In this document: in pieces, positions 1-64,000 of the stretch
Numbering within the stretch: position 1 is the stretch's first letter
How the letters are laid out: each line of letters opens with the position of its first letter
From: an uncultured Lutibacter sp.
Lineage (GTDB): Bacteria > Bacteroidota > Bacteroidia > Flavobacteriales > Flavobacteriaceae
DNA length: 64,000 nt
Direction: 5' to 3'
Assembly (NCBI GenBank): GCA_964342295.1
Contig: CAYFFC010000001.1
Span: 72,453 to 136,452, forward strand
Program-made: the position numbers and the translations under genes
The notes under the pieces: model-generated
The model's input: the letters and a program-made list of their open reading frames with translations, nothing else
Database searches by the model: none
Told to the model about the DNA's origin: nothing

Positions 1-2
1 GT

Positions 3-1241
3 CGTGAACCTGCTTGCGTTACTATTTGCCCGGAACATGCCATTATTGCCGGAGATATGCATAATCCAAGCACTGAAATTTCTCAGTTACTGGCACGACA
101 GGCTGTGAAAGTTCGAAAACCGGAAAAAGGAACAAACCCAAATTTATTCTACATTGATGCCGATGAAGCCTCATTGAATCCAGAAGCTACAGACAAATCC
201 GGTCCAAGTTTATGGAATTCTCAAGCTCGAGGTGTAGGTCATTATGCAAAAGCAGCTGAAAAAATGCTACACACTAATGATGATGTTGATTTGCTTCAGT
301 TGACCATAGATAACGAATTGCAAGCAGCTTATCAGAAAAAAGAAACTGAAAATCCAAACTATATTGATGTGCTAACCGGTAAAGCCCGCAGGGTGTATGA
401 TACACCTGATAAAGGAATTTTATGGGGCTGGGAAGTTTCTGCCTATGTATTTACAAAGGCTATAGCTGCTGGGGCTTTCTTAATTACATTTTTAGCCATT
501 GTTTTAGGGTATGAAGTATCTAATATGGCAAAGTTATGGGCTGCAGGTATCTCATTGTCATTTTTGGCATTAACGGGATTATTTTTAGTAATGGATTTAG
601 ACAGGCCGGACAGATTTTTAAATGTATTACTGCGTCCTCAATGGAATTCATGGTTGGTTAAAGGGGGTTATACCATTTCAATATTTGGTTTATTGGTAAC
701 TGTTTGGGGAGCAAATACCATATTTAACCTAAACATTCCTGAAATGCCGTTACTGTGGTTTACCGCTATTTTTGCAGTATTGCTGGCAATTTATACTGCA
801 TTTTTATTTGCACAAGCCAAAGGGCGCGATTTTTGGCAAAGCCCGTCACTACCAATGCATATGTTAGTACATAGCGTTATGGCAGGAGCGGCGATATTTA
901 TAGTTGTATCACCTTTTTTTGGAACCGAAAATTGGATTACACTAATTTCAAATACCATTATTACTGCAATAATAATTAATGTGGTTACACTACTGACTGA
1001 ACTGTCAATTACACACCCAACAACTGCTGCTAAAAAGGTGGTTAACATGATTGTAAAAGGAAAATATGCAACCTTATTTTGGTTTGGAACTGTTTTAATA
1101 GGAAATGTGCTTCCACTGATATTGTTATTTACAATTAACTCAGGTTGGATAGCAGTTGTTTCAGGAGTATTTGTTTTGTTAGGAATTATAACCACCGAAA
1201 AAATATGGGTAGAAGCGCCACAGCGCGTACCGCTTGCATAA
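3..1241 (+). CDS. Fused 4Fe-4S subunit (PsrB/NrfC-like) + NrfD/PsrC membrane anchor of a molybdoenzyme complex; 5' end lies outside the window
   Basis: The frame is open from base 3 (REPACVTICPEHAIIAGD-MHNP), giving the PACVxxCP last-cluster motif, then EKGTNPNLFYI (NrfC C-terminus), then WGWEVSAYVF, DLDRPDRF and about 8 hydrophobic helices (NrfD). Confidence 0.85.
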   Translation, partial: REPACVTICPEHAIIAGDMHNPSTEISQLLARQAVKVRKPEKGTNPNLFYIDADEASLNPEATDKSGPSLWNSQARGVGHYAKAAEKMLHTNDDVDLLQLTIDNELQAAYQKKETENPNYIDVLTGKARRVYDTPDKGILWGWEVSAYVFTKAIAAGAFLITFLAIVLGYEVSNMAKLWAAGISLSFLALTGLFLVMDLDRPDRFLNVLLRPQWNSWLVKGGYTISIFGLLVTVWGANTIFNLNIPEMPLLWFTAIFAVLLAIYTAFLFAQAKGRDFWQSPSLPMHMLVHSVMAGAAIFIVVSPFFGTENWITLISNTIITAIIINVVTLLTELSITHPTTAAKKVVNMIVKGKYATLFWFGTVLIGNVLPLILLFTINSGWIAVVSGVFVLLGIITTEKIWVEAPQRVPLA

Positions 1242-1325
1242 GTAGTTGTTAAAAAAATAAAGGATAACGTTGAAAAACTATAGAACTAGCATTTCGCAAT
1301 TCAACAATTATTAAATTAAATCATC

Positions 1326-4205
1326 ATGGGATATAAAAAACCATCATTTATAGAAAATTTAGCTGAAAAAATTGGCCTTATACCAAATTTGCATAAAGAA
1401 GGGTATCAAAAATTTGATAAAGATATGCGTCATTTTTCTGATGAAGAAGTCGCTAAAATGTATGAAAATTTCCCTCCACCTGAAAAATGGGATAATTGGG
1501 TTGAATACAATCCGAAGGTTTGGCCAAAAAAAGAGAAAAAAACCTATCAAATTGTTCCAACAACGTGCTTTAATTGTGAAAGTGCCTGTGGTTTAACAGC
1601 ATTTATTGATAAAGAAACTCAGGAAGTTAAAAAGTTTGAAGGGAATCCGTATCACCCTGGTAGTAGGGGAAGAAATTGTGCAAAAGGCCCTGCAACAATC
1701 AATCAAATTACAGACCCTGATCGTATTTTATTTCCTTTAAAAAGAAAGGGTAAACGCGGAGAAGGTGAATGGGAACGTGTTACTTGGGATGAGGCTTTAG
1801 ACACTATTGCAGCACGAATTAGAAAGGCTATTAAAGAAGACAGGCACAATGAAATTGCGTATCATGTTGGCCGTCCGGGACACGAAGGTTTTATGAATTG
1901 GGTTTTGCCTGCTTGGGGAATTGATGGCCATAATTCGCATACAAATATTTGCTCATCAGGTGCCCGTTTTGGGTATAATTTATGGTATGGCTACGACCGC
2001 CCTTCACCAGATCATTCTGAGGCTAAATTTATATTATTGGTTTCAGCTCATCTTGAATCGGGACATTATTTTAATCCCCATGCGCAGCGAATTATTGAAG
2101 GTAAAATGAAAGGAGCCAAATTGGCAACTATGGACCCGCGCTTATCTAACACAGCTTCTATGTCCGATTATTGGTTACCAACTTACCCCGGTACTGAAGC
2201 TGCAGTATTGCTAGCAATGGCGCTCATCATTCTAAAAGAGGGCTTATACAATAAAAAGTACTTAAAAAATTGGACAAACTGGCAACAATATTTAAAAGCT
2301 AAACATAGTGATAAAAAGGTAACATTCAGTAATTACATAGCAGCTATGATTGAGGAGTATAAGGGATTTACACCTGAATTTGCTGAAAAAGAATCTGGCG
2401 TAAAAGCCGCTACTATTATTGAAATTGCCCGAAAAATAGGAGAAGCCGGTGAACGTTTTGCTTCGCACAATTGGCGGGCTGCAGGAGCTTCCAATCTTGG
2501 TGGATGGGCAGTTGCACGTTGTTTACATTTTTTAACGGTTTTAACAGGAGCTGTAGGTGCCAAAGGAGGCACTTCGCCTAATTCTTGGAATAAATTTAAA
2601 CCTCAAGTTCCAAATCCACCAAAACCTCAAAAGAAGTGGAACGAATTGCATTTTCCTAATGAATATCCGTTGGCATTTTTTGAAATGAGTCAGTTATTGC
2701 CTCACATGCTCAAGGAAGGCCGTGGAAAAATGGATGTGTATTTTTCAAGGGTATTTAACCCGGTATGGACCTACCCTGATGGATTTACTTGGATGGAAAT
2801 GTTTAGCGATGAAACAAAATTTGGATTACATACTGCTTTAACTCCTACATGGAACGAAACAGCTTTTTATGCCGATTTTGTACTGCCAATGGGATTGGCA
2901 TCTGAGCGTCATGATTTAAATAGTTATGCAACGCACAGTGGTACCTGGGTGGCATTTCGCCAACCTGTTTTGCGAGAAGCGGCACGCAGAAATGGAAAAC
3001 CGGTAAATTTAACTTATGAAGCCAATCCGGGTGAAGTTTGGGAAGAAGATGAATTTTGGATTGAACTCAGTTGGAGAATTGACCCTGATGGAAGTATGGG
3101 CATCCGTAAACATTTTGAATCGCCTTACAGACCAGGAGAGAAAATTACCATTGATGAATATTATCAATATATTTTTGAAAGAGTTAAAGGACTTCCTGAA
3201 GCTGCTAAAAAAGAAGGATTGACCGAGTTACAGTACATGCAAAAATATGGGGCTTTTGAAGTAGAAAAGCATGGGTACAAGAAAAATGAAACTAAACTAA
3301 CAAAAGAACAACTAGAAGGTTCTGAGGTTGACGACGAAACAGATGTTATTTACAAAAACGGTAAAGCTATTGGGGTAATGATTGAAGGAAAGGCTTGCAT
3401 TGGTTTTCCTACACCATCCAGAAAAAACGAGTTTTATTCACAAACCATGGTTGATTGGAAATGGCCTGAATATGCAATTCCAACTTATATAAAAAGTCAT
3501 ATTCATCAAGAAAAACTTGATAAATCAAAAGGAGAATATGTATTGGTTCCAACATTCAGGTTACCTACCTTAATTCATTCACGGTCAGGAAATGCTAAAT
3601 GGTTGGTTGAAATTTCAAATAGAAACCCTATTTGGATGCACCCTGATGATGCGGCAAAATGGGGATTTAAAACTGGTGATTTGGTTAAAATGAATACCGA
3701 TATAGGTTATTTTATAGATAAAGTTTGGGTTACACAAAGTATGAAACCCGGAGTTGTAGCCTGTTCACACCATATTGGTCGTTGGCGCAGACCACAGGAT
3801 AAAATTGGAAACAGATGGGCTACCAATACAGTTAATATTGAAAGTAATGGAAAAGGTGGTTGGAAAATGAATACCGTAGCCGGAATTAAGCCTTTTGAAT
3901 CGGGCGATAAAGATTCAAAACGTATTTTTTGGAAAGATGGTGGTGTACATCAAAATATTACCCATGCCGTACATCCTGACCCAATTAGCGGAATGCACTG
4001 CTGGCATCAGCGTGTGAGAATTGAAAAGCCAAATGAAAATGAAAAATACGGTGATATTTTTGTCGACACCAATAAGTCTCATGAGGTTTATAAAGAGTGG
4101 CTTGCTATGGCTCGTCCCGCTCCGGGGCCTAATGGCGAACGCAGACCGCTTTGGTTTAAGCGTGCGTTTAAACCGGATGTATCTACGTATTATTTTGACA
4201 AATAA
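1326..4205 (+). CDS. Molybdopterin oxidoreductase catalytic subunit (DMSO reductase superfamily; Psr/Arr/Ttr/Soe-type), no Tat signal
   Basis: CFNCESAC...RNCAKG Fe-S motif, RVTWDEAL, DPR, HNSHTNICS putative Mo-ligand loop, C-terminal molybdopterin-binding domain (IWMHPDDA); 959 aa. Confidence 0.9.
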   Translation: MGYKKPSFIENLAEKIGLIPNLHKEGYQKFDKDMRHFSDEEVAKMYENFPPPEKWDNWVEYNPKVWPKKEKKTYQIVPTTCFNCESACGLTAFIDKETQEVKKFEGNPYHPGSRGRNCAKGPATINQITDPDRILFPLKRKGKRGEGEWERVTWDEALDTIAARIRKAIKEDRHNEIAYHVGRPGHEGFMNWVLPAWGIDGHNSHTNICSSGARFGYNLWYGYDRPSPDHSEAKFILLVSAHLESGHYFNPHAQRIIEGKMKGAKLATMDPRLSNTASMSDYWLPTYPGTEAAVLLAMALIILKEGLYNKKYLKNWTNWQQYLKAKHSDKKVTFSNYIAAMIEEYKGFTPEFAEKESGVKAATIIEIARKIGEAGERFASHNWRAAGASNLGGWAVARCLHFLTVLTGAVGAKGGTSPNSWNKFKPQVPNPPKPQKKWNELHFPNEYPLAFFEMSQLLPHMLKEGRGKMDVYFSRVFNPVWTYPDGFTWMEMFSDETKFGLHTALTPTWNETAFYADFVLPMGLASERHDLNSYATHSGTWVAFRQPVLREAARRNGKPVNLTYEANPGEVWEEDEFWIELSWRIDPDGSMGIRKHFESPYRPGEKITIDEYYQYIFERVKGLPEAAKKEGLTELQYMQKYGAFEVEKHGYKKNETKLTKEQLEGSEVDDETDVIYKNGKAIGVMIEGKACIGFPTPSRKNEFYSQTMVDWKWPEYAIPTYIKSHIHQEKLDKSKGEYVLVPTFRLPTLIHSRSGNAKWLVEISNRNPIWMHPDDAAKWGFKTGDLVKMNTDIGYFIDKVWVTQSMKPGVVACSHHIGRWRRPQDKIGNRWATNTVNIESNGKGGWKMNTVAGIKPFESGDKDSKRIFWKDGGVHQNITHAVHPDPISGMHCWHQRVRIEKPNENEKYGDIFVDTNKSHEVYKEWLAMARPAPGPNGERRPLWFKRAFKPDVSTYYFDK

Positions 4206-4435
4206 GAAGGATTTGAATTTTGATATGGATTTAATTTGAATAAAATCCAGGGGATAAATAATATTTTCTGAACTTAACTTACTATTTTAATTGTGATGAG
4301 TTGATTTTTTAAACAAAAAACCATTTTTCATCCATAAAATATACTATTATTTTAAGAAAAGCTTGTATAAGAACTAATGCCTTTAAGAAAACTAATAGCA
4401 AATTGAAAATGCAATTTATGTGAGTATCAAATTGT

Positions 4436-4963
4436 TTAGAGTCTTCCTAAAACTTCTCCAAATTCTTTTACTTTCTGCCAATTTGTGTATTCAATTTTAG
4501 CGTTTGAATTAGTAGGTCCCTTGGTCATCCACATTATAAATTGTATCATAATCCTATCAAAAAAAGGATATTTTTTATAATCTAGTTTCCCTGCAAAAAC
4601 TTCAACAACATTCGGTTTCCAATCAATATTTTTGAAAAATTTTATTACATATGGATTTGTTGTTGGGGTGTTTTTTTCGGGTTTTCTTGCCACTAAATTA
4701 ACCGAAAAAAAAGCAGTTTTTACCTTATTTAATTCATCTTTATTTTTTTCTATATATGCTATTAATTTTTCTTGGTGCAAACCGTACCTTACACTAGAGG
4801 CTAAAATAATTTTATCAAATTTTGATATATTACCACTAAATTTTTCAACAGCAAATAATTCAACTTTATGGTTACTGCTAGTTAGCACTTCTTTTATTTC
4901 GTTACAAATTTTAAGTGTTTGCCCATCAACAGTTGCATATAAAATTCCAATTGTATCACCCAT
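4436..4963 (-). CDS. hemG: Menaquinone-dependent protoporphyrinogen IX oxidase (flavodoxin fold)
   Basis: ILYATVDGQTLKI, ASSVRYG, FFSVNLVARKPEK, FAGKLDY, YTNW motifs. Confidence 0.9.
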   Translation of the reverse strand: MGDTIGILYATVDGQTLKICNEIKEVLTSSNHKVELFAVEKFSGNISKFDKIILASSVRYGLHQEKLIAYIEKNKDELNKVKTAFFSVNLVARKPEKNTPTTNPYVIKFFKNIDWKPNVVEVFAGKLDYKKYPFFDRIMIQFIMWMTKGPTNSNAKIEYTNWQKVKEFGEVLGRL

Positions 4964-5020
4964 TTCAATTATTTTAAATTAAAAATTATATGTTTTAAAT
5001 TTCAGAATGAATATTTTAAT

Positions 5021-5064
5021 CAAATTTAGGAAAGACCAGGAGTAATCTTTATGATAAATATCAA
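5021..5064 (-). promoter_or_regulatory. hemG promoter: TAAATTTG -7 element (5021-5028) plus FNR/CRP-like box ATGAT-AAAT-ATCAA (5051-5064)
   Basis: Matches the Bacteroidetes TAnnTTTG motif; the box differs by 1 base from TTGAT-N4-ATCAA and is centred 36.5 bp from the -7 G. Confidence 0.55.
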
Positions 5065-5298
5065 GGCTAAACTTAATGATGTCCATTTAATTATGAAAAC
5101 CAAAACTCAACTTGCTTAATAATTTTAATTATTATTGATTGATTGTTTTTAACATCGTATAAAAAGAATTAACTCATTTAAAACTTAATGAGATAAACAT
5201 ATTTTTTTAAACCGAATGTTTTTAAACGGTAATTCTATGGATAGTTAAAAATAAGGAAAGAGTTTGAAAAAACTGCGCGAAAACTATTGTCCGTTTTT

Positions 5299-6354
5299 TT
5301 ATGCACTAGGTCGACGTAAAGCAAATAGTAAAAAAAGTAAGCTCATAAAGTATAACAAACCAACTAATTGGTGCCCCACTCCAAGAACTAACGGAATTTT
5401 CCCCGCTACATTTAAAACAGTTAACACTCCCAAAGCTAACTGAAAAATTACCAGCCAAAGTGCACCATTCAACCATTTTTTTGATAAATCTGAAATATCT
5501 TTTCTTATTCTAAAAAACATATAAATAGTTAAAAGGACTAATATATATGCTAACATTCTATGGATAAATTGTACCAATGCCGGGGCAAATAAGTAGCTAT
5601 CGTAATTAATTAAATTTTCCCATCTGTAATTTTCTGAAATTAATAACACCGTCGGAATCATTTCCCCATTCATATCGGGCCAAGACGGATAATATAAACC
5701 GGCTCTCATACCAGCCATTAATCCGGCAAAAATCATTTGAAGAAACGTTATCCCAATTACAAGTTTTACAATTATTCGACTTTTTATTTTTGTATTACTT
5801 TGATACAAATACACATCTGCAATGGTTTTAACCATAGCCGCCACAACCAATAGTGCCAAAATAAAATGAATAGTAAGCTTGTATGCATTTACCCATGGCC
5901 TGTTTACCAAACCACTTTTTACCATAATCCACCCTGCCGATGCCGTTAAAATTGTTAAAAAAATCACCACTGCAAGTCGTTTTACTATGTAAAAATCGAT
6001 TTTCTTTTTAAGGACAAAAATTATAAACGGAATTAAAAAAATAATACCTAAAGAACGTACCCATAACCTATGAAAGTACTCCCAAAAGTATATGAATTTA
6101 AAATCAGAAAGTGTGAAGCTCGAATTTATTTTATGATATTGAGGGGTTTGTTTATACAGTTCAAAAGCTTCCTGCCACTGATTTACATTTAAGGGTGGTA
6201 TAACCCCGGTAATTATATCCCAACGTGTAATTGACAATCCAGAACCCGTTAATCTGGTTATGCCTCCAAGTATTACCTGCCCCACCAACATAATTAACCC
6301 AATCAACAACCAAATTCTAATAGTTTTTGTGTATTTATATTTGTTATTTTTCAT
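5299..6354 (-). CDS. ctaA: Heme A synthase (COX15/CtaA)
   Basis: GGITRLTGSGLSIT, WEYFHR, HFILA, QFIHR and HQ motifs; 8 TM helices. Confidence 0.92.
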   Translation of the reverse strand: MKNNKYKYTKTIRIWLLIGLIMLVGQVILGGITRLTGSGLSITRWDIITGVIPPLNVNQWQEAFELYKQTPQYHKINSSFTLSDFKFIYFWEYFHRLWVRSLGIIFLIPFIIFVLKKKIDFYIVKRLAVVIFLTILTASAGWIMVKSGLVNRPWVNAYKLTIHFILALLVVAAMVKTIADVYLYQSNTKIKSRIIVKLVIGITFLQMIFAGLMAGMRAGLYYPSWPDMNGEMIPTVLLISENYRWENLINYDSYLFAPALVQFIHRMLAYILVLLTIYMFFRIRKDISDLSKKWLNGALWLVIFQLALGVLTVLNVAGKIPLVLGVGHQLVGLLYFMSLLFLLFALRRPSA

Positions 6355-6909
6355 TTAATTCTTCCATTCAAAAGTTTCAACCAAATGTACAATATCCCTT
6401 TCAATATAGTGTATTGCCGGCACTATGGAATCGTAATTTGGTTTTACATTAAAATACAAAGCTCCTGCTAATACGTGATTTAAACTGTCAGTTATTCTAA
6501 ACTGAACATTGGATGCCACATTCCCCTCAATATTAAAGAGTTTGGCGTACACTTTTTTTTCAGAATTTTCAAAAGGAACTGCATTAATAACATCGGCTTT
6601 TACAGTATGCTCAAATGTAAGTTTTTCCACCTCTTTTAAAATCTCGTTTAAGTTGTTATTTACAAGCCTATACGTAATATGAACCCTAGCATTTAATTTT
6701 GGGTAATCTATACTTGCCCAGCAATTGTTTTTTTTATTGAAATGAGCCAAGTCTGAAATTTCAAAATTATATGGGCAATTAGTTTCAATTTGTGTGTAAG
6801 AAGGGTTTGCGTAACTTAATTTTAAATAAGGCTTTGGTTTGGGCAATGTATCTCCCCCGCAAGCATATACCACGATACCTAAAACTATTAATAAAACTAT
6901 ATTTTTCAT
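6355..6909 (-). CDS. gldD: Gliding motility lipoprotein GldD
   Basis: Lipobox VYAC, PKPKPYLKL, GNVASNVQF, GALYF; directly downstream of gldE. Confidence 0.9.
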   Translation of the reverse strand: MKNIVLLIVLGIVVYACGGDTLPKPKPYLKLSYANPSYTQIETNCPYNFEISDLAHFNKKNNCWASIDYPKLNARVHITYRLVNNNLNEILKEVEKLTFEHTVKADVINAVPFENSEKKVYAKLFNIEGNVASNVQFRITDSLNHVLAGALYFNVKPNYDSIVPAIHYIERDIVHLVETFEWKN

Positions 6910-6912
6910 TAA

Positions 6913-8229
6913 CTATTTTTTATCCTTTTTTATAGTTACCTTAATTTGTTTGATACGTTTTTTATCGACAGACTCAATTTTAAAAACGTAATTCTTAAAC
7001 TTAATTTTGTCATTCTTTTTAGGAAATTCCCCATAAATTTCAAGAATAAAGCCGGCTATAGTTTCTGATTCACCTTTTTTTTCTTCAAAATGGGTATTAT
7101 TTTCAATATCTAAAATTTTATAAAAATCTTTTAAATTGGTTTTCCCTTCAAACAAAAAATTATCAACATCGAGTTTAGAATAGGTAATTTCATCATCATC
7201 AAACTCATCGCTAATATCACCAACAATTTCTTCAATTACATCCTCTAAAGTAACAATACCGCTCGTACCACCATATTCATCAACAACAATTGCCAAATGG
7301 TTTTTCTTTTCCTGAAATTCTTTAAGTAAAACGTCTAATTTTTTATTTTCCGGAACAAAATAAGGTTCCCTAATAAGTTTTTGCCATTCAAATTCTTTTT
7401 TATTTAAATGAATTAATAAATCTTTAGCGTATAAAACTCCCACTATATTATCAATGTTTTCATCATAAACCGGAATTCTGGAATATCCTTTCTCTACAAT
7501 TTGAGATACTACATTTTGGCAGGTTTCGTTTTTTGACAGTGCAAAAATATCAATACGTGGTGTCATAATTTGACTGGTTTCTGTATTGCTAAAACTTACA
7601 ATGCCCTCTAGTATTTTTTGTTCGTCTTTTGTGGTTGTCTCATTAGATGTAATTTCCAATGCCTGAGATAATTTTTCTACCGAAATATTTGATTTTTTCT
7701 TACCTAATTTGCTTTCAATTACAGTAAAACTCATTAATGGAACACTTATTACCGTAAGAAGGCTACTTATAATTTTTAAAGGAAAAGCCATAAAAGCAGC
7801 AAACTTTAAAGCATTTCTTGATGCATAGAGTTTTGGTAACACCTCCCCAAACAAGAAAATTAGAAACGTAACGAGTACTAATTCAATTAAAAATTTTAAA
7901 ATATTGGGTGTAATATTCTTAAAAATTACTTCGCCAATAAAGGCAAACAGCAATACAATTAAAATATTTATAAAATTGTTTGAAATAAATATAGTTGCCA
8001 GTAATTTTTTAGGATTCTGAAGCAGTTTAACAACTATTTGTTGATGGTTTGATTGTGATTCTTCAGCTTTATTTAAATCAGTTTGCGATAAAGAGAAAAA
8101 AGCAACTTCTGCACCAGAAATAAGAGCAGATAGTATAAGTAATAAAAAAAGTGTTACTATTGCTGTAATTAGCCAAGAGCTAAAACTTTGAGTTAAAAAA
8201 ATTAATAATAACGTGGGTTCAGGATCCAA
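6913..8229 (-). CDS. gldE: Gliding motility-associated CNNM/CBS/CorC protein GldE
   Basis: MDPEP start, SGAEVAFFSL, GEVLPK, CBS pair (SRIPVY, VDEYGGTSG), CorC domain. Confidence 0.9.
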   Translation of the reverse strand: MDPEPTLLLIFLTQSFSSWLITAIVTLFLLLILSALISGAEVAFFSLSQTDLNKAEESQSNHQQIVVKLLQNPKKLLATIFISNNFINILIVLLFAFIGEVIFKNITPNILKFLIELVLVTFLIFLFGEVLPKLYASRNALKFAAFMAFPLKIISSLLTVISVPLMSFTVIESKLGKKKSNISVEKLSQALEITSNETTTKDEQKILEGIVSFSNTETSQIMTPRIDIFALSKNETCQNVVSQIVEKGYSRIPVYDENIDNIVGVLYAKDLLIHLNKKEFEWQKLIREPYFVPENKKLDVLLKEFQEKKNHLAIVVDEYGGTSGIVTLEDVIEEIVGDISDEFDDDEITYSKLDVDNFLFEGKTNLKDFYKILDIENNTHFEEKKGESETIAGFILEIYGEFPKKNDKIKFKNYVFKIESVDKKRIKQIKVTIKKDKK

Positions 8230-8250
8230 TTAAATATTATTACGTTAAAC

Positions 8251-8694
8251 TTAGAACGGTAAATCATCATCTTCAACTTCATTAATTGAAGTTTCTTGCT
8301 TAGTTTGCTGAACCGGCTTTACATCAGCACTTTTTTGTGCAGATGGATTTAATTCGCTTTTGGTAGTTAAAAAGGTCATGTCAACTACGTGAATTTCTGT
8401 TGTATATCTTTTTGTTCCATCTTCACCTTCCCATTGACGTGTTTTAATGCGTCCTTCACAATATACTTTATCACCTTTACTTAAATATTTTTCGCAAATT
8501 TCTGCCAGTTTATTTCTCACAACAATATTATGCCACTCTGTTGTGGTAACTTTCTCACCTGTTTGTTTGTTGGTATATGTTTCATTTGTGGCTAACGGAA
8601 AACGCCCTATTGAGTTTCCCCCTTCAAAATAATGCATTTTAACCTCATCGCCCAAATGCCCTATAAGTATTACTTTATTAATTGTTCCAGCCAT
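8251..8694 (-). CDS. ssb: Single-stranded DNA-binding protein
   Basis: NKVILIGHLG, TEWHNIV, EGRIKTRQW, acidic DDDLPF tail. Confidence 0.97.
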   Translation of the reverse strand: MAGTINKVILIGHLGDEVKMHYFEGGNSIGRFPLATNETYTNKQTGEKVTTTEWHNIVVRNKLAEICEKYLSKGDKVYCEGRIKTRQWEGEDGTKRYTTEIHVVDMTFLTTKSELNPSAQKSADVKPVQQTKQETSINEVEDDDLPF

Positions 8695-8732
8695 AATTCA
8701 AATTATTTATTAAATCAAAAGTACTAAAAATT

Positions 8733-9773
8733 TCAGTTGGTTTTAAACGCTTTTAAAAAATTGTGAATTAAAACCGGCACCGGATATTTTTCAACCTCGC
8801 TCCAATTAATTTTAAAGTTTTCTTCAGATGTTACTTCAGCTATCCAAAATTTTGCGTAAATATGTTGGTGTGACAATTTATGAGCTTTTATTATATTGTT
8901 GAACAGCGTAATTTCTACTCGTTTACCTGCAAACAAGTTTTTAAATTTTGAATGATTTATTAAATCTTTTTCATCTATTTCAAACTCGGTTTCAATTAGC
9001 GGAAATTCGTACAAGTTAATCCAAATTCCCGCATCGCGTTTTTGCAATATTGTTTGGTTGTTTTGTGATTTTACAACAATGTAATTAAAATATCTTCTTC
9101 TTAATTTTACTTTTTTTTCTTTAACCGGCAATTGAGCTACTTTTTTTGTTGACAATGCTACGCAGGAATCACATAGGGGGCATTTCAAACAAAGTGGATT
9201 TTGTGGTTTACACAACTGTGCACCAAATTCCATTACGGCTTGATTATGAATACCGGGTGATTTATTATTAATAAGCTTTTGAGCCAATTGCTTAAATTCT
9301 TTAACTCCTTTACTTGAATTGATAGGTGTATAAATTCCAAAATAACGTGCTAACACCCTGTAAACGTTTCCATCAACAACAGCTGCAGACTCGTTAAAAC
9401 AAATAGATGCAATTGCAGAAGCTGTGTAATCACCTACCCCTTTTAATTTTAATAATTGGTTGTGCGAATTTGGAAATTTACCCTTATACTCATCTACAAT
9501 AATTTTAGCCGAATACAATAAATTTCGTGCCCGGGAATAATATCCCAAGCCCTGCCATAATTTTAAAACGTTTTCTTCACTAGCTTTGGCCAAATGAAAA
9601 ACCGTTGGAAATGTTTCAATAAACCTGTGATAATAAGCTATTCCCTGATTGACTCTAGTTTGTTGCAAAATAATTTCGGACAACCAAATCTTATATGGAT
9701 TATTGGTTTTGCGCCAAGGCAAATCTCTTTTATTAGCTAAATACCACATTGTTAATTGGTTAGAAAAATTCAT
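8733..9773 (-). CDS. mutY: A/G-specific adenine glycosylase
   Basis: RDLPWR, WLSEIILQQT, LGYYSRARNL, HhH-GPD, CxPxNPxCxxCP; start taken at MNFSNQL. Confidence 0.95.
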   Translation of the reverse strand: MNFSNQLTMWYLANKRDLPWRKTNNPYKIWLSEIILQQTRVNQGIAYYHRFIETFPTVFHLAKASEENVLKLWQGLGYYSRARNLLYSAKIIVDEYKGKFPNSHNQLLKLKGVGDYTASAIASICFNESAAVVDGNVYRVLARYFGIYTPINSSKGVKEFKQLAQKLINNKSPGIHNQAVMEFGAQLCKPQNPLCLKCPLCDSCVALSTKKVAQLPVKEKKVKLRRRYFNYIVVKSQNNQTILQKRDAGIWINLYEFPLIETEFEIDEKDLINHSKFKNLFAGKRVEITLFNNIIKAHKLSHQHIYAKFWIAEVTSEENFKINWSEVEKYPVPVLIHNFLKAFKTN

Positions 9774-9857
9774 CCTATTCTTGATAAAATGCAATAATAC
9801 ATGTTTTAATTGATTAAATTTTAGTGAATTAACTTTTTGAATTTGATTAATATATCC

Positions 9858-9865
9858 TATATTTG
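9858..9865 (+). promoter_or_regulatory. Sigma70 -7 element for the HU gene
   Basis: TATATTTG, with TTTG at 9836-9839 as the candidate -33 element. Confidence 0.6.
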
Positions 9866-9904
9866 CCCTCTTAATTTTAGAATAACATATATAATATAAT
9901 TAAA

Positions 9905-10198
9905 ATGACGAAAGCAGAAATCGTATCGAATATTTCAGAAAAATCTGGGATAGAAAAAGCAGATGTTTTAGCAACTGTTGAAGCGTTTATGGAAGAAGTA
10001 AAAGATTCTTTAGAAAGAGGTGATAACGTTTACCTAAGAGGTTTTGGAAGTTTTATAATTAAAACCAGAGCTGAAAAAACAGGTAGAAACATTTCTAAAA
10101 ACACTACAATTAAAATACCTGCACACAACATTCCTGCGTTTAAACCTGCAAAGGTATTTGTTGAAGGTGTTAAGAACAAAGTAGCTGTTGAAGCGTAA
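9905..10198 (+). CDS. hup: HU family DNA-binding protein
   Basis: MTKAEIV, LRGFGSF, GRNISKNTTIKIPAHNIPAFKP. Confidence 0.95.
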   Translation: MTKAEIVSNISEKSGIEKADVLATVEAFMEEVKDSLERGDNVYLRGFGSFIIKTRAEKTGRNISKNTTIKIPAHNIPAFKPAKVFVEGVKNKVAVEA

Positions 10199-10236
10199 GC
10201 TAAAAACAAATTATTAATACAAAATAACATTTTATT

Positions 10237-10329
10237 ATGCCAAGTGGTAAAAAGAGAAAAAGAGCAAAAATCTCTACGCATAAACGTAAAAAAAGAGCGA
10301 GAGCAAACAGACATAAAAAGAAAAAGTAA
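10237..10329 (+). CDS. 30S ribosomal protein bS22 (mS38/COX24-like, 30 aa); not in the ORF track
   Basis: Translates to MPSGKKRKRAKISTHKRKKRARANRHKKKK*, which I recognise as the Bacteroidetes bS22 sequence pattern; followed directly by a terminator hairpin. Confidence 0.85.
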   Translation: MPSGKKRKRAKISTHKRKKRARANRHKKKK

Positions 10330-10349
10330 GCCCGGCTTACTTTTTCTTT
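10317..10349 (+). terminator. Intrinsic terminator after HU/bS22
   Basis: Perfect 15-bp inverted repeat aaagaaaaagtaagc-ccg-gcttactttttcttt overlapping the bS22 stop codon. Confidence 0.75.
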
Positions 10350-10468
10350 GTTATTAAAAGTTCATTGAAATAGATATTTGTACAACGCAAATATTGTTTG
10401 GATAAAAATCCTGTAAAACTAATTATAAATAGTTCATATTTTTTACATGAACATAAAACCAAATCAGA

Positions 10469-12016
10469 GTGAAAACAGAATTAATTATTAGATCACAGAA
10501 CTCTGATATTGATTTTGCCTTATTAAAAGATGGCAAGTTAAACGCACTAAACAAAGAAACAAACGGGAACAAATTCTCTGTTGGAGATATTTTTTTAGCT
10601 AAAATAGGCAAAGTGCTTTCCGGCTTAAATGCTTCCTTTGTAAATGTTGGTTATGAAAAAGATGGTTTTTTACACTATCATGATTTAGGTGCACAACTGT
10701 TATCTTTAAATAAATTTATAAAAGGTATAAGCACAGGTAAAATTAAAGATTACACTTTAAAAAACTTTAAATTAGAAAACGATATTGACAAAAATGGCAG
10801 TATTGTTAATGTTTTGAAAACAGGCCAAAATTTATTGGTTCAAATTGTTAAAGAACCTATTTCTACCAAAGGGCCGCGTATGAGTTCAGAAATTTCTATC
10901 GCCGGCAGGTATTTGGTACTGGTTCCTTTTTCAGACAGGGTCTCGGTTTCTCAAAAAATAAATGATCCAAAAGAAAAGGACAGACTTAAACGCTTGGTAA
11001 AAAGTATCAAGCCTAAAGGCTTTGGAGTAATTATTAGAACGGTAGCTTCAAATAAAAAAGTTGCTGATTTAGACAGAGACCTCCATAATTCATTAGAACG
11101 GTGGGTTGCTATGTGCAAAAAAATTAAAACTGTAAAAGCACAACAAACCCCAATTAAGGTACTGAGTGAATTAAACAGAGCTTCTTCTATTTTAAGAGAT
11201 TTGTTTAACGACTCTTTTACAAGCATTGTAACCAATGACGAAACCTTGTTTTTAGAAATTAAGGAGTATTTGCAAGAAATTGCTCCTAAAAAAGAATCTA
11301 TTGTAAAATTATACAAATCTAAAGTTCCGATTTTTGAAAAATTTGGAATAGAACGTCAAATTAAAACATCATTTGGCAAAACTGTTTCTATGAGTAAAGG
11401 AGCTTATTTGGTAATTGAACATACTGAAGCATTGCACGTAATTGATGTAAACAGCGGAAACCGATCTAACAAAGCTGCATCACAAGCAGATACTGCATTG
11501 GAAGTAAACTTAATTGCTGCATCTGAAATTGCAAGGCAATTACAATTACGTGATATGGGCGGTATTATTGTGGTAGATTTTATTGATATGCACTCGGCAG
11601 AGCACAGACAAAAGCTCTATGATCATTTAAGAACCGAAATGGCATTTGATAAAACAAAACACAAAATTTTGCCTCCAAGTAAATTTGGATTGGTTCAAAT
11701 TACCAGGCAAAGAGTACGTCCGGAATTGGTTATAAAAACCCAAGAGCCTAATCCAAGTGGATCCGGAGAGGTTGAAGCTCCAATAGTTTTAATTGAAAAA
11801 ATTGAAACTGAGTTGAGCAAACTAATTACAAAAAAGCATAAAAAAATTGTGTTAAATACACATCCTTTTATTGCAGCATACTTAAAACAAGGCATCCCTT
11901 CTTTACAGCAAAAATGGTTTGCCAAATACAAAAAGTGGATTAAAATTTTACCTAGAGATGCTTACCAATATTTACAATTTAATTTTACCAACGCAAAAGG
12001 TGAAATTATTAAGTAA
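10469..12016 (+). CDS. rng: Ribonuclease E/G family (RNase G-size)
   Basis: S1 domain (GLNASFVNVG, QIVKEPISTKGPR), IDVNSG, DMGGIIVVDFIDM; GTG start. Confidence 0.95.
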   Translation: MKTELIIRSQNSDIDFALLKDGKLNALNKETNGNKFSVGDIFLAKIGKVLSGLNASFVNVGYEKDGFLHYHDLGAQLLSLNKFIKGISTGKIKDYTLKNFKLENDIDKNGSIVNVLKTGQNLLVQIVKEPISTKGPRMSSEISIAGRYLVLVPFSDRVSVSQKINDPKEKDRLKRLVKSIKPKGFGVIIRTVASNKKVADLDRDLHNSLERWVAMCKKIKTVKAQQTPIKVLSELNRASSILRDLFNDSFTSIVTNDETLFLEIKEYLQEIAPKKESIVKLYKSKVPIFEKFGIERQIKTSFGKTVSMSKGAYLVIEHTEALHVIDVNSGNRSNKAASQADTALEVNLIAASEIARQLQLRDMGGIIVVDFIDMHSAEHRQKLYDHLRTEMAFDKTKHKILPPSKFGLVQITRQRVRPELVIKTQEPNPSGSGEVEAPIVLIEKIETELSKLITKKHKKIVLNTHPFIAAYLKQGIPSLQQKWFAKYKKWIKILPRDAYQYLQFNFTNAKGEIIK

Positions 12017-12036
12017 GGCAACTCACAATATCAAAT

Positions 12037-12072
12037 AAAAAAGTCCTGCCAAAGTGTGCAGGACTTTTTTTT
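12037..12072. terminator. Bidirectional intrinsic terminator (rng / patatin)
   Basis: aaaaaagtcctgc-N8-gcaggactttttt between convergent genes. Confidence 0.85.
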
Positions 12073-14290
12073 AAAACCAAAAACCTACATTAAAATACCA
12101 ATAATTCTCGTTATGGTCGGGAGACCAGGTATAATTAATTTCAACAGGTCCTAAAAACGTATCCAAACCATACCCTACCATATACCCTGACCGGGTATTT
12201 TCAAAAATTTTCCCTTCATTAAACAAATCTTTTTCAACCCTGCTATAATTAGCTGTTACCATAAGAAAATTCTTTTTAAAAAGCTCGTACCTAAACGTAA
12301 GTGCCGACCTTAAAAACGAAGTTGAGCTTAAGCTACCGTAATCATAACCATACATTGGTACAAATGTGTTTATAAAATTTTCGCCATATCCACCAACATT
12401 ATAATTTAATACCCTGTTTTCATTTTCTCCTAAGGTAATTCCGGCTTCTGATATGAAATGAAACGTTGCTTTATCAAAAAATGTATGAGCCAAACCGGCT
12501 TTACCCTTTAATTGTGAAAAGGGAACAAAATTCTTATTAAAATTAGAAGAAGCCATATACCATCGATAATCCATATTTAAATAAGCTCCTTTTTTTTGAA
12601 AATACTTTTTGTCGTAGGTATCTAATTTGATATATGAAATTAGGTTGAAATAATTTGAACGGTCAAAGTATAAACGACCGCTATTTTGTTGAAATTCATT
12701 ATTATTTTCAACCGTTGAAATGGTTTCAGTAAATGCCTTTATCCGCTTAAACTCGGCTCCCATTCCTACTGCAAACTTGTGGTTAAATACTGTTTGAAAA
12801 TAGATTTGATTAGTTAAATCTTCATACTCCAAATTAATTTTATTCACGTTGGCTTCATCAAAATTTACCTCTGCATTAAACGTGTTGTACCTCGATTTTA
12901 CACCAAAACTCCAGTAAAATCCATTATCAATAAAATAATTAAAATTATACCTTACGTTGTCACCTAAAATTAAATCGGCAGAGAGTACATCATTGTTAAA
13001 TAAAACATGTTTAGCGGTTGCGTTTACCAAAATTCCTGTTTTATACAAGTCGTCATAATGCACTGCTAATTTCAAAAAATTCGGCACTCTATGTTCCTTC
13101 ACCTTAAATTTAATTACACTGCCATTATCTTCATTTTCAATTTTGTATTGAACAATATCAAAATTACCGGTTGCCGACAAATTGTTTACACTTTGAACCA
13201 ACCGTTGGTAGCTGGTTGTGTCTTTCCTTTTTAAATTTAATTTTCCTAAAATATAAGCTCTGGTGTAGTGTTTGTTACCCTCAATTTCAATTCTTTTAAT
13301 ATGAAATTTTTGCACGTATGATAAATCTACTTTTGGTTTGGTATTTTTCTTTTGGCAATTTGCAATAGCCTCTAACTTTTGGTACTGTTTTCGTGCTGCA
13401 ATATCACCTTCTTTCATAATTTCATCAATTTTATCAAATGAAATTACGTTGTATTCTCTCATATTTGGTTGAATTAATACATCAGAATTTTCATATTTAG
13501 CATCAAGCGTTTTATACATTTGAAAACCAACAATTTGATTCAATATATCCAAGGCCGAATCCATTTCTTCTTTTGAATCCAATCCGCTTTGCATATCTAC
13601 TCCTATTACAATATCTGCCCCCATTTTTTTAACTTCATTTACCGGAAAATTATTTACAATTCCGCCATCGGTTAAAAGTTTGCCATTAATTTCAACCGGA
13701 GCCAATAATGTTGGAAATGAACCACTTGCTTTAACTGCTTCGGGTAAAAAACCTGATTTTAGAACTTCTTGCCTGCCTGTTTCTAAATTGGTTGCAATAC
13801 AAATAAAGGGAATGGGAAGCTTACTAAAATCGTTTATATTGTTTACGTGTTGCGTTAATTTGGTTAATAAATTAAGTACATTTTGACCTTCGGCAAGGGC
13901 AATGGGAATTCCAACTTTTTTATTTTTTATAGGTAACGTAACAGCATATATTTCACCACTCTCTTTCTCATAAAACGGTTTCGCATTACGCGGAAGTACA
14001 TCAGTTAAAACTTTATCAAATTTAATGGAATGTACTATAGAGTCTATTTGATGTGCATTGTAACCTGATGCGTACATAGCACCAATTATTGCCCCCATAC
14101 TGGTACCACCAATATAATCAACCCTAACACCTACTTCTTCCAATACTTTTAAAACAGCCACATGCGCTAAACCTTTAGCTCCGCCTCCACTTAAAACCAA
14201 ACCTACTTTTACATCAATAGTGTCTTGACTTGTTTGAGAAAAAGCAAAAACAGTTAAAAACAAACAAATATGTACTACAATTTTTTTCAT
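12071..14290 (-). CDS. Patatin-like phospholipase with POTRA and Omp85-like barrel (PlpD/type Vd-like)
   Basis: Signal peptide, GGGAKG, GTSMG, DGG; C-terminal beta-strands ending FNVGFWF. Confidence 0.88.
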   Translation of the reverse strand: MKKIVVHICLFLTVFAFSQTSQDTIDVKVGLVLSGGGAKGLAHVAVLKVLEEVGVRVDYIGGTSMGAIIGAMYASGYNAHQIDSIVHSIKFDKVLTDVLPRNAKPFYEKESGEIYAVTLPIKNKKVGIPIALAEGQNVLNLLTKLTQHVNNINDFSKLPIPFICIATNLETGRQEVLKSGFLPEAVKASGSFPTLLAPVEINGKLLTDGGIVNNFPVNEVKKMGADIVIGVDMQSGLDSKEEMDSALDILNQIVGFQMYKTLDAKYENSDVLIQPNMREYNVISFDKIDEIMKEGDIAARKQYQKLEAIANCQKKNTKPKVDLSYVQKFHIKRIEIEGNKHYTRAYILGKLNLKRKDTTSYQRLVQSVNNLSATGNFDIVQYKIENEDNGSVIKFKVKEHRVPNFLKLAVHYDDLYKTGILVNATAKHVLFNNDVLSADLILGDNVRYNFNYFIDNGFYWSFGVKSRYNTFNAEVNFDEANVNKINLEYEDLTNQIYFQTVFNHKFAVGMGAEFKRIKAFTETISTVENNNEFQQNSGRLYFDRSNYFNLISYIKLDTYDKKYFQKKGAYLNMDYRWYMASSNFNKNFVPFSQLKGKAGLAHTFFDKATFHFISEAGITLGENENRVLNYNVGGYGENFINTFVPMYGYDYGSLSSTSFLRSALTFRYELFKKNFLMVTANYSRVEKDLFNEGKIFENTRSGYMVGYGLDTFLGPVEINYTWSPDHNENYWYFNVGFWF

Positions 14291-16080
14291 TCAGATTTTT
14301 GTTGCTGATAATAATTATAAATCTTTAATGCCTTGCTTTTTCCAATAACAGCTGTTATTTGCTCAAGCGATGCCTGCGCAACACGTTTTGCCGATTTAAA
14401 ATGCTTTAATAAAGATACAACAGTTTGTTCGCCTATCCCAGAAATTTGTTCCAATTCGTTAGTAATGGCACTTTTGCTTCTTTTATTTCTATGATGTGTA
14501 ATTCCAAATCGATGGGCTTCATTCCGCAAGTATTGAATAATTTTTAAGGTTTCCGATTTTTTATCTAAGTAAAGCGGTATGGAATCGTTCGGATAATAAA
14601 TTTCTTCCAGTCGTTTTGCAATACCAATAATGGCAATTTTATTGCGTAAACCTAAAACATCCAAACTTTTTACAGCCGATGAAAGCTGACCTTTTCCTCC
14701 ATCAATTACAATAAGTTGGGGTAAACTTTTGTCTTCATCCAACAACCGCTTATAACGCCTAAAAACCACCTCCTCCATAGAAGCAAAATCATCTGGACCG
14801 GTAACGGTTTTTATATTAAAATGCCTGTATTCTTTTTTGCTGGGTTTGCCATTTTTAAAAACTACACAGGCCGCAACCGGATTAGTACCCTGTATGTTTG
14901 AATTATCAAAACACTCTATATGCCTAGGTTCTGCTTGTAACCTTAAGTCCTTTTGCATTTGCACCATAATACGTTTTACATGCTTATCAGGGTCAACCAT
15001 TTTAAGTTGCTTAAATCGTTCTTGCCGATAGTATTTTGCATTTCTGATACTTAAATCAACTATACGTTTTTTGTCGCCCAATTTAGGAATGGTAACCTTA
15101 ATATTTTCACCCAAATCAACGTTAAAAGGCACATAAATTTCTTTGGATTGTGAGTTGAACCGGCGACGTATTTCTACAATTGCCAGTTCCAGTAATTCTT
15201 TATCGCTTTCGTTTAATTTCTTTTTAATTTCAGTGGTATGTGATTGAATGATAGCTCCATTTACAATTTTAAAAAAATTGATATAACTGTAACTTTCATC
15301 AGAAACAATTGAAAACACATCAAGGTTGGTAATTGATGGACTCACCACGGTGGATTTCGCTTGGTAATTTGACAGCAAGTCAATTTTTTCCTTTACTTTT
15401 TGCGCTTCTTCAAACTCCATTTTAGCAGCAAACTGCATCATTAAATTTGTAAATGTTTTTAATGATGCTTTAAAGTTTCCTTTAATAATGTTTTTTATGG
15501 CGCTAATATTTAAAATGTAACTCGCTTCGGTTTGTAAATTTTCACAAGGCCCTTGGCAGTTCCCGATATGGTAATCTAAGCATACCTTGTATTTTTTTTG
15601 CTCGATGTTTTTTTTGCTTAAATCGTAATTACATGACCGTAATTGGTATAATTCCTTTATTAAATCTAACAACGCTTTTGCAGTTCTAACTGAGGTATAA
15701 GGACCAAAATATTCCGATCCGTCTTTTATCACATTTCTAGTTAAAAAAACTCTAGGAAACCGCTCCTTCTTAATACAAATCCACGGGTATGTTTTGTCAT
15801 CTTTCAGCATAACATTGTATCGTGGTTGGTATTTTTTAATCAGGTTATTTTCAAGCAATAATGCATCGGTTTCGGTATCAACAACAATATGCTTTATGTT
15901 CGCAATTTTTTTTACCAATACTTTGGTTTTGCCACTATCGTGGTTTTTAGTAAAATAGGAAGCTACCCTTTTTTTAAGGTTTTTGGCTTTCCCAACATAC
16001 AGCAGCTTGTTATCTTTATCGTAGTATTGGTAAACTCCCGGTTTTATGGGCAATGTTTTTATTTGAATCTGTAGCTCCAA
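14287..16080 (-). CDS. uvrC: Excinuclease ABC subunit C
   Basis: PGVYQY, YVGKAKNLKKRV, ECFDNSN, IDGGKGQL, RNEAHRF, HhH tail. Confidence 0.97.
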   Translation of the reverse strand: MELQIQIKTLPIKPGVYQYYDKDNKLLYVGKAKNLKKRVASYFTKNHDSGKTKVLVKKIANIKHIVVDTETDALLLENNLIKKYQPRYNVMLKDDKTYPWICIKKERFPRVFLTRNVIKDGSEYFGPYTSVRTAKALLDLIKELYQLRSCNYDLSKKNIEQKKYKVCLDYHIGNCQGPCENLQTEASYILNISAIKNIIKGNFKASLKTFTNLMMQFAAKMEFEEAQKVKEKIDLLSNYQAKSTVVSPSITNLDVFSIVSDESYSYINFFKIVNGAIIQSHTTEIKKKLNESDKELLELAIVEIRRRFNSQSKEIYVPFNVDLGENIKVTIPKLGDKKRIVDLSIRNAKYYRQERFKQLKMVDPDKHVKRIMVQMQKDLRLQAEPRHIECFDNSNIQGTNPVAACVVFKNGKPSKKEYRHFNIKTVTGPDDFASMEEVVFRRYKRLLDEDKSLPQLIVIDGGKGQLSSAVKSLDVLGLRNKIAIIGIAKRLEEIYYPNDSIPLYLDKKSETLKIIQYLRNEAHRFGITHHRNKRSKSAITNELEQISGIGEQTVVSLLKHFKSAKRVAQASLEQITAVIGKSKALKIYNYYQQQKSE

Positions 16081-16225
16081 TGAATGCTTTTTATTTAAAA
16101 TCTAAAAATAGTATTTTTTTTGGTTTGTAAATTTTGTTAATTATTTAAAGGTTAAAATTAATTAACAATAAAACCTTACTTTTGCCAAAATTTTAAAACG
16201 ACAACTTTCATTTAAAATTATACCA

Positions 16226-17455
16226 ATGAAGTACTGGAAAAAATATTCAAAAGAAAAGCTTATACAAAAAATTGATGATGCCTTGGAATCAACAATAGAT
16301 TTTCAAAAAAGTAAGTATTTAGGATATCCGGTTTCAAAACTCGATGAAAATGTATTTAATACCAGTGGCGCTTTTTTAAATGATTCCCCTTTATTAAAAT
16401 CGTTTATTGCAAACCCAAACAATATTGGTTGTCATACACTGGGAAAATCGGAAGAAGCCTTTAAGGGCTCTCAAGAATTGGAAAAAGAAGTAATAAAAGT
16501 ATTGGCTGTCGATATTTTTAAAGCTAATGAAACTGAATACGACGGTTATATTGCAACAGGTGGAACCGAAGCCAACATACAGGCGCTGTGGATTTACCGA
16601 AATTTTTTTAAAAAACAGTTCAATGCTTCTTTAAATGAAATGGTTATTCTTTCATCTGAAGACACCCATTATTCTGTTTACAAAGGAGCTAACTTGTTAA
16701 GTGTCGAAAATGTTAGCATTCCGGTCGATTTTAATTCAAGAGATATTATAGTTGAAGAATTGGATGCTATTGTTCAAAAACTTGTTTCCGAAGGGAAAAA
16801 ATATTTTATGGTAATTAGTAATATGGCTACTACCATGTTTGGTTCTGTTGACAACCCGGATGTTTACGCATCGGTTTTACAAAAACACCAAGTTGAATTT
16901 AAAATTCACATAGATGGTGCATTTGGCGGATTTATTTACCCTATCAGTAATAAAAAATCTACCATAAATTTTGAAAACTCACATGTTTCCTCTATTACTA
17001 TTGATGCTCATAAAATGCTCCAAGCTCCTTACGGAACCGGTGTGTTTTTATGCAGAAAAGGACTTATTGAAAATGTACTTACCAAAGAAGCACAATATGT
17101 TGATGGCATGGATTTAACAATGGTTGGTAGCCGGTCAGGAGCAAACGCCATTGCAGTTTGGATGATTTTATTTAGCTATGGTTACTACGGCTGGTTTGAA
17201 AAAATAAACACCCTTTTGTTGCGTACCGAATGGTTTTGCAAACAACTGAACGATTTAAATATTGAATATTTTAGAGATCCGTTTATGAATATTGTAACCA
17301 TTAAATCGCAGTATGTTCCTAAAAACTTATCCCAAAAATACGGACTGGTTCCCGAAACTCATGATGGCAATAACCAATGGTACAAGGTAATTATGATGAG
17401 CCATGTTGAGATAGATGACTTGCTTAAGTTTGTAAACGAATTGAAAGCTATTTAG
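16226..17455 (+). CDS. PLP-dependent group II amino-acid decarboxylase (histidine/aspartate decarboxylase-like); substrate unknown
   Basis: GGTEANI, HYSVYKGA, HIDGAFGG, DAHKM (PLP lysine), GSRSG; -7 element TACTTTTG at 16177-16184. Confidence 0.85.
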   Translation: MKYWKKYSKEKLIQKIDDALESTIDFQKSKYLGYPVSKLDENVFNTSGAFLNDSPLLKSFIANPNNIGCHTLGKSEEAFKGSQELEKEVIKVLAVDIFKANETEYDGYIATGGTEANIQALWIYRNFFKKQFNASLNEMVILSSEDTHYSVYKGANLLSVENVSIPVDFNSRDIIVEELDAIVQKLVSEGKKYFMVISNMATTMFGSVDNPDVYASVLQKHQVEFKIHIDGAFGGFIYPISNKKSTINFENSHVSSITIDAHKMLQAPYGTGVFLCRKGLIENVLTKEAQYVDGMDLTMVGSRSGANAIAVWMILFSYGYYGWFEKINTLLLRTEWFCKQLNDLNIEYFRDPFMNIVTIKSQYVPKNLSQKYGLVPETHDGNNQWYKVIMMSHVEIDDLLKFVNELKAI

Positions 17456-17501
17456 TTAAGAACCTTATAAAACGGTACAACAGTTGTTTTAAAATAATAA
17501 A

Positions 17502-17903
17502 CTAACCTGCGTCCTGACACAACTCAATTAATACTCCATTGGTTGATTTTGGATGTAAAAATACAACCAGTTTATTATCAGCTCCTTTTTTAGGTGTTTC
17601 GTTTAAAACAATAAACCCTTCATTTTTTAATCTATCAACTTCACTTAAAATATCATCAACAGCAAAGGCTATATGGTGTATGCCTTCGCCTTTTTTTGCA
17701 ATAAATTTAGATATTGGACTATTTTCATCAGTACCTTCCAAAAGTTCTATTTTATTTGGTCCGGCTTCAAAAAACGATGTTTTTACACCTTCACTTTCTA
17801 CTGCTTCTATTTTATAATGTGGTTTGCCAAATAATTTTGCAAACAACTCATTTGATTTATCCAAATCTTTTACTGCAATCCCTATATGTTCTATCTTATT
17901 CAT
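17502..17903 (-). CDS. mce: Methylmalonyl-CoA epimerase
   Basis: IEHIGIAV, KIELLE, EGIHHIAF, FLHPKSTNGVLIELCQ; start taken at MNKIEH. Confidence 0.92.
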   Translation of the reverse strand: MNKIEHIGIAVKDLDKSNELFAKLFGKPHYKIEAVESEGVKTSFFEAGPNKIELLEGTDENSPISKFIAKKGEGIHHIAFAVDDILSEVDRLKNEGFIVLNETPKKGADNKLVVFLHPKSTNGVLIELCQDAG

Positions 17904-18048
17904 TTTATAAAATATCAAAAATTAAATATCAAAAATAATCAATAAAAAAGGTTCAATATCTGCAAAATGTCATATTTTAAAAAAACAACTAATACAATTT
18001 ATTTTTTGAACAATTTAATGAAACTTTATAAGTTGAATATTTATATGC

Positions 18049-18056
18049 TATTTTTG
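18049..18056 (+). promoter_or_regulatory. -7 element only 4 nt before the rbfA ATG (probable leaderless or very short leader)
   Basis: TATTTTTG-CACT-ATG. Confidence 0.55.
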
Positions 18057-18060
18057 CACT

Positions 18061-18453
18061 ATGGAAACGAACAGACAAAGAAAAATAGCCGGAGTTTTAC
18101 AAAAAGACCTGGCAGAAATATTACAACATGCGGCTAAAGATGGAATGAAAGGCGTTATTATTTCTGTTACAAAAGTTCATGTAACAACCGATTTGTCGCA
18201 GGCTAAAGTTTATTTAAGCATTTTTCCGCAGCTTAAACGAAACATTTTAATTGAAGGTATAAAATCAAATACAGCATCTATTAGACATGAATTGGCAAAA
18301 CGTACACGAGAACAGTTGCGAAGAATGCCTGACCTTTCATTTTATATTGATGACAGTTTGGATTATATTGAAGATATTGAAAGTGCATTAAAAGGAGAAA
18401 AAGAAAATCCGATTAAAAATCCCGATATTTTAGACAAACGTCAAAAAAGATAA
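18061..18453 (+). CDS. rbfA: Ribosome-binding factor A
   Basis: RQRKIAGVLQKDL, DLSQAKVYLS, LRRMPDLSFYIDDS. Confidence 0.96.
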   Translation: METNRQRKIAGVLQKDLAEILQHAAKDGMKGVIISVTKVHVTTDLSQAKVYLSIFPQLKRNILIEGIKSNTASIRHELAKRTREQLRRMPDLSFYIDDSLDYIEDIESALKGEKENPIKNPDILDKRQKR

Positions 18454-18454
18454 C

Positions 18455-19657
18455 TTGAATATTTCTGCATACATAGCTAAGCGTTACCTTTTTTCTAAAA
18501 GTAGCAACAATACTATAAATATTATAACATTAATTGCTGCTGCCGGAGTAATTATTGGCTCAATGGCTTTGTTTATAGTGCTATCGGGCTTTACCGGTTT
18601 ACGAGCTTTTAGTATCGGGTTTTTAAACACTGCAGACCCCGATATAAAAATAACTGCCGTTAAGGGAAAGTCTTTTTTATTTTCTGAAGAAATTCAACAG
18701 CAAATTGAACAAGTAGAAGGCATTATTTCTTACAGCAAAATAATTGAAGAACGCGCCTTTTTTGATTTTAATCAAAAAACTCATATTGCCTATATTAAAG
18801 GTGTTGACTCTAATTTCGTAAACGTTAACAGCCTTGATACAACAGTTTATGCCGGTACCTGGCTAGATAAAAATATTCCACTGGGGGCTGTTGTTGGAAA
18901 CGGAATTTCAGAAATTTTATCGGTTGGAGTTTTTGAATTTGTTGAACCCTTAAAAATTTATGTTCCAAAACCCGGAAAAGGTTACATTACCAATCCAAAA
19001 AATGCTTTTAGTAAAATTAATACGCAGCCTATTGGTATTTTTGCCTTAACAGAAGAAATTGATAAAAAATATACCTTTATAAGTTTAGAACTTGCACAGC
19101 AACTTTTAAACTACAAACCAAATCAAATATCTGCCATTGAAATTAAAATAGATTCTTTATCAAAAAGCCAAACTGTTATTGATAATTTAACCTTAAGCCT
19201 TGGTAACAATTTTTCGGTAAAATCAAGAGAACAACAAAATGCGGTTTTTTACAAAATGTTAAATACTGAAAATTTGGCCTCATACCTAATTTTTACATTA
19301 ATTGTAATTATTGCCTTGTTTAATGTTATTGGGGCTATAATAATGATGATTATAGATAAAAGAGACAATTTAAAAACCTTGTACAACTTAGGAGCCACCA
19401 TAAAAGATATTAAACGTATTTTTATATTACAGGGATTTTTACTTACCTCTGCCGGCCTTTTTATTGGTCTTTTTTTAGGAATTTTTATTGTGCTGTTACA
19501 AAAAAAGTTTTCGTTTTTTATGATAACACCACATTTGGCTTACCCGGTTGAATTTACCTATTTTAATGTGTTTGCAGTGGTAGTTACCTTGTTAACATTA
19601 GGGTATTTTGCTTCTAAAATAGCGAGTAGCAGAATTTCAGAAAAACTAATTGCGTAA
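18455..19657 (+). CDS. LolC/E (FtsX-like) ABC permease
   Basis: YIAKRYL, SGFTG, periplasmic domain, LIVIIALFNVIG, three C-terminal TM helices. Confidence 0.88.
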   Translation: MNISAYIAKRYLFSKSSNNTINIITLIAAAGVIIGSMALFIVLSGFTGLRAFSIGFLNTADPDIKITAVKGKSFLFSEEIQQQIEQVEGIISYSKIIEERAFFDFNQKTHIAYIKGVDSNFVNVNSLDTTVYAGTWLDKNIPLGAVVGNGISEILSVGVFEFVEPLKIYVPKPGKGYITNPKNAFSKINTQPIGIFALTEEIDKKYTFISLELAQQLLNYKPNQISAIEIKIDSLSKSQTVIDNLTLSLGNNFSVKSREQQNAVFYKMLNTENLASYLIFTLIVIIALFNVIGAIIMMIIDKRDNLKTLYNLGATIKDIKRIFILQGFLLTSAGLFIGLFLGIFIVLLQKKFSFFMITPHLAYPVEFTYFNVFAVVVTLLTLGYFASKIASSRISEKLIA

Positions 19658-20380
19658 GTGTGGTTTTTTAAACAAGTACAAGGTGTTTTCTGAATCACTT
19701 ACAACGTAAATAGAATTTTTATAAACTGTTACCCCTTCAGCTTTTTTAACCGGAATGTTGTACAATTTTAGCAATGCTCCTTTTAAGGTAGTTTGGTAAA
19801 CTTGTTGCGATTCATCACTAACCACCCACAATGTTTTTGAAACTTCGTCAAAACTTATACCTGAAATATCTTTTGCAAAACCAATTTTTATTTTTTGTAT
19901 TAATCTACCCTTTACATCTAACAACAACAGTTGTTTAGGCTTCTTTTCATTTATTATATAAAATGTATGATTTTCACGAACAAAACACACTCCTTCCAAA
20001 CCGCTGTTTTTATGTTGTTGTTTGCCTTTTACATCAATTTTTTTTACAGCGTTTCCTTTGTTGTTTACCCTAAGTAATTTTCTGTTTTGCTCATTTACAA
20101 TCCATATACTTCCAGTTTCTTCTTCAATGGCAATTCCTTCAATATCTTTAAAGGGTGTTTTTATTTTTTCAATAATTGCACCTTTCAAATCGGTTTTAAA
20201 AATTGTACCATTGGCATCGCTTACTATATATAAATTATCATTGTGGTGTGTAATTCCGGATGGCTCAGGAATGGCAAGCATAAATGAGTTTATCAGTTCT
20301 AATTTATTTTGAGAATTTGATGTGCGCGTACATGACGCCAAAAAAAATGCAAAAATAGAAATGAGTATGTATTTTTTCAC
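19646..20380 (-). CDS. SdiA-regulated/YjiK-like beta-propeller lipoprotein
   Basis: Lipobox LASC; repeated EPSGI / DIEGI / GLEGV / DISGI / KAEGV blades. Confidence 0.7.
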   Translation of the reverse strand: MKKYILISIFAFFLASCTRTSNSQNKLELINSFMLAIPEPSGITHHNDNLYIVSDANGTIFKTDLKGAIIEKIKTPFKDIEGIAIEEETGSIWIVNEQNRKLLRVNNKGNAVKKIDVKGKQQHKNSGLEGVCFVRENHTFYIINEKKPKQLLLLDVKGRLIQKIKIGFAKDISGISFDEVSKTLWVVSDESQQVYQTTLKGALLKLYNIPVKKAEGVTVYKNSIYVVSDSENTLYLFKKPHLRN

Positions 20381-20389
20381 CTCAGAAAT

Positions 20390-21370
20390 TTATGAAAATT
20401 TCTGCAACACTTCATCAAAAACATCATATACTTCTGCTGCTGAATCAGATGTTACCATTTTTAACCGGTATTCCTTAAAATGCGGAATTCCCTTAAAGTA
20501 ATTGGTATAGTGGCGTCTGGTTTCCATAACACCAACTATTTCACTTTCTTTCCAGTCAATTTCCATTTGTAAGTGGCGTTTTGCCATTTCAACACGCTGT
20601 GGAATAGTAATTTCAGGTAAGTGTGTACCGGTTTCAAAAAAATATTTCACTTGTTTAAAAAACCACGGATTTCCAATACTTGCACGTCCAATCATTGCTC
20701 CGTCAAGTCCGTAAGTATCGCGCATTTCAACAGCTCGTTCAGGTGTGTTTACATCGCCATTTCCAAATACGGGAATATGCATACGTTGGTTATTTTTAAC
20801 CTCGGCAATAGGTTTCCAATCGGCCTCTCCTTTATACATTTGCGTACGTGTTCTTCCGTGGATAGAAATTGCTTTACAGCCAACATCTTGCAGGCGTTCG
20901 GCAACTTCAACAATTTTAATAGAGTCGTGATCCCAACCAAGACGCGTTTTAACCGTAACTGGTAATTTGGTGTGTTTTACCATAGCATCCGTTAGTTTTA
21001 CCATTAAGTCGATATCTTTCAAAATCCCGGCACCGGCACCTTTACTAACTACTTTTTTTACCGGGCATCCAAAATTAATATCAATAATATCAGGTTCAGA
21101 CTTTTCTACAATTTCTACCGTTTTTAGCATCGACTCTAAATTGGCGCCAAAAATCTGTATGCCAACCGGGCGTTCTTTTTCGTAAATATCAAGTTTTTTA
21201 ACACTCTTTGCAGCGTCTCTTATAAGCCCTTCAGAAGAAATAAATTCGGTATAAACAACATCTGCCCCCTGCTCTTTGCACAATGCTCTAAAAGGCGGGT
21301 CGCTCACATCTTCCATTGGTGCCAACAACAACGGAAATTTTGGTAATACTATGTCTCCTATTTTAACCAA
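20390..21370 (-). CDS. dusB: tRNA dihydrouridine synthase B (intact copy)
   Basis: LLAPMEDVSD, DINFGCP, HGRT, GNGD. Start is more likely the TTG at 21370 (VKIGDI), because the ORF-track start at 21391 lies inside the TAATTTTG promoter (21389-21396). Confidence 0.95.
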   Translation of the reverse strand: MVKIGDIVLPKFPLLLAPMEDVSDPPFRALCKEQGADVVYTEFISSEGLIRDAAKSVKKLDIYEKERPVGIQIFGANLESMLKTVEIVEKSEPDIIDINFGCPVKKVVSKGAGAGILKDIDLMVKLTDAMVKHTKLPVTVKTRLGWDHDSIKIVEVAERLQDVGCKAISIHGRTRTQMYKGEADWKPIAEVKNNQRMHIPVFGNGDVNTPERAVEMRDTYGLDGAMIGRASIGNPWFFKQVKYFFETGTHLPEITIPQRVEMAKRHLQMEIDWKESEIVGVMETRRHYTNYFKGIPHFKEYRLKMVTSDSAAEVYDVFDEVLQKFS

Positions 21371-21453
21371 ATCAAAAAAATTAGTGGGCAAAATTAATCA
21401 ATTTTTATGATTTCTATTTTCTTTTATAAAATTGTACATTTGAAATTCTTAAA

Positions 21454-22560
21454 ATGAAACGCATGAAAAACCTATTAATTATTCTTTCGCTTTGTTTATT
21501 AATTGTAAGTTGTAAAAACGTCTTTAAACACGATGGGGAATCCGGTGCAACAGCAATAGCAAATATTGTGCACTACCCACAAGAAAAACATTTAAAAAAC
21601 ATCAAACAACTTACATTTGGCGGAGATAATGCTGAAGCCTATTGGAGTAACGATGGAAAAAAACTAGTGTTTCAATCAAACAATAAAAAATGGGGATTGA
21701 ATTGCGATCAAATTTTTGTAACAGATGCCCAAATACCATTAGACAGTACGCAAATTCCTCAAAAAATTAGTACCGGATTTGGAAGAACCACATGCAGTTA
21801 TTTTTTACCGGGCGATTCCACCATAGTGTATTCATCTACGCATTTGGCTGCCAAAGATTGTCCGCCGGTACCAAAAAAAGAGGATTATGGTAATAAATAC
21901 ATTTGGCCTGTTTATGAGGGTTACGATATTTTTGTAGCCGATATTCATGGAAATCAGTTAAAACAACTCACATTTGAAAGTGGTTACGATGCCGAACCAA
22001 CGGTATCCCCAAAAGGTGATAAAATTGTATTTACTTCAACCCGCACAGGAGACTTGGAGTTATTTACTATGAATATTGATGGAAGTGATGTTAAACAAAT
22101 AACCAACGAGTTGGGTTATGATGGTGGCGCCTTTTTTTCACCCGATGGTGAAAAGTTAATTTTTCGCTCTTCCAGGCCAAAAACACCAGTTGAAATTGAA
22201 GAGTACAAAGCACTTTTAGAAAAAGGATTGGTACAACCTACAAATATGGAACTGTATGTTTGTAATGTTGATGGTACCGAACTTAAAAAAATTACCGATT
22301 TAGGCAGTGCAAACTGGGCCCCGTTTTTTCACCCTTCAGGAAAAAAAGTGATATTTTCATCAAATCATAAATCAAAAAGTAGTTTCAATTTATTTATGAT
22401 TAATTTAGACGGTACAGGTTTAGAACAAATTACGTATGATAGTGTTTTTGATGCGTTCCCAATGTTTTCTTACGATGGAAAAAAATTAGTTTTTTCTTCA
22501 AATAGAAACAATAATGGTACGCACGACACCAATTTATTTATTGCTGATTGGGTAGAATAA
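21454..22560 (+). CDS. TolB-like/PD40-repeat beta-propeller lipoprotein
   Basis: Lipobox IVSC; repeats NAEAYWS, DAEPTVSP, DGGAFFSPDG, WAPFFHP, DAFPMFS; promoter TACATTTG at 21435-21442. Confidence 0.8.
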   Translation: MKRMKNLLIILSLCLLIVSCKNVFKHDGESGATAIANIVHYPQEKHLKNIKQLTFGGDNAEAYWSNDGKKLVFQSNNKKWGLNCDQIFVTDAQIPLDSTQIPQKISTGFGRTTCSYFLPGDSTIVYSSTHLAAKDCPPVPKKEDYGNKYIWPVYEGYDIFVADIHGNQLKQLTFESGYDAEPTVSPKGDKIVFTSTRTGDLELFTMNIDGSDVKQITNELGYDGGAFFSPDGEKLIFRSSRPKTPVEIEEYKALLEKGLVQPTNMELYVCNVDGTELKKITDLGSANWAPFFHPSGKKVIFSSNHKSKSSFNLFMINLDGTGLEQITYDSVFDAFPMFSYDGKKLVFSSNRNNNGTHDTNLFIADWVE

Positions 22561-22570
22561 AAAATAAAAG

Positions 22571-23551
22571 ATGACAAAAAAATACAATTGGGCTATTTTG
22601 GGATGTGGTAACATTGCTCAAAAATTTGCGACAGAATTAAAGGAACTTCCAAATGCTAATTTATATGCTGCTTCGTCTAGAAGTTTTGAAAATGCTAAAA
22701 ATTTTGCCAATAATTTTGGTTTTGAAAAAGCCTACGGCTCTTACCAAGAAATGGTAAATGATGATAATGTAGCTATTGTTTATGTTGCAACACCACACAA
22801 TTTTCATAAAGAACATTCTATTCTTTGCTTAAATCATAAAAAAGCGGTTTTGTGTGAAAAAGCATTTGCAATTAACACTAATGAAGTTGAGCAAATGATT
22901 GCTTGTTCAAAAAAGAACAATACATTTTTAATGGAAGCTTTTTGGGTAATTTTTAGACCAAAATATTTAAAAGTTAAAGAAATAATTGCTTCGGAAGACT
23001 TAGGTAAACTCAAATTTGTAAAGTCAGATTTTATGTTTAATGGTGAATACAATCCAAAAAACAGATTGTATAATGTTGATTTAGGAGGTGGATCGTTATT
23101 AGACATTGGTATTTATTCCATATTTACAGCGCTCATGTTTTTAGGTTCTCCTGATGAAATAAAAACCATTCCACATTTTAGTCCAACCGGTTCAGAAGAA
23201 AGTATTTCAATGTTGTTTGGATATAAAAATGGAGCTTCAGCTGTGTTAACTTCAAGTTTTGATTCGGAATACAAAAACGAATCTGAATTGTGTTTTGAAA
23301 ATGGAATTATAAAATACGGTAGGTTTTCAAAAGATCCAATTTTGTTACTTAAAGAAGGAAAAACTAAAGAGATTCATTTTGAAAACGGCACTCATTTAGG
23401 ATACAAATTTGAAGCTATACATGTTATGGAATGCTTAGATAAAAAACTTATTGAAAGTCCGGTTTTACCATTTTCAACAAGTTTAGAATTAATGAAAATT
23501 TTAGATTGGGTTAGAAAAGATGCTGGGATTGTATTTCCAAATCACGATTAA
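22571..23551 (+). CDS. Gfo/Idh/MocA family oxidoreductase
   Basis: WAILGCGNIA, YVATPHNFH, VLCEKAF, GGGSLLDIGIY. Confidence 0.9.
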   Translation: MTKKYNWAILGCGNIAQKFATELKELPNANLYAASSRSFENAKNFANNFGFEKAYGSYQEMVNDDNVAIVYVATPHNFHKEHSILCLNHKKAVLCEKAFAINTNEVEQMIACSKKNNTFLMEAFWVIFRPKYLKVKEIIASEDLGKLKFVKSDFMFNGEYNPKNRLYNVDLGGGSLLDIGIYSIFTALMFLGSPDEIKTIPHFSPTGSEESISMLFGYKNGASAVLTSSFDSEYKNESELCFENGIIKYGRFSKDPILLLKEGKTKEIHFENGTHLGYKFEAIHVMECLDKKLIESPVLPFSTSLELMKILDWVRKDAGIVFPNHD

Positions 23552-23591
23552 AACTATTCAATTTTTTAATAAAAAATTAATTCAACATTTT

Positions 23592-23617
23592 AAAAGCCTT
23601 GTAATTACAAGGCTTTT
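23592..23617. repeat. Perfect 26-bp palindrome, probable terminator of the gfo gene, located at the duplication breakpoint
   Basis: aaaagccttgtaa|ttacaaggctttt; the right arm is the first 13 nt of the permease fragment. Confidence 0.8.
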
Positions 23618-23835
23618 TACTTACCTTTTTTGGAATGTTTATTGGACTATCAATAGGGATAATCTTGGTGTTGGCTCAAAAAAAATATCAATTATTTATG
23701 ATTACACCTCATTTAGCTTACCCTGTTGAATTTACTTTTTATAATATTGCTGTTGTAACGTCAACAATACTTGTGCTTGGCTTTTTAGCTTCAAAAATTG
23801 CAAGCAGTAGAATTTCAAAAAAGTTAGTAGCATAA
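23605..23835 (+). pseudogene. C-terminal 76-codon fragment of a second LolC/E-type permease
   Basis: LQGFLLT...MITPHLAYPVEF...ASKIASSRIS aligns without gaps to residues 325-400 of the gene at 18455-19657; an in-frame TAA precedes it and no N-terminal part is present. Confidence 0.85.
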
Positions 23836-23969
23836 TTATTCGCAATTTTCAATAACATAACGCAACAAATCTAAAAGTCGAAGAATCTATCTAGCTATCT
23901 CTGTATCAAGTCACAGATTGCCACAATTTTAAACAAATTACGGACGCCTAAATTAAACTTTAAAACTAA

Positions 23970-24950
23970 TTACGAAAACTTCTGCAAAACTTCATCAAAA
24001 ACATTGTAAACATCTTGCGCAGAATCTGAAGTCACCATTTTTAAACGATATTCTTTAAAATGAGGTATTCCTTTAAAGTAATTGGTATAATGTCTGCGAG
24101 TTTCCATAACCCCAACAATTTCACTTTCTTTCCAAGCTATTTCCATTTGTAAATGGCGTTTGGCCATTGCCACTCTATCGGCAATTGTAATTTCAGGTAA
24201 ATGTTCTCCTGTATTAAAAAAGTGTTTTACTTGTCTAAAAAACCAAGGATTACCAATACTTGCTCTTCCAATCATTGCGCCATCCAGTCCAAAGTTATCA
24301 CGCATTTCAACGGCCTTTTCCGGAGAGTTTACATCGCCATTTCCAAAAACTGGAATGTGCATTCTTTGGTTATTCTTAACTTCAGCAATTGGAGCCCAAT
24401 CTGCTTCGCCTTTATACATTTGAGCGCGTGTACGCCCGTGAATTGAAATGGCCTTACAACCAACATCTTGTAAACGTTCAGCTACTTCCACTATTTTTAT
24501 TGAATCGTGATCCCAACCCAACCTGGTTTTTACCGTTATTGGTAAATTGGTATGTTTTACCATAGCATCGGTTAAACTCACCATTAAATCAATATCCTTC
24601 AAAATTCCAGCTCCAGCTCCTTTGCTTACCACTTTTTTTACCGGGCAACCAAAATTAATATCAATAATATCTGGTTTTGATTGCTCAACTATTTCAACGG
24701 TTCTTAACATTGATTCTAGATTTGCTCCAAAAATTTGAATCCCTACCGGACGTTCTTTTTCGTAAATATCAAGCTTTTTTCTACTTTTTGCAGCATCACG
24801 TATCAACCCTTCCGAAGAAATAAATTCAGTAAACACCACATCAGCACCTTGTTCTTTGCATAATGCTCTAAACGGTGGATCACTCACATCTTCCATTGGT
24901 GCTTACAACAACGGAAAATCATTTAACTCTATGTCTCCTATTTTTACCAA
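23970..24950 (-). pseudogene. dusB: Second dusB copy with an in-frame stop at codon 16
   Basis: TTG-VKIGDIELNDFPLL*APMEDV, with TAA at 24905-24903 where copy 1 has a Leu codon; about 92% aa identity to copy 1 (25 differences in 308 aa, counted by eye); own TAATTTTG promoter at 24968-24975. Confidence 0.8.
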
Positions 24951-25046
24951 ATCTAAATTTTAAGCTGCAAAATTACGCAATTTTTTAATTATCCTTTACC
25001 ACAAATTTCACATTGAAAAATCAAGTTAAATATCGTATGGGTTGAT

Positions 25047-25092
25047 AAAAAATAAACTTAACAGAGATTAATATCTATTAAGTTTATTTTTT
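25047..25092 (-). terminator. Hairpin after the beta-carbonic anhydrase operon
   Basis: aaaaaataaacttaa...ttaagtttatttttt, 15-bp arms. Confidence 0.55.
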
Positions 25093-25111
25093 TATATTCT
25101 ATATTTAATCA

Positions 25112-25723
25112 TTAAATAAATGACACTGCTCCTGTTGCAACATTATAATTAGCTCCAACAATTTTTATTTCGCCATTCTTTTCCATTTCATTTAAAATTG
25201 GACTTTCTTCTTTTATTCTTTCTATTGAATGAGCAATATTTTTTAATGTAACTTCTTCAATTTGTCCATCTGTCATTTCAGATCCATCTTTTCGAATTTC
25301 ACTTACAGCTGGTTTAATTTTATCTAATAAAGTTGTGATGTTTCCTAACTCAACATCTTTACATGCTGCTGTAACTGCACCACATTTTGTGTGTCCTAAA
25401 ACTACAAGTATCTTGGATCCGGCTACTTTACATGCATATTCCATTGAACCTAATACATCTTCATTTACTACATTTCCCGCTACTCTAACACTAAAAAGAT
25501 CTCCAATTCCTTGATCAAAAACTAATTCAGCTGGTACACGAGAATCTATACAACTTAAAATAACTGCAAACGGGTATTGACCTGAGCTAGTATCGCCTAC
25601 TTGTTCTATTAAATTTCTATTTGCTTTTAAATTTTTTTGAAATCGTAAGTTTCCTTCTTTTAAAAATTGTAATGACTTTTCAGGAGTCATTGTTGCTTGT
25701 GTTTCTTTTGTATGTGCTTTCAT
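25112..25723 (-). CDS. Beta-carbonic anhydrase (copy 1)
   Basis: Zn motifs LSCIDSRVP and GHTKCGAV; VRVAGN; GSMEY. Confidence 0.93.
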   Translation of the reverse strand: MKAHTKETQATMTPEKSLQFLKEGNLRFQKNLKANRNLIEQVGDTSSGQYPFAVILSCIDSRVPAELVFDQGIGDLFSVRVAGNVVNEDVLGSMEYACKVAGSKILVVLGHTKCGAVTAACKDVELGNITTLLDKIKPAVSEIRKDGSEMTDGQIEEVTLKNIAHSIERIKEESPILNEMEKNGEIKIVGANYNVATGAVSFI

Positions 25724-25749
25724 ATTTGTTTTGTTTTATTAAAAATAGA

Positions 25750-26556
25750 TTATGCTTCAGAAAATAATAACGAAACGTTTAACTTGCTTACGACTTCTTT
25801 TAATGATGTCTTAGCATTTATAGTGTTATTTGTGTCATTTTTATCTCTATCTACACATAATAAATTAATGTTGTTTTTTTGTAAATACGAAGAAAGTGTT
25901 GTCATAACATTCGCATTTTGCTCAAATACATACTCTACCATTTTTTCTTCGTTTAATTTTGATGTGTTTGTGATTGAGTTTTGACTATTAAGAATTCTAA
26001 AAGATTTTAACGGCGCTTTTGTATGTGGCAATAAATCATTAGAAAGCTCAGTTTTCATAATTTTATTAGAACCATTTAACACCCCTAAAGACATTTTTTC
26101 ATTTGGTACCAATGCGTTTTCATTTGAAGAAATCATTACAACTCCATTAAACTTTTTTAGTATAAAGCGTGTAATGCTATCTCCAATTAGTTTAAAAGGA
26201 GCTGATTCACGATGACCTAAAACAATAATATCTGGATTGTAAATTTCTATTTGTTTTTGAATTTCTTCTTTCACTTTTCCAAATGCATAATTACCATTAA
26301 TTTTTACATCGTATTCTTTTGAAAAGCTGTTAATAATGTCATTTATTTTCTTTTTAGTTTTCTTATGCTCTTCATTTAAAGTTCGCATTGTAGATAATTG
26401 ATTATCTCTATCTACAATATCTAAATATTCTTTAACATGAAATAATGTTATTTTTGCACCAATCATCTGGGCTAAACTCACACTATTTTTTAATGTAGAA
26501 TTTGCTGTTTTCTTTAAGTCTAAAAGTACGAGTATTTTATATTTATCATTTCTCAT
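25750..26556 (-). CDS. Universal stress protein (UspA family, tandem-like)
   Basis: KILVLLD, ITLFHV, DIIVLG, IGDSIT pattern. Confidence 0.75.
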   Translation of the reverse strand: MRNDKYKILVLLDLKKTANSTLKNSVSLAQMIGAKITLFHVKEYLDIVDRDNQLSTMRTLNEEHKKTKKKINDIINSFSKEYDVKINGNYAFGKVKEEIQKQIEIYNPDIIVLGHRESAPFKLIGDSITRFILKKFNGVVMISSNENALVPNEKMSLGVLNGSNKIMKTELSNDLLPHTKAPLKSFRILNSQNSITNTSKLNEEKMVEYVFEQNANVMTTLSSYLQKNNINLLCVDRDKNDTNNTINAKTSLKEVVSKLNVSLLFSEA

Positions 26557-26562
26557 TACTTA

Positions 26563-28155
26563 CTAACTTAAACTTATATTAGACTTGGGCCTTAATTGGA
26601 AAAACTCAATAAAACTTGGTGGATTTTCTACAACACCTCTTTTTGAAATTAACTTGATATCGATATTTCTTTCTTTGGCTTTAAACGCAAAATCCTCTAA
26701 AATTTCAATAATATCATAATCCAAGTATCTTGTTTTAGTAACATCAAACTCTAGATAAGTATCTATTGGCAGGTTATCTAATTCTTTTAAGATAGCTCCT
26801 TTATTAAAAAATGTAACTTCTTCAGCTAACTCCATTTTAATTTTGTGCTTTCCGTTGCTCTTATCTTCAATATGTAAAAAATGAGAATTTTGGTAACTTT
26901 TTAATAAAATAACAATAATACCAACTAATAACCCTAATCCAATTCCAACCAATAAATCTGTAAAAACAATACCAAATACAGTGGCAAAAAACGGTACAGA
27001 TTGTTTCCACCCTAATTTGTACATTTTTTTAAACAATGCAGGCTTAGCTAATTTGTAACCTACAATAAAAAGGATTGCTGCTAATACAGAAAGCGGAATC
27101 ATATTTAATAAACGTGGAATAAGTATTACAGAAATTAACAATAAGAAACCATGAATAATTGCCGACATTTTACTTCTACCTCCAGATTGAATGTTAGCTG
27201 AACTTCTTACAATTACCTGTGTTATTGGTAAACCTCCAATTAATCCAGAAATAATATTTCCACCACCTTGTGCTAGTAATTCTCTATTAGTTGGGGTAAC
27301 ATTTTTATGCGGATCCAACTTATCTGTAGCCTCTACACATAATAAAGTTTCTAAACTAGCAACCAATGCTATAGTAAATGCTATAACCCAAACATCTGGA
27401 TTTGTTATTGCTGCAAAGTTCGGAAAACTAAATTGCCCTAAAAATGAATCCAAATTGTCTGGAATAGGAACACTAACTAAATGTGATGTACTTATACCAA
27501 ACTTTGAATTAGAACTTGTTACAACAAAGTAAATAATACCTGCTACAACTGCTACTAATGGCCCTTGAATTAATTGAAATATTTTCCCTTTTTTAGATAA
27601 AACATTACTCCAAAGTAATAATATTCCTAAAGCTATTAATCCAATTGCAGTAGACCCTAAACTAATGTTATTTAACGCCATAAAAATCTCCGAAAATGTA
27701 TTCCCTCCATCAACCTGAAAAAAGGCAAAATCACCTTCTGGATCGGCATCATAACCAAAAAAATGCGGTATCTGCTTCAGAATAATAATAATTCCTATAC
27801 CTGTTAACATTCCTTTAATTACAGAAGAAGGAAAATAATATCCGATAATCCCTGCTCTTAATAATCCAAAAATTAATTGAATAACCCCTCCTAAAACTAC
27901 AGCTACTAAGAAATTTTCATAACTCCCTAAAGTTCCTATTGCTGTTAATACAATTGCAGCTAAACCTGCAGCAGGGCCACTCACTCCAATTTTAGAACCA
28001 CTTAATCCTCCTACTATTATACCTCCTACAATTCCGGCAATTAAACCCGAAAAAAGAGGTGCCCCACTTGCTAATGCAATACCTAAACATAATGGTAATG
28101 CAACAAAAAATACGACTATACTTGCTGGTAAGTCACTTTTAATACTTTTAAACAT
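26563..28155 (-). CDS. SulP/SLC26 anion transporter with short STAS domain (copy 1)
   Basis: ALPLCLGIA, SGPAAG, ELLAQG, GGLPIT, RSSAN, STAS-like FFNKG. Confidence 0.92.
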   Translation of the reverse strand: MFKSIKSDLPASIVVFFVALPLCLGIALASGAPLFSGLIAGIVGGIIVGGLSGSKIGVSGPAAGLAAIVLTAIGTLGSYENFLVAVVLGGVIQLIFGLLRAGIIGYYFPSSVIKGMLTGIGIIIILKQIPHFFGYDADPEGDFAFFQVDGGNTFSEIFMALNNISLGSTAIGLIALGILLLWSNVLSKKGKIFQLIQGPLVAVVAGIIYFVVTSSNSKFGISTSHLVSVPIPDNLDSFLGQFSFPNFAAITNPDVWVIAFTIALVASLETLLCVEATDKLDPHKNVTPTNRELLAQGGGNIISGLIGGLPITQVIVRSSANIQSGGRSKMSAIIHGFLLLISVILIPRLLNMIPLSVLAAILFIVGYKLAKPALFKKMYKLGWKQSVPFFATVFGIVFTDLLVGIGLGLLVGIIVILLKSYQNSHFLHIEDKSNGKHKIKMELAEEVTFFNKGAILKELDNLPIDTYLEFDVTKTRYLDYDIIEILEDFAFKAKERNIDIKLISKRGVVENPPSFIEFFQLRPKSNISLS

Positions 28156-28230
28156 ATTATAAATAATTTTGCTTTTAGTTACTTAAAACTAAATTTTAAT
28201 GATTGTTTCTAATTGAGATATTTAACCGAT

Positions 28231-28527
28231 TTATAAAGTGTAGTAATCGGGCGGGGGAGAAATAATATCTAAATACGGTTTACCATATTTTTTACTGAAA
28301 TACAGCAAATTAGTTTTCAAGCATGATAAAAAGGTACCTGAATTATTAGATTTCATCTGAGGAAATATGACTTTAAATTCTAAATTTTTTTCACTTTCTT
28401 CATCATCAGGTGTTGACATAATTAATGAAATATCAATAGTATTATCAACCATTGTAAGAATAGTTGGTAAGCCTATAAATAGGAAAAAAAGTGTTGAGAA
28501 AACTAAAGAAATTCCTCTTTTTTTCAT
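28231..28527 (-). CDS. Small membrane-anchored hypothetical protein leading the sulP-usp-CA operon; C-terminal PPP motif
   Basis: One N-terminal TM helix, acidic DDEESE stretch, ISPPPD end; TATATTTG promoter at 28551-28558. Confidence 0.65.
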   Translation of the reverse strand: MKKRGISLVFSTLFFLFIGLPTILTMVDNTIDISLIMSTPDDEESEKNLEFKVIFPQMKSNNSGTFLSCLKTNLLYFSKKYGKPYLDIISPPPDYYTL

Positions 28528-29100
28528 TTCATTTTTGATTTTATCGATGGCAAATATAATAATACTTATTTACAATAATAGTATTACTATTATAAAAAAG
28601 TGTTAAGCTTTCAATTATGCGTGTTAAATTTGAATCACTTATTAAAATGAACAAAATAGAAAACACATTTTAAAAGGGCTTTGAAATGAGTATAAAAATA
28701 TCATAAAATAAAGGCTTATATTTTAATGAATCTCAAAGCTGAAAACTTTGAAGAAAAATGACAAAACATAGTATAATAAGTATTGAAAATTTCAATTTTA
28801 AGGCATTTACTTTAAGATCGTAATGAAAGAAAAAAATTCAAAAGTAGCTTCTAAATAAGTGTTTTGAAAATGAGCACCATGAATGTAATTGACTCGAAGT
28901 TAAACATAAAATGCACTCCTTTGTTACTATACATAAAGAAAACGCAATTTTCAAAAGTCCTTTCAGGGATTAACTAAAATTTAAATATCCATATGCTTTG
29001 GCCACAAACCTATTTGAAATATAAAATAAAAGCAACTAATTTGCTTAGTATCTGATATCTCAATTAAAGAAAAGTAACCTTCAAAAAAACTAAATTAGTT

Positions 29101-29160
29101 TTATTACAACTATTAATCATCTCTTTTTATATGGGTTAATTAAATTAATAGTTGTAATAA
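29101..29160. repeat. Perfect 17-bp inverted repeat with 26-nt spacer upstream of tetR
   Basis: ttattacaactattaat (29101-29117) / attaatagttgtaataa (29144-29160). Confidence 0.75.
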
Positions 29161-29212
29161 TTTCATTTTAACTAGTAATACTGCTATATTTACAATAAAT
29201 ACTTAGTACTTT

Positions 29213-29881
29213 ATGAATAATTTAAGCATAAATTTTGATTTAAATCAAGAATTATTTTCAAAAAATCCTGTTTCCTCAGAGTTGGGACAAAAAATCTTAT
29301 CAAAAAGTATTGAATTAATTAATGAAATTGGATTTGAAGCTTTTACATTTAAAAAATTAGGGAAAGCTATTAATTCACCGGAAAGTTCTATTTACAGGTA
29401 TTTTAAAAATAAACACATGTTACTTGTTTATTTAACAAGCTGGTATTGGTCTTGGGCCGATTATCAAATAGTTTTTGCAACAACAAATATTAACTCGGCT
29501 AAAGAAAGACTTGTAAAGACCATCAGTATTTTAACACAACCGGTAATGGAGTCCACTTCTATACCTTACATTAATGAAACCCTTTTGAGTAATATTATAA
29601 TTTCAGAATCTATAAAATCGTACCACACAAAAAATGTAGATGAAGAAAATAAGAAAGGGTATTTTAAAGCATACAAAAGAGTAGTTCAAAGAGTAAGTGA
29701 TATTTTTTTGGAATTGAAACCAGATTTTAAATACCCCCATATGTTGGTTTCAACAATTATTGAAGGAACACATCATCAAAAATATTTTGCTGAACATTTA
29801 CCCTCATTAACCGATATAACTAAAGAAAAAAATACCATAGAACAGTTTTATACTGAAATGGCATTAAATTTTATTAAATAA
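29213..29881 (+). CDS. TetR/AcrR family transcriptional regulator
   Basis: IGFEAFTFKKLG...ESSIYRYFKNK helix-turn-helix. Confidence 0.9.
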   Translation: MNNLSINFDLNQELFSKNPVSSELGQKILSKSIELINEIGFEAFTFKKLGKAINSPESSIYRYFKNKHMLLVYLTSWYWSWADYQIVFATTNINSAKERLVKTISILTQPVMESTSIPYINETLLSNIIISESIKSYHTKNVDEENKKGYFKAYKRVVQRVSDIFLELKPDFKYPHMLVSTIIEGTHHQKYFAEHLPSLTDITKEKNTIEQFYTEMALNFIK

Positions 29882-29897
29882 TTTCTAACTAAAAAAA

Positions 29898-31757
29898 ATG
29901 AAAAATTTATTTGACTTTAAACACTTTCGAGGTGATTTATTTGGAGGAATAACCGCAGGTATTGTAGCGCTTCCTTTAGCATTAGCATTTGGGGTTAGCT
30001 CTGGATTAGGCCCAAGTGCCGGACTTTATGGTGCAATTTTTATTAGTTTTTTCGCTGCATTATTTGGAGGAACTAATACGCAAATCTCGGGGCCAACTGC
30101 TCCAATGACAGCAGTAAGTATGGTTGTAATTGCAGGAATTATTGCAACAAACGATGGAGATGTAACCAAAGCGTTACCAATTATTTTAATGGTTTTTCTA
30201 TTGGCAGGCTTAATGCAAATTGGCTTAGGGGTTATTGGGCTTGGAAAATACATCCGATACATTCCTTATCCTGTGGTTTCCGGGTTTATGACCGCAATTG
30301 GAGTTATTATTTTAGTGACCCAAATTTTACCATCAATAGGTTATTATCCAAAAGAAGACGTTGAATTTGTTTCTCAATTTAAACCTCAAGCAGAAGAATT
30401 AATTCTTGAAAATATATTGAAAGAAGAAGCCGGAGAAGGTGTTTTAGTTTTAGAGGATTTTAAAGAAACAATTAATAGAGCTGAAAAAGTAACTTCTGAT
30501 GATATTTTAAACGAGTCTAAAACATTAGCAGGTAAAGAAGCTTCAGGAGTTTTAGGAGCAATAAAGGTATTACCAAGAGCTCTTCAAAACATCAATTGGT
30601 TAGAGCTTATATTAGCTTTAGGAACTATCTTCATTATTTATGGCTTTAAACGAATTACAACAAAAATACCAAGTACTTTGGTTGCACTTGTGGCAATGTC
30701 TGCCATTGCAATGTTGGCTGGTTTGGATTATAGACCAATTCCTGAAATTCCACAAGGGTTACCTGAGTTTCAAAGTGGAATATTTACAGACTTTAGCCTT
30801 GGAGGTTTAACTCCGTTCATATTTACAGCTTTGACATTAGCTTTATTAGGAGCAATTGATTCGTTATTAACAAGTGTGGTTGCCGATAATATGACCAAAA
30901 CAAAACATAAACCAAATAAGGAATTAATTGGACAAGGTATTGGTAATAGTATTGCATCACTATTTGGAGGAATTCCAGGTGCCGGAGCAACAATCCGTAC
31001 TGTTGTAAATATTAATTCCGGTGGTAAAACTCGATTATCTGGTATGGTTGCCGGTGTTTTATTATTCATTATTTTATTAGCCTTGGCACCTTTAGCATCT
31101 AAAATTCCGGCAGCTGTTTTAGCAGGTATTTTAATTACAGTAGGTATTGGGGTAATGGATTATAAAGGATTGAAAGCAATACCATATTTACCTAAAGATG
31201 TAAAAATTGGTCCAATAAAATTCAGTATGGAGGTATTAATTATGCTTACTGTATTAGGTTTATCAACTTTCTGGAATTTAGTGTACGCTGTAGGTATTGG
31301 ATTGGTAATTGCTTCATTAATGTTTATGAAGAAAATAGGAGACTTAACAGCAAAACGTTCTGATGTAAAAACTTTGAAAGAAGAAGCTTGGAAAGATGAA
31401 ATAGGCTTCCCTGAAGAGTATAAAAAAGAAGTATTTATTAAGCATATAAAAGGACCTTTATTCTTTGGTTCTACAAGTGAGTTCCAACAATTGTCTCAAC
31501 AAATTCCTAAAACAGCTTCAAAAGTAATTATTCGTTTAGGAAGAACTGAATATATGGATCAATCAGGTTTATATGCCATGGAAGACGTTCTGCAAGAATT
31601 ACAAGCGCATGATATAACAGTATTGTTTGTAGAACTATTAGAACAACCTAGATACTTAATGGAACGAATTGATATTATTCCTGATTTAGTTCCTGAAGAC
31701 CAAATATTTGACACTTTTGAAGAGTGTGTAGCCTGGATAAAACAAAATCATAACTAA
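29898..31757 (+). CDS. SulP family transporter, BicA-like (probable bicarbonate transporter), with STAS domain
   Basis: ALPLALAFG, QISGPTAPM, LLGAIDSLLTSVVAD, NKELIGQG, GATIRT, GPLFFG STAS. Confidence 0.92.
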   Translation: MKNLFDFKHFRGDLFGGITAGIVALPLALAFGVSSGLGPSAGLYGAIFISFFAALFGGTNTQISGPTAPMTAVSMVVIAGIIATNDGDVTKALPIILMVFLLAGLMQIGLGVIGLGKYIRYIPYPVVSGFMTAIGVIILVTQILPSIGYYPKEDVEFVSQFKPQAEELILENILKEEAGEGVLVLEDFKETINRAEKVTSDDILNESKTLAGKEASGVLGAIKVLPRALQNINWLELILALGTIFIIYGFKRITTKIPSTLVALVAMSAIAMLAGLDYRPIPEIPQGLPEFQSGIFTDFSLGGLTPFIFTALTLALLGAIDSLLTSVVADNMTKTKHKPNKELIGQGIGNSIASLFGGIPGAGATIRTVVNINSGGKTRLSGMVAGVLLFIILLALAPLASKIPAAVLAGILITVGIGVMDYKGLKAIPYLPKDVKIGPIKFSMEVLIMLTVLGLSTFWNLVYAVGIGLVIASLMFMKKIGDLTAKRSDVKTLKEEAWKDEIGFPEEYKKEVFIKHIKGPLFFGSTSEFQQLSQQIPKTASKVIIRLGRTEYMDQSGLYAMEDVLQELQAHDITVLFVELLEQPRYLMERIDIIPDLVPEDQIFDTFEECVAWIKQNHN

Positions 31758-31767
31758 AAAATATTAT

Positions 31768-32382
31768 ATGAGAACACAAACTAAAGAAACTCAAGAAAAT
31801 TTGACTCCAAAATTAGCACATGATATTTTGGTTCAAGGAAATAATCGATTTGTTGAAAACTTAAAGGCGCAAAGAAATCTGAAAGACCAAGTTTTTGAAA
31901 CCAGTAAAGGCCAATACCCTTTTGCGGTTATATTAAGCTGCATAGATTCAAGGGTACCCGCTGAAATTGTTTTTGACCAAGGTATTGGTGATATTTTTAG
32001 CGTGCGTGTTGCCGGTAATATTGTAAACGAAGATATTTTAGGTTCTATGGAATACGCCTGTAAAGTAGCAGGATCAAAAATAGTAGTGGTAATGGGTCAT
32101 ACAAAATGTGGCGCAGTTACATCGGCTTGTCAAGGCGTTGAGCTGGGAAATATTACACCGTTACTTGAAAAAATAAAACCGGCCGTTAATTCAATAAAAA
32201 AAGATGATACCGCATTAACTAATGAGCAAATTGAAGAAGTTGGTGCAATAAATGTTAATTTATCTATTGAAAAGATAAGAGAAGAAAGTCCGATTCTTGC
32301 AGAAATGGAGAAAAACGAAGAAATTGAAATTGTAGGGGCAACTTATGATGTGCATACTGGCAAAGTAACGTTTTTTGATTAA
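31768..32382 (+). CDS. Beta-carbonic anhydrase (copy 2)
   Basis: LSCIDSRVP and GHTKCGAV; close paralogue of the gene at 25112-25723. Confidence 0.93.
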   Translation: MRTQTKETQENLTPKLAHDILVQGNNRFVENLKAQRNLKDQVFETSKGQYPFAVILSCIDSRVPAEIVFDQGIGDIFSVRVAGNIVNEDILGSMEYACKVAGSKIVVVMGHTKCGAVTSACQGVELGNITPLLEKIKPAVNSIKKDDTALTNEQIEEVGAINVNLSIEKIREESPILAEMEKNEEIEIVGATYDVHTGKVTFFD

Positions 32383-32407
32383 TAATTTTTAATAATCAAA
32401 AGCGCAA

Positions 32408-32448
32408 AAAAACTGCTTAGGAGTTAATTTAACACCTAAGCAGTTTTT
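32408..32448 (+). terminator. Intrinsic terminator after tetR-sulP-CA
   Basis: aaaaactgcttagg...cctaagcagttttt. Confidence 0.8.
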
Positions 32449-32566
32449 AATTTAATCTCTCTTTTAAAAGTTACTTACCAAACCGTTAACATGTGAAACT
32501 AAATTTCATTTTTGGTGAAAATAATTAGTTATATTTGCGGCATTACAGAAGACAGGGTAACGAAGT

Positions 32567-34363
32567 ATGAAAAATATTAGAAATTTTTGCATCATAGCAC
32601 ATATAGATCACGGTAAAAGTACACTTGCCGATAGGTTGTTGGATTTTACAGGATCTGTTACTGCCCGTGAAAAACAAGACCAGTTATTGGACAATATGGA
32701 TCTAGAACGTGAGCGTGGCATTACTATAAAAAGCCATGCCATTCAAATGGAATATGAATATGAAGGTGAAACCTATGTGCTAAATTTAATTGATACACCG
32801 GGTCATGTCGATTTTTCGTATGAAGTTTCACGCTCAATTGCAGCTTGTGAAGGAGCCTTGCTAATTGTTGATGCTGCCCAAAGTATTCAGGCTCAAACAA
32901 TTTCCAACTTGTATTTGGCTCTGGAAAACGATTTGGAAATTATTCCGGTTTTAAATAAAGTAGATTTGCCAAGTTCAAACCCCGAAGAAGTTACCGATGA
33001 TATTGTAGATTTATTGGGATGCCGTGCTGATGAAGTTATACATGCAAGCGGAAAAACAGGTTTTGGTGTTGTTAATATTTTAAAGGCTATTATTGAGCGC
33101 GTACCGGCTCCTAAAGGTAATATAAAAGAGCCTTTACAGGCACTTATTTTCGACTCGGTTTATAACTCCTATCGCGGTGTTGAAACTTATTTTAGAGTAT
33201 TAAACGGTGAAATTAAAAAAGGGCAGCGCATTAAATTTATGGCTACCGGCAATGAGTACTTTGCTGATGAGGTGGGCACTTTAAAATTAAGTCAGGTTCC
33301 TAAACAAAGCATTAAGGCAGGTGACGTGGGTTATTTAATTACAGGAATTAAAACGGCTAGTGAAGTAAAGGTGGGAGATACCATTACAGATGCTCAAAAT
33401 CCAACACAAAATCGTATTGATGGGTTTGAAGATGTAAAGCCAATGGTTTTTGCGGGTATCTACCCTGTTGACACTGAAGATTATGAAGAGCTGAGAGCTT
33501 CCATGGAAAAATTACAGTTAAACGATGCTTCTTTGGTGTTTATTCCAGAAAGTTCCGCTGCTTTAGGTTTTGGTTTTCGATGTGGATTTCTTGGAATGCT
33601 GCACTTAGAAATTATTCAAGAACGTTTGGAGCGTGAATTTGATATGACCGTTATAACAACCGTTCCAAACGTATCATACCATGCCTATACAAATAAAAAT
33701 CCGGATGATGTAATTTTAGTAAATAATCCATCCGATTTACCCGAGCCTTCAAAACTTAACCGAGTTGAGGAACCTTATATAAAAGCCACCATAATAACCA
33801 AAGCCGATTTTGTAGGTCCGGTAATGAGTTTATGTATTGAAAAACGCGGACAGATTACAAATCAAACGTACTTAACCCCTGAAAGAGTAGAACTGACTTT
33901 TGATATGCCATTAGCTGAAATTGTTTTTGATTTTTATGATAGATTAAAAACTGTTTCAAAAGGGTATGCTTCTTTTGATTACCACCCAATTGGAATGAAA
34001 GCATCAAAACTGGTTCGTGTTGATATTTTATTAAACGGACAATCGGTTGATGCATTATCAGCCTTAATTCATGCAGATAATGCCTATAACATAGGAAAAA
34101 AAATGTGTGAAAAATTACGACAGTTAATTCCACGTCAACAATTTGATATCCCTATTCAGGCTGCAATTGGGGCTAAAATTATTTCAAGAGAAACCGTTAA
34201 AGCCCTACGGAAAGATGTAACCGCTAAATGTTATGGAGGTGATATTTCACGAAAAAGAAAATTACTAGAAAAGCAAAAGAAAGGTAAAAAACGAATGCGT
34301 CAAGTAGGAAATGTTGAAATTCCGCAACAAGCATTTATGGCTGTTTTAAAACTAAACGATTAG
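32567..34363 (+). CDS. lepA: Elongation factor 4
   Basis: [46 protein letters not shown]; promoter TATATTTG at 32530-32537. Confidence 0.98.
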
Positions 34364-34390
34364 CAACTATAAAAACTACATATAATAATT

Positions 34391-34424
34391 AAAAACGCCC
34401 TTGAATTTTCGAGGGCGTTTTTTT
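34391..34424. terminator. Bidirectional terminator (lepA / ferredoxin)
   Basis: aaaaacgcccttga-N4-tcgagggcgttttttt. Confidence 0.85.
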
Positions 34425-34442
34425 ATGATTTTCAGGTTAAAA

Positions 34443-34793
34443 CTATTCGTTATGCAACCAAGCTTTTTTAGCCAATAATTGCTCTTCAGTTTCTTCGTGA
34501 TCCTCATCAGGAACACAACAATCAACCGGACAAACAGATGCACATTGTGGTTCATCATGAAAACCTTTACACTCAGTACATTTATCTGTTACAATAAAGT
34601 AAAATTCATCCGATATAGGTTCATTCATTTCGTCAGCATCAGCCTCACCACCTCCCGGTAGCGTAATAGTTCCGCTTAAAGCTGTTTCTTCTGAATAGGC
34701 CCACTCGCTATCCGGTTCATAAATTGCATTATTAGGACATTCTGAAATACATGCATCACAATTTATGCATTCGTCAGTAATTTTAATAGCCAT
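34443..34793 (-). CDS. 2[4Fe-4S] ferredoxin (YfhL/Alvin-type, strongly acidic)
   Basis: CINCDACISECP and CTECKGFHDEPQCASVCP. Confidence 0.93.
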   Translation of the reverse strand: MAIKITDECINCDACISECPNNAIYEPDSEWAYSEETALSGTITLPGGGEADADEMNEPISDEFYFIVTDKCTECKGFHDEPQCASVCPVDCCVPDEDHEETEEQLLAKKAWLHNE

Positions 34794-34824
34794 CTCTTGT
34801 AATTTTTAATATTTATTTATTTCG

Positions 34825-34897
34825 CAAATTTATATAAATTCATTTAACTCAAAGTGACAAAAATCATATCCTGACATAAAAAGTAATTTTATCTTTG
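34825..34897. promoter_or_regulatory. Divergent promoters for ferredoxin (-) and korA (+) with a central FNR/CRP-like box
   Basis: TAAATTTG on the minus strand (34825-34832), GTGAC-AAAA-ATCAT (34854-34867), TATCTTTG (34890-34897). Confidence 0.6.
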
Positions 34898-34978
34898 GCA
34901 CTTAAAATTTGAGCATACAATAATTTTCTATAATTTTAAAAAATATAAAGTTAATATTTTTTTTTAAATAAGCATATT

Positions 34979-36835
34979 ATGACAAAAGCGAAAGCACCTC
35001 ATCATACCGAAATGCTCGAAACTGTAGTGATACGTTTTGTTGGTGATTCAGGAGATGGTATGCAACTTACCGGTACACAATTTTCCGGAACATCGGCCAT
35101 GTTTGGAAACGACATTGCAACTTTTCCAAACTATCCTTCTGAAATTAGAGCACCGCAAGGAAGTTTGTACGGTGTTTCTGGATTTCAGGTACATATTGGA
35201 AGTGTTGAAATAAGTACTCCGGGAGACAATTTAGATTTATTGGTGGCAATGAATCCGGCCGGTTTAAAAACTAATTTACACGCCGTAAAACCGGGTCATA
35301 CCATTATTGTTGATACCGATGCCTTTACCAAGAAAAATCTTGAAAAAGCTGAGTATGACGCAAATCCGCTTGAAGATGGCAGCTTAGATAATTACAGGGT
35401 AATTGAAGTTGCCATGACTTCATTAACAAAATTAGCTGTTAAAGATGTTGAAGGTTTAGACAATAAATCTATTACTCGTAGTAAAAACATGTTTGCCTTA
35501 GGAATGGTATATTGGATGTATAACAGATCTACTGATCATACCATCGAGTTTTTTCAAAATAAGTTTAAGTCAAAACCGCATATTGTTGAAGCCAATACAA
35601 AAGTGTTAAATGCCGGCTTTAACTTTGCGAATACTTTAGAATTAATACCTAATTCTTATACTATCTCACCTGCAGAAATGCCGGCAGGTACATACAGAAT
35701 TATAATGGGTAATACCGCAACGGCTTGGGGATTTTTAGCGGCCGCAGAAAAATCGGGCTTAGAATTGTTTTTAGGTTCGTATCCTATTACCCCTGCCACA
35801 GATATCTTGCATGAAATAGTTAAACACAAACACTTTGGTGTAAAAGCATTCCAGGCCGAAGATGAGATTGCCGGTATTGCATCATCTATTGGTGCTTCAT
35901 TTGCCGGTGATTTAGCTATTACTACAACTTCAGGTCCCGGCTTAGCCCTAAAAGGTGAAGCCATTGGCTTGGCGATGATGATTGAGTTACCGTTAGTAAT
36001 TGTAGATGTTCAACGTGGTGGCCCTTCAACCGGTTTGCCTACTAAAACAGAACAATCTGATTTGCTACAAGCTCTTTACGGAAGAAATGGTGAGAGCCCG
36101 GTAATTGTTATTGCAGCCAGTACACCGGCCAATTGCTTTAATTTTGCTTATGAAGCTGCCAAGCTAACTTTAGAACATATGACTCCGGTTATATTGTTAA
36201 CAGATGGTTATATTGCTAACGGTTCTGCTCCGTGGAAAATCCAATCAGTTTCAGAAATGCCTGAGATTAAAACTAATTTTGTAAAAGAAGCTACAGAAAA
36301 CTGGCATCCTTATGATAGAGATAACGCTACTCTTGCCAGAAATTGGGCAGTACCCGGAACACCAGGGTTGGAGCATCGTGTAGGAGGCTTAGAAAAAGAT
36401 GGTATTACCGGTAATGTTTCGTATGTACCGGAAAATCATGAAAAAATGACGCAAATAAGGGCTGAAAAAATTAAGCGTGTTCAAAATTACATTCCTGAAA
36501 TTGTTCCTGAATTTGCCCAAGAGGGCGATTTGTTGGTTGTTGGTTGGGGAGGTACATACGGTACCTTACATTCTGCTGTGAAACAAATGAATGAAGAAGG
36601 ATACCAAAATATTGGTTTTGCGCATTTCAACTATATAAATCCACTTCCAAAAAATACAGCAGACTTATTTAAAAAGTATAAGAATATTATTGTTTGTGAA
36701 TTAAACAGCGGACAGTTTGCAAAAGTACTGAAGATGAATTTTAATGGAATTGTATTTAATCAGTTTAATAAAGTTCAAGGATTACCATTTGGTAATAATG
36801 AATTAATCGAAAAATTTAAACATTTTGTAAATTAA
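34979..36835 (+). CDS. korA: 2-oxoacid:ferredoxin oxidoreductase alpha subunit (gamma-alpha fusion; 2-oxoglutarate or pyruvate)
   Basis: GDSGDGMQL, YPITPA, QAEDEIAG, TTSGPG, QRGGPSTGLPT. Confidence 0.9.
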   Translation: MTKAKAPHHTEMLETVVIRFVGDSGDGMQLTGTQFSGTSAMFGNDIATFPNYPSEIRAPQGSLYGVSGFQVHIGSVEISTPGDNLDLLVAMNPAGLKTNLHAVKPGHTIIVDTDAFTKKNLEKAEYDANPLEDGSLDNYRVIEVAMTSLTKLAVKDVEGLDNKSITRSKNMFALGMVYWMYNRSTDHTIEFFQNKFKSKPHIVEANTKVLNAGFNFANTLELIPNSYTISPAEMPAGTYRIIMGNTATAWGFLAAAEKSGLELFLGSYPITPATDILHEIVKHKHFGVKAFQAEDEIAGIASSIGASFAGDLAITTTSGPGLALKGEAIGLAMMIELPLVIVDVQRGGPSTGLPTKTEQSDLLQALYGRNGESPVIVIAASTPANCFNFAYEAAKLTLEHMTPVILLTDGYIANGSAPWKIQSVSEMPEIKTNFVKEATENWHPYDRDNATLARNWAVPGTPGLEHRVGGLEKDGITGNVSYVPENHEKMTQIRAEKIKRVQNYIPEIVPEFAQEGDLLVVGWGGTYGTLHSAVKQMNEEGYQNIGFAHFNYINPLPKNTADLFKKYKNIIVCELNSGQFAKVLKMNFNGIVFNQFNKVQGLPFGNNELIEKFKHFVN

Positions 36836-36837
36836 TT

Positions 36838-37851
36838 ATGGAAACAACTGCAGAAAAAAAATATACGTTTAAGGATTTTTCAAGCGATCAAGAAGTTCGT
36901 TGGTGCCCTGGTTGTGATGACTATGTTATTTTACGCTCAATGCAAAAGGCATTACCCGAAATGGGTGTAAAAAGAGAAGATGTAGTTTTTATTTCAGGTA
37001 TTGGATGTTCTTCACGGTTTCCATATTATATGAATACTTACGGAATGCATAGTATTCATGGCAGGGCTCCCGGAATTGCTTCAGGTGTAAAACTGGCAAA
37101 CCCCAACCTTAGTGTTTGGGTAATGACCGGTGATGGTGATGCCATGGCAATTGGTGGTAACCATTTTATTCATGTATTGAGAAGAAATATCGACTTGAAT
37201 ATTGTATTATTTAATAATGAAATTTATGGATTAACTAAGGGTCAGTTTTCACCAACTTCTCTAGTTGGTCAAAAAACAAAATCTTCGCCTTACGGAAATA
37301 CACAACCTCCGTTTCAACCTGGAGAGCTTGCTTTAGGGGCTCAAGCACGTTTTTTTGCACGTATTGGCGGAAACAACCCTAAAGATATGTCGAATATTTT
37401 TGTTGAAGCACACAAATTTAAAGGAACATCATTAATTGAGGTATTGCAAAATTGTGTGATTTTTAATGATGGTTGCTTTACAAATGTTACAGACAAGAAC
37501 GTTAAAGCCGACAAACAAATTTATTTGGAACACGGCAAGCCTATGATATTTGGTAAAAACAAAGATAAAGGACTTGTTTTAAATGGACTAAAATTAGAAG
37601 TTGTTACTATAGGTGAAAATGGTATTACAGAAGATGATATATTAGTACATAATGCCAAGGAAAAAGACCTAACCTTACATCAAATGTTGGTAAGATTAGA
37701 ATATCCTTTGGCAACAGGTATTATTAGAAGTTGTGATGATGTAACACTTGAAGAACACGAAAATGAACTTACGGAACAAGTTAAAGCCAATTCAAAATTC
37801 ACCAAAACCGATGATTTGTTTTTCTCCGGAGAAACCTATGAAGTTAAATAA
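36838..37851 (+). CDS. korB: 2-oxoacid:ferredoxin oxidoreductase beta subunit (TPP-binding)
   Basis: WCPGC, SGIGCSSR, HGRA, GDGD...GGNH, NNEIYGLTKGQ. Confidence 0.9.
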   Translation: METTAEKKYTFKDFSSDQEVRWCPGCDDYVILRSMQKALPEMGVKREDVVFISGIGCSSRFPYYMNTYGMHSIHGRAPGIASGVKLANPNLSVWVMTGDGDAMAIGGNHFIHVLRRNIDLNIVLFNNEIYGLTKGQFSPTSLVGQKTKSSPYGNTQPPFQPGELALGAQARFFARIGGNNPKDMSNIFVEAHKFKGTSLIEVLQNCVIFNDGCFTNVTDKNVKADKQIYLEHGKPMIFGKNKDKGLVLNGLKLEVVTIGENGITEDDILVHNAKEKDLTLHQMLVRLEYPLATGIIRSCDDVTLEEHENELTEQVKANSKFTKTDDLFFSGETYEVK

Positions 37852-37913
37852 TATATTAATATAGATGATAAAACAATAAGTTTAATTCTTTTAAATCTAA
37901 CTTTAATTAACAT

Positions 37914-38264
37914 ATGGGATCGGAAGCCATTATTGTATTTTTAATTGCCGGTATTGTTCTAGTTGCCGGAGCCAATTTTTTGTCGGGAATCATCTCTCAT
38001 AAATCCGACAATCCTCAAAAAAGAGAACCTTATGAAAGCGGTATGGTTACCATAGGCCCCACTTGGGTTCAATTTAAAGTTGGTTATTATTTATTTGCCG
38101 TTTTATTCTTAATTTTTGATGTAGAGGTGGCATTTCTAATTCCTTGGGCTGTAGTTTATAAAAGCATAGGAGCTATTGCATTTTTTGAGGTTTTAATATT
38201 TCTTATAATTTTAGGATTAGGCTTAGCCTATGCATGGAAAAAAGGAGCTTTACAATGGAAATAA
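37914..38264 (+). CDS. nuoA: Complex I subunit A
   Basis: [25 protein letters not shown]. Confidence 0.95.
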
Positions 38265-38815
38265 AAAACAATAATACCATTCCTGAAGATTTCCCGGGAA
38301 AAGTAATCCCGGCAGGTAATGGAGCAAACGTAATTGTTACGTCATTAGATAAAATAATAAACTGGGGGCGATCAAATTCATTATGGTCATTATACTTTGG
38401 AACCAGTTGCTGTGCAATTGAAATGATGCAAACAGGAGCTGCACGTCATGATTATTCTCGATTTGGATTTGAAGTTGCCAGACCTTCTCCAAGACAAGCC
38501 GATTTAATTATTATTGCCGGTACAATTGTTAACAAAATGGCACCGGTATTAAGGCGATTATACGACCAAATGGCAGAACCTAAATATGTGATTGCCATGG
38601 GTGCTTGTGCAATTTCAGGTGGACCATTTTTTTACAATACTTATTCTGTAGTTAAGGGCGCAGACCATGTAATTCCGGTTGATGTATATGTACCGGGTTG
38701 CCCGCCACGCCCAGAAGCGTTGCTTGAAGGCATGCTTATGCTTCAGGATAAAATCAGAAAAGAAAGTTTAAAGCACAAAATTAATCCTGTTGAAGGTTTT
38801 GATGAAGGTAAATAA
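38255..38815 (+). CDS. nuoB: Complex I subunit B
   Basis: [30 protein letters not shown]; start taken at MEIKNN, overlapping the nuoA stop. Confidence 0.96.
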
Positions 38816-38823
38816 TTTATAAA

Positions 38824-39300
38824 ATGACAAAAGAAGCATTACAAAAATTAATAAGTTCATGGTTTTCAAACTCTTCAGAAGCGGGATTGAGCTTTTTTAC
38901 GGAAGGATCAGAATTTTTAAATGTTGAAATCCAACCTGAATATTTACATAATTTTATGCATCAACTCAAAAATGAGCAAGAAACCTGTTTCGATTATTTA
39001 TTTTGCTTAACCGGGGTTGATTGGGGTAAAGAATTAGGAGTGGTTTACCACTTAGAATCAACAACATTAAGACACTCAATTGTTGTTAGAGTTAAAACCA
39101 ATGACCGTGAAAATCCGGCGATAGATACTGTTTCTGATATTTGGGCTACTGCCGAATTTCATGAGCGTGAAGTTTACGATTTTTTTGGTATTAAGTTTAA
39201 CAATCACCCAAATTTAAAACGCCTTTTCTTAACAGATGAATGGTCTGGATTTCCCTTAAGAAAAGATTATGAAGATGAAATCAATATGGTTATTAAATAA
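38824..39300 (+). CDS. nuoC: Complex I subunit C
   Basis: FDYLFCLTGVD, EREVYDFFGI, HPNLKRLFL, PLRKDY. Confidence 0.94.
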   Translation: MTKEALQKLISSWFSNSSEAGLSFFTEGSEFLNVEIQPEYLHNFMHQLKNEQETCFDYLFCLTGVDWGKELGVVYHLESTTLRHSIVVRVKTNDRENPAIDTVSDIWATAEFHEREVYDFFGIKFNNHPNLKRLFLTDEWSGFPLRKDYEDEINMVIK

Positions 39301-39306
39301 ATAAAA

Positions 39307-40128
39307 ATGAAAAAAAAATACACATTCATTATTTTAATAGTATTTGTTTTTAGTTTAATCTCATGTAAAAACAATGAACCAAAAGTTCCGGAAAAGAACT
39401 TTATAGCTAAACAACATAAAGCTGATGATGCCGTTAAACATTGGAGTTATGAAGGAGAAACTTCTCCTGAACATTGGGCAGAAATTGAAAAACACTCTAA
39501 TTGTGCCGGTAAAAAACAATCGCCTATTAATATCATTGATATAGATTCAAAGTATGTCTCAAAAGACAGTTTAAACTTAAAAGTTTATTGTTACACTCAA
39601 ACAATAATTCATGATGTAGTAAACAATGGGCATTCTGTACAGTTTGATTTTGAATTAGGAGATTCTATTATTGTTAAAAATGAAACTTTCCATTTAAAAC
39701 AAATTCACTTTCATGAACCTTCAGAACATACAATTGACGGTATTAGATACCCAATTGAAATTCATTTAGTGCATGCCAATAAAAAAGGAGAATATACGGT
39801 ATTAGGCATTCTAGGAAAAGAAGGAAAAGAACATGAGGACTTTGAATTTTTAGAAATGTTTTTGCCTGTTAAAAATGGTGAAACTAAAGCTATTGACAAG
39901 CCTTTTGACTTAAAAACAATCTTTCCGGCAAATATCGATGACTATTATTCTTATAAAGGCTCTTTAACAACACCTCCTTGTAGTGAAACAGTAGATTGGG
40001 TGGTGTTTAAAAATCCAATTGTTCTGTCGGTAAATCAAGTTTTAAAATTAAAGAAAAATATGCCTTTGAATAACTATAGAAATGAACAACCAATAAATGA
40101 TAGAGAGGTTATTAAAACATTTAACTAA
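39307..40128 (+). CDS. Alpha-carbonic anhydrase, predicted lipoprotein, inside the nuo operon
   Basis: Lipobox LISC; HWSYEG, QSPINI, NNGHS, QIHFH, SEH, EIHLVH, GSLTTPPCSE, N-x-R-x-x-QP motifs. Confidence 0.93.
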   Translation: MKKKYTFIILIVFVFSLISCKNNEPKVPEKNFIAKQHKADDAVKHWSYEGETSPEHWAEIEKHSNCAGKKQSPINIIDIDSKYVSKDSLNLKVYCYTQTIIHDVVNNGHSVQFDFELGDSIIVKNETFHLKQIHFHEPSEHTIDGIRYPIEIHLVHANKKGEYTVLGILGKEGKEHEDFEFLEMFLPVKNGETKAIDKPFDLKTIFPANIDDYYSYKGSLTTPPCSETVDWVVFKNPIVLSVNQVLKLKKNMPLNNYRNEQPINDREVIKTFN

Positions 40129-40133
40129 AAATT

Positions 40134-41255
40134 ATGCAAACAACTTCTGTAAATAATAACTTTAAATCAGAAGAGTACTTCATCAATATGGGGCCTCAAC
40201 ATCCTGCTACACACGGAGTTTTAAGGCTGTTACTAACTATAGATGGTGAAATTATTAAAAAAGTAGAACCCGATTTAGGTTATATTCATCGCTCCATTGA
40301 AAAAATGTGTGAACGCGACAGTTATCAGCAAATAGTTCATTTAACTGACAGAATGGATTATCTTTCTTCACATATTAACAATGAAGCTGTTTGTCTTACT
40401 GTTGAAAAGGCATTGCAACTGGAAGTTCCTGAACGTGTTAAAGTAATTAGAACTATTATTGGTGAACTTACCAGAATAGCATCGCATTGCCTGTGGTGGG
40501 GTGTAATGGGAATGGATGTAGGTGCACTAACCACCTATTTTTACGGTTTTAGAGATCGTGAAATGATAAATGATATTTTTGAAGAAACTTGTGGTGCCAG
40601 ATTAACGATGAATTATAACATCCCTGGGGGATTAATGTTCGACATTCATCCTAACTTTGTGAAACGTACCAAAGCATTTGTAAAACACTTTAAAACCAAA
40701 ATCCCGGAATACGACAGGCTGTTAACCGGCAATGTTATATTTCAAAAAAGAACTAAAGGTGTGGGTGTTTTAACAAAAGAAGATGCTATTTCATTTGGCG
40801 CTTCAGGACCTGTTGCTAGAGGCTCAGGTTATTCTTGTGATGTACGAAAACATCATCCGTATAGCGCTTACAGCAATGTAAAATTTAATGAAGCCCTCCA
40901 AACTACCGGTGATACTTTTGCGCGTTATCAAGTACGTATACAAGAAATGTGGGAGTCGCTATCAATTATTGAACAATTAATAGACAATATACCCGACGGA
41001 GATTATAAAACTGCAACCAATACAGTAATTAAACTCCCTAAAGGAGAGTATTACCAAAAAGTTGAAACTGCTCGTGGAGAGTTGGGCGTATTTATTATTA
41101 GTACAGGAATAAAAAACCCATATCGATTGAAGTTTCGTTCTCCGGGGTTCTCAAACTTGTCATTGTTAAATCATATTACAGCAGGTGGTAAAATTGGAGA
41201 TTTAGTAGCTACTATGGCAACTTTAGATCTTGTAATACCTGATATAGACAGATAA
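40134..41255 (+). CDS. nuoD: Complex I subunit D
   Basis: GPQHPATHGVLRL, GYIHRSIEK, DRMDY, ETARGE; no NiFe CxxC motifs. Confidence 0.96.
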   Translation: MQTTSVNNNFKSEEYFINMGPQHPATHGVLRLLLTIDGEIIKKVEPDLGYIHRSIEKMCERDSYQQIVHLTDRMDYLSSHINNEAVCLTVEKALQLEVPERVKVIRTIIGELTRIASHCLWWGVMGMDVGALTTYFYGFRDREMINDIFEETCGARLTMNYNIPGGLMFDIHPNFVKRTKAFVKHFKTKIPEYDRLLTGNVIFQKRTKGVGVLTKEDAISFGASGPVARGSGYSCDVRKHHPYSAYSNVKFNEALQTTGDTFARYQVRIQEMWESLSIIEQLIDNIPDGDYKTATNTVIKLPKGEYYQKVETARGELGVFIISTGIKNPYRLKFRSPGFSNLSLLNHITAGGKIGDLVATMATLDLVIPDIDR

Positions 41256-41265
41256 AATAAAACAT

Positions 41266-42330
41266 ATGATTTCATTTTTAAGTATCACAAATAATATTCA
41301 CAATTGGTTGTTAAACTTCTTTTCTGAAAGTACCACCAGTTATATTGAAATGGTGTTAATTGCATTGGTTTATTTGGCCGTATTTGCGGTATTAGGGCTC
41401 TATTTAGTACTCCTTGAAAGAAGAGTGGCTGCCTGGTTTCAGCTAAGAATTGGTCCAAATCGTGTTGGTTTCCAAGGATTACTTCAAACTATGGCCGATG
41501 CACTTAAACTGGTTTCAAAAGAATTAACAGGAACAGTTAAAGCAGATAAATTTTTGTACAATTTAGCACCCTATTTTGTTATTGTCTCATCTTTAATGGC
41601 TTTGTCAGTATTTCCTTTTACCCAAAATTTACAGGCTTTTGACATAAATATCGGAATCTTTTTTTTAATTGCAATTTCATCAATTGGTGTTATTGGAATT
41701 TTATTGGGAGGTTGGGCTAGTAATAACAAATTTGCCCTAATAGGTGCTATGCGTAGTGGCGTACAAACCATAAGTTATGAACTTTCTGTTGGTTTGTCTT
41801 TACTAACCATGATATTGTTAACAGGGACCTTACAACTTTCTGAAATTATTGAAGTGCAAAAAAACGGATGGCTAATAGTACAAGGCCATGTACCGGCTGT
41901 AATTGCATTTATGATTTATATGATTTCCGGAACGGCAGAAACTAACAGGGCACCTTTTGATTTGGTTGAAGCAGAATCAGAACTTGGAGCAGGATTTCAT
42001 ACCGAGTATTCAGGTATGAAATTTGCCTATTTCTTTTTGGCCGAATTTATTAACATGTTTATAATTGCAGCTATAGCAACTACAATATTTTTTGGTGGTT
42101 GGCTATCGCCTTTTGGAATAACAGAGTCCATTCCTTGGTTAGGAGTTTTTTGGTTTTTAGCTAAAACTTTTGTCATTGTGTTTTTAATGATGTGGTTTCG
42201 ATGGACTTTCCCACGTTTACGTGTAGATCAGCTATTAACATTGGAATGGAAATACCTGCTACCACTTAACCTGTTGAACATAGTGCTTATGGCGCTAATT
42301 GTTTGGCTTAATTTAACCATTCAGTTTTAG
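41266..42330 (+). CDS. nuoH: Complex I subunit H
   Basis: ERRVAAWFQLRIGPN, ADALKL, SYE, AETNRAPFDL, TEYSG, FPRLRVDQ. Confidence 0.96.
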   Translation: MISFLSITNNIHNWLLNFFSESTTSYIEMVLIALVYLAVFAVLGLYLVLLERRVAAWFQLRIGPNRVGFQGLLQTMADALKLVSKELTGTVKADKFLYNLAPYFVIVSSLMALSVFPFTQNLQAFDINIGIFFLIAISSIGVIGILLGGWASNNKFALIGAMRSGVQTISYELSVGLSLLTMILLTGTLQLSEIIEVQKNGWLIVQGHVPAVIAFMIYMISGTAETNRAPFDLVEAESELGAGFHTEYSGMKFAYFFLAEFINMFIIAAIATTIFFGGWLSPFGITESIPWLGVFWFLAKTFVIVFLMMWFRWTFPRLRVDQLLTLEWKYLLPLNLLNIVLMALIVWLNLTIQF

Positions 42331-42335
42331 AGTTT

Positions 42336-42812
42336 ATGAGTTATTTTGGAGATATATACAAAGGAATAAAAACGTTGTTAACCGGAATGAGTATCACCGG
42401 GAAATACTTCTTAAATTCAAGACGAGGAGCAATTACGCAACAATACCCAGATAATAGGGCAACCCTAAAAATGTTTGAGCGCTTTAGAGGCGAAGTTGTA
42501 ATGCCTCATGATGAAAATAATGAGCACCGCTGTACCGGATGCCAAAAGTGTGAAATTGCTTGCCCCAATGGTACTATTGAAATTGTTTGGGACAGAATAA
42601 TAGATCCTGAAACCGGAAAAAAGAAAAAAGTTATTGATAAACATATTTACCATTTAGGCATGTGTACCATGTGTGGGCTGTGTATTGAAGCTTGCCCAAC
42701 CGATGCTATAGTATGGGCTCAAAATTTTGAAAATTCTGTGTACGATAGAACACAATTAACAAGAGTTTTAAACAAACCCGGATCTAAACTAAAACCCGGT
42801 GTAGAAGAATAA
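42336..42812 (+). CDS. nuoI: Complex I subunit I (2x 4Fe-4S)
   Basis: CTGCQKCEIACP and CTMCGLCIEACP. Confidence 0.95.
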   Translation: MSYFGDIYKGIKTLLTGMSITGKYFLNSRRGAITQQYPDNRATLKMFERFRGEVVMPHDENNEHRCTGCQKCEIACPNGTIEIVWDRIIDPETGKKKKVIDKHIYHLGMCTMCGLCIEACPTDAIVWAQNFENSVYDRTQLTRVLNKPGSKLKPGVEE

Positions 42813-42816
42813 GCTT

Positions 42817-43332
42817 ATGGAGAAAATTATATTTTACATTTTAGCATTTATAATGATTGTGTTTGCTATTGCCTCTGTAAGCAGTAGAAAAATGCTACGT
42901 TCGGTAATTTATTTGTTATTTACTTTAATTGGTATTGCCGGGCTTTATTTTTTAATTGATTATAACTTTTTGGCAGCCATTCAATTAACTGTTTACGCAG
43001 GTGGTATTATTGTATTAATAATATTCTCTGTGCTATTAGTACATCATATAGAATTGAAATTAGAGATTGCCAAAAAATCAAAACAATTTTTAGCATTAAT
43101 TGCTTGTGCAATAGGTTTAGGATTATTTTTAACAACAATACATTCTTTTAATTTTTCAGTTTCTAACAAATCTGTTTCAACCTCCACAAGTGAGATTGGA
43201 ACTTTATTGCTAAGTTATAAGGAGGGCGGATTTATTTTGCCATTTGAAGTTGTAAGTGTATTGCTGTTGGCAGCAATGATTGGAGCAATTATTATAGCTA
43301 AGGGAACATTAACAAAATCACCAAAAAAATAA
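42817..43332 (+). CDS. nuoJ: Complex I subunit J
   Basis: QLTVYAGGIIVL, LPFEVVSVLLLAAMIGA. Confidence 0.93.
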   Translation: MEKIIFYILAFIMIVFAIASVSSRKMLRSVIYLLFTLIGIAGLYFLIDYNFLAAIQLTVYAGGIIVLIIFSVLLVHHIELKLEIAKKSKQFLALIACAIGLGLFLTTIHSFNFSVSNKSVSTSTSEIGTLLLSYKEGGFILPFEVVSVLLLAAMIGAIIIAKGTLTKSPKK

Positions 43333-43336
43333 CAAA

Positions 43337-43654
43337 ATGATAGCCGAAGTAAGTATCTACGAACTATTAACACTAACCTCCATCATATTTTTTATAGGTG
43401 TATATGGTTTTTTGACCAGAAAAAATTTAATTTCAATTTTAATTTCAATAGAACTTATTTTAAATGCAACAGTTATAAACTTTGTTGTAATAAATAAATA
43501 CCTATATCCTGATATGTTACAAGGAGTGGTTTTTGCCATTTTCATAATTGCTGTTGCAGCCGCCGAAACGGCGCTGGCTGTTGCATTAATTATTAATTTA
43601 TACAGGCAATTAAACTCTGTTGAAGTAAAAGAAACCGAATCATTGAAGTACTAA
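43337..43654 (+). CDS. nuoK: Complex I subunit K
   Basis: SIELILNA, VAAAETA. Confidence 0.93.
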   Translation: MIAEVSIYELLTLTSIIFFIGVYGFLTRKNLISILISIELILNATVINFVVINKYLYPDMLQGVVFAIFIIAVAAAETALAVALIINLYRQLNSVEVKETESLKY

Positions 43655-43666
43655 ATATTTATAAAA

Positions 43667-45586
43667 ATGAATCTAAAATTTATCTTTTTAATTCCATTAA
43701 TTCCGTTAGCGGTATTTTTAGTACTCGGAATTTTTAATAAAAAAATTAAACCGAATATCTCAGGTTACATTGGCGTTTTAGGATTACTTGTTTCTGGAGT
43801 ATTATCATTTATAACGGCATATCAATATTTCTTTGTTTCAGAAAAACTCAATGGTATTTATCAAACTTTTGTTGATAAAACCGTTTGGATGAATTTTACA
43901 GATACGCTAAGAATTGATATGGGAGTTCTTATTGACCCTATATCTGTGATGATGCTTATTGTTGTTTCTATAGTATCCTTAATGGTGCACATATACAGTA
44001 GAGGTTATATGAAAGGTGATGAAGGTTACACCAAATTCTTTGCCTTTTTATCTTTATTCTCTTTCTCTATCTATGGTTTAGTACTGGCTACTAATTTATT
44101 TCAAATTTATATTTTTTGGGAATTGGTGGGTGTTTCATCCTATTTACTTATAGGTTATTATTACACAAAACCATCGGCAGTTGCAGCAGCAAAAAAGGCA
44201 TTTATTGTAACGCGTTTTGCCGATTTAGGGTTTTTAATTGGTATATTAACCATTGGTTATTATACCGGTACTTACGATTTTGAAACTTTAAATAATCCTG
44301 AAGGTTCTGCTATTTTAAATTGGGCTGCTACATCATTTATGGGGCTATCAGCTATTACTTGGGCACTCATTTTAATATTTATTGGTGGGGCAGGTAAATC
44401 GGCTATGTTCCCTTTACACATTTGGTTGCCCGATGCTATGGAAGGGCCTACTCCGGTTTCAGCATTAATTCATGCAGCTACTATGGTTGTTGCAGGTGTT
44501 TATTTAGTGGCGCGCTTATTTCCTATGTTCTATTTTGTTGAAGAAGGATTTGCTTTAAATATTGTAGCTTATGTAGGCGCGTTTTCATCATTGTTTGCGG
44601 CGGTAATTGCAATTACACAAACCGATATAAAACGAGTGTTGGCTTTTTCAACTATGTCGCAACTTGGTTATATGATGCTTGGCTTAGGTGTATCGGGATA
44701 TGAGGGGCACGAAGGAGTTGGCTATATGGCTTCTATGTTTCATTTGTTTACACATGCTATGTTTAAGGCGTTATTGTTTTTAGGAGCAGGTTCCGTAATT
44801 CACGCAGTACACAGCAACTACTTAAAAGATATGGGCGGTTTACGAAAGTACATGCCTATTACAAATATTACTTTTTTAATTGCTGCAATTGCTATAGCAG
44901 GTGTACCCCCATTTGCAGGCTTTTTTAGTAAAGATGAAATTTTAATCGCAGCTTTTGAGCATAACAAAATTATATATGTTATCGGATTATTTGTAGCGGG
45001 CTTAACAGCTTTTTATATATTCAGAATTTACTTTGGAATATTTTGGGGTAAAGAAAATAAGTACGAACATACTCCGCATGAATCACCGGTTTCAATGACC
45101 TTCCCTTTGCTTGTTTTAGCATTTTTAAGCATTTCTGTCGGTTTTATTCCTTTTAGCAACTTTGTTACTGCAGATAAGGCCGGTTTTGAAGCGCACTTAA
45201 ACTATCCAATGGCTGTTATTGCAGTTGCTGTAGGACTAATTGGAATTGCCTTAGCTTGGGTTTTTTATAAAAAAGAAAATAATTTATCTAATCGCTATGC
45301 TAAAGCGTTTGGAATCTTTTACAAATGGGCAAGTGATAAATTTTATTTTGATGAAATTTACCTATTCATCACCAAAAAAATTCTATTTAAAAGAGTTGCG
45401 GCTCCAATAGCAAAATTTGATAAAAAATATGTTGATGGCACTATGGAAGGCATTGGTAATAAAACAGCAGTAACCTCAGAAAAAATAAAAGGATTACAAT
45501 CCGGAAGAATACAAGACTATGCCTATGCATTTGTAATGGGAGTTGTTATAATTGGATTGGTTTTTATTTATTTATGGACAAGTTAG
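43667..45586 (+). CDS. nuoL: Complex I subunit L
   Basis: WELVG, KSAMFPLHIWLPDAMEGPTPVSALIHAATMV, STMSQLG, HAMFKALLF; lateral helix region present. Confidence 0.96.
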   Translation: MNLKFIFLIPLIPLAVFLVLGIFNKKIKPNISGYIGVLGLLVSGVLSFITAYQYFFVSEKLNGIYQTFVDKTVWMNFTDTLRIDMGVLIDPISVMMLIVVSIVSLMVHIYSRGYMKGDEGYTKFFAFLSLFSFSIYGLVLATNLFQIYIFWELVGVSSYLLIGYYYTKPSAVAAAKKAFIVTRFADLGFLIGILTIGYYTGTYDFETLNNPEGSAILNWAATSFMGLSAITWALILIFIGGAGKSAMFPLHIWLPDAMEGPTPVSALIHAATMVVAGVYLVARLFPMFYFVEEGFALNIVAYVGAFSSLFAAVIAITQTDIKRVLAFSTMSQLGYMMLGLGVSGYEGHEGVGYMASMFHLFTHAMFKALLFLGAGSVIHAVHSNYLKDMGGLRKYMPITNITFLIAAIAIAGVPPFAGFFSKDEILIAAFEHNKIIYVIGLFVAGLTAFYIFRIYFGIFWGKENKYEHTPHESPVSMTFPLLVLAFLSISVGFIPFSNFVTADKAGFEAHLNYPMAVIAVAVGLIGIALAWVFYKKENNLSNRYAKAFGIFYKWASDKFYFDEIYLFITKKILFKRVAAPIAKFDKKYVDGTMEGIGNKTAVTSEKIKGLQSGRIQDYAYAFVMGVVIIGLVFIYLWTS

Positions 45587-45616
45587 TAGTGATAAAAATA
45601 ATTAGAAAATAGAAAT

Positions 45617-47104
45617 ATGGATATATTATCTCTTTTTGTAGTTGTACCTATAATAACCATTTTAGTATTGGTTTTTACCAAGGGGCTTAAACAGGCTCGT
45701 ATAGTATCAATGCTTGGCAGCTTGGTGCAACTTGCAATGGCCATTAATTTAGTTTTTGCCTACCTAAATGAAAGGGCAGTAAACAACGCAATTATGTTAT
45801 TTACCAAAAATGTGGTTTGGTTTAAACAATTTAATATTCACTACAGTATTGGTGTTGATGGTATTTCGGTTTCCTTACTATTACTAACAGCAATAGTTGT
45901 ATTGGCAGGGGTATTTATTTCATGGAAAATGAAAGATCTGCCTAAAGAGTTTTTCATTTCATTATTAGTTTTAGCAACCGGCGTTTACGGGTTCTTTATT
46001 TCTATTGATTTGTTTACGCTTTTTGTGTTTTATGAAATTGCAGTTATTCCAATGTATCTTTTAATTGGTATTTGGGGCTCAGGAAGAAAAGAATATTCGG
46101 CAATGAAACTAACGCTAATGTTAATGGGTGCATCTGCAATTTTATTAGTCGGAATTTTAGGGATTTATTTCAATTCAAATGCAGATGGAGGAGCGCTAAC
46201 TTTTAATATTTTAGAAATTGCCCAAGTAAACATTCCTGCTGAAGCTCAAAAATTATTTTTCCCTCTTACGTTTATTGGATTTGGGGTTTTAGGCGCTTTA
46301 TTCCCTTTTCACACTTGGTCACCTGATGGGCATGCTTCTGCCCCTACAGCAGTTTCCATGTTACATGCAGGTGTACTTATGAAATTGGGTGGTTATGGAA
46401 TTTTTAGGGTCGCTATGTATTTATTACCTATTGGGGCTTTAGACTGGTCATGGGTATTTATAATATTATCTGCAACAGGAGTTATTTATGGTGCCTTTGG
46501 TGCAATAAAACAAACCGATTTAAAATATATAAACGCTTACTCTTCAGTTAGTCACTTAGGTATGGTTCTATTCGCCCTATTAATGTTAAATAAAACTGCT
46601 TGGAATGGCGCCATTTTACAATCACTCTCTCACGGATTTATGACAGCCTTGTTTTTTGCACTGATTGGTATGATTTATGGGCGAACACATACAAGAGATG
46701 TCACAAAATTAGGAGGTCTGTTAAAAGTAATTCCTTTTATATCTGCAATATATGTTATTGCCGGAATGGCATCTTTAGGCTTACCCGGTTTTAGCGGTTT
46801 TGTAGCAGAGATGAATATTTTTGTAGGTGCCTTTGAACACGATAATTTATTTTACAGAATTGCAACCATTATTTCGGTTTCTGCCATTGTTGTAACTGCG
46901 GTTTATATTTTAAGAGTTGTAGGTATAATGCTTATGGGTCCTGTTAAAAACGAACAATTTTTAACCTTACAAAAAGTAACTTGGTTCGAAAAATTTGGAA
47001 TTTTATTGTTGTTAATTCCAATAGTTGGAATGGGAGTAGCCCCTTTATGGTTAAGCGAAATGATTTTAGAAAGTGTGCAACCTTTTATTAGTGTAATTGT
47101 TTAA
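45617..47104 (+). CDS. nuoM: Complex I subunit M
   Basis: GVDGIS, FYE...PMY, PFHTW, HASAPT, LMKLGGYG, YSSVSH, LGLPG. Confidence 0.95.
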   Translation: MDILSLFVVVPIITILVLVFTKGLKQARIVSMLGSLVQLAMAINLVFAYLNERAVNNAIMLFTKNVVWFKQFNIHYSIGVDGISVSLLLLTAIVVLAGVFISWKMKDLPKEFFISLLVLATGVYGFFISIDLFTLFVFYEIAVIPMYLLIGIWGSGRKEYSAMKLTLMLMGASAILLVGILGIYFNSNADGGALTFNILEIAQVNIPAEAQKLFFPLTFIGFGVLGALFPFHTWSPDGHASAPTAVSMLHAGVLMKLGGYGIFRVAMYLLPIGALDWSWVFIILSATGVIYGAFGAIKQTDLKYINAYSSVSHLGMVLFALLMLNKTAWNGAILQSLSHGFMTALFFALIGMIYGRTHTRDVTKLGGLLKVIPFISAIYVIAGMASLGLPGFSGFVAEMNIFVGAFEHDNLFYRIATIISVSAIVVTAVYILRVVGIMLMGPVKNEQFLTLQKVTWFEKFGILLLLIPIVGMGVAPLWLSEMILESVQPFISVIV

Positions 47105-47145
47105 AGCGTGATGAAGTTCATCCTTAAAAAAGAATATTAAATACT

Positions 47146-48573
47146 ATGAGCCTGAGTAATTTTTTATTAATGCAGCAGGAAATTTTATTATTGTTAATAA
47201 TTTTAACCTTAATTATTGCTGAAATTTTTATTTCAAAAAATAAAAAAGCAAGCATTATTCACATTGCAATTTTACTATTTGGAATCCATACAACACTTGG
47301 GTTTTTTACGAGTACCGAAGGGTATCTGTTTGGAGGAACATTTAAAACCAACAATTTCATTTACTTTTTTAAGAATGTATTAAATGTTGGAGTATTTATT
47401 ATCCTATTGCAATCGGCAGATTGGATAAAACAAAAATTATTTACTCAAGACAGGGGTACTGAATTTTTTATATTGCTTTTTTGTTCGCTCTTAGGGATGT
47501 ATTTTATGATCTCATCGGGAGATTTTTTAATGTTTTATTTAGGTCTGGAACTTTCTACATTACCTGTAGCAGCACTGGCAGCTATTGAAACCTCTAAGCG
47601 AATTTCAAATGAGTCGGGGTTAAAATTAATTTTATCTGCTGCATTGGCATCCGGAGTTTCGTTATTTGGTATTTCATTACTATACGCAACTTCAGGCTCT
47701 ATTTATTTTGATATTATTTCAACTAATATTGTATCAAATAACTTAACCATTTTAGCATTTTTACTGTTTTTTGCCGGATTGGCTTTTAAAATTTCATTAG
47801 TGCCTTTCCACTTTTGGACAGCAGATGTGTATGAAGGAGCGCCTATAGGAATAGCCTCGTATTTATCGGTAATTTCAAAAGGTGCGGCTGTTTTCATTTT
47901 AATGACCTTATTATTTACCGTTTTAAAACCACTAATGTCTACTTGGGAGCCCCTACTATATGGGTTGGCAATTGCTACTATGTTTATTGGCAACTTATTT
48001 GCCTTGCGCCAAAAAAATATGAAACGTTTTTTAGCATTTTCATCTATAGCTCAAGCCGGTTTTATCTTATTGGGCTTAATTACGGGAAATCAACTTGGAG
48101 TGGCAACCGTTATTTATTTTGTAATGATTTATGTCTTTTCAAACCTGGCTGCTTTTGGGGTGGTTCAAACCATATCATTAAAAACAGGTAAAGAGTTAAT
48201 GAGTGATTATGAAGGTTTGTATAGAACAAACCCAAACTTGAGTTTGGTGATGATGCTAGCCTTATTCTCATTAGCAGGAATACCTCCGGTAGCTGGATTC
48301 TTTGGTAAATTTTTCCTTTTCACAGCAGCAGCAAGTAAAGGATATTATTTACTGGTTTTTATCGCCGTTGTTAACGTTACAATTTCATTATACTATTATT
48401 TACTTGTTATTAGAGCTATGTTTTTGAGAAAAAGCGATACCCCTATACCCTTTTTTAAAAATAAACTGTATATGCGTGTTGGCTTATTAATTACCGTTAT
48501 TGGTATTGTAGTATTAGGATTGTACAGTCCGGTTTATGAATATATTTATGAATTAAGCAGTATTTTTAATTAA
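47146..48573 (+). CDS. nuoN: Complex I subunit N
   Basis: LGLELS, FKISLVPFHFWTADVYEGAP, KRFLAFSSI, LAGIPP. Confidence 0.95.
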   Translation: MSLSNFLLMQQEILLLLIILTLIIAEIFISKNKKASIIHIAILLFGIHTTLGFFTSTEGYLFGGTFKTNNFIYFFKNVLNVGVFIILLQSADWIKQKLFTQDRGTEFFILLFCSLLGMYFMISSGDFLMFYLGLELSTLPVAALAAIETSKRISNESGLKLILSAALASGVSLFGISLLYATSGSIYFDIISTNIVSNNLTILAFLLFFAGLAFKISLVPFHFWTADVYEGAPIGIASYLSVISKGAAVFILMTLLFTVLKPLMSTWEPLLYGLAIATMFIGNLFALRQKNMKRFLAFSSIAQAGFILLGLITGNQLGVATVIYFVMIYVFSNLAAFGVVQTISLKTGKELMSDYEGLYRTNPNLSLVMMLALFSLAGIPPVAGFFGKFFLFTAAASKGYYLLVFIAVVNVTISLYYYLLVIRAMFLRKSDTPIPFFKNKLYMRVGLLITVIGIVVLGLYSPVYEYIYELSSIFN

Positions 48574-48577
48574 AACT

Positions 48578-48901
48578 ATGAGCTTACAAGGAAAACATTT
48601 ATTTGGCAGTATTGGAGATACAAGAGTAACTTTTGTTGAAAAAAAGGTAGATGAAAACAGAAAAAACTTTTTAGAAACCTTATTAAAACACAATGGTTTT
48701 GAAGTAATTGTGCAAGAAGAAAAAAGAAAATCGGAAGAAGAACCTCAATTATATACCATTGGTGTTACCGATATGGTTTTTAACCCAACCATTTATATTT
48801 TTGAACGCAAATTAAAAACTTTTGACGGAAGAAAAGTTACACAAGATTATTGGTTTCAAAGAACCGAAACTACCAATCCTCAATATTGGAAAAACGATTA
48901 A
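48578..48901 (+). CDS. Hypothetical soluble protein co-transcribed after nuoN
   Basis: 107 aa, starts 4 nt after the nuoN stop, no TM segment, host-like codon use; no family recognised. Confidence 0.7.
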   Translation: MSLQGKHLFGSIGDTRVTFVEKKVDENRKNFLETLLKHNGFEVIVQEEKRKSEEEPQLYTIGVTDMVFNPTIYIFERKLKTFDGRKVTQDYWFQRTETTNPQYWKND

Positions 48902-49087
48902 ACTTGATATTTTTTTAACGCACAAAACTTAAAATCCTTTTTGGAAAGTATTCTTCGTTAAAAAATAAAGGTTGTACAAAATATCAATATTAAATTACAA
49001 AAATCAGCTAGATTTTTTTTTGATATTCCTTTTAAATATTTTAGGCTGTATTACTTTTTTGCCTTTCTTAAAATAAATAGCTTTATA

Positions 49088-49132
49088 GTAACAAATTCTT
49101 AACTTTAACTTAACATTAAGATGGGTTATTTG
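49088..49132 (+). promoter_or_regulatory. Pho-box-like 11-bp-phased repeats upstream of the porin gene
   Basis: GTAAC(49088), TTAAC(49099), TTAAC(49110); degenerate -7 GTTATTTG ending at 49132. Confidence 0.5.
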
Positions 49133-49158
49133 CAACGACAAAAACTAACAATCATTTT

Positions 49159-50349
49159 ATGAAATTTAAATTATCCCTAACAGTAATATTAGCAGCCTTT
49201 TCTTTAGTTACTATGGCGCAAGAAACAAATGCTCCAAAATTTGGAAAAGGACTCTTTAACCTTGTTGGACAAGACAGTACTTGGACAATGAAGATAGCAA
49301 CCCGAATGCAATTTTTAGCTGTTACAAATTTTGAAGAAGGCGAAAGCGGTGAATCTAATTTTTTGGTAAGACGTGCACGTTTAAAATTTGACGGATTTGC
49401 CTTTACGCCTAAACTTAAATATAAGATAGAGTTAGGACTCTCTAATAGAGATATTTCCGGAGCTTCAAAGTTTACAAGTAATGCCCCAAGATATATTTTA
49501 GATGCGGTAATTAAATATAATTTCGCAAAAAATTTAGAATTATGGTTTGGTCAAACTAAATTACCCGGTAACAGAGAACGTGTTATATCTTCCGGAAACC
49601 TTCAGCAAGTTGATCGTTCCTTATTAAACAGCCGCTTTAATATTGATCGTGATTTAGGAATACAACTAAGACATCATTGGAACTTGACTAATAAATTTGT
49701 TGTAAAGGAAATTTTTTCAATTTCCCAAGGTGAAGGACGTAATATTACAACCGGTAATTTAGGAGGGCATCAATATACGGGTAGAGTTGAGTTGTTACCT
49801 TTTGGAAATTTCACAAGTAAGGGTGATTATTCCGGAGGCGATTTAAAACTTGAAAAAACACCTAAGTTAGCTCTTGGTGTAGTTTACGACTTTAACAATA
49901 ACGCAGTTAAAAACAGAAGTAATCAAGGGTCGTACATGGCTAATGATGTTGGTTTTTACCAAACAAATATTAGCACTATGTTTATAGATGCTATGTTTAA
50001 GTACAAAGGGTTTTCTTTAATGGCAGAATACGCTGACCGGACGGCTGATGACCCATACGCCAAAAACTCAGATGGTTCACTTACAGGTGACGAAGTACAA
50101 GTTGGGAAAGGGTTAAATTTACAATCGGGTTATTTATTTCCTTCAAACTGGGAAATTTCTGGTCGATATACAAATATTGAGTTAGATAAATCCGTTACCG
50201 GTAAAGATGCTGAAAAACAATATACCTTAGGTGTTTCAAAATACATTGTTGGGCATAAACTAAAATTACAGTCGGATATAAGCCTTTTAGATGTTGCAAA
50301 TAATACTAATCAAATTATGTACAGGTTACAATTTGATATTCACTTCTAA
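49159..50349 (+). CDS. Phosphate-selective porin (OprO/OprP family)
   Basis: Signal peptide, RRARLKFDG, GQTKLPGNRE, beta-barrel ending in FDIHF; phosphate gene context. Confidence 0.82.
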   Translation: MKFKLSLTVILAAFSLVTMAQETNAPKFGKGLFNLVGQDSTWTMKIATRMQFLAVTNFEEGESGESNFLVRRARLKFDGFAFTPKLKYKIELGLSNRDISGASKFTSNAPRYILDAVIKYNFAKNLELWFGQTKLPGNRERVISSGNLQQVDRSLLNSRFNIDRDLGIQLRHHWNLTNKFVVKEIFSISQGEGRNITTGNLGGHQYTGRVELLPFGNFTSKGDYSGGDLKLEKTPKLALGVVYDFNNNAVKNRSNQGSYMANDVGFYQTNISTMFIDAMFKYKGFSLMAEYADRTADDPYAKNSDGSLTGDEVQVGKGLNLQSGYLFPSNWEISGRYTNIELDKSVTGKDAEKQYTLGVSKYIVGHKLKLQSDISLLDVANNTNQIMYRLQFDIHF

Positions 50350-50368
50350 AGATTTACTATTTTATCAT

Positions 50369-50400
50369 AAAAAAAGACAACTTAATAGTTGTCTTTTTTT
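50369..50400. terminator. Bidirectional terminator (porin / Na-Pi cotransporter)
   Basis: aaaaaaagacaact-taat-agttgtcttttttt. Confidence 0.85.
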
Positions 50401-52165
50401 ATGGCACATCGTCTTTTTCAAATAAGGTATCAGTTCTACTGTAAAGTAATTCAGCGACTTCAATAAGTTTTTTAATCATATCATTTACATTTCCATTGTC
50501 ATTAAACAGCGAGGAGGCCATTTCAGAAGAAATTAAATTTTTTCGAATAAGTTTGTCTATTGATTTATTGCTTTGCCGGATATTGGTTTTGGCTTGTTTT
50601 TTTAACTCTAATAATGTTTCCGAATATTTTTCCTTATCTTCATGGGTTCTAAATAAGTAAATAACTCTTAAGACTTTTACTACTTTTTTTCTAAATTTAT
50701 CATATTCCTTCAATAAATATTTATTATTTAAATGTAATGATAACGAAATGTTTTTGCGTAATTCGCGAACATCCTTAATAATCTCAACCATTTTTCTGTT
50801 TGCAATTTTTATATCAGTAAGCGCTTTATTTTGTGGTTTAGTTAAATTCAAGTCGCTTTGCGCAGTAGTGGCATATTTTAGTATTTCACCATAAATGGAT
50901 TTAACTTTTTTATAGTATAAATTCTCAATATCAACATCCAGGTCTTTATACGAGCTTTTAATGATAGTTTTAATTCGTTTTTCAGATTTTATATCTTCCC
51001 TATGAATATTTAATCCGTGCGAAACAATTTCAAAAATTGCATTATTAAATAGGTATTTCGATTCTTTTATAAGTGATGAAATAACTGTACCCGGAAATTT
51101 TAATACGGCTACATTCAAATACTTAGGTTCATCAATATCTTTATCAACCCTTTCTTTTATAACCCTAATTAAAAATTGTTCAAGTTTTTTCATAAAAGGA
51201 ATCATTAGCAAAACTCCTACACAATTAAAGATTGTATGGAACAATGCTAGTTTTAACGTATAATCATTTGGTGATATCCCAACACTTTCAGCTAAATAAT
51301 TTACAAATTTGGCTAGAGGAAAAATTAGCAATACTGCCAGCAAACCCGTATTAACATTAAAAATTAAATGAGCCGTAGCCAATCTTTTCCCTGCAATATT
51401 TGAGCTCAATGAACCCAAAATAGCTGTTATGGTTGTGCCTACATTTGCGCCAATTGCCAATGCAAGTGCATTTTCATATGTAATTTGGTTTGCCGATAAA
51501 GCAGTTAAAATTAAGGCAAGTGTAGCACTACTTGATTGTAAAATGGTTGTTAAAATTATTCCCAGCCCGGCATAAATAATAACACCTTTAAATCCTCCTA
51601 TGGCATAATCGGTTAAATCTACATATTGCTTAAAAACTTCAAAACCCTCTTTCATATAGTAAATACCAAGAAAGAAAAAGCCTAAACCTGCTAAAATATT
51701 TCCTAAGCCCTTTAACGATTTGCTGTTTTGAAATGAAAATATAATTCCAAAAACCAGCATAGGCATTGCTAACATTGCAATTTTTATTTTTAGACCAAAT
51801 CCGGCTACCAACCAAGCGGTTGCCGTAGTTCCAATATTAGCCCCAAAAATTAATCCTAAACCCCCAACAAGGCTAATGAGCCCGGCACTTATAAATGAGA
51901 TTGTAATTACAGAAACTAAAGAGCTGGATTGTATAAAAGCAGTTACAAAAGCCCCTAAACTTATACTTTTATATAACTTATTTGTAGCCTTTTTTAAAAT
52001 ATTTTGAAGCGGCCCTTTGGTAAAAACCTTAAAACCGTCTTCTAACATAATCATCCCAAACAGCAAAATAGCTATACCTGCCGAAATAGTTTTAAAATTT
52101 GGATTGAAATATAAAATTATCCCAACAATTATTAAAAAAAGGATAAAAAACAGCCTTTTAAACAT
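50399..52165 (-). CDS. Na+/Pi cotransporter (NptA/YjbB family) with a helical PhoU-like C-terminus
   Basis: Two QSSS repeats, GANIGTT / GANVGTT; start taken at MFKRLFF, downstream of the 52213-52246 hairpin. Confidence 0.9.
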   Translation of the reverse strand: MFKRLFFILFLIIVGIILYFNPNFKTISAGIAILLFGMIMLEDGFKVFTKGPLQNILKKATNKLYKSISLGAFVTAFIQSSSLVSVITISFISAGLISLVGGLGLIFGANIGTTATAWLVAGFGLKIKIAMLAMPMLVFGIIFSFQNSKSLKGLGNILAGLGFFFLGIYYMKEGFEVFKQYVDLTDYAIGGFKGVIIYAGLGIILTTILQSSSATLALILTALSANQITYENALALAIGANVGTTITAILGSLSSNIAGKRLATAHLIFNVNTGLLAVLLIFPLAKFVNYLAESVGISPNDYTLKLALFHTIFNCVGVLLMIPFMKKLEQFLIRVIKERVDKDIDEPKYLNVAVLKFPGTVISSLIKESKYLFNNAIFEIVSHGLNIHREDIKSEKRIKTIIKSSYKDLDVDIENLYYKKVKSIYGEILKYATTAQSDLNLTKPQNKALTDIKIANRKMVEIIKDVRELRKNISLSLHLNNKYLLKEYDKFRKKVVKVLRVIYLFRTHEDKEKYSETLLELKKQAKTNIRQSNKSIDKLIRKNLISSEMASSLFNDNGNVNDMIKKLIEVAELLYSRTDTLFEKDDVP

Positions 52166-52212
52166 TGCCTTTATTACATTTACCAGTAAACTTACATATA
52201 TTAACATAATAA

Positions 52213-52246
52213 AAAAAGCCTTCATAAAGTTTTATGAAGGCTTTTT
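52213..52246 (-). terminator. Hairpin between the PiT and Na/Pi genes
   Basis: aaaaagccttcataaa-gt-tttatgaaggcttttt. Confidence 0.75.
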
Positions 52247-52263
52247 AGTTATTAAACTTGAAG

Positions 52264-54522
52264 TTATGCTACAGGTTCTTTTTCTAATATTTGAAACTCT
52301 TGATATAACTGTAGTAAATTCATTAACGCACTTAATAAATCTTTGGTTTCCAACAAAATTCCAAAGTATAATGTTGTGTTTTTCGGGCTTGATTCAACAG
52401 TTCTAATTCGATCTATTTGCTTGTCAATAGATTCTGAAACATCATTAAACAACTCTTGCTTTGCATCTAATATTGAAGGCAAGTTTTCAAAATATTTCTC
52501 ATTAAAGTCCGTTTCAATTCTGTCAAATAAATCACCCAAACTGTTATTGATGTACTTTAAATCTTTTATCTGAGATTTTTTCAAATTTTTATGATTGTTA
52601 TATACATGCTTATGACTGGTAGAAGCAATATACTCTATAGATTGCGTAATATCTTGCAAATACCCCAAAACCATTAAGTAAAAACGGCTTGCTTTCACTG
52701 AAGTTTCGTCAAGCGATTTAATAAAGTAAAACACATCTTCCTTAAGATCGTTTACTTCTTTGTTTAGTTTTTTAACATGTTTTTCTGTTTTAGAAAGTTT
52801 ATTAAGGTCGTGCAGGGCTAAATCGTTTACCACATTGGTATAAAGTTTATTTACTCGTCTAACCACTTCCGAAATATGTGAAGAACTTTCATTAATTACT
52901 TCATTAATAGTAATTAATTCTGCACGCTCCATATAGCGCTTTTTCTTTTGGGCTTTGGATTTTTTAGCATGAGAAAGGTAACTTCTAACCAATAAAAATC
53001 CTACCAATACCAATAACATGGCAATAACAATTCCACCTCCCAGGTGAATTAAATAAGCAAAAATTCCTGCTGCCACAAAAGCAACTAATGCCGTAGAAAA
53101 CCATCCGGCAATTACATTTACAACACCGGCAACTCTGTAAACCGCACTTTCTCTATCCCAGGCACGGTCTGCTAAAGAGGTACCCATTGCAACCATAAAG
53201 GTAACATACGTTGTTGAAAGCGGCAATTTATATGATGTTGCAATAGATATTAAAATACCCGCAACCATTAGGTTTACTGATGCTCTAATCATATCAAACG
53301 CAGGAAGTTCGTATGATTTATCTTTAGGTAAAGAAACAACCGGTTTTTGAAATTGAGCATTTATTTTTCCCTGAATACTGTTTGGCAATACAAATTCAAT
53401 TAAATTGCTCATATTAACCGAAGTACGCACAATTAATCGAGAAAGAAAATTAGGTTGAAATTTTTCATGACCTTCACCTTGTCTTGCCAATCCAATTTCA
53501 GTATCTGCAACAGTTCTTGCTTTTTTAGAAAACCACAAGGTAACCACCATAATAGCACCTGCTATAAACAATAAACCAGATTCTGTAGGAACTTTTTTTG
53601 CCAAATCTCCCATTGAAAATGCAGTTGCTTCAACACCAGAACCTACCCAGGCCTCATAAGAGTGTAATGCAGCCATAGGCACCCCAATAAAGTTTACCAA
53701 ATCGTTGCCTGCAAAGGCTAAAGCTAAGCCAAACGTTCCAATAATTATTACCAATACAAGAATGTTCTTTTTAAACAAACTCATATATAATTGTGAAAGA
53801 ACTGTCCATAAAACAAAACTACCTGCAATAATATACAATTCATTACCTTCCAACAAACCTTTTACTTCACCATAGTACGGTGTTCCTTTTAGGCCTTTCA
53901 TAAAAATAAAATAGGTAATTGCTGTTAGTGCTACACCTCCAAAAATTGCTCCAAAATATTTCATTCTCTTTTCATATTGGAATGAAAATAGTAATCGCGA
54001 AACGTATTGCACCAATGCACCAATGGTAAATGCTACCACTACCGAAAGCAATATTCCTGAAATAATTAGCAAGGCTTTGTCTGAGTTAATATACTGGCCC
54101 AAATCTGCAAATGTTTGATTGGCATTTGCATTAATTTTAATTAGTGCCATTGCAACAGCTGCGCCCAATAATTCAAATACAATAGAAACTGTTGTAGATG
54201 TAGGCATTCCAAGCGTATTGAACAAATCCAATAAAATAACATCTGTTATCATTACCGCCATGAAAATAATCATAATTTCATTAAAGTAAAACTCGCTTGG
54301 CACAAAAATACCTTTTCTTGCAACTTCCATCATACCGCTTGAAAATACAGCACCAAAAAAAATTCCGAAGCTAGCTACTATCATTATTGTTCTAAGTGAA
54401 ACAGCTTTAGACCCAATAGCCGAGTTTAAGAAATTAACCGCATCATTACTAACTCCAACTACCAAATCAATTACCGCAAGCGCAACTAGCGCCACCAGCA
54501 TTAAAATGTAAATATCACCCAT
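52264..54522 (-). CDS. Inorganic phosphate transporter (PiT/PHO4) with a C-terminal PhoU-like domain
   Basis: GVSNDAVNFLNSAIG, GMPTSTT, FAGNDLVNFIG, LPLSTTY. Confidence 0.9.
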   Translation of the reverse strand: MGDIYILMLVALVALAVIDLVVGVSNDAVNFLNSAIGSKAVSLRTIMIVASFGIFFGAVFSSGMMEVARKGIFVPSEFYFNEIMIIFMAVMITDVILLDLFNTLGMPTSTTVSIVFELLGAAVAMALIKINANANQTFADLGQYINSDKALLIISGILLSVVVAFTIGALVQYVSRLLFSFQYEKRMKYFGAIFGGVALTAITYFIFMKGLKGTPYYGEVKGLLEGNELYIIAGSFVLWTVLSQLYMSLFKKNILVLVIIIGTFGLALAFAGNDLVNFIGVPMAALHSYEAWVGSGVEATAFSMGDLAKKVPTESGLLFIAGAIMVVTLWFSKKARTVADTEIGLARQGEGHEKFQPNFLSRLIVRTSVNMSNLIEFVLPNSIQGKINAQFQKPVVSLPKDKSYELPAFDMIRASVNLMVAGILISIATSYKLPLSTTYVTFMVAMGTSLADRAWDRESAVYRVAGVVNVIAGWFSTALVAFVAAGIFAYLIHLGGGIVIAMLLVLVGFLLVRSYLSHAKKSKAQKKKRYMERAELITINEVINESSSHISEVVRRVNKLYTNVVNDLALHDLNKLSKTEKHVKKLNKEVNDLKEDVFYFIKSLDETSVKASRFYLMVLGYLQDITQSIEYIASTSHKHVYNNHKNLKKSQIKDLKYINNSLGDLFDRIETDFNEKYFENLPSILDAKQELFNDVSESIDKQIDRIRTVESSPKNTTLYFGILLETKDLLSALMNLLQLYQEFQILEKEPVA

Positions 54523-54546
54523 TTATTTAAAGTTTAATTTAGATTG

Positions 54547-54591
54547 CAAATGTAAATTTATTAACAACTGCTAATGTTAATTTAATGTTAC
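54547..54591 (-). promoter_or_regulatory. PiT promoter with a phased direct repeat
   Basis: Minus strand GTAACATTAAA-TTAACATTAGC (starts at 54591 and 54580); TACATTTG at 54554-54547. Confidence 0.5.
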
Positions 54592-54765
54592 CATATTAAC
54601 AGTTTTAAAAATTAAATTTATAATTTTAAAAATACAAATAAATTTAATTTATTTCATTTTAAAAATGTGATTTTTATCAGCATTTTTAGTCATTGCAGAC
54701 TGAAATTACCCACAAGTAAAAATACTGCATACTCCTTCTTTAAAAAAAACTGTATCAATTTTAAT

Positions 54766-54821
54766 TTAACAAACACTTTACCTGTCCTTAACATATAGTT
54801 AATGCATTGATTGTTAATTTG
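54766..54821 (+). promoter_or_regulatory. pstS promoter with four 11-bp-phased Pho-box-like repeats
   Basis: TTAAC(54766), TTTAC(54777), TTAAC(54788), TTAAT(54799); degenerate -7 TTAATTTG ending at 54821. Confidence 0.55.
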
Positions 54822-54853
54822 CATTGTAGTAAACTATTGAATTTTAATTACAA

Positions 54854-55801
54854 ATGAAAAAAATATTAGTAATTGCTTTAGTTCTTATAGTAGGAGCTTG
54901 CAATAATAACAAGGATAGAAAAAAAGCCAATAAGGAAGCTAAATTAACAGGCACTATAGCTATTGACGGATCAAGTACTGTTTACCCTGTTACTGAGGCC
55001 GTAGCGGAAGAATTTAGGATTGTTCAGCCAAAAGTTAATGTAACCGTTGGTGTATCCGGTACAGGTGGAGGGTTTAAAAAATTCTCAAGGGGTGAAACAA
55101 ATATTTCAAACGCTTCAAGGCCCATAAAAGATAAAGAAAAAGCAGCTTGTAAAGAAAACAATATTACCTATGTTGAATTAGAAGTAGCTTATGATGGCTT
55201 GGCTGTTCTTATCAATCCAAATAATGATTGGGTTGACCATTTTACAGTTGATGAATTAAAGAAAATTTGGGAACCTGCTGCCCAAGGTGTAATTATGAAA
55301 TGGAATCAGATTCGTCCGGAGTGGCCTGATGAAGAAATTCATTTGTTTGGCCCCGGAGTGGCATCCGGAACTTTTGATTATTTTACTGAAGCCGTAGTTG
55401 GTAAAAGCGGTTCGAGTCGTGGTGACTTTACAGCAAGTGAAGATGATAATGTATTGGTACAAGGTATTGCAGGAGATAAATATGCTCTTGGCTTTTTTGG
55501 ACTTGCCTATTACGAAGAAAATAAAGATAAGTTGAGTTTAGTTGGTGTTGATGGTGGAGAAGGCATTGTAAAACCTTCATTAGAAACCGTAAGTAATGGA
55601 ACGTATAAACCTTTATCAAGACCTTTATTTGTCTATGTTAACAGTACATCAGTTAAAATGCCACACGTTGTGGAATTTATGAACTTTTACTTAAGCGAAG
55701 CAGGTGATTTGGCAAAAGACGTGGGGTATGTACCGCTTCCGGAAGCAAATTATATTGAACAAAAAGAGAAATTTAATGCATTTGTTACTGCCAATAAATA
55801 G
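54854..55801 (+). CDS. pstS: Phosphate ABC transporter substrate-binding lipoprotein
   Basis: Lipobox [39 protein letters not shown]. Confidence 0.95.
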
Positions 55802-55836
55802 GCTGCAAATAGCAACAAAATAATATCTTAAAAACT

Positions 55837-55872
55837 AATTGCCTTGGTTCTCATAAAAGAAGTAAGGCAATT
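55837..55872 (+). other. Intercistronic stem-loop between pstS and pstC (possible mRNA stabiliser/attenuator)
   Basis: aattgcctt...aaggcaatt with inner ttct/agaa pairing. Confidence 0.5.
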
Positions 55873-55885
55873 TTAACTGTTCTAA

Positions 55886-56764
55886 ATGAATAAACTGAAA
55901 GAATTATTTATTGAAAAAACCCTGTTGGCAAGTGCTCTGGTTACCATTGCTGTTACCGCAGGAATTCTGTTTGTGCTTACGTTTGAGGCTGTCAGTTTTT
56001 TTAGCGAAGTTTCCATAATTGACTTTTTTACAGATACTCAATGGACTCCTTTATTCACCCAAAAGCATTTTGGAATATTGCCATTGTTGACAGGTACATT
56101 GCTCATTTCATTTATAGCAATTTCTGTGGCTTTACCTATTGGGTTAACTATCAGTATTTATTTAAGTGAATATGCTCCAAAAAGCTTTAGAAAAACCATA
56201 AAACCATTATTAGAATTGTTAGCTGCAGTACCAACTGTGGTGTATGGTTTTTTTGCCCTAACGGTAGTAACACCCTTCTTACAAGGATTCATACCAAATT
56301 TATCTAGTTTCAACTCGCTTTCAGCAGGAATTGTAATGGGAATAATGATTATCCCTTTTGTTTCCTCTTTAAGTGAAGATGCATTGCACGCAGTACCAAA
56401 CGCATTACGTGAAGCCTCTTTTGGAATGGGTTCTACAAAACTACAAACAGCCTTTAGGGTAATTGTTCCGGCGGCTTCATCAGGTATAATTGTTTCAGTA
56501 ATATTGGCTATTTCAAGGGCTATAGGTGAAACTATGATTGTAGCCATTGCGGCCGGCCAACAGCCAAGGTTAACACTTGACCCAACTGTGCCGGTTGAAA
56601 CCATTACTGCCTATATAGTTCAGGTGAGCTTGGGTGATGTTGAGCATGGCTCTTTAGAGTATAAAACAATTTTTGCTGCCGGTATTACCTTATTTGCATT
56701 TACATTTTTGCTTAATACCATAAGCTTCAGAATTCGAAAAAAATATCAAGAACGCTATGAATAG
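55886..56764 (+). CDS. pstC: Phosphate ABC permease PstC
   Basis: FGILPLLTGT, LAAVPTVVYG, SRAIGETM. Confidence 0.95.
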   Translation: MNKLKELFIEKTLLASALVTIAVTAGILFVLTFEAVSFFSEVSIIDFFTDTQWTPLFTQKHFGILPLLTGTLLISFIAISVALPIGLTISIYLSEYAPKSFRKTIKPLLELLAAVPTVVYGFFALTVVTPFLQGFIPNLSSFNSLSAGIVMGIMIIPFVSSLSEDALHAVPNALREASFGMGSTKLQTAFRVIVPAASSGIIVSVILAISRAIGETMIVAIAAGQQPRLTLDPTVPVETITAYIVQVSLGDVEHGSLEYKTIFAAGITLFAFTFLLNTISFRIRKKYQERYE

Positions 56765-57611
56765 CATTAAAATAAATAGATTAAAAGACCATCTTTTTAA
56801 AATTTGGGGCATTGCCTGTACCTTGGTTGGCATAATATTATTAGCTGTTTTTATAGGCGATATTTTGATTGAAGGAATAGCCAGAATAGATTGGAATTTT
56901 ATAACTAGTCTCCCCTCAAGAAAAGCAGAACGTGCAGGTATTTGGACAGCTCTAATGGGAAGTATTTGGGTGTTGGGGCTCACTGCTGTTATTGCATTTC
57001 CATTAGGGGTTGCAGCCGGAATTTATTTGGAAGAATACGAAAATAAAAATAAATTGGCCTCACTTTTAGAAATTAACATTTCAAACCTTGCAGGAGTTCC
57101 TTCAATAATTTATGGCCTTTTGGGGCTTGAGGTATTTGTAAGAATACTTAATTTGGGAGCTAGTGTTTTGGCGGGTAGTTTAACATTATCCCTTTTAATT
57201 TTGCCCATTATAATTGTTGCAACCAGAGAAGCCCTAAAAGCAGTACCAAAAACCTTACGAGATGCATCTTTTGCACTTGGCGCTTCTAAATGGCAAACTA
57301 TTTGGTATCAATTATTACCGGCATCATTTGGGGGAATTTTAACCGGTGTAATTTTAGCGTTGTCAAGAGCTGTGGGCGAAACCGCCCCTTTAATTATAAT
57401 TGGTGCGCTCACCTATGTTCCTTTTGCTCCGGAATCGCCACTTGACGAATTCTCAGTATTACCCATCCAAATATTTAATTGGATATCAAGACCACAACAC
57501 GGGTTTATAGAAAACGCTGCTGCTGCCATTATAATTTTGTTATTAATTACTTTTTTAATGAATGGAATAGCTGTATATTTTAGAAACAGGTGGCAGAAAA
57601 AATTGAGTTAA
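56757..57611 (+). CDS. pstA: Phosphate ABC permease PstA
   Basis: GIYLEEY, NLAGVPSIIYG, SRAVGETAP. Confidence 0.95.
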   Translation: MNSIKINRLKDHLFKIWGIACTLVGIILLAVFIGDILIEGIARIDWNFITSLPSRKAERAGIWTALMGSIWVLGLTAVIAFPLGVAAGIYLEEYENKNKLASLLEINISNLAGVPSIIYGLLGLEVFVRILNLGASVLAGSLTLSLLILPIIIVATREALKAVPKTLRDASFALGASKWQTIWYQLLPASFGGILTGVILALSRAVGETAPLIIIGALTYVPFAPESPLDEFSVLPIQIFNWISRPQHGFIENAAAAIIILLLITFLMNGIAVYFRNRWQKKLS

Positions 57612-58421
57612 ATGGAAATACAAATCCAACAGATAAATGAAATGAATACAAAGAAAGATAAAAAAGAAGCTTTTAAATTACAGGCTAAAGATATACATGT
57701 TTGGTACAACGATTTTGAAGCAATAAAAGGTGTAGGTATCAATATCAAACCAAATACTGTAACTGCATTTATTGGTCCTTCAGGGTGTGGAAAATCTACT
57801 TTCTTACGCTTGTTCAACAGGATGAATGATTATGTTGACGGTTTTAAAATGGAAGGAAAAATTAAGATTGACGGGGTTAACATCAATAAAAAGAAAATGG
57901 ATGTTGAGCAACTTAGAAAAGATGTTGGTATGGTTTTTCAAAAACCAAACCCATTTCCTAAATCGATTTATGAAAATGTAGCTTACGGACTTAAAATTCA
58001 GGGAATAAAGGACAAAAATTATATTGATACAAGAGTTGAAAAATCGTTAAAACAAGCCGATTTATGGGAAGAAGTAAAAGACAATCTTAAAAAATCGGCT
58101 TTAGCGCTTTCCGGTGGACAGCAACAACGTTTGTGTATTGCTCGAACCTTAGCTGTAGAACCATCAATTATTTTAATGGATGAACCTACTTCAGCCTTAG
58201 ACCCAATTTCAACTGCAAAAATTGAAGAACTCATCTATGAATTAAAAAGAAAATACACTATTATTATTGTTACTCATAACATGCAACAAGCCAGTAGAAT
58301 TAGTGACTATACAGCATTTTTTTATATGGGAGAATTAGTAGAGTACAACAAAACAAAGATTTTGTTTACCAAACCTGAAAAACAAAGAACTGAAAACTAT
58401 ATATCCGGCCGTTTCGGTTAA
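57612..58421 (+). CDS. pstB: Phosphate ABC ATPase PstB
   Basis: [42 protein letters not shown]. Confidence 0.96.
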
Positions 58422-58433
58422 AAATTACTTACT

Positions 58434-59102
58434 ATGAATAATCCAGAATATCAAAGAGAAAACTTAAATCAGGCTGCATTTGAAATGCTGTTGCTGTGTC
58501 AAAAACAGCTTAAAAAAGTTGAAGAAGCTTATTTAACCAATGATACCGATTTGGCTGAAGAAGTAATTTATAAAGAAAATAGGGTAAATGCCCTAGACCT
58601 AAAAATTGAGCGCGATTGTGAAAGGTTTATTGCCTTATTTAATCCGGTAGCAACCGATTTACGTTTTATCATGTCCATTTTAAAAATAAATTATAATGTT
58701 GAGCGTATTGGTGACCAGGCTTTTGATATAGCTAATTATTTAGTTGATTTTGAAAATCATTTAGACCCGGTATTACTAGATAAACTGCAATTTAAAGAAA
58801 TGTTTTCTCAAGTTAACGCCATGTTTAATGATGTTATTGAAGCGTATGAAGATGAAAACACAAAAGCAGCTAGAAAAGTATTTAAAAAAGATAAGGCCAT
58901 AAATAAAATAAACAAGCAGGCATTAAAAATTATTGCCAATGAAATTAAGGCGAATCTTGAAATAACCGAACAAGCTTTATTACTTTTTTCTGTAATAAAA
59001 AAGCTTGAACGCGTAGGAGATTTATTAAAAAATATTTCTGAAAGTATTATTTTTTACTTAGATGCCGAAGTATTGGTTCACAAGAAAAAAAAGGGTAAAT
59101 AA
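58434..59102 (+). CDS. phoU: Phosphate signalling/uptake regulator PhoU
   Basis: PVATDLR, ERIGDQA, LERVGD, NISE. Confidence 0.95.
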   Translation: MNNPEYQRENLNQAAFEMLLLCQKQLKKVEEAYLTNDTDLAEEVIYKENRVNALDLKIERDCERFIALFNPVATDLRFIMSILKINYNVERIGDQAFDIANYLVDFENHLDPVLLDKLQFKEMFSQVNAMFNDVIEAYEDENTKAARKVFKKDKAINKINKQALKIIANEIKANLEITEQALLLFSVIKKLERVGDLLKNISESIIFYLDAEVLVHKKKKGK

Positions 59103-59232
59103 TTTAGGATAAACGAGTGAAAAGATAAAACAATTAACTAAAAGTTTTAATTTAAACATAATAATGATTCTAGATTACTACGTTAAATCTTATATAAACA
59201 CAAAAATTCTTTTTACTAGTCTCTTTATAATT

Positions 59233-61614
59233 TTATGAACCACACATTAAACAATCATCCGGGTTTTCTTTTGATTGTAGTAAAAGATCTTTCAATTCTT
59301 TGGGGCTCAAAGGTTTTTCTTCATTTTTTTTCTTGTTGCTTAAGGTAAATTTAATAGCATTTACAGCACTTTTTGTGCGTAAATAATACATTCCGGTTTT
59401 TAATCCGCTTTTCCAAGCATAAAAATGCATTGATGTTAATTTAGAATAATTGGCGTCTTGCATAAATAAATTAAGCGATTGCGATTGATCTATAAAATAC
59501 CCTCTTTGACGCGACATATCAATAATATCTTTCATACTCATTTCCCAAACAGTTTTGTATAAATCTTTCAATTCTTGTGGAATTACATCAATGTGCTGAA
59601 TAGAACCATTTGCGCGCATGATTTCTTCTTTCATATCATTATTCCATAAATTGAGTTCAACCAAATCTTCTAACAAGTGTTTATTTACTACAATAAATTC
59701 ACCGCTTAAAACGCGGCGCGTATAAATATTTGAAGTGTACGGTTCAAAAGCCTCATTATTGCCTAAAATTTGTGAGGTTGAAGCGGTTGGCATTGGGGCT
59801 ACCAACAAAGAATTTCTAACCCCATGCTGCATAACTTGTTTGCGCAAGTTTTTCCAATTCCACCTTCCACTTAAATCATTTTCAGAGACTCCCCATAAAT
59901 TAAACTGAAATTCACCGTTAGAGATTGGAGATCCTTTAAAGCTAGAATATGGCTCTTTTGTCTTAGCCATTTCCATAGATGATGTTACTGCAGCAAAATA
60001 AATGGTTTCAAAAATTTCTTGATTTAGAGTTTTTGCCTCATCACAAGTAAAAGGTAGTCGAAGCATTATAAAAGCATCTGCCAAACCTTGAATACCCAAC
60101 CCAACCGGCCTGTGTCTGAAATTCGAATTTTCGGCCTCTTTAACCGGGTAATAGTTTTGATCGATTACAGTATCTAAATTTCGCGTAATTTTTTTGGTAA
60201 CCTCAAAGAGTCTTTGGTGGTTGAAAAATTTATTTCCTTTTTCATCTTCTTCAATAAACATTGGAATGGCAATAGATGCCAAATTGCAAACCGCAACCTC
60301 ATCCTTAGCCGTGTATTCCATAATTTCGGTACAAAGATTTGAAGAACGGATGGTTCCTAAATTTTTTTGATTTGATTTTCTGTTCGCGGCATCTTTATAC
60401 AGCATATAAGGAGTACCGGTCTCAATTTGTGCCTCTAAAATTTTTTCCCACAACATACGAGCCTTTATGGTTTTTCGACCCTTTCCTACCTTTTCATATC
60501 CTGTATACAGTTTTTCAAACTCGTCACCATAAGTATCAAATAAATGAGGACATTCATTTGGGCACATTAAGGTCCATTCTCCATCTTCTTCAACACGTTT
60601 CATGAACAAATCCGGAATCCACATAGCGTAAAATAAATCACGAGCCCGCATTTCTTCTTTACCGGTATTTTTACGTAAATCTAAAAAATCAAAAACATCA
60701 GCATGCCATGGCTCCATATAAATTGCAAAAGAGCCTTTGCGCTTACCACCACCCTGATCTACATAACGCGCTGTATCATTAAAAACTTTAAGCATTGGCA
60801 CTATGCCGTTTGAAGTTCCATTGGTACCACGAATGTAAGAGCCGGTTGCTCGAATATTGTGAATTGAAAGTCCAATACCTCCGGCAGACTGTGATATTTT
60901 AGCAGTTTGTTTTAACGTATCATAAATTCCATCAATACTATCATCTTGAATTTGTAATAAAAAACAGGAAGACATTTGAGGTTTTGGTGTACCTGCATTA
61001 AATAAGGTTGGAGTGGCATGTGTAAAAAACTTTTTTGACATTAACTCATACGTTTCAATGGCTTCATCAATATCATTTTGATGAATACCAATTGCAACCC
61101 GCATTAGCATATGTTGAGGCCTCTCTGCAATTTCACCATTAATTTTTAGCAGATAAGAACGTTCTAGGGTTTTAAACCCAAAATAGTCGTAACCAAAATC
61201 TCGGTTATAAATAATAGTAGAATCTAATTTTGAGGCATTTTCTGTAATTATTTTATACGTTTCATCAGAAAGTAATGGTGCTTTTTTTCCGGTTCTAGGG
61301 TTCACATAATTGTACAAATCAGTCATTACTTCCGAAAATATTTTTTTAGTATTTTTATGTAAGTTAGAAACGGCAATACGAGCTGCAAGTTTCGCATAAT
61401 CGGGATGTTGAACGGTCATAGTCGCAGCAATTTCGGCGGCTAAATTATCCAACTCAGAAGTTGATACTCCATCATACAAGCCTTCAATAACTCGCATAGC
61501 AACCTTTACCGGGTCAACCAAATTATTTAAACCATAACACATTTTTCTAACACGGGCTGTAATTTTATCAAATATTACGGGCTCTTTTCTTCCATCTCTT
61601 TTTAATACAAACAT
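59233..61614 (-). CDS. nrdA: Class Ia ribonucleotide reductase alpha subunit with ATP cone
   Basis: [56 protein letters not shown]-terminal CLMCGS. Confidence 0.97.
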
Positions 61615-61717
61615 AGGCTACATTTTACGTTAAAAAATACTTTATACTACAATGCAATTGCTATTGAAAATTCAATTATCGATAGCGATTACTTAAGATT
61701 TGAGGTTTTTTAGACAC

Positions 61718-62689
61718 TTAGAAATCAGCATCAAAACTAATGCTTCCGGTTCCTCCGCTTTTCACTCCGGCTTTTTGGTATTCTGATACACGTTTTTCAA
61801 AAAAGTTTGTTTTTCCTTCTAAGGAAATCATATCCATAAAATCGAAAGGGTTGGATACATTATATACTTTTTCACAACCAAATTCACTTAACAGCCTATC
61901 GGTAACAAACTCTAAATACTGTGTCATTAATTTAGCGTTCATACCTATTAAACTTACAGGAAGTGATTCGGTTATAAATTTACGCTCAATATCCAGGGCG
62001 TTGGTTATTATTTCTGTAATGCGATTTTTAGGAACTTTATTTACTATATGGTTATTATGCAAATGCACAGCAAAATCACAATGCAGGCCTTCATCTCTTG
62101 AAATAAGCTCATTTGAAAAAGTTAAACCCGGCATAAGGCCTCTTTTTTTCAGCCAAAAAATAGAGCAGAAACTTCCCGAAAAAAAGATACCTTCAACAGC
62201 CGCAAATGCAATTAATCGTTCAGCAAAACTTGGACTTTCTATCCATTTCAGTGCCCATTGGGCTTTTTGCTGAATAGCCGGAAAAACTTCAATAGCCTTA
62301 AAAAGGGTGTTTTTCTCATCTTCATTTTTCACATAAGTATCAATTAATAACGAATAAACTTCAGAATGAATGTTCTCCATCATTATTTGAAAACCATAAA
62401 AAAACTTAGCTTCTGTATATTGTACTTCGCTCACAAAATTCTCTGCCAAATTTTCATTAACAATTCCGTCAGAAGCAGCAAAAAAAGCCAAAATATGTTT
62501 TATAAAATACCGTTCGTCATCATTTAATTTAGTTTCCCAGTCAATAACATCTTGGTGTAAATCAATTTCTTCGGCAGTCCAAATACTCGCTTCTTGTTTT
62601 TTATACCACTCCCAAATATCGTGATGCTGGATTGGAAAAATTACAAATCGGTCTTTATTATCTTGTAAAATAGGCTCTATAAAAGACAT
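61718..62689 (-). CDS. nrdB: Class Ia ribonucleotide reductase beta subunit
   Basis: [21 protein letters not shown] (radical Tyr), VEGIFF, RDEGLH. Confidence 0.96.
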
Positions 62690-62946
62690 GAAGGTGGTTT
62701 TTTATGATTTTGGATTTAGTTAGTTTGTAAAATAGTACGAAACAAATATTGGAAAAAAAGCAATACCAAAAAAGGGGTACTTATTCACATTTATAACTAA
62801 GTTTTTAACATTAAGTTTAAATTGAAAGTTATTTTTCAAAAATATATATAGCTGATTATTAACCATATACTAAATGACACTTTAGTTAAACCGTTGTGGT
62901 TACTGAGTTTCTTAATTTGAATTTTTAAGTGTTAATTTTTGGAAGG

Positions 62947-63513
62947 TTATTTAGAGTGTTTTTTAGCAACCATTTCCAATTCCCTATACCAATCTTCACC
63001 AAATTTTCTTATTAACGCTTCTTTTACAAACTTATAAACAGGTATTTGTAATTCTTTCCCCAAAGTACAGGCATCACTGCAAATAGGCCATTGATGGTAA
63101 TTTACTGCTGCAAATTCACTATACTGCATTATTCGAACAGGGTAAAGGTGACATGAAATAGGTTTTTTCCATGAAATATCACCGTTATTAAAAGCTTCTT
63201 CAATTGCACATTTTGCGGTAGTATTATCATCAAAAATAACAAATGCGCAGTCTTTTCCTTCAATTAACGGGGTTTCATATTCCCCTTCATTAGTAATAAA
63301 CAACCCCTGCTTTTCAATGGCTTTTATGCCTTCTTCACGTAAATATGGTTTAACTTTTGGATAAACATCCATAAGTTGCTTTAATTCATCCTCATCAAGT
63401 GGCGCTCCTGCCTCACCATCAATACAGCACCTCCCTTTGCAAGCACTTAAATTACATACAAATTCTTTTTCTAAAATATCTTCAGAAACGATGGTTTTAC
63501 CTAATTGAAACAT
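62947..63513 (-). CDS. DUF3109 family Cys-rich protein
   Basis: CNLSACKGRCCIDGEAGAP, KPISCHLYP, LIRKFG; TATTTTTG promoter 4 nt upstream of the ATG. Confidence 0.85.
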   Translation of the reverse strand: MFQLGKTIVSEDILEKEFVCNLSACKGRCCIDGEAGAPLDEDELKQLMDVYPKVKPYLREEGIKAIEKQGLFITNEGEYETPLIEGKDCAFVIFDDNTTAKCAIEEAFNNGDISWKKPISCHLYPVRIMQYSEFAAVNYHQWPICSDACTLGKELQIPVYKFVKEALIRKFGEDWYRELEMVAKKHSK

Positions 63514-63601
63514 GCTGCAAAAATAAACTATTTTTTTACACTACATTTGTTAATATTTTACCAGAATAAACTACATTTGCCAACTTTTAAATTATGGAAT
63601 T

Positions 63602-64000
63602 ATGGAATTCAATTTTAAAGAAATTTTTACAGCCACTATGGTACTGTTTGCAGTAATTGACATTATTGGAAATGTACCTATTATTATTGATTTACGTAAA
63701 AAAGTTGGCCATATTCAATCAGAAAAAGCATCAATTGTGGCAGGTGTAATTATGATTGCTTTTTTATTTTTAGGGAAAAGCATTCTTAATCTAATTGGGA
63801 TTGATGTACATTCTTTTGCAGTTGCCGGTGCTTTTATTTTGTTTTTTTTAGCTTTGGAAATGATATTAGGCATCTCTCTATACAAAGAAGATGAAACTAA
63901 TGCAATAACAGCCTCGGTATTTCCATTGGCATTTCCATTAATTGCCGGCCCGGGGAGTTTGACTTCTATTTTAGCTTTAAGGGCTGAGTTTTCGACAATA
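63602..64000 (+). CDS. marC: MarC family membrane protein (3' end outside the window; absent from the ORF track)
   Basis: MEFNFKEIFTATMVLFAVIDIIGNVP..., FAVAGAFILF, FPLAFPLIAGPGSLT; TACATTTG at 63572-63579. Confidence 0.88.
   Translation, partial: MEFNFKEIFTATMVLFAVIDIIGNVPIIIDLRKKVGHIQSEKASIVAGVIMIAFLFLGKSILNLIGIDVHSFAVAGAFILFFLALEMILGISLYKEDETNAITASVFPLAFPLIAGPGSLTSILALRAEFSTI

Follow-up and report, generated by a model that had tools for sequence, protein, structure and literature searches.

The gene pair BC-A, at the start of the window analysed here (64,000 nucleotides of contig CAYFFC010000001.1 from an uncultured Lutibacter sp.), probably encodes a sulfite:menaquinone oxidoreductase that would act last in a set of genes for sulfide detoxification, a reading to which we assign a probability of about 0.7. 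Judged by its sequence, BC-A belongs to the PSRLC3 (polysulfide-reductase-like complex 3, or psrBC-psrA) type of complex iron-sulfur molybdoenzyme and consists of two polypeptides. Its features, in window positions, are as follows:

1..1241, + strand: 3' part (residues ~126-538) of a fused FeS (B)-NrfD (C) gene (ORF, Pfam)
1326..4205, + strand: catalytic Mo-bisPGD subunit (A), 959 aa, without Tat signal (ORF, Pfam, structure matches)
1344..1394, + strand: N-terminal segment SFIENLAEKIGLIPNLH, aa 7-23 (N-termini compared, family consensus)
1470..1508, + strand: FPPPEKWDNWVEY extension ahead of FS0, aa 49-61 (family hallmark, conserved throughout)
1566..1679, + strand: ligands of the FS0 [4Fe-4S] cluster, C81, C84, C88 (CFNCESAC) and C118 (GRNCAKG) (invariant in the family alignment)
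1950..1952, + strand: Cys209, predicted molybdenum ligand, SHTNIC loop (alignment; invariant in the family)

The catalytic subunit A is encoded by a single open reading frame of 959 codons spanning 1326-4205 on the + strand, with the Pfam domains Molybdop_Fe4S4 (75-127), Molybdopterin (133-537) and Molydop_binding (743-835). The FS0 cysteines are spaced C81-x2-C84-x3-C88, plus C118. Cys209, in the HNSHTNICS loop, aligned with the Cys-bearing loops of PsrA (2vpw) and ArrA (6cz7), whose cysteines we take to be molybdenum ligands. Motif analysis of the first 75 residues revealed neither an RR motif nor a hydrophobic signal stretch. Segments resembling SFIENLAEKIGLIPNLH were found in family copies from green sulfur bacteria, Saprospiraceae, Calditrichota, Pirellulaceae and haloarchaea, and the AlphaFold2 model of A has a helix at residues 8-15. 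Within the FPPPEKWDNWVEY extension, P50 is invariant in the family alignment and W55, D56, W58 and E60 are nearly so; an extension of the same type also occurs in Tat-bearing relatives (P0129, P0163), there behind the signal peptide. The AlphaFold2 model (pLDDT 75.5) matched Mo-bisPGD structures, with ArrA, PcrA, FdhH, acetylene hydratase and PsrA at the top, which confirms the fold and nothing beyond it. A preliminary description of this DNA had already recognised a 959-aa Mo-bisPGD subunit with FS0, a Cys in the HNSHTNICS loop, the absence of a twin-arginine leader and an N-terminal extension, and all four observations hold.

The upstream gene, which the same description had taken for a B subunit, is instead a fusion of the FeS and NrfD subunits, 538 aa in total, starting about 376 nt ahead of the window (contig position 72077) and ending 84 nt before A. 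Fer4_11 was detected at 52-144 and NrfD at 264-523, and the best NCBIfam match of the B part was TtrB (195 bits, under the cutoff). The N-terminus, MKYGFIIDNRKCIGCHAC, carries no Tat signal, so that the export on the B subunit envisaged earlier as a possible objection found no support: the B domain is fused ahead of an N-in NrfD anchor. For both A and BC, the absence of Tat and Sec signals was judged from motifs and charge only. BC has eight hydrophobic helices, with Lys and Arg gathered in the N-terminal domain, loops 2-3, 4-5 and 6-7 and the tail, a distribution indicating by the positive-inside rule an N-in/C-in topology with both ends cytoplasmic. The NrfD anchor is thus predicted to be inverted, with A and the ferredoxin domain on its cytoplasmic side. 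The cytoplasm-facing sulfur-oxyanion enzyme proposed at the outset is supported, being the reading favoured by the context. Molybdenum cofactor genes, whose absence would have spoken against it, are present directly upstream as a full moaA-moeA-moaC-mobBA-moeB-moaE-moaD set. The apparent split of moeA was rejected as a frameshift, the break being a 100-N scaffold gap. A TorD/NarJ gene was looked for across the genome and not found.

None of the NCBIfam equivalog models came close to its own cutoff on A: dmsA_ynfE scored 209 bits (cutoff 778), PhsA 184.5 (694), ArrA 119 (1600) and TtrA 99.5 (1750). The best solved sequence match was PsrA 2vpw (E 8.5e-37); the homologue search itself retrieved only close relatives bearing generic names. 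More than 596 relatives were detected in species genomes of Chloroflexota, Myxococcota, Acidobacteriota, Planctomycetota, Gemmatimonadota, Bacteroidota and others, and family members also occur in haloarchaea, Thermomicrobium and Rhodococcus. Fused BC lies directly upstream of A in 70 of 85 family loci; a SulP permease adjoins the pair in 28 of the 85, and YeeE/YedE accompanies it in 9. In the tree, A and the green sulfur copies grouped in a 15-row clade (SH-aLRT 99) nested in a 31-row family clade (SH-aLRT 98), which stood apart from its sister groups, the Tat-bearing Psr/Phs-like relatives. By the equivalog scores and by this tree of the family and its Psr/Phs-like relatives, A falls outside any biochemically characterised clade; the opposite placement had been named in the preliminary description as an objection to its reading.

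In green sulfur bacteria (FMO-positive genomes) the copies are 66-69% identical to A over the full length, and the gene that follows BC-A there is TauE. Among 70 DsrA-positive green sulfur genomes, A and AprA are almost mutually exclusive (43 with A only, 17 with AprA only, 1 with both, 9 with neither), and only 1 of 24 DsrA-negative genomes has A; these counts come from kindred, non-independent genomes, and Fisher values therefore overstate the support. Of 25 cases in which one contig carries both genes, 18 have dsrA at a distance of 4-6 kb from A.

In green sulfur bacteria PSRLC3 (Frigaard & Bryant 2008; Gregersen et al. 2011, as cited in PMC9324843 and PMC5473276) is a two-gene complex to which sulfite oxidation has been ascribed by inference (PMC5473276, PMC9324843). 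It shares with BC-A the fused FeS-NrfD gene upstream of a Tat-less catalytic subunit and the inferred cytoplasmic sulfite oxidation. It stands beside dsr genes and a TauE gene, whereas at the present locus its place is taken up among YeeE/YedE, SulP and Crp genes, and sulfite would presumably come from a persulfide dioxygenase-rhodanese (PDO-rhodanese). The psrBC-psrA operon on the Marine Group A (SAR406) fosmid FPPP_13C3 (Wright et al. 2014, PMC3906813) has the same BC fusion, the order BC before A, no Tat signal and adjoining molybdenum cofactor genes; that paper lists green sulfur bacteria, Caldilinea and haloarchaea as carriers and reads the operon as a polysulfide reductase, whereas the context here favours sulfite oxidation. 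A family member is annotated as polysulfide reductase in the Lutibacter profundi genome paper as well (PMC5219744). The kind of enzyme is consequently not new, PSRLC3 being widespread and already named in print, and what the preliminary description left as an enzyme of unknown substrate is not of a wholly unknown kind. Our literature search found no published assay of any PSRLC3-type family member.

SoeABC acts as a sulfite:quinone oxidoreductase in Allochromatium vinosum and Aquifex aeolicus (Dahl et al. 2013; Boughanemi et al. 2020, as cited in PMC8076601), whose SoeC anchor has been proposed to be inverted in the membrane (PMC8076601). Like the complex described here, it faces the cytoplasm, combines an FS0-bearing catalytic subunit that lacks a Tat signal with a heme-less NrfD-type anchor, and passes sulfite electrons to quinone, as we propose for BC-A. 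It consists of three separate polypeptides, encoded in the order soeA-soeB-soeC, whereas the present genes run BC-A, with B and C joined in one polypeptide. This comparison is by description. The best 80 of the more than 596 relatives in the genome scan included no Allochromatium, Aquifex or Ruegeria; and a plasmid search retrieved no SoeABC, its yield beyond members of the family being two systems, Tat-bearing or distant, from Azoarcus and Sulfurovum. The 150 best representatives of the exhaustive search held no other full-length Tat-less protein of ~960 aa, which hints that A and SoeA are distantly related.

PsrABC (Thermus thermophilus 2vpw, Wolinella succinogenes) and PhsABC (Salmonella) also combine a Mo-bisPGD subunit bearing FS0 and a Cys ligand with a four-cluster ferredoxin and an 8-helix NrfD, but they are Tat-exported, periplasm-facing, unfused, quinol-oxidising reductases, and PsrA is ~20% identical to the model of A over the structural alignment. 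ArrA and ArxA have a Tat signal and the (R/K)GRY motif, reportedly the Arr/Arx substrate motif, and A has neither; the RGRYSH segment of ArrA aligns with VGRPGH in A.

Within Flavobacteriaceae, BC-A was found in 14 of 300 sampled genera. It is thus a minority trait but no oddity in the family, which tempers the word 'unusual' in the preliminary description. Its connection with a persulfide dioxygenase that depends on O2 is in keeping with aerobic or microaerobic life. The order Crp, YeeEa, YeeEb, BC, A, SulP1, SulP2, PDO-rhodanese is kept in at least 7 of 11 relatives. In the present genome, yeeE, BC-A, the SulP genes, PDO-rhodanese and an SQR-TusE/DsrC-DsrE2 operon, the SQR being of type III, all have ahead of them a Crp-type operator, TGTRAY-N4-RTYACA, with exactly 20 nt between it and a -7 box. 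The YeeE/YedE pair gave weak TsuA-like matches. No SUOX/SorA-type enzyme was found in this genome, and a scan of the BC-A operon for sigma-70 promoters and terminators gave nothing over background.

The gene anatomy, topology signals, family membership, synteny, common operator and distribution among green sulfur bacteria are observed; from them we infer, as follows, which substrate and quinone BC-A uses, which way its reaction runs and what each transporter does (for SulP and YeeE including the direction of transport). BC-A would be the final step of a Crp-family-controlled sulfide/thiosulfate oxidation regulon in which type III SQR would form persulfide, PDO-rhodanese would convert it to sulfite and thiosulfate, and YeeE/YedE would carry a sulfur anion. 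Sulfite would be oxidised to sulfate at the Mo-bisPGD site, with Cys209 as ligand; FS0 and then the B domain's four clusters would relay the electrons to menaquinone in the NrfD domain, the menaquinol would be oxidised by the respiratory chain, and the SulP permeases would export the sulfate formed. We advance more tentatively a wider proposal: in Flavobacteriaceae a Crp-family regulator may switch on BC-A, SQR, persulfide dioxygenase, YeeE/YedE and SulP by sensing sulfide or persulfide via conserved cysteines of its effector domain, and the PSRLC3-type pair, as a lineage separate from SoeABC, might serve heterotrophs of more than 10 phyla, haloarchaea included, as their principal cytoplasmic sulfite dehydrogenase. 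We know of no described Crp-family sulfide sensor.

Sulfite is toxic and an obligatory intermediate in the intracellular oxidation of sulfide, thiosulfate and organosulfonates. Surveys of sulfur-cycle genes usually count SoeABC, SorAB/SUOX and AprAB-Sat, and a two-gene family of many heterotrophs may go uncounted or be labelled 'polysulfide reductase'. SoeC has been catalogued only in Proteobacteria, Clostridia and Aquificae, with none in Bacteroidota (PMC8076601), and the present family may therefore escape counting. If our reading is true, carrier Flavobacteriaceae would oxidise sulfide fully to sulfate and draw respiratory electrons from the last step. The locus bears on a long-standing prediction for PSRLC3, and offers carriers that are in culture (Lutibacter) as well as a compact regulon of five operons.

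Several observations count against sulfite oxidation. The nearest solved or named sequence relatives are reductases (PsrA/PhsA, ArrA). PDO-rhodanese occurs in 285 of the 300 Flavobacteriaceae genera, mostly without BC-A, which is thus not required for the persulfide dioxygenase pathway, and an assimilatory sulfite reductase encoded in this genome could also clear sulfite. Lutibacter profundi did not grow better when given thiosulfate (PMC5219744). It is nevertheless unlikely that BC-A faces the cytoplasm as a Psr/Phs-like reductase of polysulfide, persulfide or thiosulfate, in which menaquinol would reduce intracellular sulfane sulfur. PhsA (184 bits) and PsrA 2vpw (E 8.5e-37) as best named matches, the Tat-bearing Psr/Phs-like sister groups, the Psr naming in PMC3906813 (Wright et al.) and PMC5219744 and the sulfane-sulfur carriers (TusA, DsrE, rhodanese) near the pair in several genomes all point that way, but every match is far under its family cutoff, and a reductase sharing one regulon with SQR and persulfide dioxygenase would mean a futile cycle. 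Both the adjacent SulP or TauE anion permeases and the near-exclusive either-or of A and AprA among green sulfur bacteria with Dsr suit sulfite, not polysulfide. Moreover, by textbook potentials the reduction of thiosulfate by menaquinol is strongly endergonic.

Still less probable is the oxidation, with quinone as acceptor, of another cytoplasmic sulfur anion such as thiosulfate imported by YeeE/YedE. The YeeE/YedE pair does stand directly before BC in Flavobacteriaceae under the operator in common, and PMC12934615 reports that PDO-rhodanese fusions make thiosulfate. Across the family, however, YeeE/YedE goes with the pair in only 9 of 85 loci against 28 of 85 for SulP, and the green sulfur link is to Dsr, a sulfite producer, and to TauE. 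To our knowledge, no Mo-bisPGD thiosulfate dehydrogenase has been described. We consider it very improbable that the substrate contains no sulfur (arsenate or arsenite, selenate, nitrate or an organic compound) and that the sulfur-gene context is coincidental. The Mo-bisPGD fold is common to enzymes of many specificities, ArrA and PcrA were the best structural matches and YedE-type proteins have also been linked to selenium; against these points stand VGRPGH at the Arr/Arx (R/K)GRY position, the lack of any equivalog model reaching its cutoff and a sulfur context that recurs across unrelated phyla together with a common operator.

Some family loci show other neighbours: sHdr-like and LplA genes are found nearby in Chloroflexota, and the copy of Rhodococcus jostii RHA1 is flanked by DsrE, TusA and MBL hydrolases. 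A 'Tat' flag on the T. roseum family protein was rejected as a chance RR with no hydrophobic stretch. Finally, the search for unfused B or C relatives returned, under names that tell nothing of function, mostly fragments and one genuine B subunit, of 256 aa, in SAR324.

The catalytic subunit gene, A, is a single open reading frame at window 1326-4205 (+), and its 959-residue product carries the three Pfam domains of a Mo-bisPGD catalytic subunit, in agreement with the preliminary description. The FS0 cluster cysteines noted there are C81, C84, C88 and C118; the loop cysteine is C209, which HMMER alignments match to the Cys-bearing loops of PsrA (2vpw) and ArrA (6cz7). The absence of a Tat leader also holds, residues 1-75 containing neither a twin-arginine motif nor a hydrophobic leader. 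All NCBIfam equivalogs scored far below cutoff on A: dmsA_ynfE 209 bits (cutoff 778), PhsA 184 bits (694), ArrA 119 bits (1600) and TtrA 99 bits (1750). The ArrA motif RGRYSH reads VGRPGH in the HMMER alignment. At the level of a predicted structure, the AlphaFold2 model (mean pLDDT 75.5) confirmed the Mo-bisPGD fold. Its top structural matches were ArrA, PcrA, FdhH, acetylene hydratase and PsrA, and among these matches no solved structure was close to A (15-20% identity).

The first ~23 residues of A hold a conserved amphipathic segment (SFIExxAEKLGLIPxLH, window 1344-1394), with similar ones in family members as far apart as those of Flavobacteriaceae, green sulfur bacteria, Planctomycetota and haloarchaea. 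It could serve as a docking peptide, recognised by the BC subunit or by some maturation factor. No TorD/NarJ-family chaperone gene was found in the Lutibacter genome, G000 (95% complete).

The window, G000:C1:72453-136452, starts within the gene of the fused FeS-NrfD partner, BC, which encodes 538 residues when read from the full genome: a four-cluster ferredoxin domain (residues ~1-190), a linker and an NrfD domain. The ferredoxin domain, the upstream B part on which a Tat signal had been considered, begins MKYGFIIDNRKCIGCHAC and has no signal. Hydropathy gave eight helices. Lys and Arg lie in the N-terminal domain, loops 2-3, 4-5 and 6-7 and the tail, the remaining loops holding 0 or 1, and from this placement both termini are predicted to be cytoplasmic. 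SoeC has been proposed to sit in the membrane in this same inverted way (PMC8076601). The cytoplasm-facing complex suggested previously is therefore supported by a predicted N-in/C-in topology and by the lack of a signal on A or on the ferredoxin domain.

Many close relatives of A (75-91% identity) bear generic names only; the nearest 50%-identity representative in an exhaustive search is 55% identical. In a scan of species genomes the relatives numbered at least 596, and the 80 best are spread over Myxococcota, Chloroflexota, Rhodothermales, Saprospiraceae, Acidobacteriota, Planctomycetota, Gemmatimonadota, Calditrichota, Methylomirabilota and Binatia. Further members, 52-59% identical, were found in plasmid records of Thermomicrobium roseum, Rhodococcus jostii RHA1 and several haloarchaea. 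Among sampled Flavobacteriaceae genera, 14 of 300 have the A gene. In a maximum-likelihood tree the family forms a tight clade (31 rows, SH-aLRT 98), and the Tat-bearing Psr/Phs-like representatives group apart from it in a clade of their own. Within the family A nests first among Flavobacteriaceae and then, step by step, with other Bacteroidia, with Calditrichota and Pirellulaceae, and with green sulfur bacteria and one haloarchaeon. As sister lineages, two groups come next after the family: Tat-bearing proteins of ~1100 residues keeping PPFExW after the signal peptide (P0129, P0163), and Tat-less or Tat-bearing paralogues without the Mo-ligand Cys (P0125, P0126, P0130, P0151), which are possibly non-catalytic. 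P0126 also lacks the FS0 motif.

Fused BC lies upstream of A in 70 of 85 loci (median gap ~28 nt). A SulP sulfate-permease-family gene (Sulfate_transp + STAS) adjoins in 28 of the 85, and the YeeE/YedE halves in 9 and 6. An SQR-like flavoprotein and a DUF1641 protein are additionally encoded at some Saprospiraceae loci, and Chloroflexota loci have genes for a CCG/4Fe-4S protein and a lipoate-protein ligase, in the manner of sHdr systems. The order is DsrE, TusA, BC, A, Mrp on R. jostii RHA1 plasmid pRHL3 (L123), where three MBL hydrolases and ArsR regulators are encoded on the flanks; CsoR-like regulator, BC, A in T. roseum; and BC, A, Mrp on a Natrinema halophilum plasmid (L124). The Mrp/NBP35-family ATPase gene thus directly follows A in both an actinobacterium and a haloarchaeon, and its product is possibly an Fe-S delivery factor dedicated to this complex.

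In a phylum sample, 41 of 87 genomes of one family (f24) contained A at 66-69% identity. Three of these f24 genomes are green sulfur bacteria, since they encode the FMO protein, and one FMO-positive genome has BC, A and then a TauE/SafE-family permease gene. This BC-A arrangement agrees with published accounts of polysulfide-reductase-like complex 3 (PSRLC3), a complex encoded by two genes and with an inferred role in sulfite oxidation (PMC5473276; PMC9324843). Co-occurrence was counted in 94 f24 genomes, each at least 90% complete, where A was found in 45, AprA in 20 and DsrA in 70.

Co-occurrence of A and AprA in f24 genomes
DsrA-positive (70): A only, 43; AprA only, 17; both, 1; neither, 9
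DsrA-negative (24): A only, 1; AprA only, 2; both, 0; neither, 21

Fisher values were 6e-9 (A versus AprA) and 2e-7 (A versus DsrA), both overstated because related genomes are non-independent. Each of the three f24 genera contains both states. Of the 25 cases in which dsrA and A share a contig, 18 have the two genes 4-6 kb apart. BC-A is thus found where cytoplasmic sulfite arises and the AprAB route is absent.

The 20 kb around A were compared in 11 related genomes. At least 7 of them have one contiguous cluster: Crp, YeeEa, YeeEb, BC, A, SulP1, SulP2 and an MBL-rhodanese fusion, which by its domain architecture is a predicted persulfide dioxygenase-sulfurtransferase of the CstB/Blh kind (PDO-rhodanese). 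The cluster is split or rearranged in G000, because SulP1, SulP2 and PDO-rhodanese lie on a separate contig (L106, G000:C48:2712-7742), beside ruvB, and hemG follows A; in the relatives (L107-L117) these three genes come directly after A. Five operons of G000 are preceded by a candidate operator of one design: a 16-bp palindrome of Crp type, TGTRAY-N4-RTYACA, then a spacer of exactly 20 nt and a Bacteroidetes -7 box.

Candidate operators in G000
C1:63376-63419, before yeeE/yedE
C1:72006-72049 (L004:11554-11597, L004 being the C1 stretch around the window start), before BC-A, ~0.4 kb before the window
C48:7812 (L106:7769-7812), minus strand, before SulP1-SulP2
C48:4214 (L106:4171-4214), minus strand, before PDO-rhodanese
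C9:39375 (L119:2376-2419, L119 being a C9 stretch), before SQR-TusE/DsrC-DsrE2

The -7 box of the SQR operon reads TAAAGTTG, against TAnnTTTG. The loose composite motif occurs 8 times in G000 versus 0-3 in ten order-2 Markov simulations, and the exact palindrome 18 times versus 2-7. The same sites also precede BC, and SulP2 or the PDO-rhodanese gene, in most relatives. From these motifs, the five operons look like a Crp-family sulfide-oxidation regulon. The SQR operon encodes a type III SQR (NF049943, 647 bits, cutoff 525), then one protein of the TusE/DsrC family and one resembling DsrE2 (L119:2474-4539); such a carrier set is seen here in a heterotrophic flavobacterium with no Dsr system in view.

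Two Crp-family genes, Crp1 (L004:2288-2920) and Crp2 (L004:3979-4611), stand on either side of the yeeE pair. In five relatives the Crp1 orthologue beside the cluster has a common effector-domain Cys, located in a GDTC motif, and most of these proteins have one or two more Cys within 13 residues; Crp2 lacks these cysteines. As a lead, Crp1 could be a thiol- or persulfide-based sensor. PDO-rhodanese itself is found in 285 of 300 Flavobacteriaceae genera. The copies of all 14 BC-A carriers form a distinct subclade, at least 78% identical to that of G000, those of most other Flavobacteriaceae genomes being ~58-61% identical; this single subclade suggests that the whole module may move as a unit.

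We propose, with a probability of about 0.7, that BC-A is a sulfite:menaquinone oxidoreductase. SQR would convert sulfide to persulfide, from which PDO-rhodanese would form sulfite and thiosulfate in the cytoplasm. At its Mo, liganded by Cys209, BC-A would then convert sulfite to sulfate, and the electrons would pass from FS0 through the four B-domain clusters to menaquinone bound at the cytoplasmic face of the NrfD domain. The respiratory chain would oxidise menaquinol (G000 encodes a COX1/COX2-type oxidase and NapA, besides an NAD-type formate dehydrogenase alpha subunit), and sulfate would leave via SulP. Substrate, direction, quinone and transporter roles are all inferred. The potentials of sulfate/sulfite (~-516 mV) and menaquinone (~-74 mV) make the reaction strongly downhill. 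With both half-reactions cytoplasmic, electrogenic turnover would require proton pumping by the NrfD module. No SUOX/SorA-type sulfite oxidase was found in G000, and assimilatory sulfate-reduction genes are present.

A cytoplasmic polysulfide or thiosulfate reductase is how family members have been annotated in print (PMC3906813; PMC5219744), but such an enzyme would run a futile cycle with SQR and would leave the AprA alternation and the anion permeases unexplained; we consider it unlikely. That the complex oxidises some other sulfur anion is less probable still, and action on a non-sulfur substrate very improbable. As a sulfite oxidoreductase, BC-A would resemble SoeABC by analogy in topology and proposed chemistry; SoeABC, however, has three subunits, and BC-A is set apart by its subunit layout. 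In every feature checked by sequence and layout it matches PSRLC3, named psrBC-psrA in Marine Group A. This family was described in 2008-2014, and the G000 pair is an ordinary member. In the literature searched we found no report of an assay of any PSRLC3-family enzyme. The shared operator, the AprA alternation and the existence of cultured carriers are new here. In L. profundi, a cultured member of the Flavobacteriaceae, a family member is listed as 'polysulfide reductase' beside SQR and a sulfate permease (PMC5219744).

Molybdenum cofactor genes, to be expected if the preliminary description was right, are indeed present: moaA, moeA, moaC, mobB-mobA, moeB, moaE and moaD lie directly upstream of BC-A, as do the two Crp-family genes and a split YeeE/YedE-type transporter pair. 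A true split of moeA (136-aa and 316-aa ORFs) was rejected, exactly 100 N lying inside it (L004:5893-5992). A second 100-N run (L004:11311-11410) separates moaD from the BC promoter and is flanked on either side by copies of one short sequence; both runs are probably scaffold joins. In G000 a DUF1835 gene (L004:8702-9535) lies between mobBA and moeB; the relatives examined have none in their molybdenum cofactor clusters. On the other side, the gene after A (window 4436-4963, minus strand) encodes a HemG-type menaquinone-dependent protoporphyrinogen oxidase (191 bits, cutoff 142), which fits a menaquinone-based membrane. It is followed by ctaA, gldD, gldE, ssb and mutY.

Follow-up and report, generated by a model that had tools for sequence, protein, structure and literature searches.

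Gene content and architecture of the korAB-nuo module

Within the window—the whole stretch of 64,000 nucleotides analyzed here, from an uncultured, marine Lutibacter sp.—open-reading-frame and family calls place 15 genes in the same orientation between positions 34979 and 48901, in the order korA, korB, nuoABC, an alpha-carbonic-anhydrase gene, nuoDHIJKLMN, and orf107. The gene identities were assigned from Pfam and NCBIfam profile matches (Table 1). The genes are separated by 2 nt (korA/korB) and 62 nt (korB/nuoA), this latter being the largest intergenic gap in the string; nuoA and nuoB overlap by 31 nt, and the gaps after nuoB measure, in order, 8, 6, 5, 10, 5, 4, 4, 12, 30, 41, and 4 nt. 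A terminator scan returned 15 weak terminator-like sites, against 10 ± 3.9 in shuffled sequences, and those on the plus strand all fell within coding sequence; between the genes from korA to orf107 the scan found no terminator-like hairpin, and the korB-nuoA spacer folded no better than its shuffles (z = +0.87). The gene coordinates and the scan thus uphold what an earlier note on this DNA had claimed; namely, co-orientation, gaps of 62 nt or less, and no obvious internal terminator. We infer that the string constitutes one putative transcriptional unit. The sole strong hairpin found separates the convergent lepA (plus strand) and fdx (minus strand) genes, and is the left border of the module.

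Table 1. Positions in the window, strands, and assignments of the features of the module
Feature	Position	Strand	Assignment or description
Strong bidirectional hairpin terminator	34391-34422		14-bp stem, 6 GC pairs, flanking T and A runs
fdx	34443-34793	-	NF033683 YfhL-family dicluster ferredoxin, 94.5 bits (cut-off 86)
Divergent promoter region	34794-34978		fdx/korA spacer, 185 nt
-7 box TAAATTTG	34832-34825	-	Motif scan of the fdx/korA spacer
Dyad GTGACAAAAATCAT	34854-34867		Halfway between the two -7 boxes
-7 box TATCTTTG	34890-34897	+	Motif scan of the fdx/korA spacer
korA	34979-36835	+	TIGR03710, 645 bits
korB	36838-37851	+	TPP_enzyme_C; PorB_KorB 244 bits, slightly below the cut-off of 262
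nuoA	37914-38264	+	PF00507
nuoB	38234-38815	+	Pfam; start at 38255 in public gene calls
nuoC	38824-39300	+	Pfam/NCBIfam
Alpha-carbonic anhydrase	39307-40128	+	PF00194, 2.3e-50; between nuoC and nuoD
nuoD	40134-41255	+	Pfam/NCBIfam
nuoH	41266-42330	+	Pfam
nuoI	42336-42812	+	Pfam/NCBIfam; two CxxCxxCxxxCP motifs
nuoJ	42817-43332	+	Pfam
nuoK	43337-43654	+	Pfam
nuoL	43667-45586	+	Pfam
nuoM	45617-47104	+	Pfam
nuoN	47146-48573	+	Pfam
orf107	48578-48901	+	Starts 4 nt past nuoN

The fdx gene is, as had been proposed, divergent from korA, and a scan of the spacer that both genes share with the Bacteroidetes -7 box model (TAnnTTTG) located one such box per strand, with a dyad in between that is kept in Lutibacter species. 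The same scan found no TAnnTTTG box in the korB-nuoA gap of this genome. That spacer ranges from 28 to 196 nt among the congeners, in some of which a -7-like box, TACTTTTG, directly precedes nuoA, so that a second promoter is possible there.

The fdx product is a 116-aa Alvin/YfhL-type 2[4Fe-4S] ferredoxin with a pI of 4.05; its acidic insert, ~30 aa long (residues 31-60), splits in two the alignment with the PDB matches: the ferredoxins of A. vinosum (1BLU/3EXY), P. aeruginosa (2FGO), and T. aromatica (1RGV, fifth among those matches at E = 6.6e-15), and the E. coli YfhL (2ZVS). KorA (618 aa) is the alpha subunit—with gamma and alpha fused—of a two-subunit 2-oxoacid:ferredoxin oxidoreductase, and KorB (337 aa) the TPP-binding beta subunit. 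The NCBIfam models place KorAB no finer than the 2-oxoacid:acceptor oxidoreductase subfamily; the solved structure closest to KorA is the Magnetococcus marinus 2-oxoglutarate:ferredoxin oxidoreductase (OGOR; 6N2N, E = 6.6e-72), and 2-oxoglutarate would be the most likely substrate. The KorAB route cannot, however, be the sole one, since the genome also encodes a 2-oxoglutarate dehydrogenase.

Each of the 11 Nuo proteins (A, B, C, D, H, I, J, K, L, M, and N) matches its own Pfam family. On inspection of the sequences, the Fe-S and quinone-site motifs were intact in NuoB—including the VPGCPP among its N2-cluster motifs—NuoD, and NuoI, which integrity favors a redox enzyme. In a complex thus headless, NuoI lies exposed and is where electrons enter. 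The orf107 product, a soluble and cysteine-free protein with no family match in Pfam or NCBIfam and no known fold, is encoded by a twelfth gene, conserved in this Nuo clade, and might serve as a docking or stabilizing subunit or as an assembly factor.

The 273-aa alpha-carbonic anhydrase shows the alpha-CA signature SEHTIDGIRYPIEIHLV, and its leader (…FSLISC) is of the lipoprotein type; we therefore predict an exported, periplasmic lipoprotein, not a cytoplasmic enzyme, whose probable task is the interconversion of CO2 and bicarbonate where the pumped protons arrive. Only in this species does such a gene sit between nuoC and nuoD; it is missing from the korAB-nuo operons of the relatives. A span of 15 kb contains three carbonic-anhydrase genes and two SulP genes; besides the alpha-type gene of the operon, beta-carbonic anhydrases are encoded at 31768-32382 and at about 25112-25723.

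Other electron-transfer systems and conservation of the linkage

The operon is the only nuo operon of the genome (95% complete) and lacks nuoEFG, which finding bears out the view of a complex I without its N-module. The absence of nuoE, nuoF, and nuoG asserted in the earlier note holds for the operon and, in this 95%-complete genome, for any dedicated N-module, but not for NuoE/F/G-like proteins of other enzymes: a profile search detected four PF01512 (NuoF-like) proteins elsewhere. The first is an RnfC, from an rnfBCDGEA-like operon that was assigned by gene order, the family test having covered RnfC alone; the second a NuoE-F fusion (contig C11) adjoining a 904-aa NuoG/FdhA-like Mo-enzyme; the third a NuoE-F fusion at the end of contig C24; and the fourth a HoxF-like protein (contig C44) adjoining the genes for a HoxU/Y fusion and a NiFe large subunit. 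All four belong to other enzyme contexts, one of these an orphan fusion. The suggested search for nqr revealed nqrABCDEF-apbE, so that NADH oxidation would be covered by a Na+-NQR; and the presence of three heme-copper-oxidase-family genes provides sinks for menaquinol.

In all the Lutibacter genomes having nuoB (22 of 22), korAB and nuo are linked, with korB 350-550 nt upstream of nuoB, and the linkage recurs in at least five further families, in three different layouts and at 37-60% protein identity. The complete layout—fdx divergent from korAB-nuoA..N-orf107—was verified in three Lutibacter genomes (G014, G018, G022) and on partial contigs of two others (G007, G009). Gene-by-gene inspection established the same arrangement for family members outside Lutibacter, namely G099 (Gillisia/Salegentibacter) and G435 (Aegicerativicinus sediminis), and the korB and nuoB coordinates alone indicated it in G376 and G451; the layout was likewise verified outside the family, in G108 (family f3) and, from a different order, in G294 (f22). 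Among the Cyclobacteriaceae, the linkage was verified in G276, with no fdx within 2.6 kb, and deduced from coordinates only in G515. The genes are co-directional as fdx-korA-korB-nuo in G428, and korAB and nuo are divergent in G505 and G465; in several relatives fdx lies away from korAB. The survey that the earlier note had proposed thus detected the linkage beyond Lutibacter, yet in most of the sampled Bacteroidota families, including the Bacteroidales-like, it is missing.

The complete module-bearing genomes G099, G376, G451, and G108 contain no PF10589 protein (the NuoF Fe-S domain), and a profile search found no RnfC in G099, G376, G435, or G108; therefore, in G099, G376, and G108 one operon brings together a ferredoxin producer that has no recognized sink and a complex I that has no recognized donor. 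From these comparisons, a functional link between korAB/fdx and nuo would seem far more likely than chance, KorAB and the ferredoxin being the conserved neighbors of this complex I.

The proposed electron route and its alternatives

The best reading of these data, and one that we consider moderately probable, is that electrons pass from a 2-oxoacid through KorAB and ferredoxin to the headless Nuo and on to menaquinone, the quinone of the Flavobacteriaceae, with proton pumping. The module would then constitute a self-contained respiratory input route: KorAB would oxidize the 2-oxoacid, likeliest 2-oxoglutarate, and reduce the acidic ferredoxin encoded alongside, which carrier would dock at the exposed NuoI/NuoB/NuoC/NuoD face of the 11-subunit complex. 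Clusters N6a, N6b, and N2 would relay the electrons to menaquinone, while the membrane arm (NuoH/A/J/K plus NuoL/M/N) would pump protons; the organism's oxidases would oxidize the menaquinol, and the Na+-NQR would handle NADH separately. The earlier note's wording, by which the operon itself names the source of its electrons, is a reasonable deduction rather than a result, and one with published precedents in other phyla.

An unlikely alternative, though the strongest of those considered, is that korAB/fdx and nuo are co-located or co-regulated (e.g., by oxygen or carbon status) without an electron link, the KorAB-reduced ferredoxin serving Rnf, biosynthesis, or other enzymes, and Nuo having a different donor or working as a cation/proton converter, along the lines of the antiporter-like role that the authors of a Prevotella study weighed (PMC6560451). 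The Rnf of this genome would indeed be an alternative ferredoxin sink, the loci are unlinked in most families, fdx does not always accompany korAB, and relatives may have a nuoA-proximal promoter; moreover, Lutibacter G005 (99% complete) keeps korB with no nuoB, so that KorAB is not strictly dependent on Nuo. Co-regulation alone, however, poorly explains three layouts at such protein divergence; the intact NuoB, NuoD, and NuoI motifs point to a redox enzyme; and since Rnf and NuoF-type proteins are both missing from G099, G376, and G108, the two systems would there be partnerless unless they served each other.

Less probable still is that reverse operation, a mode raised as a possibility in the earlier note, is the main job; in this reading the proton-motive force would drive electrons from menaquinol through Nuo to ferredoxin and KorAB would act as a 2-oxoglutarate synthase on succinyl-CoA and CO2, with carbonic anhydrases supplying the CO2. 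KorAB-type enzymes are reversible, and both Bacteroides and rTCA organisms use them as carboxylases (PMC11304471); the neighboring carbonic-anhydrase and SulP genes would fit that role. The scheme is nevertheless unsupported and energetically strained: NuoL, NuoM, and NuoN are each present as a single copy, which gives the standard four-proton stoichiometry, and we estimate that four protons would barely cover the uphill step of ~0.35-0.45 V that separates menaquinol from an Alvin-type ferredoxin of low potential. In addition, 2-oxoglutarate dehydrogenase and oxidases are present, the alpha-carbonic anhydrase is predicted to be exported and is missing from every relative with the same operon, and a genome search—run without a positive control—gave no signal for ATP-citrate lyase.

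Finally, the docking on the 11-subunit core of an N-module in trans, which would turn the complex into a quinone reductase linked to NADH, formate, or H2, is highly improbable: the NuoE-F fusions (one with its NuoG-like FdhA) and the HoxF-like protein with HoxU/Y might furnish such a module, but those genes belong to their own enzyme operons, complete relatives (G099, G376, G451, G108) lack any PF10589 protein, and to our knowledge the analogous idea on cyanobacterial Hox and NDH-1 did not hold. The B. fragilis Nuo, also without NuoEFG, does not oxidize NADH, and its donor was declared unknown (PMC7002350).

Comparison with known systems

The concept of such an electron input to complex I is already in the literature, where it has been applied to Campylobacter, Thermoproteus tenax, and Zixibacteria. 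In Campylobacter and Helicobacter, as the citing papers present them, complex I likewise lacks NuoE and NuoF, and 2-oxoglutarate and pyruvate oxidoreductases feed it by way of a small low-potential carrier in place of NADH; but that carrier is flavodoxin (C. jejuni; Weerakoon and Olson 2008, cited in PMC4453560, PMC7002350) instead of an Alvin-type ferredoxin, NuoG is retained with two lineage-specific subunits in place of NuoE and NuoF, and the oxidoreductase is four-subunit and not fused to the nuo operon. Theirs, moreover, was tested experimentally, whereas the Lutibacter module is known from its genes.

In T. tenax (fqo/oor, PMC3189178) and Zixibacteria RBG-1 (PMC3903129), 2-oxoacid:ferredoxin oxidoreductase genes are also clustered with an N-module-less complex I, and the authors proposed—there, too, as a proposal—a ferredoxin or direct feeding of electrons into the quinone pool. 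The former organism, though, is an archaeon with oor inside fqo, and the latter belongs to another phylum and has these genes in a big, mixed cluster that also includes PFOR, Nfn, and Mvh/Hdr; neither has a dedicated divergent ferredoxin, orf107, or a carbonic anhydrase.

The cyanobacterial and plastid NDH-1 shares the eleven-subunit core, with ferredoxin as its demonstrated donor (Schuller et al. 2019, cited in PMC13040438), and the CO2-hydrating CupA/B module of some forms echoes the carbonic-anhydrase gene described here; CupA/B is nonetheless cytoplasmic and unrelated to the alpha class. In that system photosystem I reduces the ferredoxin, the quinone is plastoquinone, and docking requires NdhS, NdhV, and NdhO, to none of which did orf107 show a fold match. 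Thauera aromatica, too, has a KorAB of two subunits whose electrons go to a 2[4Fe-4S] ferredoxin from this family (Dorner and Boll 2002, cited in PMC9973337); there, according to that account, the carrier feeds benzoyl-CoA reductase and not a respiratory complex; the Lutibacter ferredoxin differs, in addition, by its insert.

In the same phylum there are the headless 11-subunit NUO/NDH-1 complexes of Bacteroides, Prevotella, and Phocaeicola, with the same nuoABCDHIJKLMN set, which coexist with Na+-NQR and often Rnf and for which NADH was ruled out as the donor (PMC7002350, PMC6560451). In contrast to Lutibacter, korAB is unlinked there (B. fragilis kor1AB versus nuo, PMC11304471; also G320), no orf107 follows nuoN, and the Nuo proteins are ~40-57% identical to those of Lutibacter. 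What is new here, then, is the fusion of korAB and nuo in a Bacteroidota operon, orf107 as the twelfth gene, and a species-specific carbonic anhydrase within nuo; and the module offers a testable genomic clue to the donor of the long-puzzling headless complex I in the Bacteroidota.

The gene string and its transcription signals

The module places a ferredoxin gene and the genes of a ferredoxin-reducing enzyme in one putative operon with a complex I that lacks NuoE, NuoF, and NuoG. We called the genes from a six-frame ORF list together with Pfam and NCBIfam scans of the region 34443-48901, the genome containing the window being of 2.36 Mb in 71 contigs with 95% completeness; and these calls, along with measurement of the spacers, confirmed the gene order, the orientations, and the narrow gaps that an earlier note had read from the sequence. 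The names borne by near-identical proteins assign the genome to Lutibacter, family Flavobacteriaceae.

Features of the korAB-nuo module of Lutibacter sp. and its surroundings (window positions; spacers in nt to the next gene)
Feature	Position	Strand	Description	Spacer
beta-CA paralogue	~25112-25723	-	beta-carbonic anhydrase	
beta-CA paralogue	31768-32382	+	beta-carbonic anhydrase	
Terminator	34391-34422		bidirectional, lepA/fdx intergenic	
fdx	34443 (left end of module)	-	ferredoxin, 116 aa	185 (to korA)
-7 box, fdx side	34832-34825	-	TAnnTTTG	
Dyad	34854-34867		GTGACAAAAATCAT	
-7 box, korA side	34890-34897	+	TAnnTTTG	
korA		+	618 aa	2
korB		+	337 aa	62
nuoA		+	Pfam match	-31
nuoB		+	Pfam match	8
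nuoC		+	Pfam match	6
Direct repeat, first copy	39288-39297		3' end of nuoC	
alpha-CA	between nuoC and nuoD	+	alpha-carbonic anhydrase, 273 aa	5
Direct repeat, second copy	40107-40116		near 3' end of the alpha-CA gene	
nuoD		+	Pfam match	10
nuoH		+	Pfam match	5
nuoI		+	Pfam match	4
nuoJ		+	Pfam match	4
nuoK		+	Pfam match	12
nuoL		+	Pfam match	30
nuoM		+	Pfam match	41
nuoN		+	Pfam match	4
orf107	ends 48901	+	107 aa, no family match	

The sole strong hairpin is the terminator between lepA and fdx. The remaining terminator-like matches are weak, lie inside coding sequence, and occur without excess over shuffled sequences (15 versus 10 +/- 3.9), which result, together with the lack of a stable fold in the korB-nuoA spacer (z = +0.87), bears out the absence of an obvious internal terminator claimed by the same note. 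Since we found neither a terminator nor a -7 box in those 62 nt, co-transcription of the whole string in Lutibacter sp. is likely. Downstream of orf107 there is only a weak AT-rich hairpin, followed by a T run. Among the Lutibacter congeners the korB-nuoA gap ranges from 28 to 196 nt, and in two of those with a longer spacer (G007 and G018; loci L045 and L050) a perfect -7 box, TACTTTTG, lies about 25 nt before nuoA, suggesting that an additional nuo promoter may operate there. A scan for sigma-70-type promoters returned 61 sites against 67.5 +/- 8.5 expected and is uninformative for a Bacteroidota genome.

The fdx/korA spacer contains one -7 box of the Bacteroidetes type per strand, and exactly midway between the two lies a dyad that is conserved across Lutibacter species and whose pattern (GTGAYN4RTCAY) has only five sites in the whole genome, where about 16 would be expected on each strand; all but one of those five are non-coding. 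As a matter of speculation, the dyad might be an operator for a Crp/Fnr-type regulator. The five sites are too few for a regulon to be defined, and their neighboring genes are heterogeneous; one site, on contig C48, is followed 56 nt downstream by an ORF that by eye reads as SulP-like.

Electron-transfer components and their linkage

All 11 conserved core subunits of complex I (NuoABCDHIJKLMN) are encoded, as judged by Pfam, and in the translations NuoB keeps all the ligands of cluster N2, and NuoI those of N6a and N6b in two CxxCxxCxxxCP motifs. None of the subunits of the N-module—NuoE, NuoF, and NuoG, which contribute the FMN and the NADH site—is encoded within the operon, so that the complex departs from the canonical 14-subunit Nuo; and no second nuo operon came to light when every protein of the window was compared by blastp with the complete set of ORFs in the genome. 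From context and domains we identified four genomic proteins with the NuoF FMN domain (PF01512): an RnfC on contig C55, within an rnfBCDGEA-like operon that we recognized by gene order and gene sizes, the family test having been made on RnfC only; a NuoE-NuoF fusion on C11 (46.8-51.7 kb) beside an FdhA-like molybdoenzyme of 904 aa whose N-terminal domains resemble those of NuoG; an orphan NuoE-NuoF fusion on C24 (32.1-33.8 kb), cut by the contig end; and a HoxF-like protein on C44 (13.2-17.2 kb) beside a HoxU/HoxY fusion and a NiFe large subunit. The HoxU and HoxY parts of this Hox-like NiFe hydrogenase are joined in a single protein of 420 aa. The missing nuoE/F/G of the earlier note thus holds in the sense of a dedicated N-module, homologues of those subunits being present as parts of other enzymes. 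For NADH oxidation the genome carries a canonical nqrABCDEF-apbE operon, and it encodes three catalytic subunits of the heme-copper-oxidase family. Four complete genomes with a korAB-nuo cluster (G099, G376, G451, and G108) contain no match to the NuoF Fe-S domain (PF10589), and the complex therefore exists, and is kept, without any NuoF-type partner.

On the donor side we recognize a two-subunit oxidoreductase of the KorAB/OGOR type, with POR (gamma), POR_N, and PFOR_II domains in KorA as the alpha subunit, a TPP-binding domain in KorB as the beta subunit, and no delta. KorA scored 645 bits with the subfamily-level model TIGR03710 (2-oxoacid:acceptor oxidoreductase alpha; cut-off 483), while KorB, with 244 bits in PorB_KorB, fell just under the cut-off of 262. 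The closest solved structure to KorA is the 2-oxoglutarate:ferredoxin oxidoreductase of Magnetococcus marinus (6N2N), and from the nearest characterized homologues 2-oxoglutarate is the probable substrate. The ferredoxin is a 2[4Fe-4S] protein of the Alvin/YfhL type, with a family score above the cut-off (NF033683, 94.5 bits against 86) and with both cysteine motifs (CxxCxxCxxxCP and CxxCx8CxxxCP) and the HEETE tail of the C-terminal helix recognizable in the alignment to the Allochromatium vinosum ferredoxin. It aligns in two blocks with the ferredoxins of A. vinosum, Pseudomonas aeruginosa, and Thauera aromatica and with Escherichia coli YfhL, and departs from the family in an acidic insert of about 30 residues between its halves, the pI being 4.05. 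In T. aromatica, whose ferredoxin is of the same type, a two-subunit KorAB is the physiological reductant (Dorner and Boll, 2002, as cited in PMC9973337).

The linkage of the two systems is widespread within the genus and extends beyond it. In 22 of the 22 Lutibacter genomes possessing nuoB, the coordinates put korB 350-550 nt upstream of that gene, and the full layout—fdx divergent from korA-korB-nuoABCDHIJKLMN-orf107—was read in fetched loci of G014, G018, and G022 and on partial contigs of G007 and G009, all from Lutibacter. The same layout occurs in G099 (Gillisia/Salegentibacter cluster), in G435 (Aegicerativicinus sediminis), in G108 of another family, and in G294 of another order of the class; G376 and G451 have the same korB-nuoB spacing, as judged by coordinates only. 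Within the Cyclobacteriaceae, G276 has the layout with no fdx in the 2.6 kb read upstream, and G515 has the linkage by coordinates only. In the distant Bacteroidota genome G428 (locus L053, G428:C3:291000-310000) fdx, korA, korB, and nuoA to nuoN form a co-oriented string on one strand that includes the ferredoxin gene, with Nuo proteins only 37-59% identical to those of Lutibacter sp.; a second korB lies elsewhere in that genome. In G505 and G465, korAB and nuoA to nuoN diverge from a shared spacer. That three layouts join the same two systems argues for selection on the pairing, beyond inherited synteny alone. In most other families of the phylum sampled, including the Bacteroidales-like f38 (read in loci of G320), both systems are unlinked. 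As to the ferredoxin gene itself, it lies beside korAB in G118, where nuo is unlinked, and apart from korAB in G061, G067, G320, G276, and G505.

One Lutibacter genome runs counter to the rule: according to its search rows, G005 (99% complete) has korB and no nuoB. In the search rows of G024, the korB adjoining nuoB contains four in-frame stops (one TAG and three TAA) and nuoB is intact. Both cases are possible natural uncoupling events.

Orf107 and the inserted carbonic anhydrase

Orf107 directly follows nuoN in all the members examined of its clade of NuoEFG-less Nuo (loci among L041-L057), including those where korAB is elsewhere (G061, G118, and G175), and is lacking in G428 and G320, whose Nuo is more distant. 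Its family is a small one, with 127 representatives (50% identity) in a set of 1.84 billion proteins; the members are about 105-145 aa long, share GVTDxxFNP and YWxQ blocks, differ in a linker rich in Pro, Ala, and Glu, and have no cysteine in common. It matched no Pfam or NCBIfam family, nor any PDB sequence in a profile search (best E = 0.6). The AlphaFold2 model is a confident small alpha/beta domain (pLDDT 85.7, pTM 0.74), for which Foldseek found no significant neighbor among PDB structures, whether of complex I and NDH-1 subunits or of other proteins, the best hit being ACT/PII-like at E = 0.21. With no PDB chain matching at E < 0.2, orf107, the sole extra conserved gene, resembles by fold none of the cyanobacterial ferredoxin-docking subunits NdhS, NdhV, and NdhO; a simple basic docking pad for the acidic ferredoxin is unsupported by its pI of 6.75. 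Maribacter sp. HTCC2170, of which only an orf107 homologue was seen, probably carries the korAB-nuo module too.

The predicted alpha-carbonic anhydrase (CA) matches PF00194 at 2.3e-50, the alignment covering 252 of the 254 positions of the profile, and its sequence contains a PROSITE-type zinc-histidine signature, SEHTIDGIRYPIEIHLV, and a lipoprotein-type leader, MKKKYTFIILIVFVFSLISC, from which export is predicted. In every relative nuoC is directly followed by nuoD, and no CA adjoins nuo in any of 40 relatives or of 31 homologous loci drawn from the collection of genomes, so that the enzyme is no general part of the module; the alpha-CA copies of the two nearest relatives lie beside a LytTR two-component system and beside lysS. 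An assembly artefact was rejected, because the identical protein in the identical context occurs on 17 contigs from independent assemblies, among them one from TARA Oceans, another metagenome assembly, and two Logan runs. The alpha-CA is a recent, species-specific insertion, and its expression presumably goes with that of nuo. A 10-nt direct repeat, GGTTATTAAA, found at the end of nuoC and again near that of the CA gene, could be a trace of microhomology from the insertion. Two beta-CA paralogues, 70% identical to each other, lie just upstream of lepA, which makes three carbonic anhydrase genes within 15 kb.

Proposed electron flow and known systems

The best-supported reading from the genomic context is a forward flow, in which KorAB would oxidize a 2-oxoacid and pass the electrons to ferredoxin, which in turn would deliver them through N6a and N6b of NuoI and then N2 to menaquinone, protons being pumped in the process. 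In G099, G376, and G108, which possess neither Rnf nor a NuoF-type protein, no respiratory sink besides Nuo is known for the ferredoxin of KorAB, nor any donor to Nuo besides that ferredoxin. In Lutibacter sp. itself Rnf and a 2-oxoglutarate dehydrogenase coexist with the module, so that KorAB-Nuo would be one route among several there and perhaps serves when oxygen is low. The earlier note had proposed this route and, in addition, a reverse electron flow through Nuo. Of that proposal, the donor-side linkage and the lack of a dedicated N-module stand and the forward direction is the more probable, whereas the reverse mode finds no support in the relatives, which are without the CA; though possible in principle, the enzymes being reversible, it would demand a steep energetic step from a standard pump with one L, one M, and one N subunit. 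A search for ATP-citrate lyase (PF16114) gave no match in the genome, and none in the controls either.

Improbable, in our judgment, is the more ambitious arrangement in which KorAB, the insert-bearing ferredoxin, orf107 as an adaptor replacing the N-module, and the 11-subunit Nuo would form one physical proton-pumping 2-oxoglutarate:menaquinone oxidoreductase, with a periplasm-facing alpha-CA coupling CO2/bicarbonate interconversion to the pumped protons in this species. Plant mitochondrial complex I and cyanobacterial NDH-1 possess carbonic-anhydrase modules, of which such a machine, if real, would be a bacterial counterpart.

The module bears on the question of which donor feeds electrons to the NuoEFG-less complex I in Bacteroidota. 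A bioenergeticist would not be surprised by the proposed route, yet the donor question now leads to simple experiments in cultivable strains, for the module is found in the cultivable marine genera Lutibacter, Salegentibacter/Gillisia, and Aegicerativicinus, and several of the genomes, in lacking both Rnf and a NuoF-like protein, are well suited to unambiguous knockouts and membrane assays. If the forward route were true, more energy would be conserved at the 2-oxoglutarate step of the TCA cycle than by way of NADH, the result would extend to the abundant gut Bacteroidales, and orf107 would be a new accessory protein of complex I; the CA insertion, for its part, offers a natural experiment in how CO2 is handled at a proton pump.

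A complex I without the N-module is well known in Bacteroidota. For that of Bacteroides fragilis, which does not oxidize NADH, the donor has been drawn as "Xred" (PMC7002350), and in a study of Prevotella an antiporter role was considered (PMC6560451). The concept and the closest analogues of the present module are already published. What appears to be unpublished is the fusion of korAB and nuo into one operon in Bacteroidota, the conserved twelfth gene orf107 without a known fold, and the CA insertion confined to this species; the part of the literature covered by our search held no description of a korAB-nuo operon in Flavobacteriia, Lutibacter, or Cytophagia, nor of orf107. With respect to the donor, ferredoxin is demonstrated for cyanobacterial NDH-1 and proposed for others (PMC13040438), and the complex I of C. 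jejuni receives its electrons from flavodoxin fed by 2-oxoacid oxidoreductases (cited in PMC4453560). A comparable gene arrangement has been published for Thermoproteus tenax (PMC3189178) and Zixibacteria RBG-1 (PMC3903129), in both of which, as in Lutibacter sp., genes of a 2-oxoacid oxidoreductase are clustered with those of a complex I devoid of the N-module.

What the first reader, a model, noticed from the sequence alone, without database searches (positions are those of the whole stretch)
39307..40128. Intact lipoprotein alpha-carbonic anhydrase embedded between nuoC and nuoD: candidate new complex I-coupled CO2/bicarbonate system
Seen: a 273-aa alpha-CA with all three Zn histidines (QIHFH, EIHLVH), the proton-shuttle His (NNGHS), the gatekeeper Thr (SLTTPP), the disulfide Cys pair (NCAG, PPCS) and a lipobox (LISC). 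It lies 6 nt after the nuoC stop and 5 nt before the nuoD start, with no IS scar. Established: known complex I/CA couplings use other proteins, namely CupA/CupB on cyanobacterial NDH-1 and beta-CA-like DabA with a NuoL-like DabB (both cytoplasmic), and gamma-CAs on plant/protist mitochondrial complex I. I know of no described alpha-CA in a nuo operon. Inference: a membrane-tethered periplasmic CA made together with the pump could use extruded H+ to convert seawater HCO3- into membrane-permeant CO2 (the substrate of OFOR carboxylation). Alternatively it could hydrate OFOR-derived CO2 to buffer or add to the periplasmic proton pool. The neighbouring SulP/beta-CA units would handle the cytoplasmic side.
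Basis: partly seen in the sequence, partly recalled or inferred. Interest (0 to 1): 0.9.

Follow-up and report, generated by a model that had tools for sequence, protein, structure and literature searches.

The report
Carbonic anhydrase gene inside complex I operon
An intact, exported carbonic anhydrase gene really does sit between two core complex I genes in this marine Lutibacter genome and in five related uncultured lineages, but nearly all relatives lack it, so it looks like an optional add-on switched on together with the respiratory operon, not a new part of complex I.

Summary
Window 39307-40128 (+) encodes a 273-aa alpha-carbonic anhydrase (CA) with every catalytic residue, the disulfide cysteines and a lipobox. 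It lies 6 nt after nuoC and 5 nt before nuoD, in a fdx / korAB / nuoABC-CA-DHIJKLMN cluster of a Lutibacter genome.

The arrangement is not an assembly artefact: the identical gene sits in the same place on 17 metagenome contigs. It is also not unique. Five diverged CA lineages (68-80% aa identity) occupy the same slot, form one clade and are under purifying selection (dN/dS 0.10-0.22).

It is rare and patchy, though.
- 29 Lutibacter species and 79 other Flavobacteriaceae nuoD loci lack it.
- A relative about 93% identical in DNA to one carrier lacks it.
- The flanking Nuo proteins reject monophyly of the carriers (AU p = 1e-4).

This pattern suggests lateral spread into a permissive spacer that holds other cargo in other genera.

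The lipobox is shared with homologues outside nuo operons, and nothing indicates docking to complex I. The korAB + 11-subunit nuo layout is the family norm without the CA.

Best reading: an accessory periplasmic CA whose expression is tied to 2-oxoglutarate-driven respiration. A true complex I-coupled CO2/bicarbonate machine remains possible (about 10%) but is unsupported.

The parts
39307..40128 (+). Alpha-carbonic anhydrase gene, 273 aa, the only alpha-CA in this genome
   Evidence: ORF and translation; PF00194 at E 2.3e-50; PDB alpha-CAs at E 1e-52; a single PF00194 hit in the whole assembly.
39307..39366 (+). Signal peptide (aa 1-19: MKKKYTFIILIVFVFSLIS) ending in the lipobox L-I-S-C; Cys20 codon at 39364-39366
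   Evidence: Read directly from the sequence. Stand-alone homologues P0007-P0010, P0018 and P0023 carry the same signal peptide plus Cys architecture. Cleavage and lipidation are inferred, not tested.
39367..39435 (+). Linker of about 23 residues (aa 21-43) between the lipid anchor and the catalytic domain
   Evidence: Alignments to solved alpha-CAs begin at residues 43-45. This stretch varies among homologues.
39436..40125 (+). Catalytic alpha-CA domain. Zn ligands H134 (39706-08), H136 (39712-14) and H153 (39763-65). Proton shuttle H109 (39631-33). E140 and T221 (39967-69). Disulfide pair C66 (39502-04) and C225 (39979-81)
   Evidence: Residue-by-residue alignment to 4c3t, 8w7x and 4x5s. All of these residues are invariant in alignment A1.
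38824..39300 (+). nuoC (158 aa); its stop codon lies 6 nt before the CA start
   Evidence: PF00329 at E 1.3e-41, TIGR01961.
40134..41255 (+). nuoD (373 aa); its start lies 5 nt after the CA stop; the only NuoD in the genome
   Evidence: PF00346 at E 1.2e-87, NF008974. Single locus in the assembly.
37914..38815 (+). nuoA and nuoB
   Evidence: PF00507 and PF01058.
41266..48573 (+). nuoH, I, J, K, L, M, N. No nuoE/F/G in the operon
   Evidence: Pfam hits; ORF list.
34979..37851 (+). korA/korB-type 2-oxoacid:ferredoxin oxidoreductase, directly upstream of nuoA
   Evidence: POR, POR_N and TPP_enzyme_C. korB is adjacent to nuoA in 67 of 79 Flavobacteriaceae loci.
34443..34793 (-). Divergent 116-aa 2x[4Fe-4S] ferredoxin
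   Evidence: Fer4 families. Conserved next to korA in six other Lutibacter genomes.
34890..34897 (+). Candidate Bacteroidota -7 promoter element (TATCTTTG), 82 nt upstream of korA. The next + strand match downstream of 37402 is only at 40574, inside nuoD
   Evidence: Pattern scan. The motif occurs at chance frequency across the window, so this is only a consistency check.
25112..32382 (.). Two SulP + beta-CA units: beta-CA 25112-25723 (-), Usp 25750-26556 (-), SulP 26563-28155 (-); TetR 29213-29881 (+), SulP-STAS 29898-31757 (+), beta-CA 31768-32382 (+)
   Evidence: Pfam. Not found in the 12 kb upstream of lepA-fdx-korAB-nuo in six other Lutibacter genomes.

Best explanation
**What it is.** This is an ordinary, catalytically competent bacterial alpha-carbonic anhydrase (CA). 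It is exported by a lipoprotein signal peptide and tethered in the periplasm by a linker of about 23 residues.

**How it got there.** The gene descends from the stand-alone alpha-CAs of Flavobacteriaceae. It was inserted, without a promoter, as a precise ORF into the roughly 10-nt nuoC-nuoD spacer of the korAB-nuo operon. That operon encodes a 2-oxoglutarate:ferredoxin oxidoreductase plus an 11-subunit NDH-1 with no NADH module of its own.

**How it is expressed (inferred).** It is transcribed from the operon promoter, so its synthesis tracks 2-oxoglutarate-driven respiration.

**What it does (inferred).** It equilibrates CO2, HCO3- and H+ in the periplasm without docking to complex I.
- KorAB releases one CO2 per electron pair fed to NDH-1, so the net reaction in the oxidative mode should be hydration of escaping CO2.
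- That reaction keeps CO2 efflux downhill and buffers periplasmic pH next to the proton pump.
- It also yields HCO3-, which the neighbouring SulP transporters and cytoplasmic beta-CAs could recover for anaplerotic carboxylation.

**Its status.** The gene is accessory. It has persisted or moved laterally among a few marine lineages and is absent from nearly all of their relatives.

**Shown here:** enzyme class and intact active site, exact position, recurrence, purifying selection, patchy distribution.

**Inferred:** export and lipidation, co-transcription, reaction direction, physiological benefit.
For: **Enzyme identity and intact site:**

**Fit into the operon.** The spacers are 6 nt and 5 nt, with no strong terminator-like site and no IS-like repeats around the gene. 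No TAnnTTTG element lies on the + strand between 37403 and 40573. Two metatranscriptome contigs run from nuoC into the CA start: X2 covers 39147-39382 at 100% identity, and X1 covers 37873-39318 at about 98.6%.

**Recurrence.** The identical gene is on 17 contigs. Five further lineages, P0002-P0006 at 68-80% identity, all sit in nuoC-CA-nuoD.

**Origin.** The six CAs form one clade (SH-aLRT 98). That clade lies among stand-alone Flavobacteriaceae CAs found in unrelated contexts.

**Selection.** dN/dS is 0.10-0.22, and all catalytic residues are kept.

**Accessory status.**
- 0 of 29 Lutibacter species loci and 0 of 79 other Flavobacteriaceae nuoD loci carry it.
- 0 of 103 alpha-CA loci from species-representative genomes lie next to nuo genes.
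- CA-bearing L055 is about 93% nt-identical to CA-less Yeosuana L104.
- The flanking Nuo proteins reject monophyly of the carriers (delta lnL 146, p-AU 1e-4).
- Four-fold-site divergence of the CA is 0.465, below that of the flanks at 0.56-0.69.

**No nuo-specific adaptation.** Homologues outside nuo share the lipobox and overall architecture.

**Context.** korAB and a ferredoxin are conserved beside the operon. Two SulP/beta-CA units lie 7-14 kb upstream.
Against: - **Thin RNA support.** No transcript evidence covers the CA body or the CA-nuoD junction. The two RNA contigs are short assemblies, and DNA carry-over cannot be excluded.
- **Unknown location.** Sequence alone does not show whether the lipoprotein faces the periplasm from the inner or the outer membrane, or is surface-exposed.
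- **Weak physical case for CO2 trapping.** For a single small cell in seawater, CO2 escapes from the periplasm much faster than even a fast CA can hydrate it (my own reasoning). A pure CO2-trapping benefit is therefore doubtful, and the selective advantage may lie elsewhere, for example in pH buffering or in particle or sediment niches.
- **Position may mean little.** Staying in the slot may simply reflect that a gene without its own promoter cannot easily move, not that co-expression is adaptive.
- **Local context known for one lineage only.** The SulP/beta-CA neighbourhood is documented only for this lineage.
Confidence: 0.55

Rival explanations
1. Incidental passenger. A generic periplasmic alpha-CA landed by chance in a permissive intergenic spacer and uses the operon's promoter. 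The cell benefits, at most, from having any periplasmic CA. The link to korAB-nuo has no functional meaning.
For: - Nuo spacers in Flavobacteriaceae often hold cargo. Inserts over 150 nt occur at nuoC-D (7 of 108 loci), nuoJ-K (5 of 73), korB-nuoA (5 of 67) and nuoD-H (3 of 109).
- The same nuoC-nuoD slot carries an unrelated di-haem lipoprotein of about 496 aa in Maribacter-type MAGs and a 23S-rRNA-IVS protein gene in a Yeosuana MAG.
- The closest stand-alone CAs sit in unrelated contexts.
- The distribution is patchy and rare.
- dN/dS is 2-5 times higher than for the nuo genes.
Against: - The gene is kept intact under purifying selection in six lineages, at synonymous divergence up to about 1.2.
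- It is the only alpha-CA in this streamlined 2.36-Mb genome.
- It appears to have spread or persisted across genus-level boundaries, always in this slot.
- In this genome it lies near two extra SulP/beta-CA units that six congeners lack at that site. That hints at selection on inorganic-carbon handling.
Confidence: 0.28
2. The CA is a functional, possibly physically docked, partner of the 11-subunit NDH-1. It would use pumped protons to turn periplasmic HCO3- into CO2, feeding reductive carboxylation by KorAB, or it would add scalar protons by hydrating CO2. This would be a periplasmic analogue of the cyanobacterial NDH-1/CupA and DAB systems.
For: - The position between two core subunit genes, with 5-6 nt spacers, favours expression in step with the complex.
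- The lipid anchor and linker of about 23 residues would let the enzyme sit at a membrane surface.
- KorAB uses or produces CO2 and is in the same operon.
- The slot is conserved in six lineages.
- Other AI notes in this scan report CA genes beside complex-I-like Ehr modules in CPR bacteria. Those notes are unchecked and concern a different system.
Against: - No sequence feature separates the nuo-embedded CAs from stand-alone homologues; they share the lipobox, the linker type and the domain.
- 108 related nuo operons work without it, including a relative about 93% nt-identical to one carrier.
- The carriers are not monophyletic on Nuo proteins, so there is no co-evolving partner lineage.
- Most Bacteroidota lipoproteins go to the outer membrane (background knowledge), which would preclude docking.
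- The Pfam scan of the protein returned only PF00194 and no CupA, DabA or gamma-CA type family.
- Whether KorAB or NDH-1 ever run in reverse here is unknown.
Confidence: 0.12
3. Assembly or binning artefact: a chimeric contig joins a CA gene to nuo genes.
For: The genome is a 71-contig draft and appears to be a metagenome assembly.
Against: The same junctions occur on 17 contigs from different samples and assemblers, and in five diverged lineages. An RNA contig also crosses the nuoC-CA junction.
Confidence: 0.01

Closest known systems
Periplasmic bacterial alpha-carbonic anhydrases: Thermovibrio ammonificans TaCA (4c3t), Sulfurihydrogenibium SspCA/SazCA (4g7a, 4x5s), Persephonella (6eki), Neisseria gonorrhoeae (1kop); functionally also the Helicobacter pylori and Ralstonia eutropha periplasmic alpha-CAs
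   Same: Same fold family, at E 1e-40 to 1e-52. It has the three Zn histidines, the His64-type proton shuttle, the Glu106/Thr199 pair, the conserved disulfide and an N-terminal export signal. The expected role is periplasmic CO2/HCO3-/pH handling.
   Different: The gene is embedded, without its own promoter, between nuoC and nuoD of a korAB-nuo operon. It has a lipobox and not a plain signal peptide, although its stand-alone flavobacterial relatives share that lipobox.
Stand-alone lipoprotein alpha-CAs of Flavobacteriaceae (Polaribacter, Tamlana, Flavivirga, Aquimarina and others; 54-64% identity)
   Same: These are its direct relatives and evident source. They have the same length, lipobox and domain, and the nuo-embedded clade nests among them.
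   Different: They sit in unrelated neighbourhoods as separate genes, and none of 103 loci is next to nuo.
Cyanobacterial NDH-1MS/MS' with CupA/CupB (ChpY/ChpX)
   Same: Both involve an 11-subunit, ferredoxin-type NDH-1 without NuoEFG that is associated with CO2/HCO3- conversion.
   Different: CupA/B are not alpha-CAs. They sit on the cytoplasmic side, bind dedicated NdhD3/F3 subunits and hydrate CO2 vectorially. Here the enzyme is an exported classical alpha-CA, the operon has no specialised NuoL/M paralogues, and no binding is shown.
DAB / MpsAB (DabA beta-CA-like subunit + DabB NuoL-like subunit)
   Same: Genetic linkage of a CA-type protein to a complex-I-type cation-translocating subunit.
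   Different: DabA is cytoplasmic and beta-CA-like, and the system is a two-gene unit without redox modules. No such domain is present here.
Gamma-carbonic-anhydrase domain of plant and protist mitochondrial complex I
   Same: A CA-family protein associated with complex I.
   Different: Those are gamma-class, lie on the matrix side, and are structurally integral and universally retained in their lineages. Here the enzyme is alpha-class, exported and dispensable: 108 related operons lack it.
Campylobacter/Helicobacter complex I without NuoE/F, fed by 2-oxoglutarate:acceptor oxidoreductase via flavodoxin (discussed in Spero et al. 2015, PMC4453560)
   Same: A partial nuo operon lacking the NADH module, fed by an OFOR-type enzyme. 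This is the likely logic of the korAB-fdx-nuo cluster here.
   Different: That system has no CA in the operon. The electron carrier here is presumably the adjacent 2x[4Fe-4S] ferredoxin.

Membership tests
Alpha-carbonic anhydrase (Pfam PF00194) | Significant match to the family profile over the full domain | tested here: met
   172 bits against a cut-off of 27; profile positions 2-253 of 254.
Alpha-carbonic anhydrase (Pfam PF00194) | Three zinc-binding histidines (His94, His96 and His119 in human CA II numbering) | tested here: met
   H134, H136 and H153 align to the HFH and H-x-VH motifs of solved CAs and are invariant in 11 homologues.
Alpha-carbonic anhydrase (Pfam PF00194) | Catalytic Glu106/Thr199 pair and a His64-type proton shuttle | tested here: met
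   E140, T221 and H109 are all invariant.
Alpha-carbonic anhydrase (Pfam PF00194) | CO2 hydration activity | not testable with these tools
   Needs an assay of the recombinant enzyme.
Exported bacterial alpha-CA with a conserved disulfide | Cys pair equivalent to Cys23-Cys203, plus an N-terminal signal peptide | tested here: met
   C66 and C225 are invariant. The N-terminus has a KKK n-region and a hydrophobic h-region.
Bacterial lipoprotein | Lipobox [LVI][ASTVI][GAS]C at the end of the signal peptide | tested here: met
   L-I-S-C at residues 17-20. Cys is conserved in P0001-P0010. Lipidation and the final membrane are not testable here.
Complex I (NDH-1) subunit or accessory subunit | Retained wherever the homologous complex is encoded | tested here: not met
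   Absent from 29 Lutibacter and 79 other Flavobacteriaceae nuo loci, including a relative about 93% nt-identical to one carrier.
Complex I (NDH-1) subunit or accessory subunit | Physical association with the complex | not testable with these tools
   Needs BN-PAGE or complexome profiling, or structure work. No multimer prediction tool was available.
Part of the nuo transcription unit | Co-transcription with nuoC and nuoD | tested here: inconclusive
   The spacers are 6 nt and 5 nt, with no strong terminator-like site and no -7 promoter motif around the gene. RNA contigs cross only the nuoC-to-CA junction.
CupA/CupB (ChpXY), DabA (DUF2309) and gamma-CA families | Sequence homology to those families | tested here: not met
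   The Pfam scan of the protein returned PF00194 only.

The most novel reading that the evidence does not exclude
The nuo-embedded alpha-CA would be a true functional partner of a ferredoxin-driven 11-subunit NDH-1, tethered at the periplasmic face. There it would couple the protons pumped by the complex to HCO3-/CO2 interconversion. It would either supply CO2 to KorAB running as a carboxylase, or convert respiratory CO2 into extra periplasmic protons plus recoverable bicarbonate. That would make it a periplasmic-side counterpart of the cyanobacterial NDH-1/CupA and DAB systems, spread as a mobile cassette among marine Flavobacteriaceae.
Probability: 0.1. Interest if true: 0.85.

Novelty: new variant of a known kind. 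Interest (0 to 1): 0.45.

Why it matters
Every known pairing of a carbonic anhydrase with complex-I-type machinery acts on the cytoplasmic or matrix side: cyanobacterial CupA/B, DAB, and the mitochondrial gamma-CAs. An exported alpha-CA expressed in step with a ferredoxin-fed NDH-1 and a CO2-releasing oxidoreductase would be the first case on the periplasmic side.

If co-expression proves adaptive, it gives a simple genetic handle on an open question: how marine heterotrophs link respiration, periplasmic pH and inorganic-carbon recycling.

The system also offers a natural experiment. Carriers and non-carriers differ by one precisely inserted gene, including a pair about 93% identical in flanking DNA. 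Cultured CA-less Lutibacter strains could receive the cassette.

If it is only a passenger, it still shows that respiratory operon spacers in Flavobacteriaceae act as landing pads for secreted-protein genes.

Tried and rejected
- **Sigma-70 promoter scan.** Matches were fewer than in shuffled sequence, and the model is wrong for Bacteroidota, so I discarded it. The Bacteroidota -7 motif scan is at chance frequency window-wide and serves only as a weak consistency check.
- **Recombination tract around the insert.**
  - L055 against its CA-less relative L104 shows a uniform 89-98% identity up to the nuoC stop.
  - Identity then dips to 80-88% in the first 150 nt of nuoD.
  - That nuoD 5' end is not closer to other CA carriers, so there is no clear imported flank. 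The result is inconclusive.
- **Synonymous divergence as a clock.** NG86 dS of the flanks is near saturation. The four-fold-site check confirms only a moderate, consistent deficit for the CA. I treat this as suggestive of lateral spread, not proof.
- **More sequence around the metagenome loci.** I tried to look for SulP/beta-CA near the other carriers, but those records are not held, so co-occurrence could not be tested.
- **RNA support for the CA body and the CA-nuoD junction.** Only 4 of the metatranscriptome runs listed hold parts of the wider nuoA-nuoD stretch, only one holds any of the CA region, and none has contigs in the CA body.
- **Independent nuo insertions of other alpha-CAs.** None was found in 103 species-representative loci or 52 metagenome loci, apart from the known clade. 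The scans depend on peptide patterns, so very different CAs could be missed.
- **Structure prediction and fold search.** Not run. The sequence match to solved alpha-CAs (E 1e-52) already settles the fold, and no multimer prediction was available.
Full report
**1. Observation**

Window 39307-40128 (+) is an open frame of 273 codons.
- It matches Pfam Carb_anhydrase (PF00194) over the whole domain: E 2.3e-50, 172 bits against a cut-off of 27.
- It matches solved bacterial alpha-CAs at E 1e-40 to 1.5e-52: 4c3t, 4x5s, 4g7a, 6eki and 1kop.
  - Zn ligands H134 and H136 (QIHFH) and H153 (EIHLVH);
  - the shuttle His H109 (NNGHS);
  - E140 and T221 (SLTTPP);
  - the disulfide pair C66 and C225.
- All of these are invariant in an 11-sequence alignment.
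- The N-terminus MKKKYTFIILIVFVFSLIS-C has a lipobox, L-I-S-C. Homology to mature CAs starts at residues 43-45, which leaves a linker of about 23 residues.
- The flanking ORFs are NuoC (38824-39300) and NuoD (40134-41255). The spacers are 6 nt and 5 nt.
- No transposon-like repeats flank the gene. Its G+C (0.29) is slightly below that of its neighbours.

**2. Context**

- The gene order is: ferredoxin (34443-34793, minus strand), korA, korB, nuoA, B, C, CA, D, H, I, J, K, L, M, N, then a 107-aa ORF.
- This is the only NuoD and the only alpha-CA in the 2.36-Mb, 71-contig assembly.
- nuoE/F/G are not in the operon, but NuoE/F-like ORFs occur elsewhere in the genome on contigs C24, C11, C55 and C44. 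"Loss of nuoEFG" therefore holds for the operon only, not for the genome.
- Two SulP + beta-CA units lie 7-14 kb upstream.
- The genus is Lutibacter. Two same-genus handles are identical in Nuo proteins and in contig length to Lutibacter aestuarii and L. maritimus records.
- The lepA-fdx-korAB-nuo synteny is conserved in six other Lutibacter genomes, but the SulP/beta-CA units are not in their upstream 12 kb.

**3. Is it an artefact, and does it recur?**

- The identical protein is encoded on 17 contigs from several independent samples and assemblies. Every place shown has nuoC-CA-nuoD.
- The five closest other proteins occupy the same slot: P0002 and P0003 at 78-80%, P0004 at 76%, P0005 at about 70% and P0006 at 68%. 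Where the contig is long enough, korB lies upstream.
- The next relatives, at 54-64%, are stand-alone genes in unrelated neighbourhoods.
- In a tree of 70 homologues, the six nuo-embedded CAs form one clade (SH-aLRT 98) nested among flavobacterial stand-alone CAs.
- These CAs are under purifying selection, with dN/dS 0.10-0.22. The flanking nuo genes give 0.01-0.10.

The arrangement is therefore real, arose once as far as the CA tree shows, and is maintained.

**4. How widespread is it?**

It is rare and patchy.
- Only 2 of 36 other Lutibacter genomes have any alpha-CA (41-42% identity), and those are not near nuo.
- All 29 Lutibacter nuoD loci retrieved have contiguous nuoC-nuoD, with gaps of 6-21 nt and two non-coding gaps of 87 and 139 nt.
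- None of 79 further Flavobacteriaceae nuoD loci has a CA there.
- Two pattern scans over 185,579 species genomes found no second species representative with a CA of this clade. None of the 103 alpha-CA loci retrieved lies next to nuo.
- The metagenome scan added only one more contig, from the P0004 lineage.
- Carriers have close non-carrier relatives:
  - L055 is about 93% nt-identical in korB, nuoA, nuoB and nuoC to a CA-less Yeosuana MAG.
  - The nuoD 5' end of L052 is 94% identical to that of CA-less Lutibacter flavus.
- On concatenated NuoA/B/C/D/H proteins, the five carriers are scattered among non-carriers of at least two genera. An AU test rejects their monophyly (delta lnL 146, p 1e-4).
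- Differences at four-fold-degenerate sites are lower for the CA (pooled 0.465) than for the flanks (0.56-0.69). NG86 dS is about half that of the flanks.

Together this favours lateral spread of the CA into the same slot, probably by homologous exchange through the conserved nuo flanks, over an ancient insertion followed by dozens of precise losses. The flanks are near saturation and no clear recombination tract was found, so this stays an inference.

**5. The slot**

- Spacers in flavobacterial nuo operons quite often carry inserts longer than 150 nt: nuoC-D in 7 of 108 loci, nuoJ-K in 5 of 73, korB-nuoA in 5 of 67 and nuoD-H in 3 of 109.
- At nuoC-nuoD itself, three MAGs (two Maribacter, one unclassified) carry a protein of about 496 aa. 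It has a signal peptide with a lipobox-like cysteine, two CxxCH haem motifs and no Pfam match.
- A Yeosuana MAG carries a 23S-rRNA-IVS protein gene (PF05635) at the same junction.

The junction is therefore permissive, which weakens any argument from position alone. Two of the three kinds of coding cargo seen in this slot are exported lipoproteins, which is at least compatible with recruitment of periplasmic helpers of respiration.

**6. Expression**

- The 5-6 nt spacers leave no room for a promoter.
- No strong terminator-like site lies around the gene on the + strand.
- No TAnnTTTG element lies on the + strand between 37403 and 40573. One lies 82 nt upstream of korA, but the motif is at chance frequency overall.
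- In marine metatranscriptomes, one 236-nt contig (39147-39382, 100% identity) and one 1,456-nt contig (37873-39318, about 98.6%) run from nuoC or nuoA into the CA start.
- Nothing covers the CA body or the CA-nuoD junction, and coverage of the organism is very low.

Co-transcription is likely but only weakly documented.

**7. Mechanism (inferred)**

KorAB-type enzymes release CO2 and reduce ferredoxin. An 11-subunit NDH-1 without an N-module plausibly oxidises that ferredoxin and pumps protons. This is the logic known from Campylobacter and Helicobacter and from cyanobacterial NDH-1 (background knowledge; Spero et al. 2015, PMC4453560).

A CA made from the same transcript would appear in the periplasm in proportion to this pathway. 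In the oxidative mode the cell exports CO2 into water of about pH 8, so the net reaction would be hydration. That would:
- keep CO2 efflux downhill;
- buffer pH at the pumping face;
- yield bicarbonate that the SulP/beta-CA units could recycle.

I see no sequence feature pointing to docking. The lipobox, linker type and domain are shared with stand-alone homologues. The final membrane of a Bacteroidota lipoprotein cannot be read from its sequence.

A simple diffusion argument (my reasoning) says that trapping escaping CO2 in a periplasm about 30 nm wide is inefficient. The benefit may therefore be pH buffering, or may be specific to particles or sediments.

**8. Comparison with known systems**

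As an enzyme, this is a regular member of the exported bacterial alpha-CAs, and all testable defining features are met.

It is not a member of the CupA/B, DabA or gamma-CA families, because the only Pfam hit is PF00194. It also fails the one testable criterion for a complex I subunit, which is retention wherever the complex is encoded.

What is new is the genomic arrangement. Three full-text searches found no paper describing an alpha-CA in a nuo operon.

Earlier AI notes from this scan describe CA genes beside cofactor-less complex-I-like Ehr modules in CPR bacteria. That is a different system, with cytoplasmic CAs, and I did not check it.

**9. Verdict**

- The best reading is an accessory periplasmic alpha-CA whose expression is tied to the korAB-nuo operon (0.55).
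- The rivals are an incidental passenger (0.28) and a true complex I-coupled CO2/bicarbonate device (0.12).
- It is a new variant of a known kind, of moderate interest (0.45). It is curious and cleanly testable, but rare, dispensable and without evidence of physical coupling.

Noticed in passing
L114 1393-3001, L115 1396-3001, L119 1397-3001 (between nuoC and nuoD): Two Maribacter MAGs and one unclassified Flavobacteriaceae MAG carry a 496-498-aa ORF in the same nuoC-nuoD slot. It has a signal peptide with a lipobox-like Cys and two CxxCH haem motifs (CFSCH, CVKCH/CASCH), and it matches no Pfam family. It may be an uncharacterised periplasmic di-haem cytochrome recruited to the nuo operon.
   Followed up: partly
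L125 2544-3001 (nuoC-nuoD); L052 10406-10765 (nuoK-nuoL); census: Small 23S-rRNA-intervening-sequence protein genes (PF05635) and other inserts of 150-500 nt recur in several spacers of flavobacterial nuo operons (nuoC-D, nuoJ-K, korB-nuoA, nuoD-H). These operon spacers seem to act as landing pads.
   Followed up: partly
window 25112-32382: Two divergently oriented SulP + beta-CA units, one with Usp and one with TetR, lie just upstream of lepA-fdx-korAB-nuo. Six other Lutibacter genomes keep the lepA-fdx-korAB-nuo synteny but have no SulP or beta-CA in the upstream 12 kb. This lineage has therefore gathered three CA genes and two SulP genes within 15 kb.
   Followed up: partly
G000 contigs C24:32106-34493, C11:46940-47893, C55:4865-5305, C44:16621-17130: Four NuoF-like (Complex1_51K) ORFs lie outside the nuo operon, and two of them also carry NuoE-like domains in the same frame (575 aa and 544 aa). 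A further separate NuoE-like ORF (118 aa) lies on C24. They could be bifurcating hydrogenase or dehydrogenase modules, or RnfC. Whether any of them serves the 11-subunit complex is unknown.
   Followed up: no
window 39310-39318: A metatranscriptome contig (run X1, 37873-39318) ends in the A9 run at the CA start and continues with 10 more A's. This may be internal oligo-dT priming, polyadenylation or an assembly break at the homopolymer.
   Followed up: no
L055 3422-3571 against L104: The first 150 nt of nuoD in a CA carrier are only 80-88% identical to its CA-less relative, against about 93% elsewhere. This could be one edge of a recombination tract or just the variable 5' end of nuoD.
   Followed up: partly
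window 48578-48901: A 107-aa ORF directly after nuoN, in the same orientation with a 4-nt gap, has no Pfam match. It may be an uncharacterised last gene of the operon.
   Followed up: no
whole assembly G000: At 2.36 Mb (95% complete), this genome is smaller than nearly all other comparably complete Lutibacter genomes sampled (mostly 2.5-5.1 Mb). It also sits on a long branch in the Nuo tree, which suggests a streamlined pelagic offshoot of a mostly sediment- or host-associated genus.
   Followed up: no
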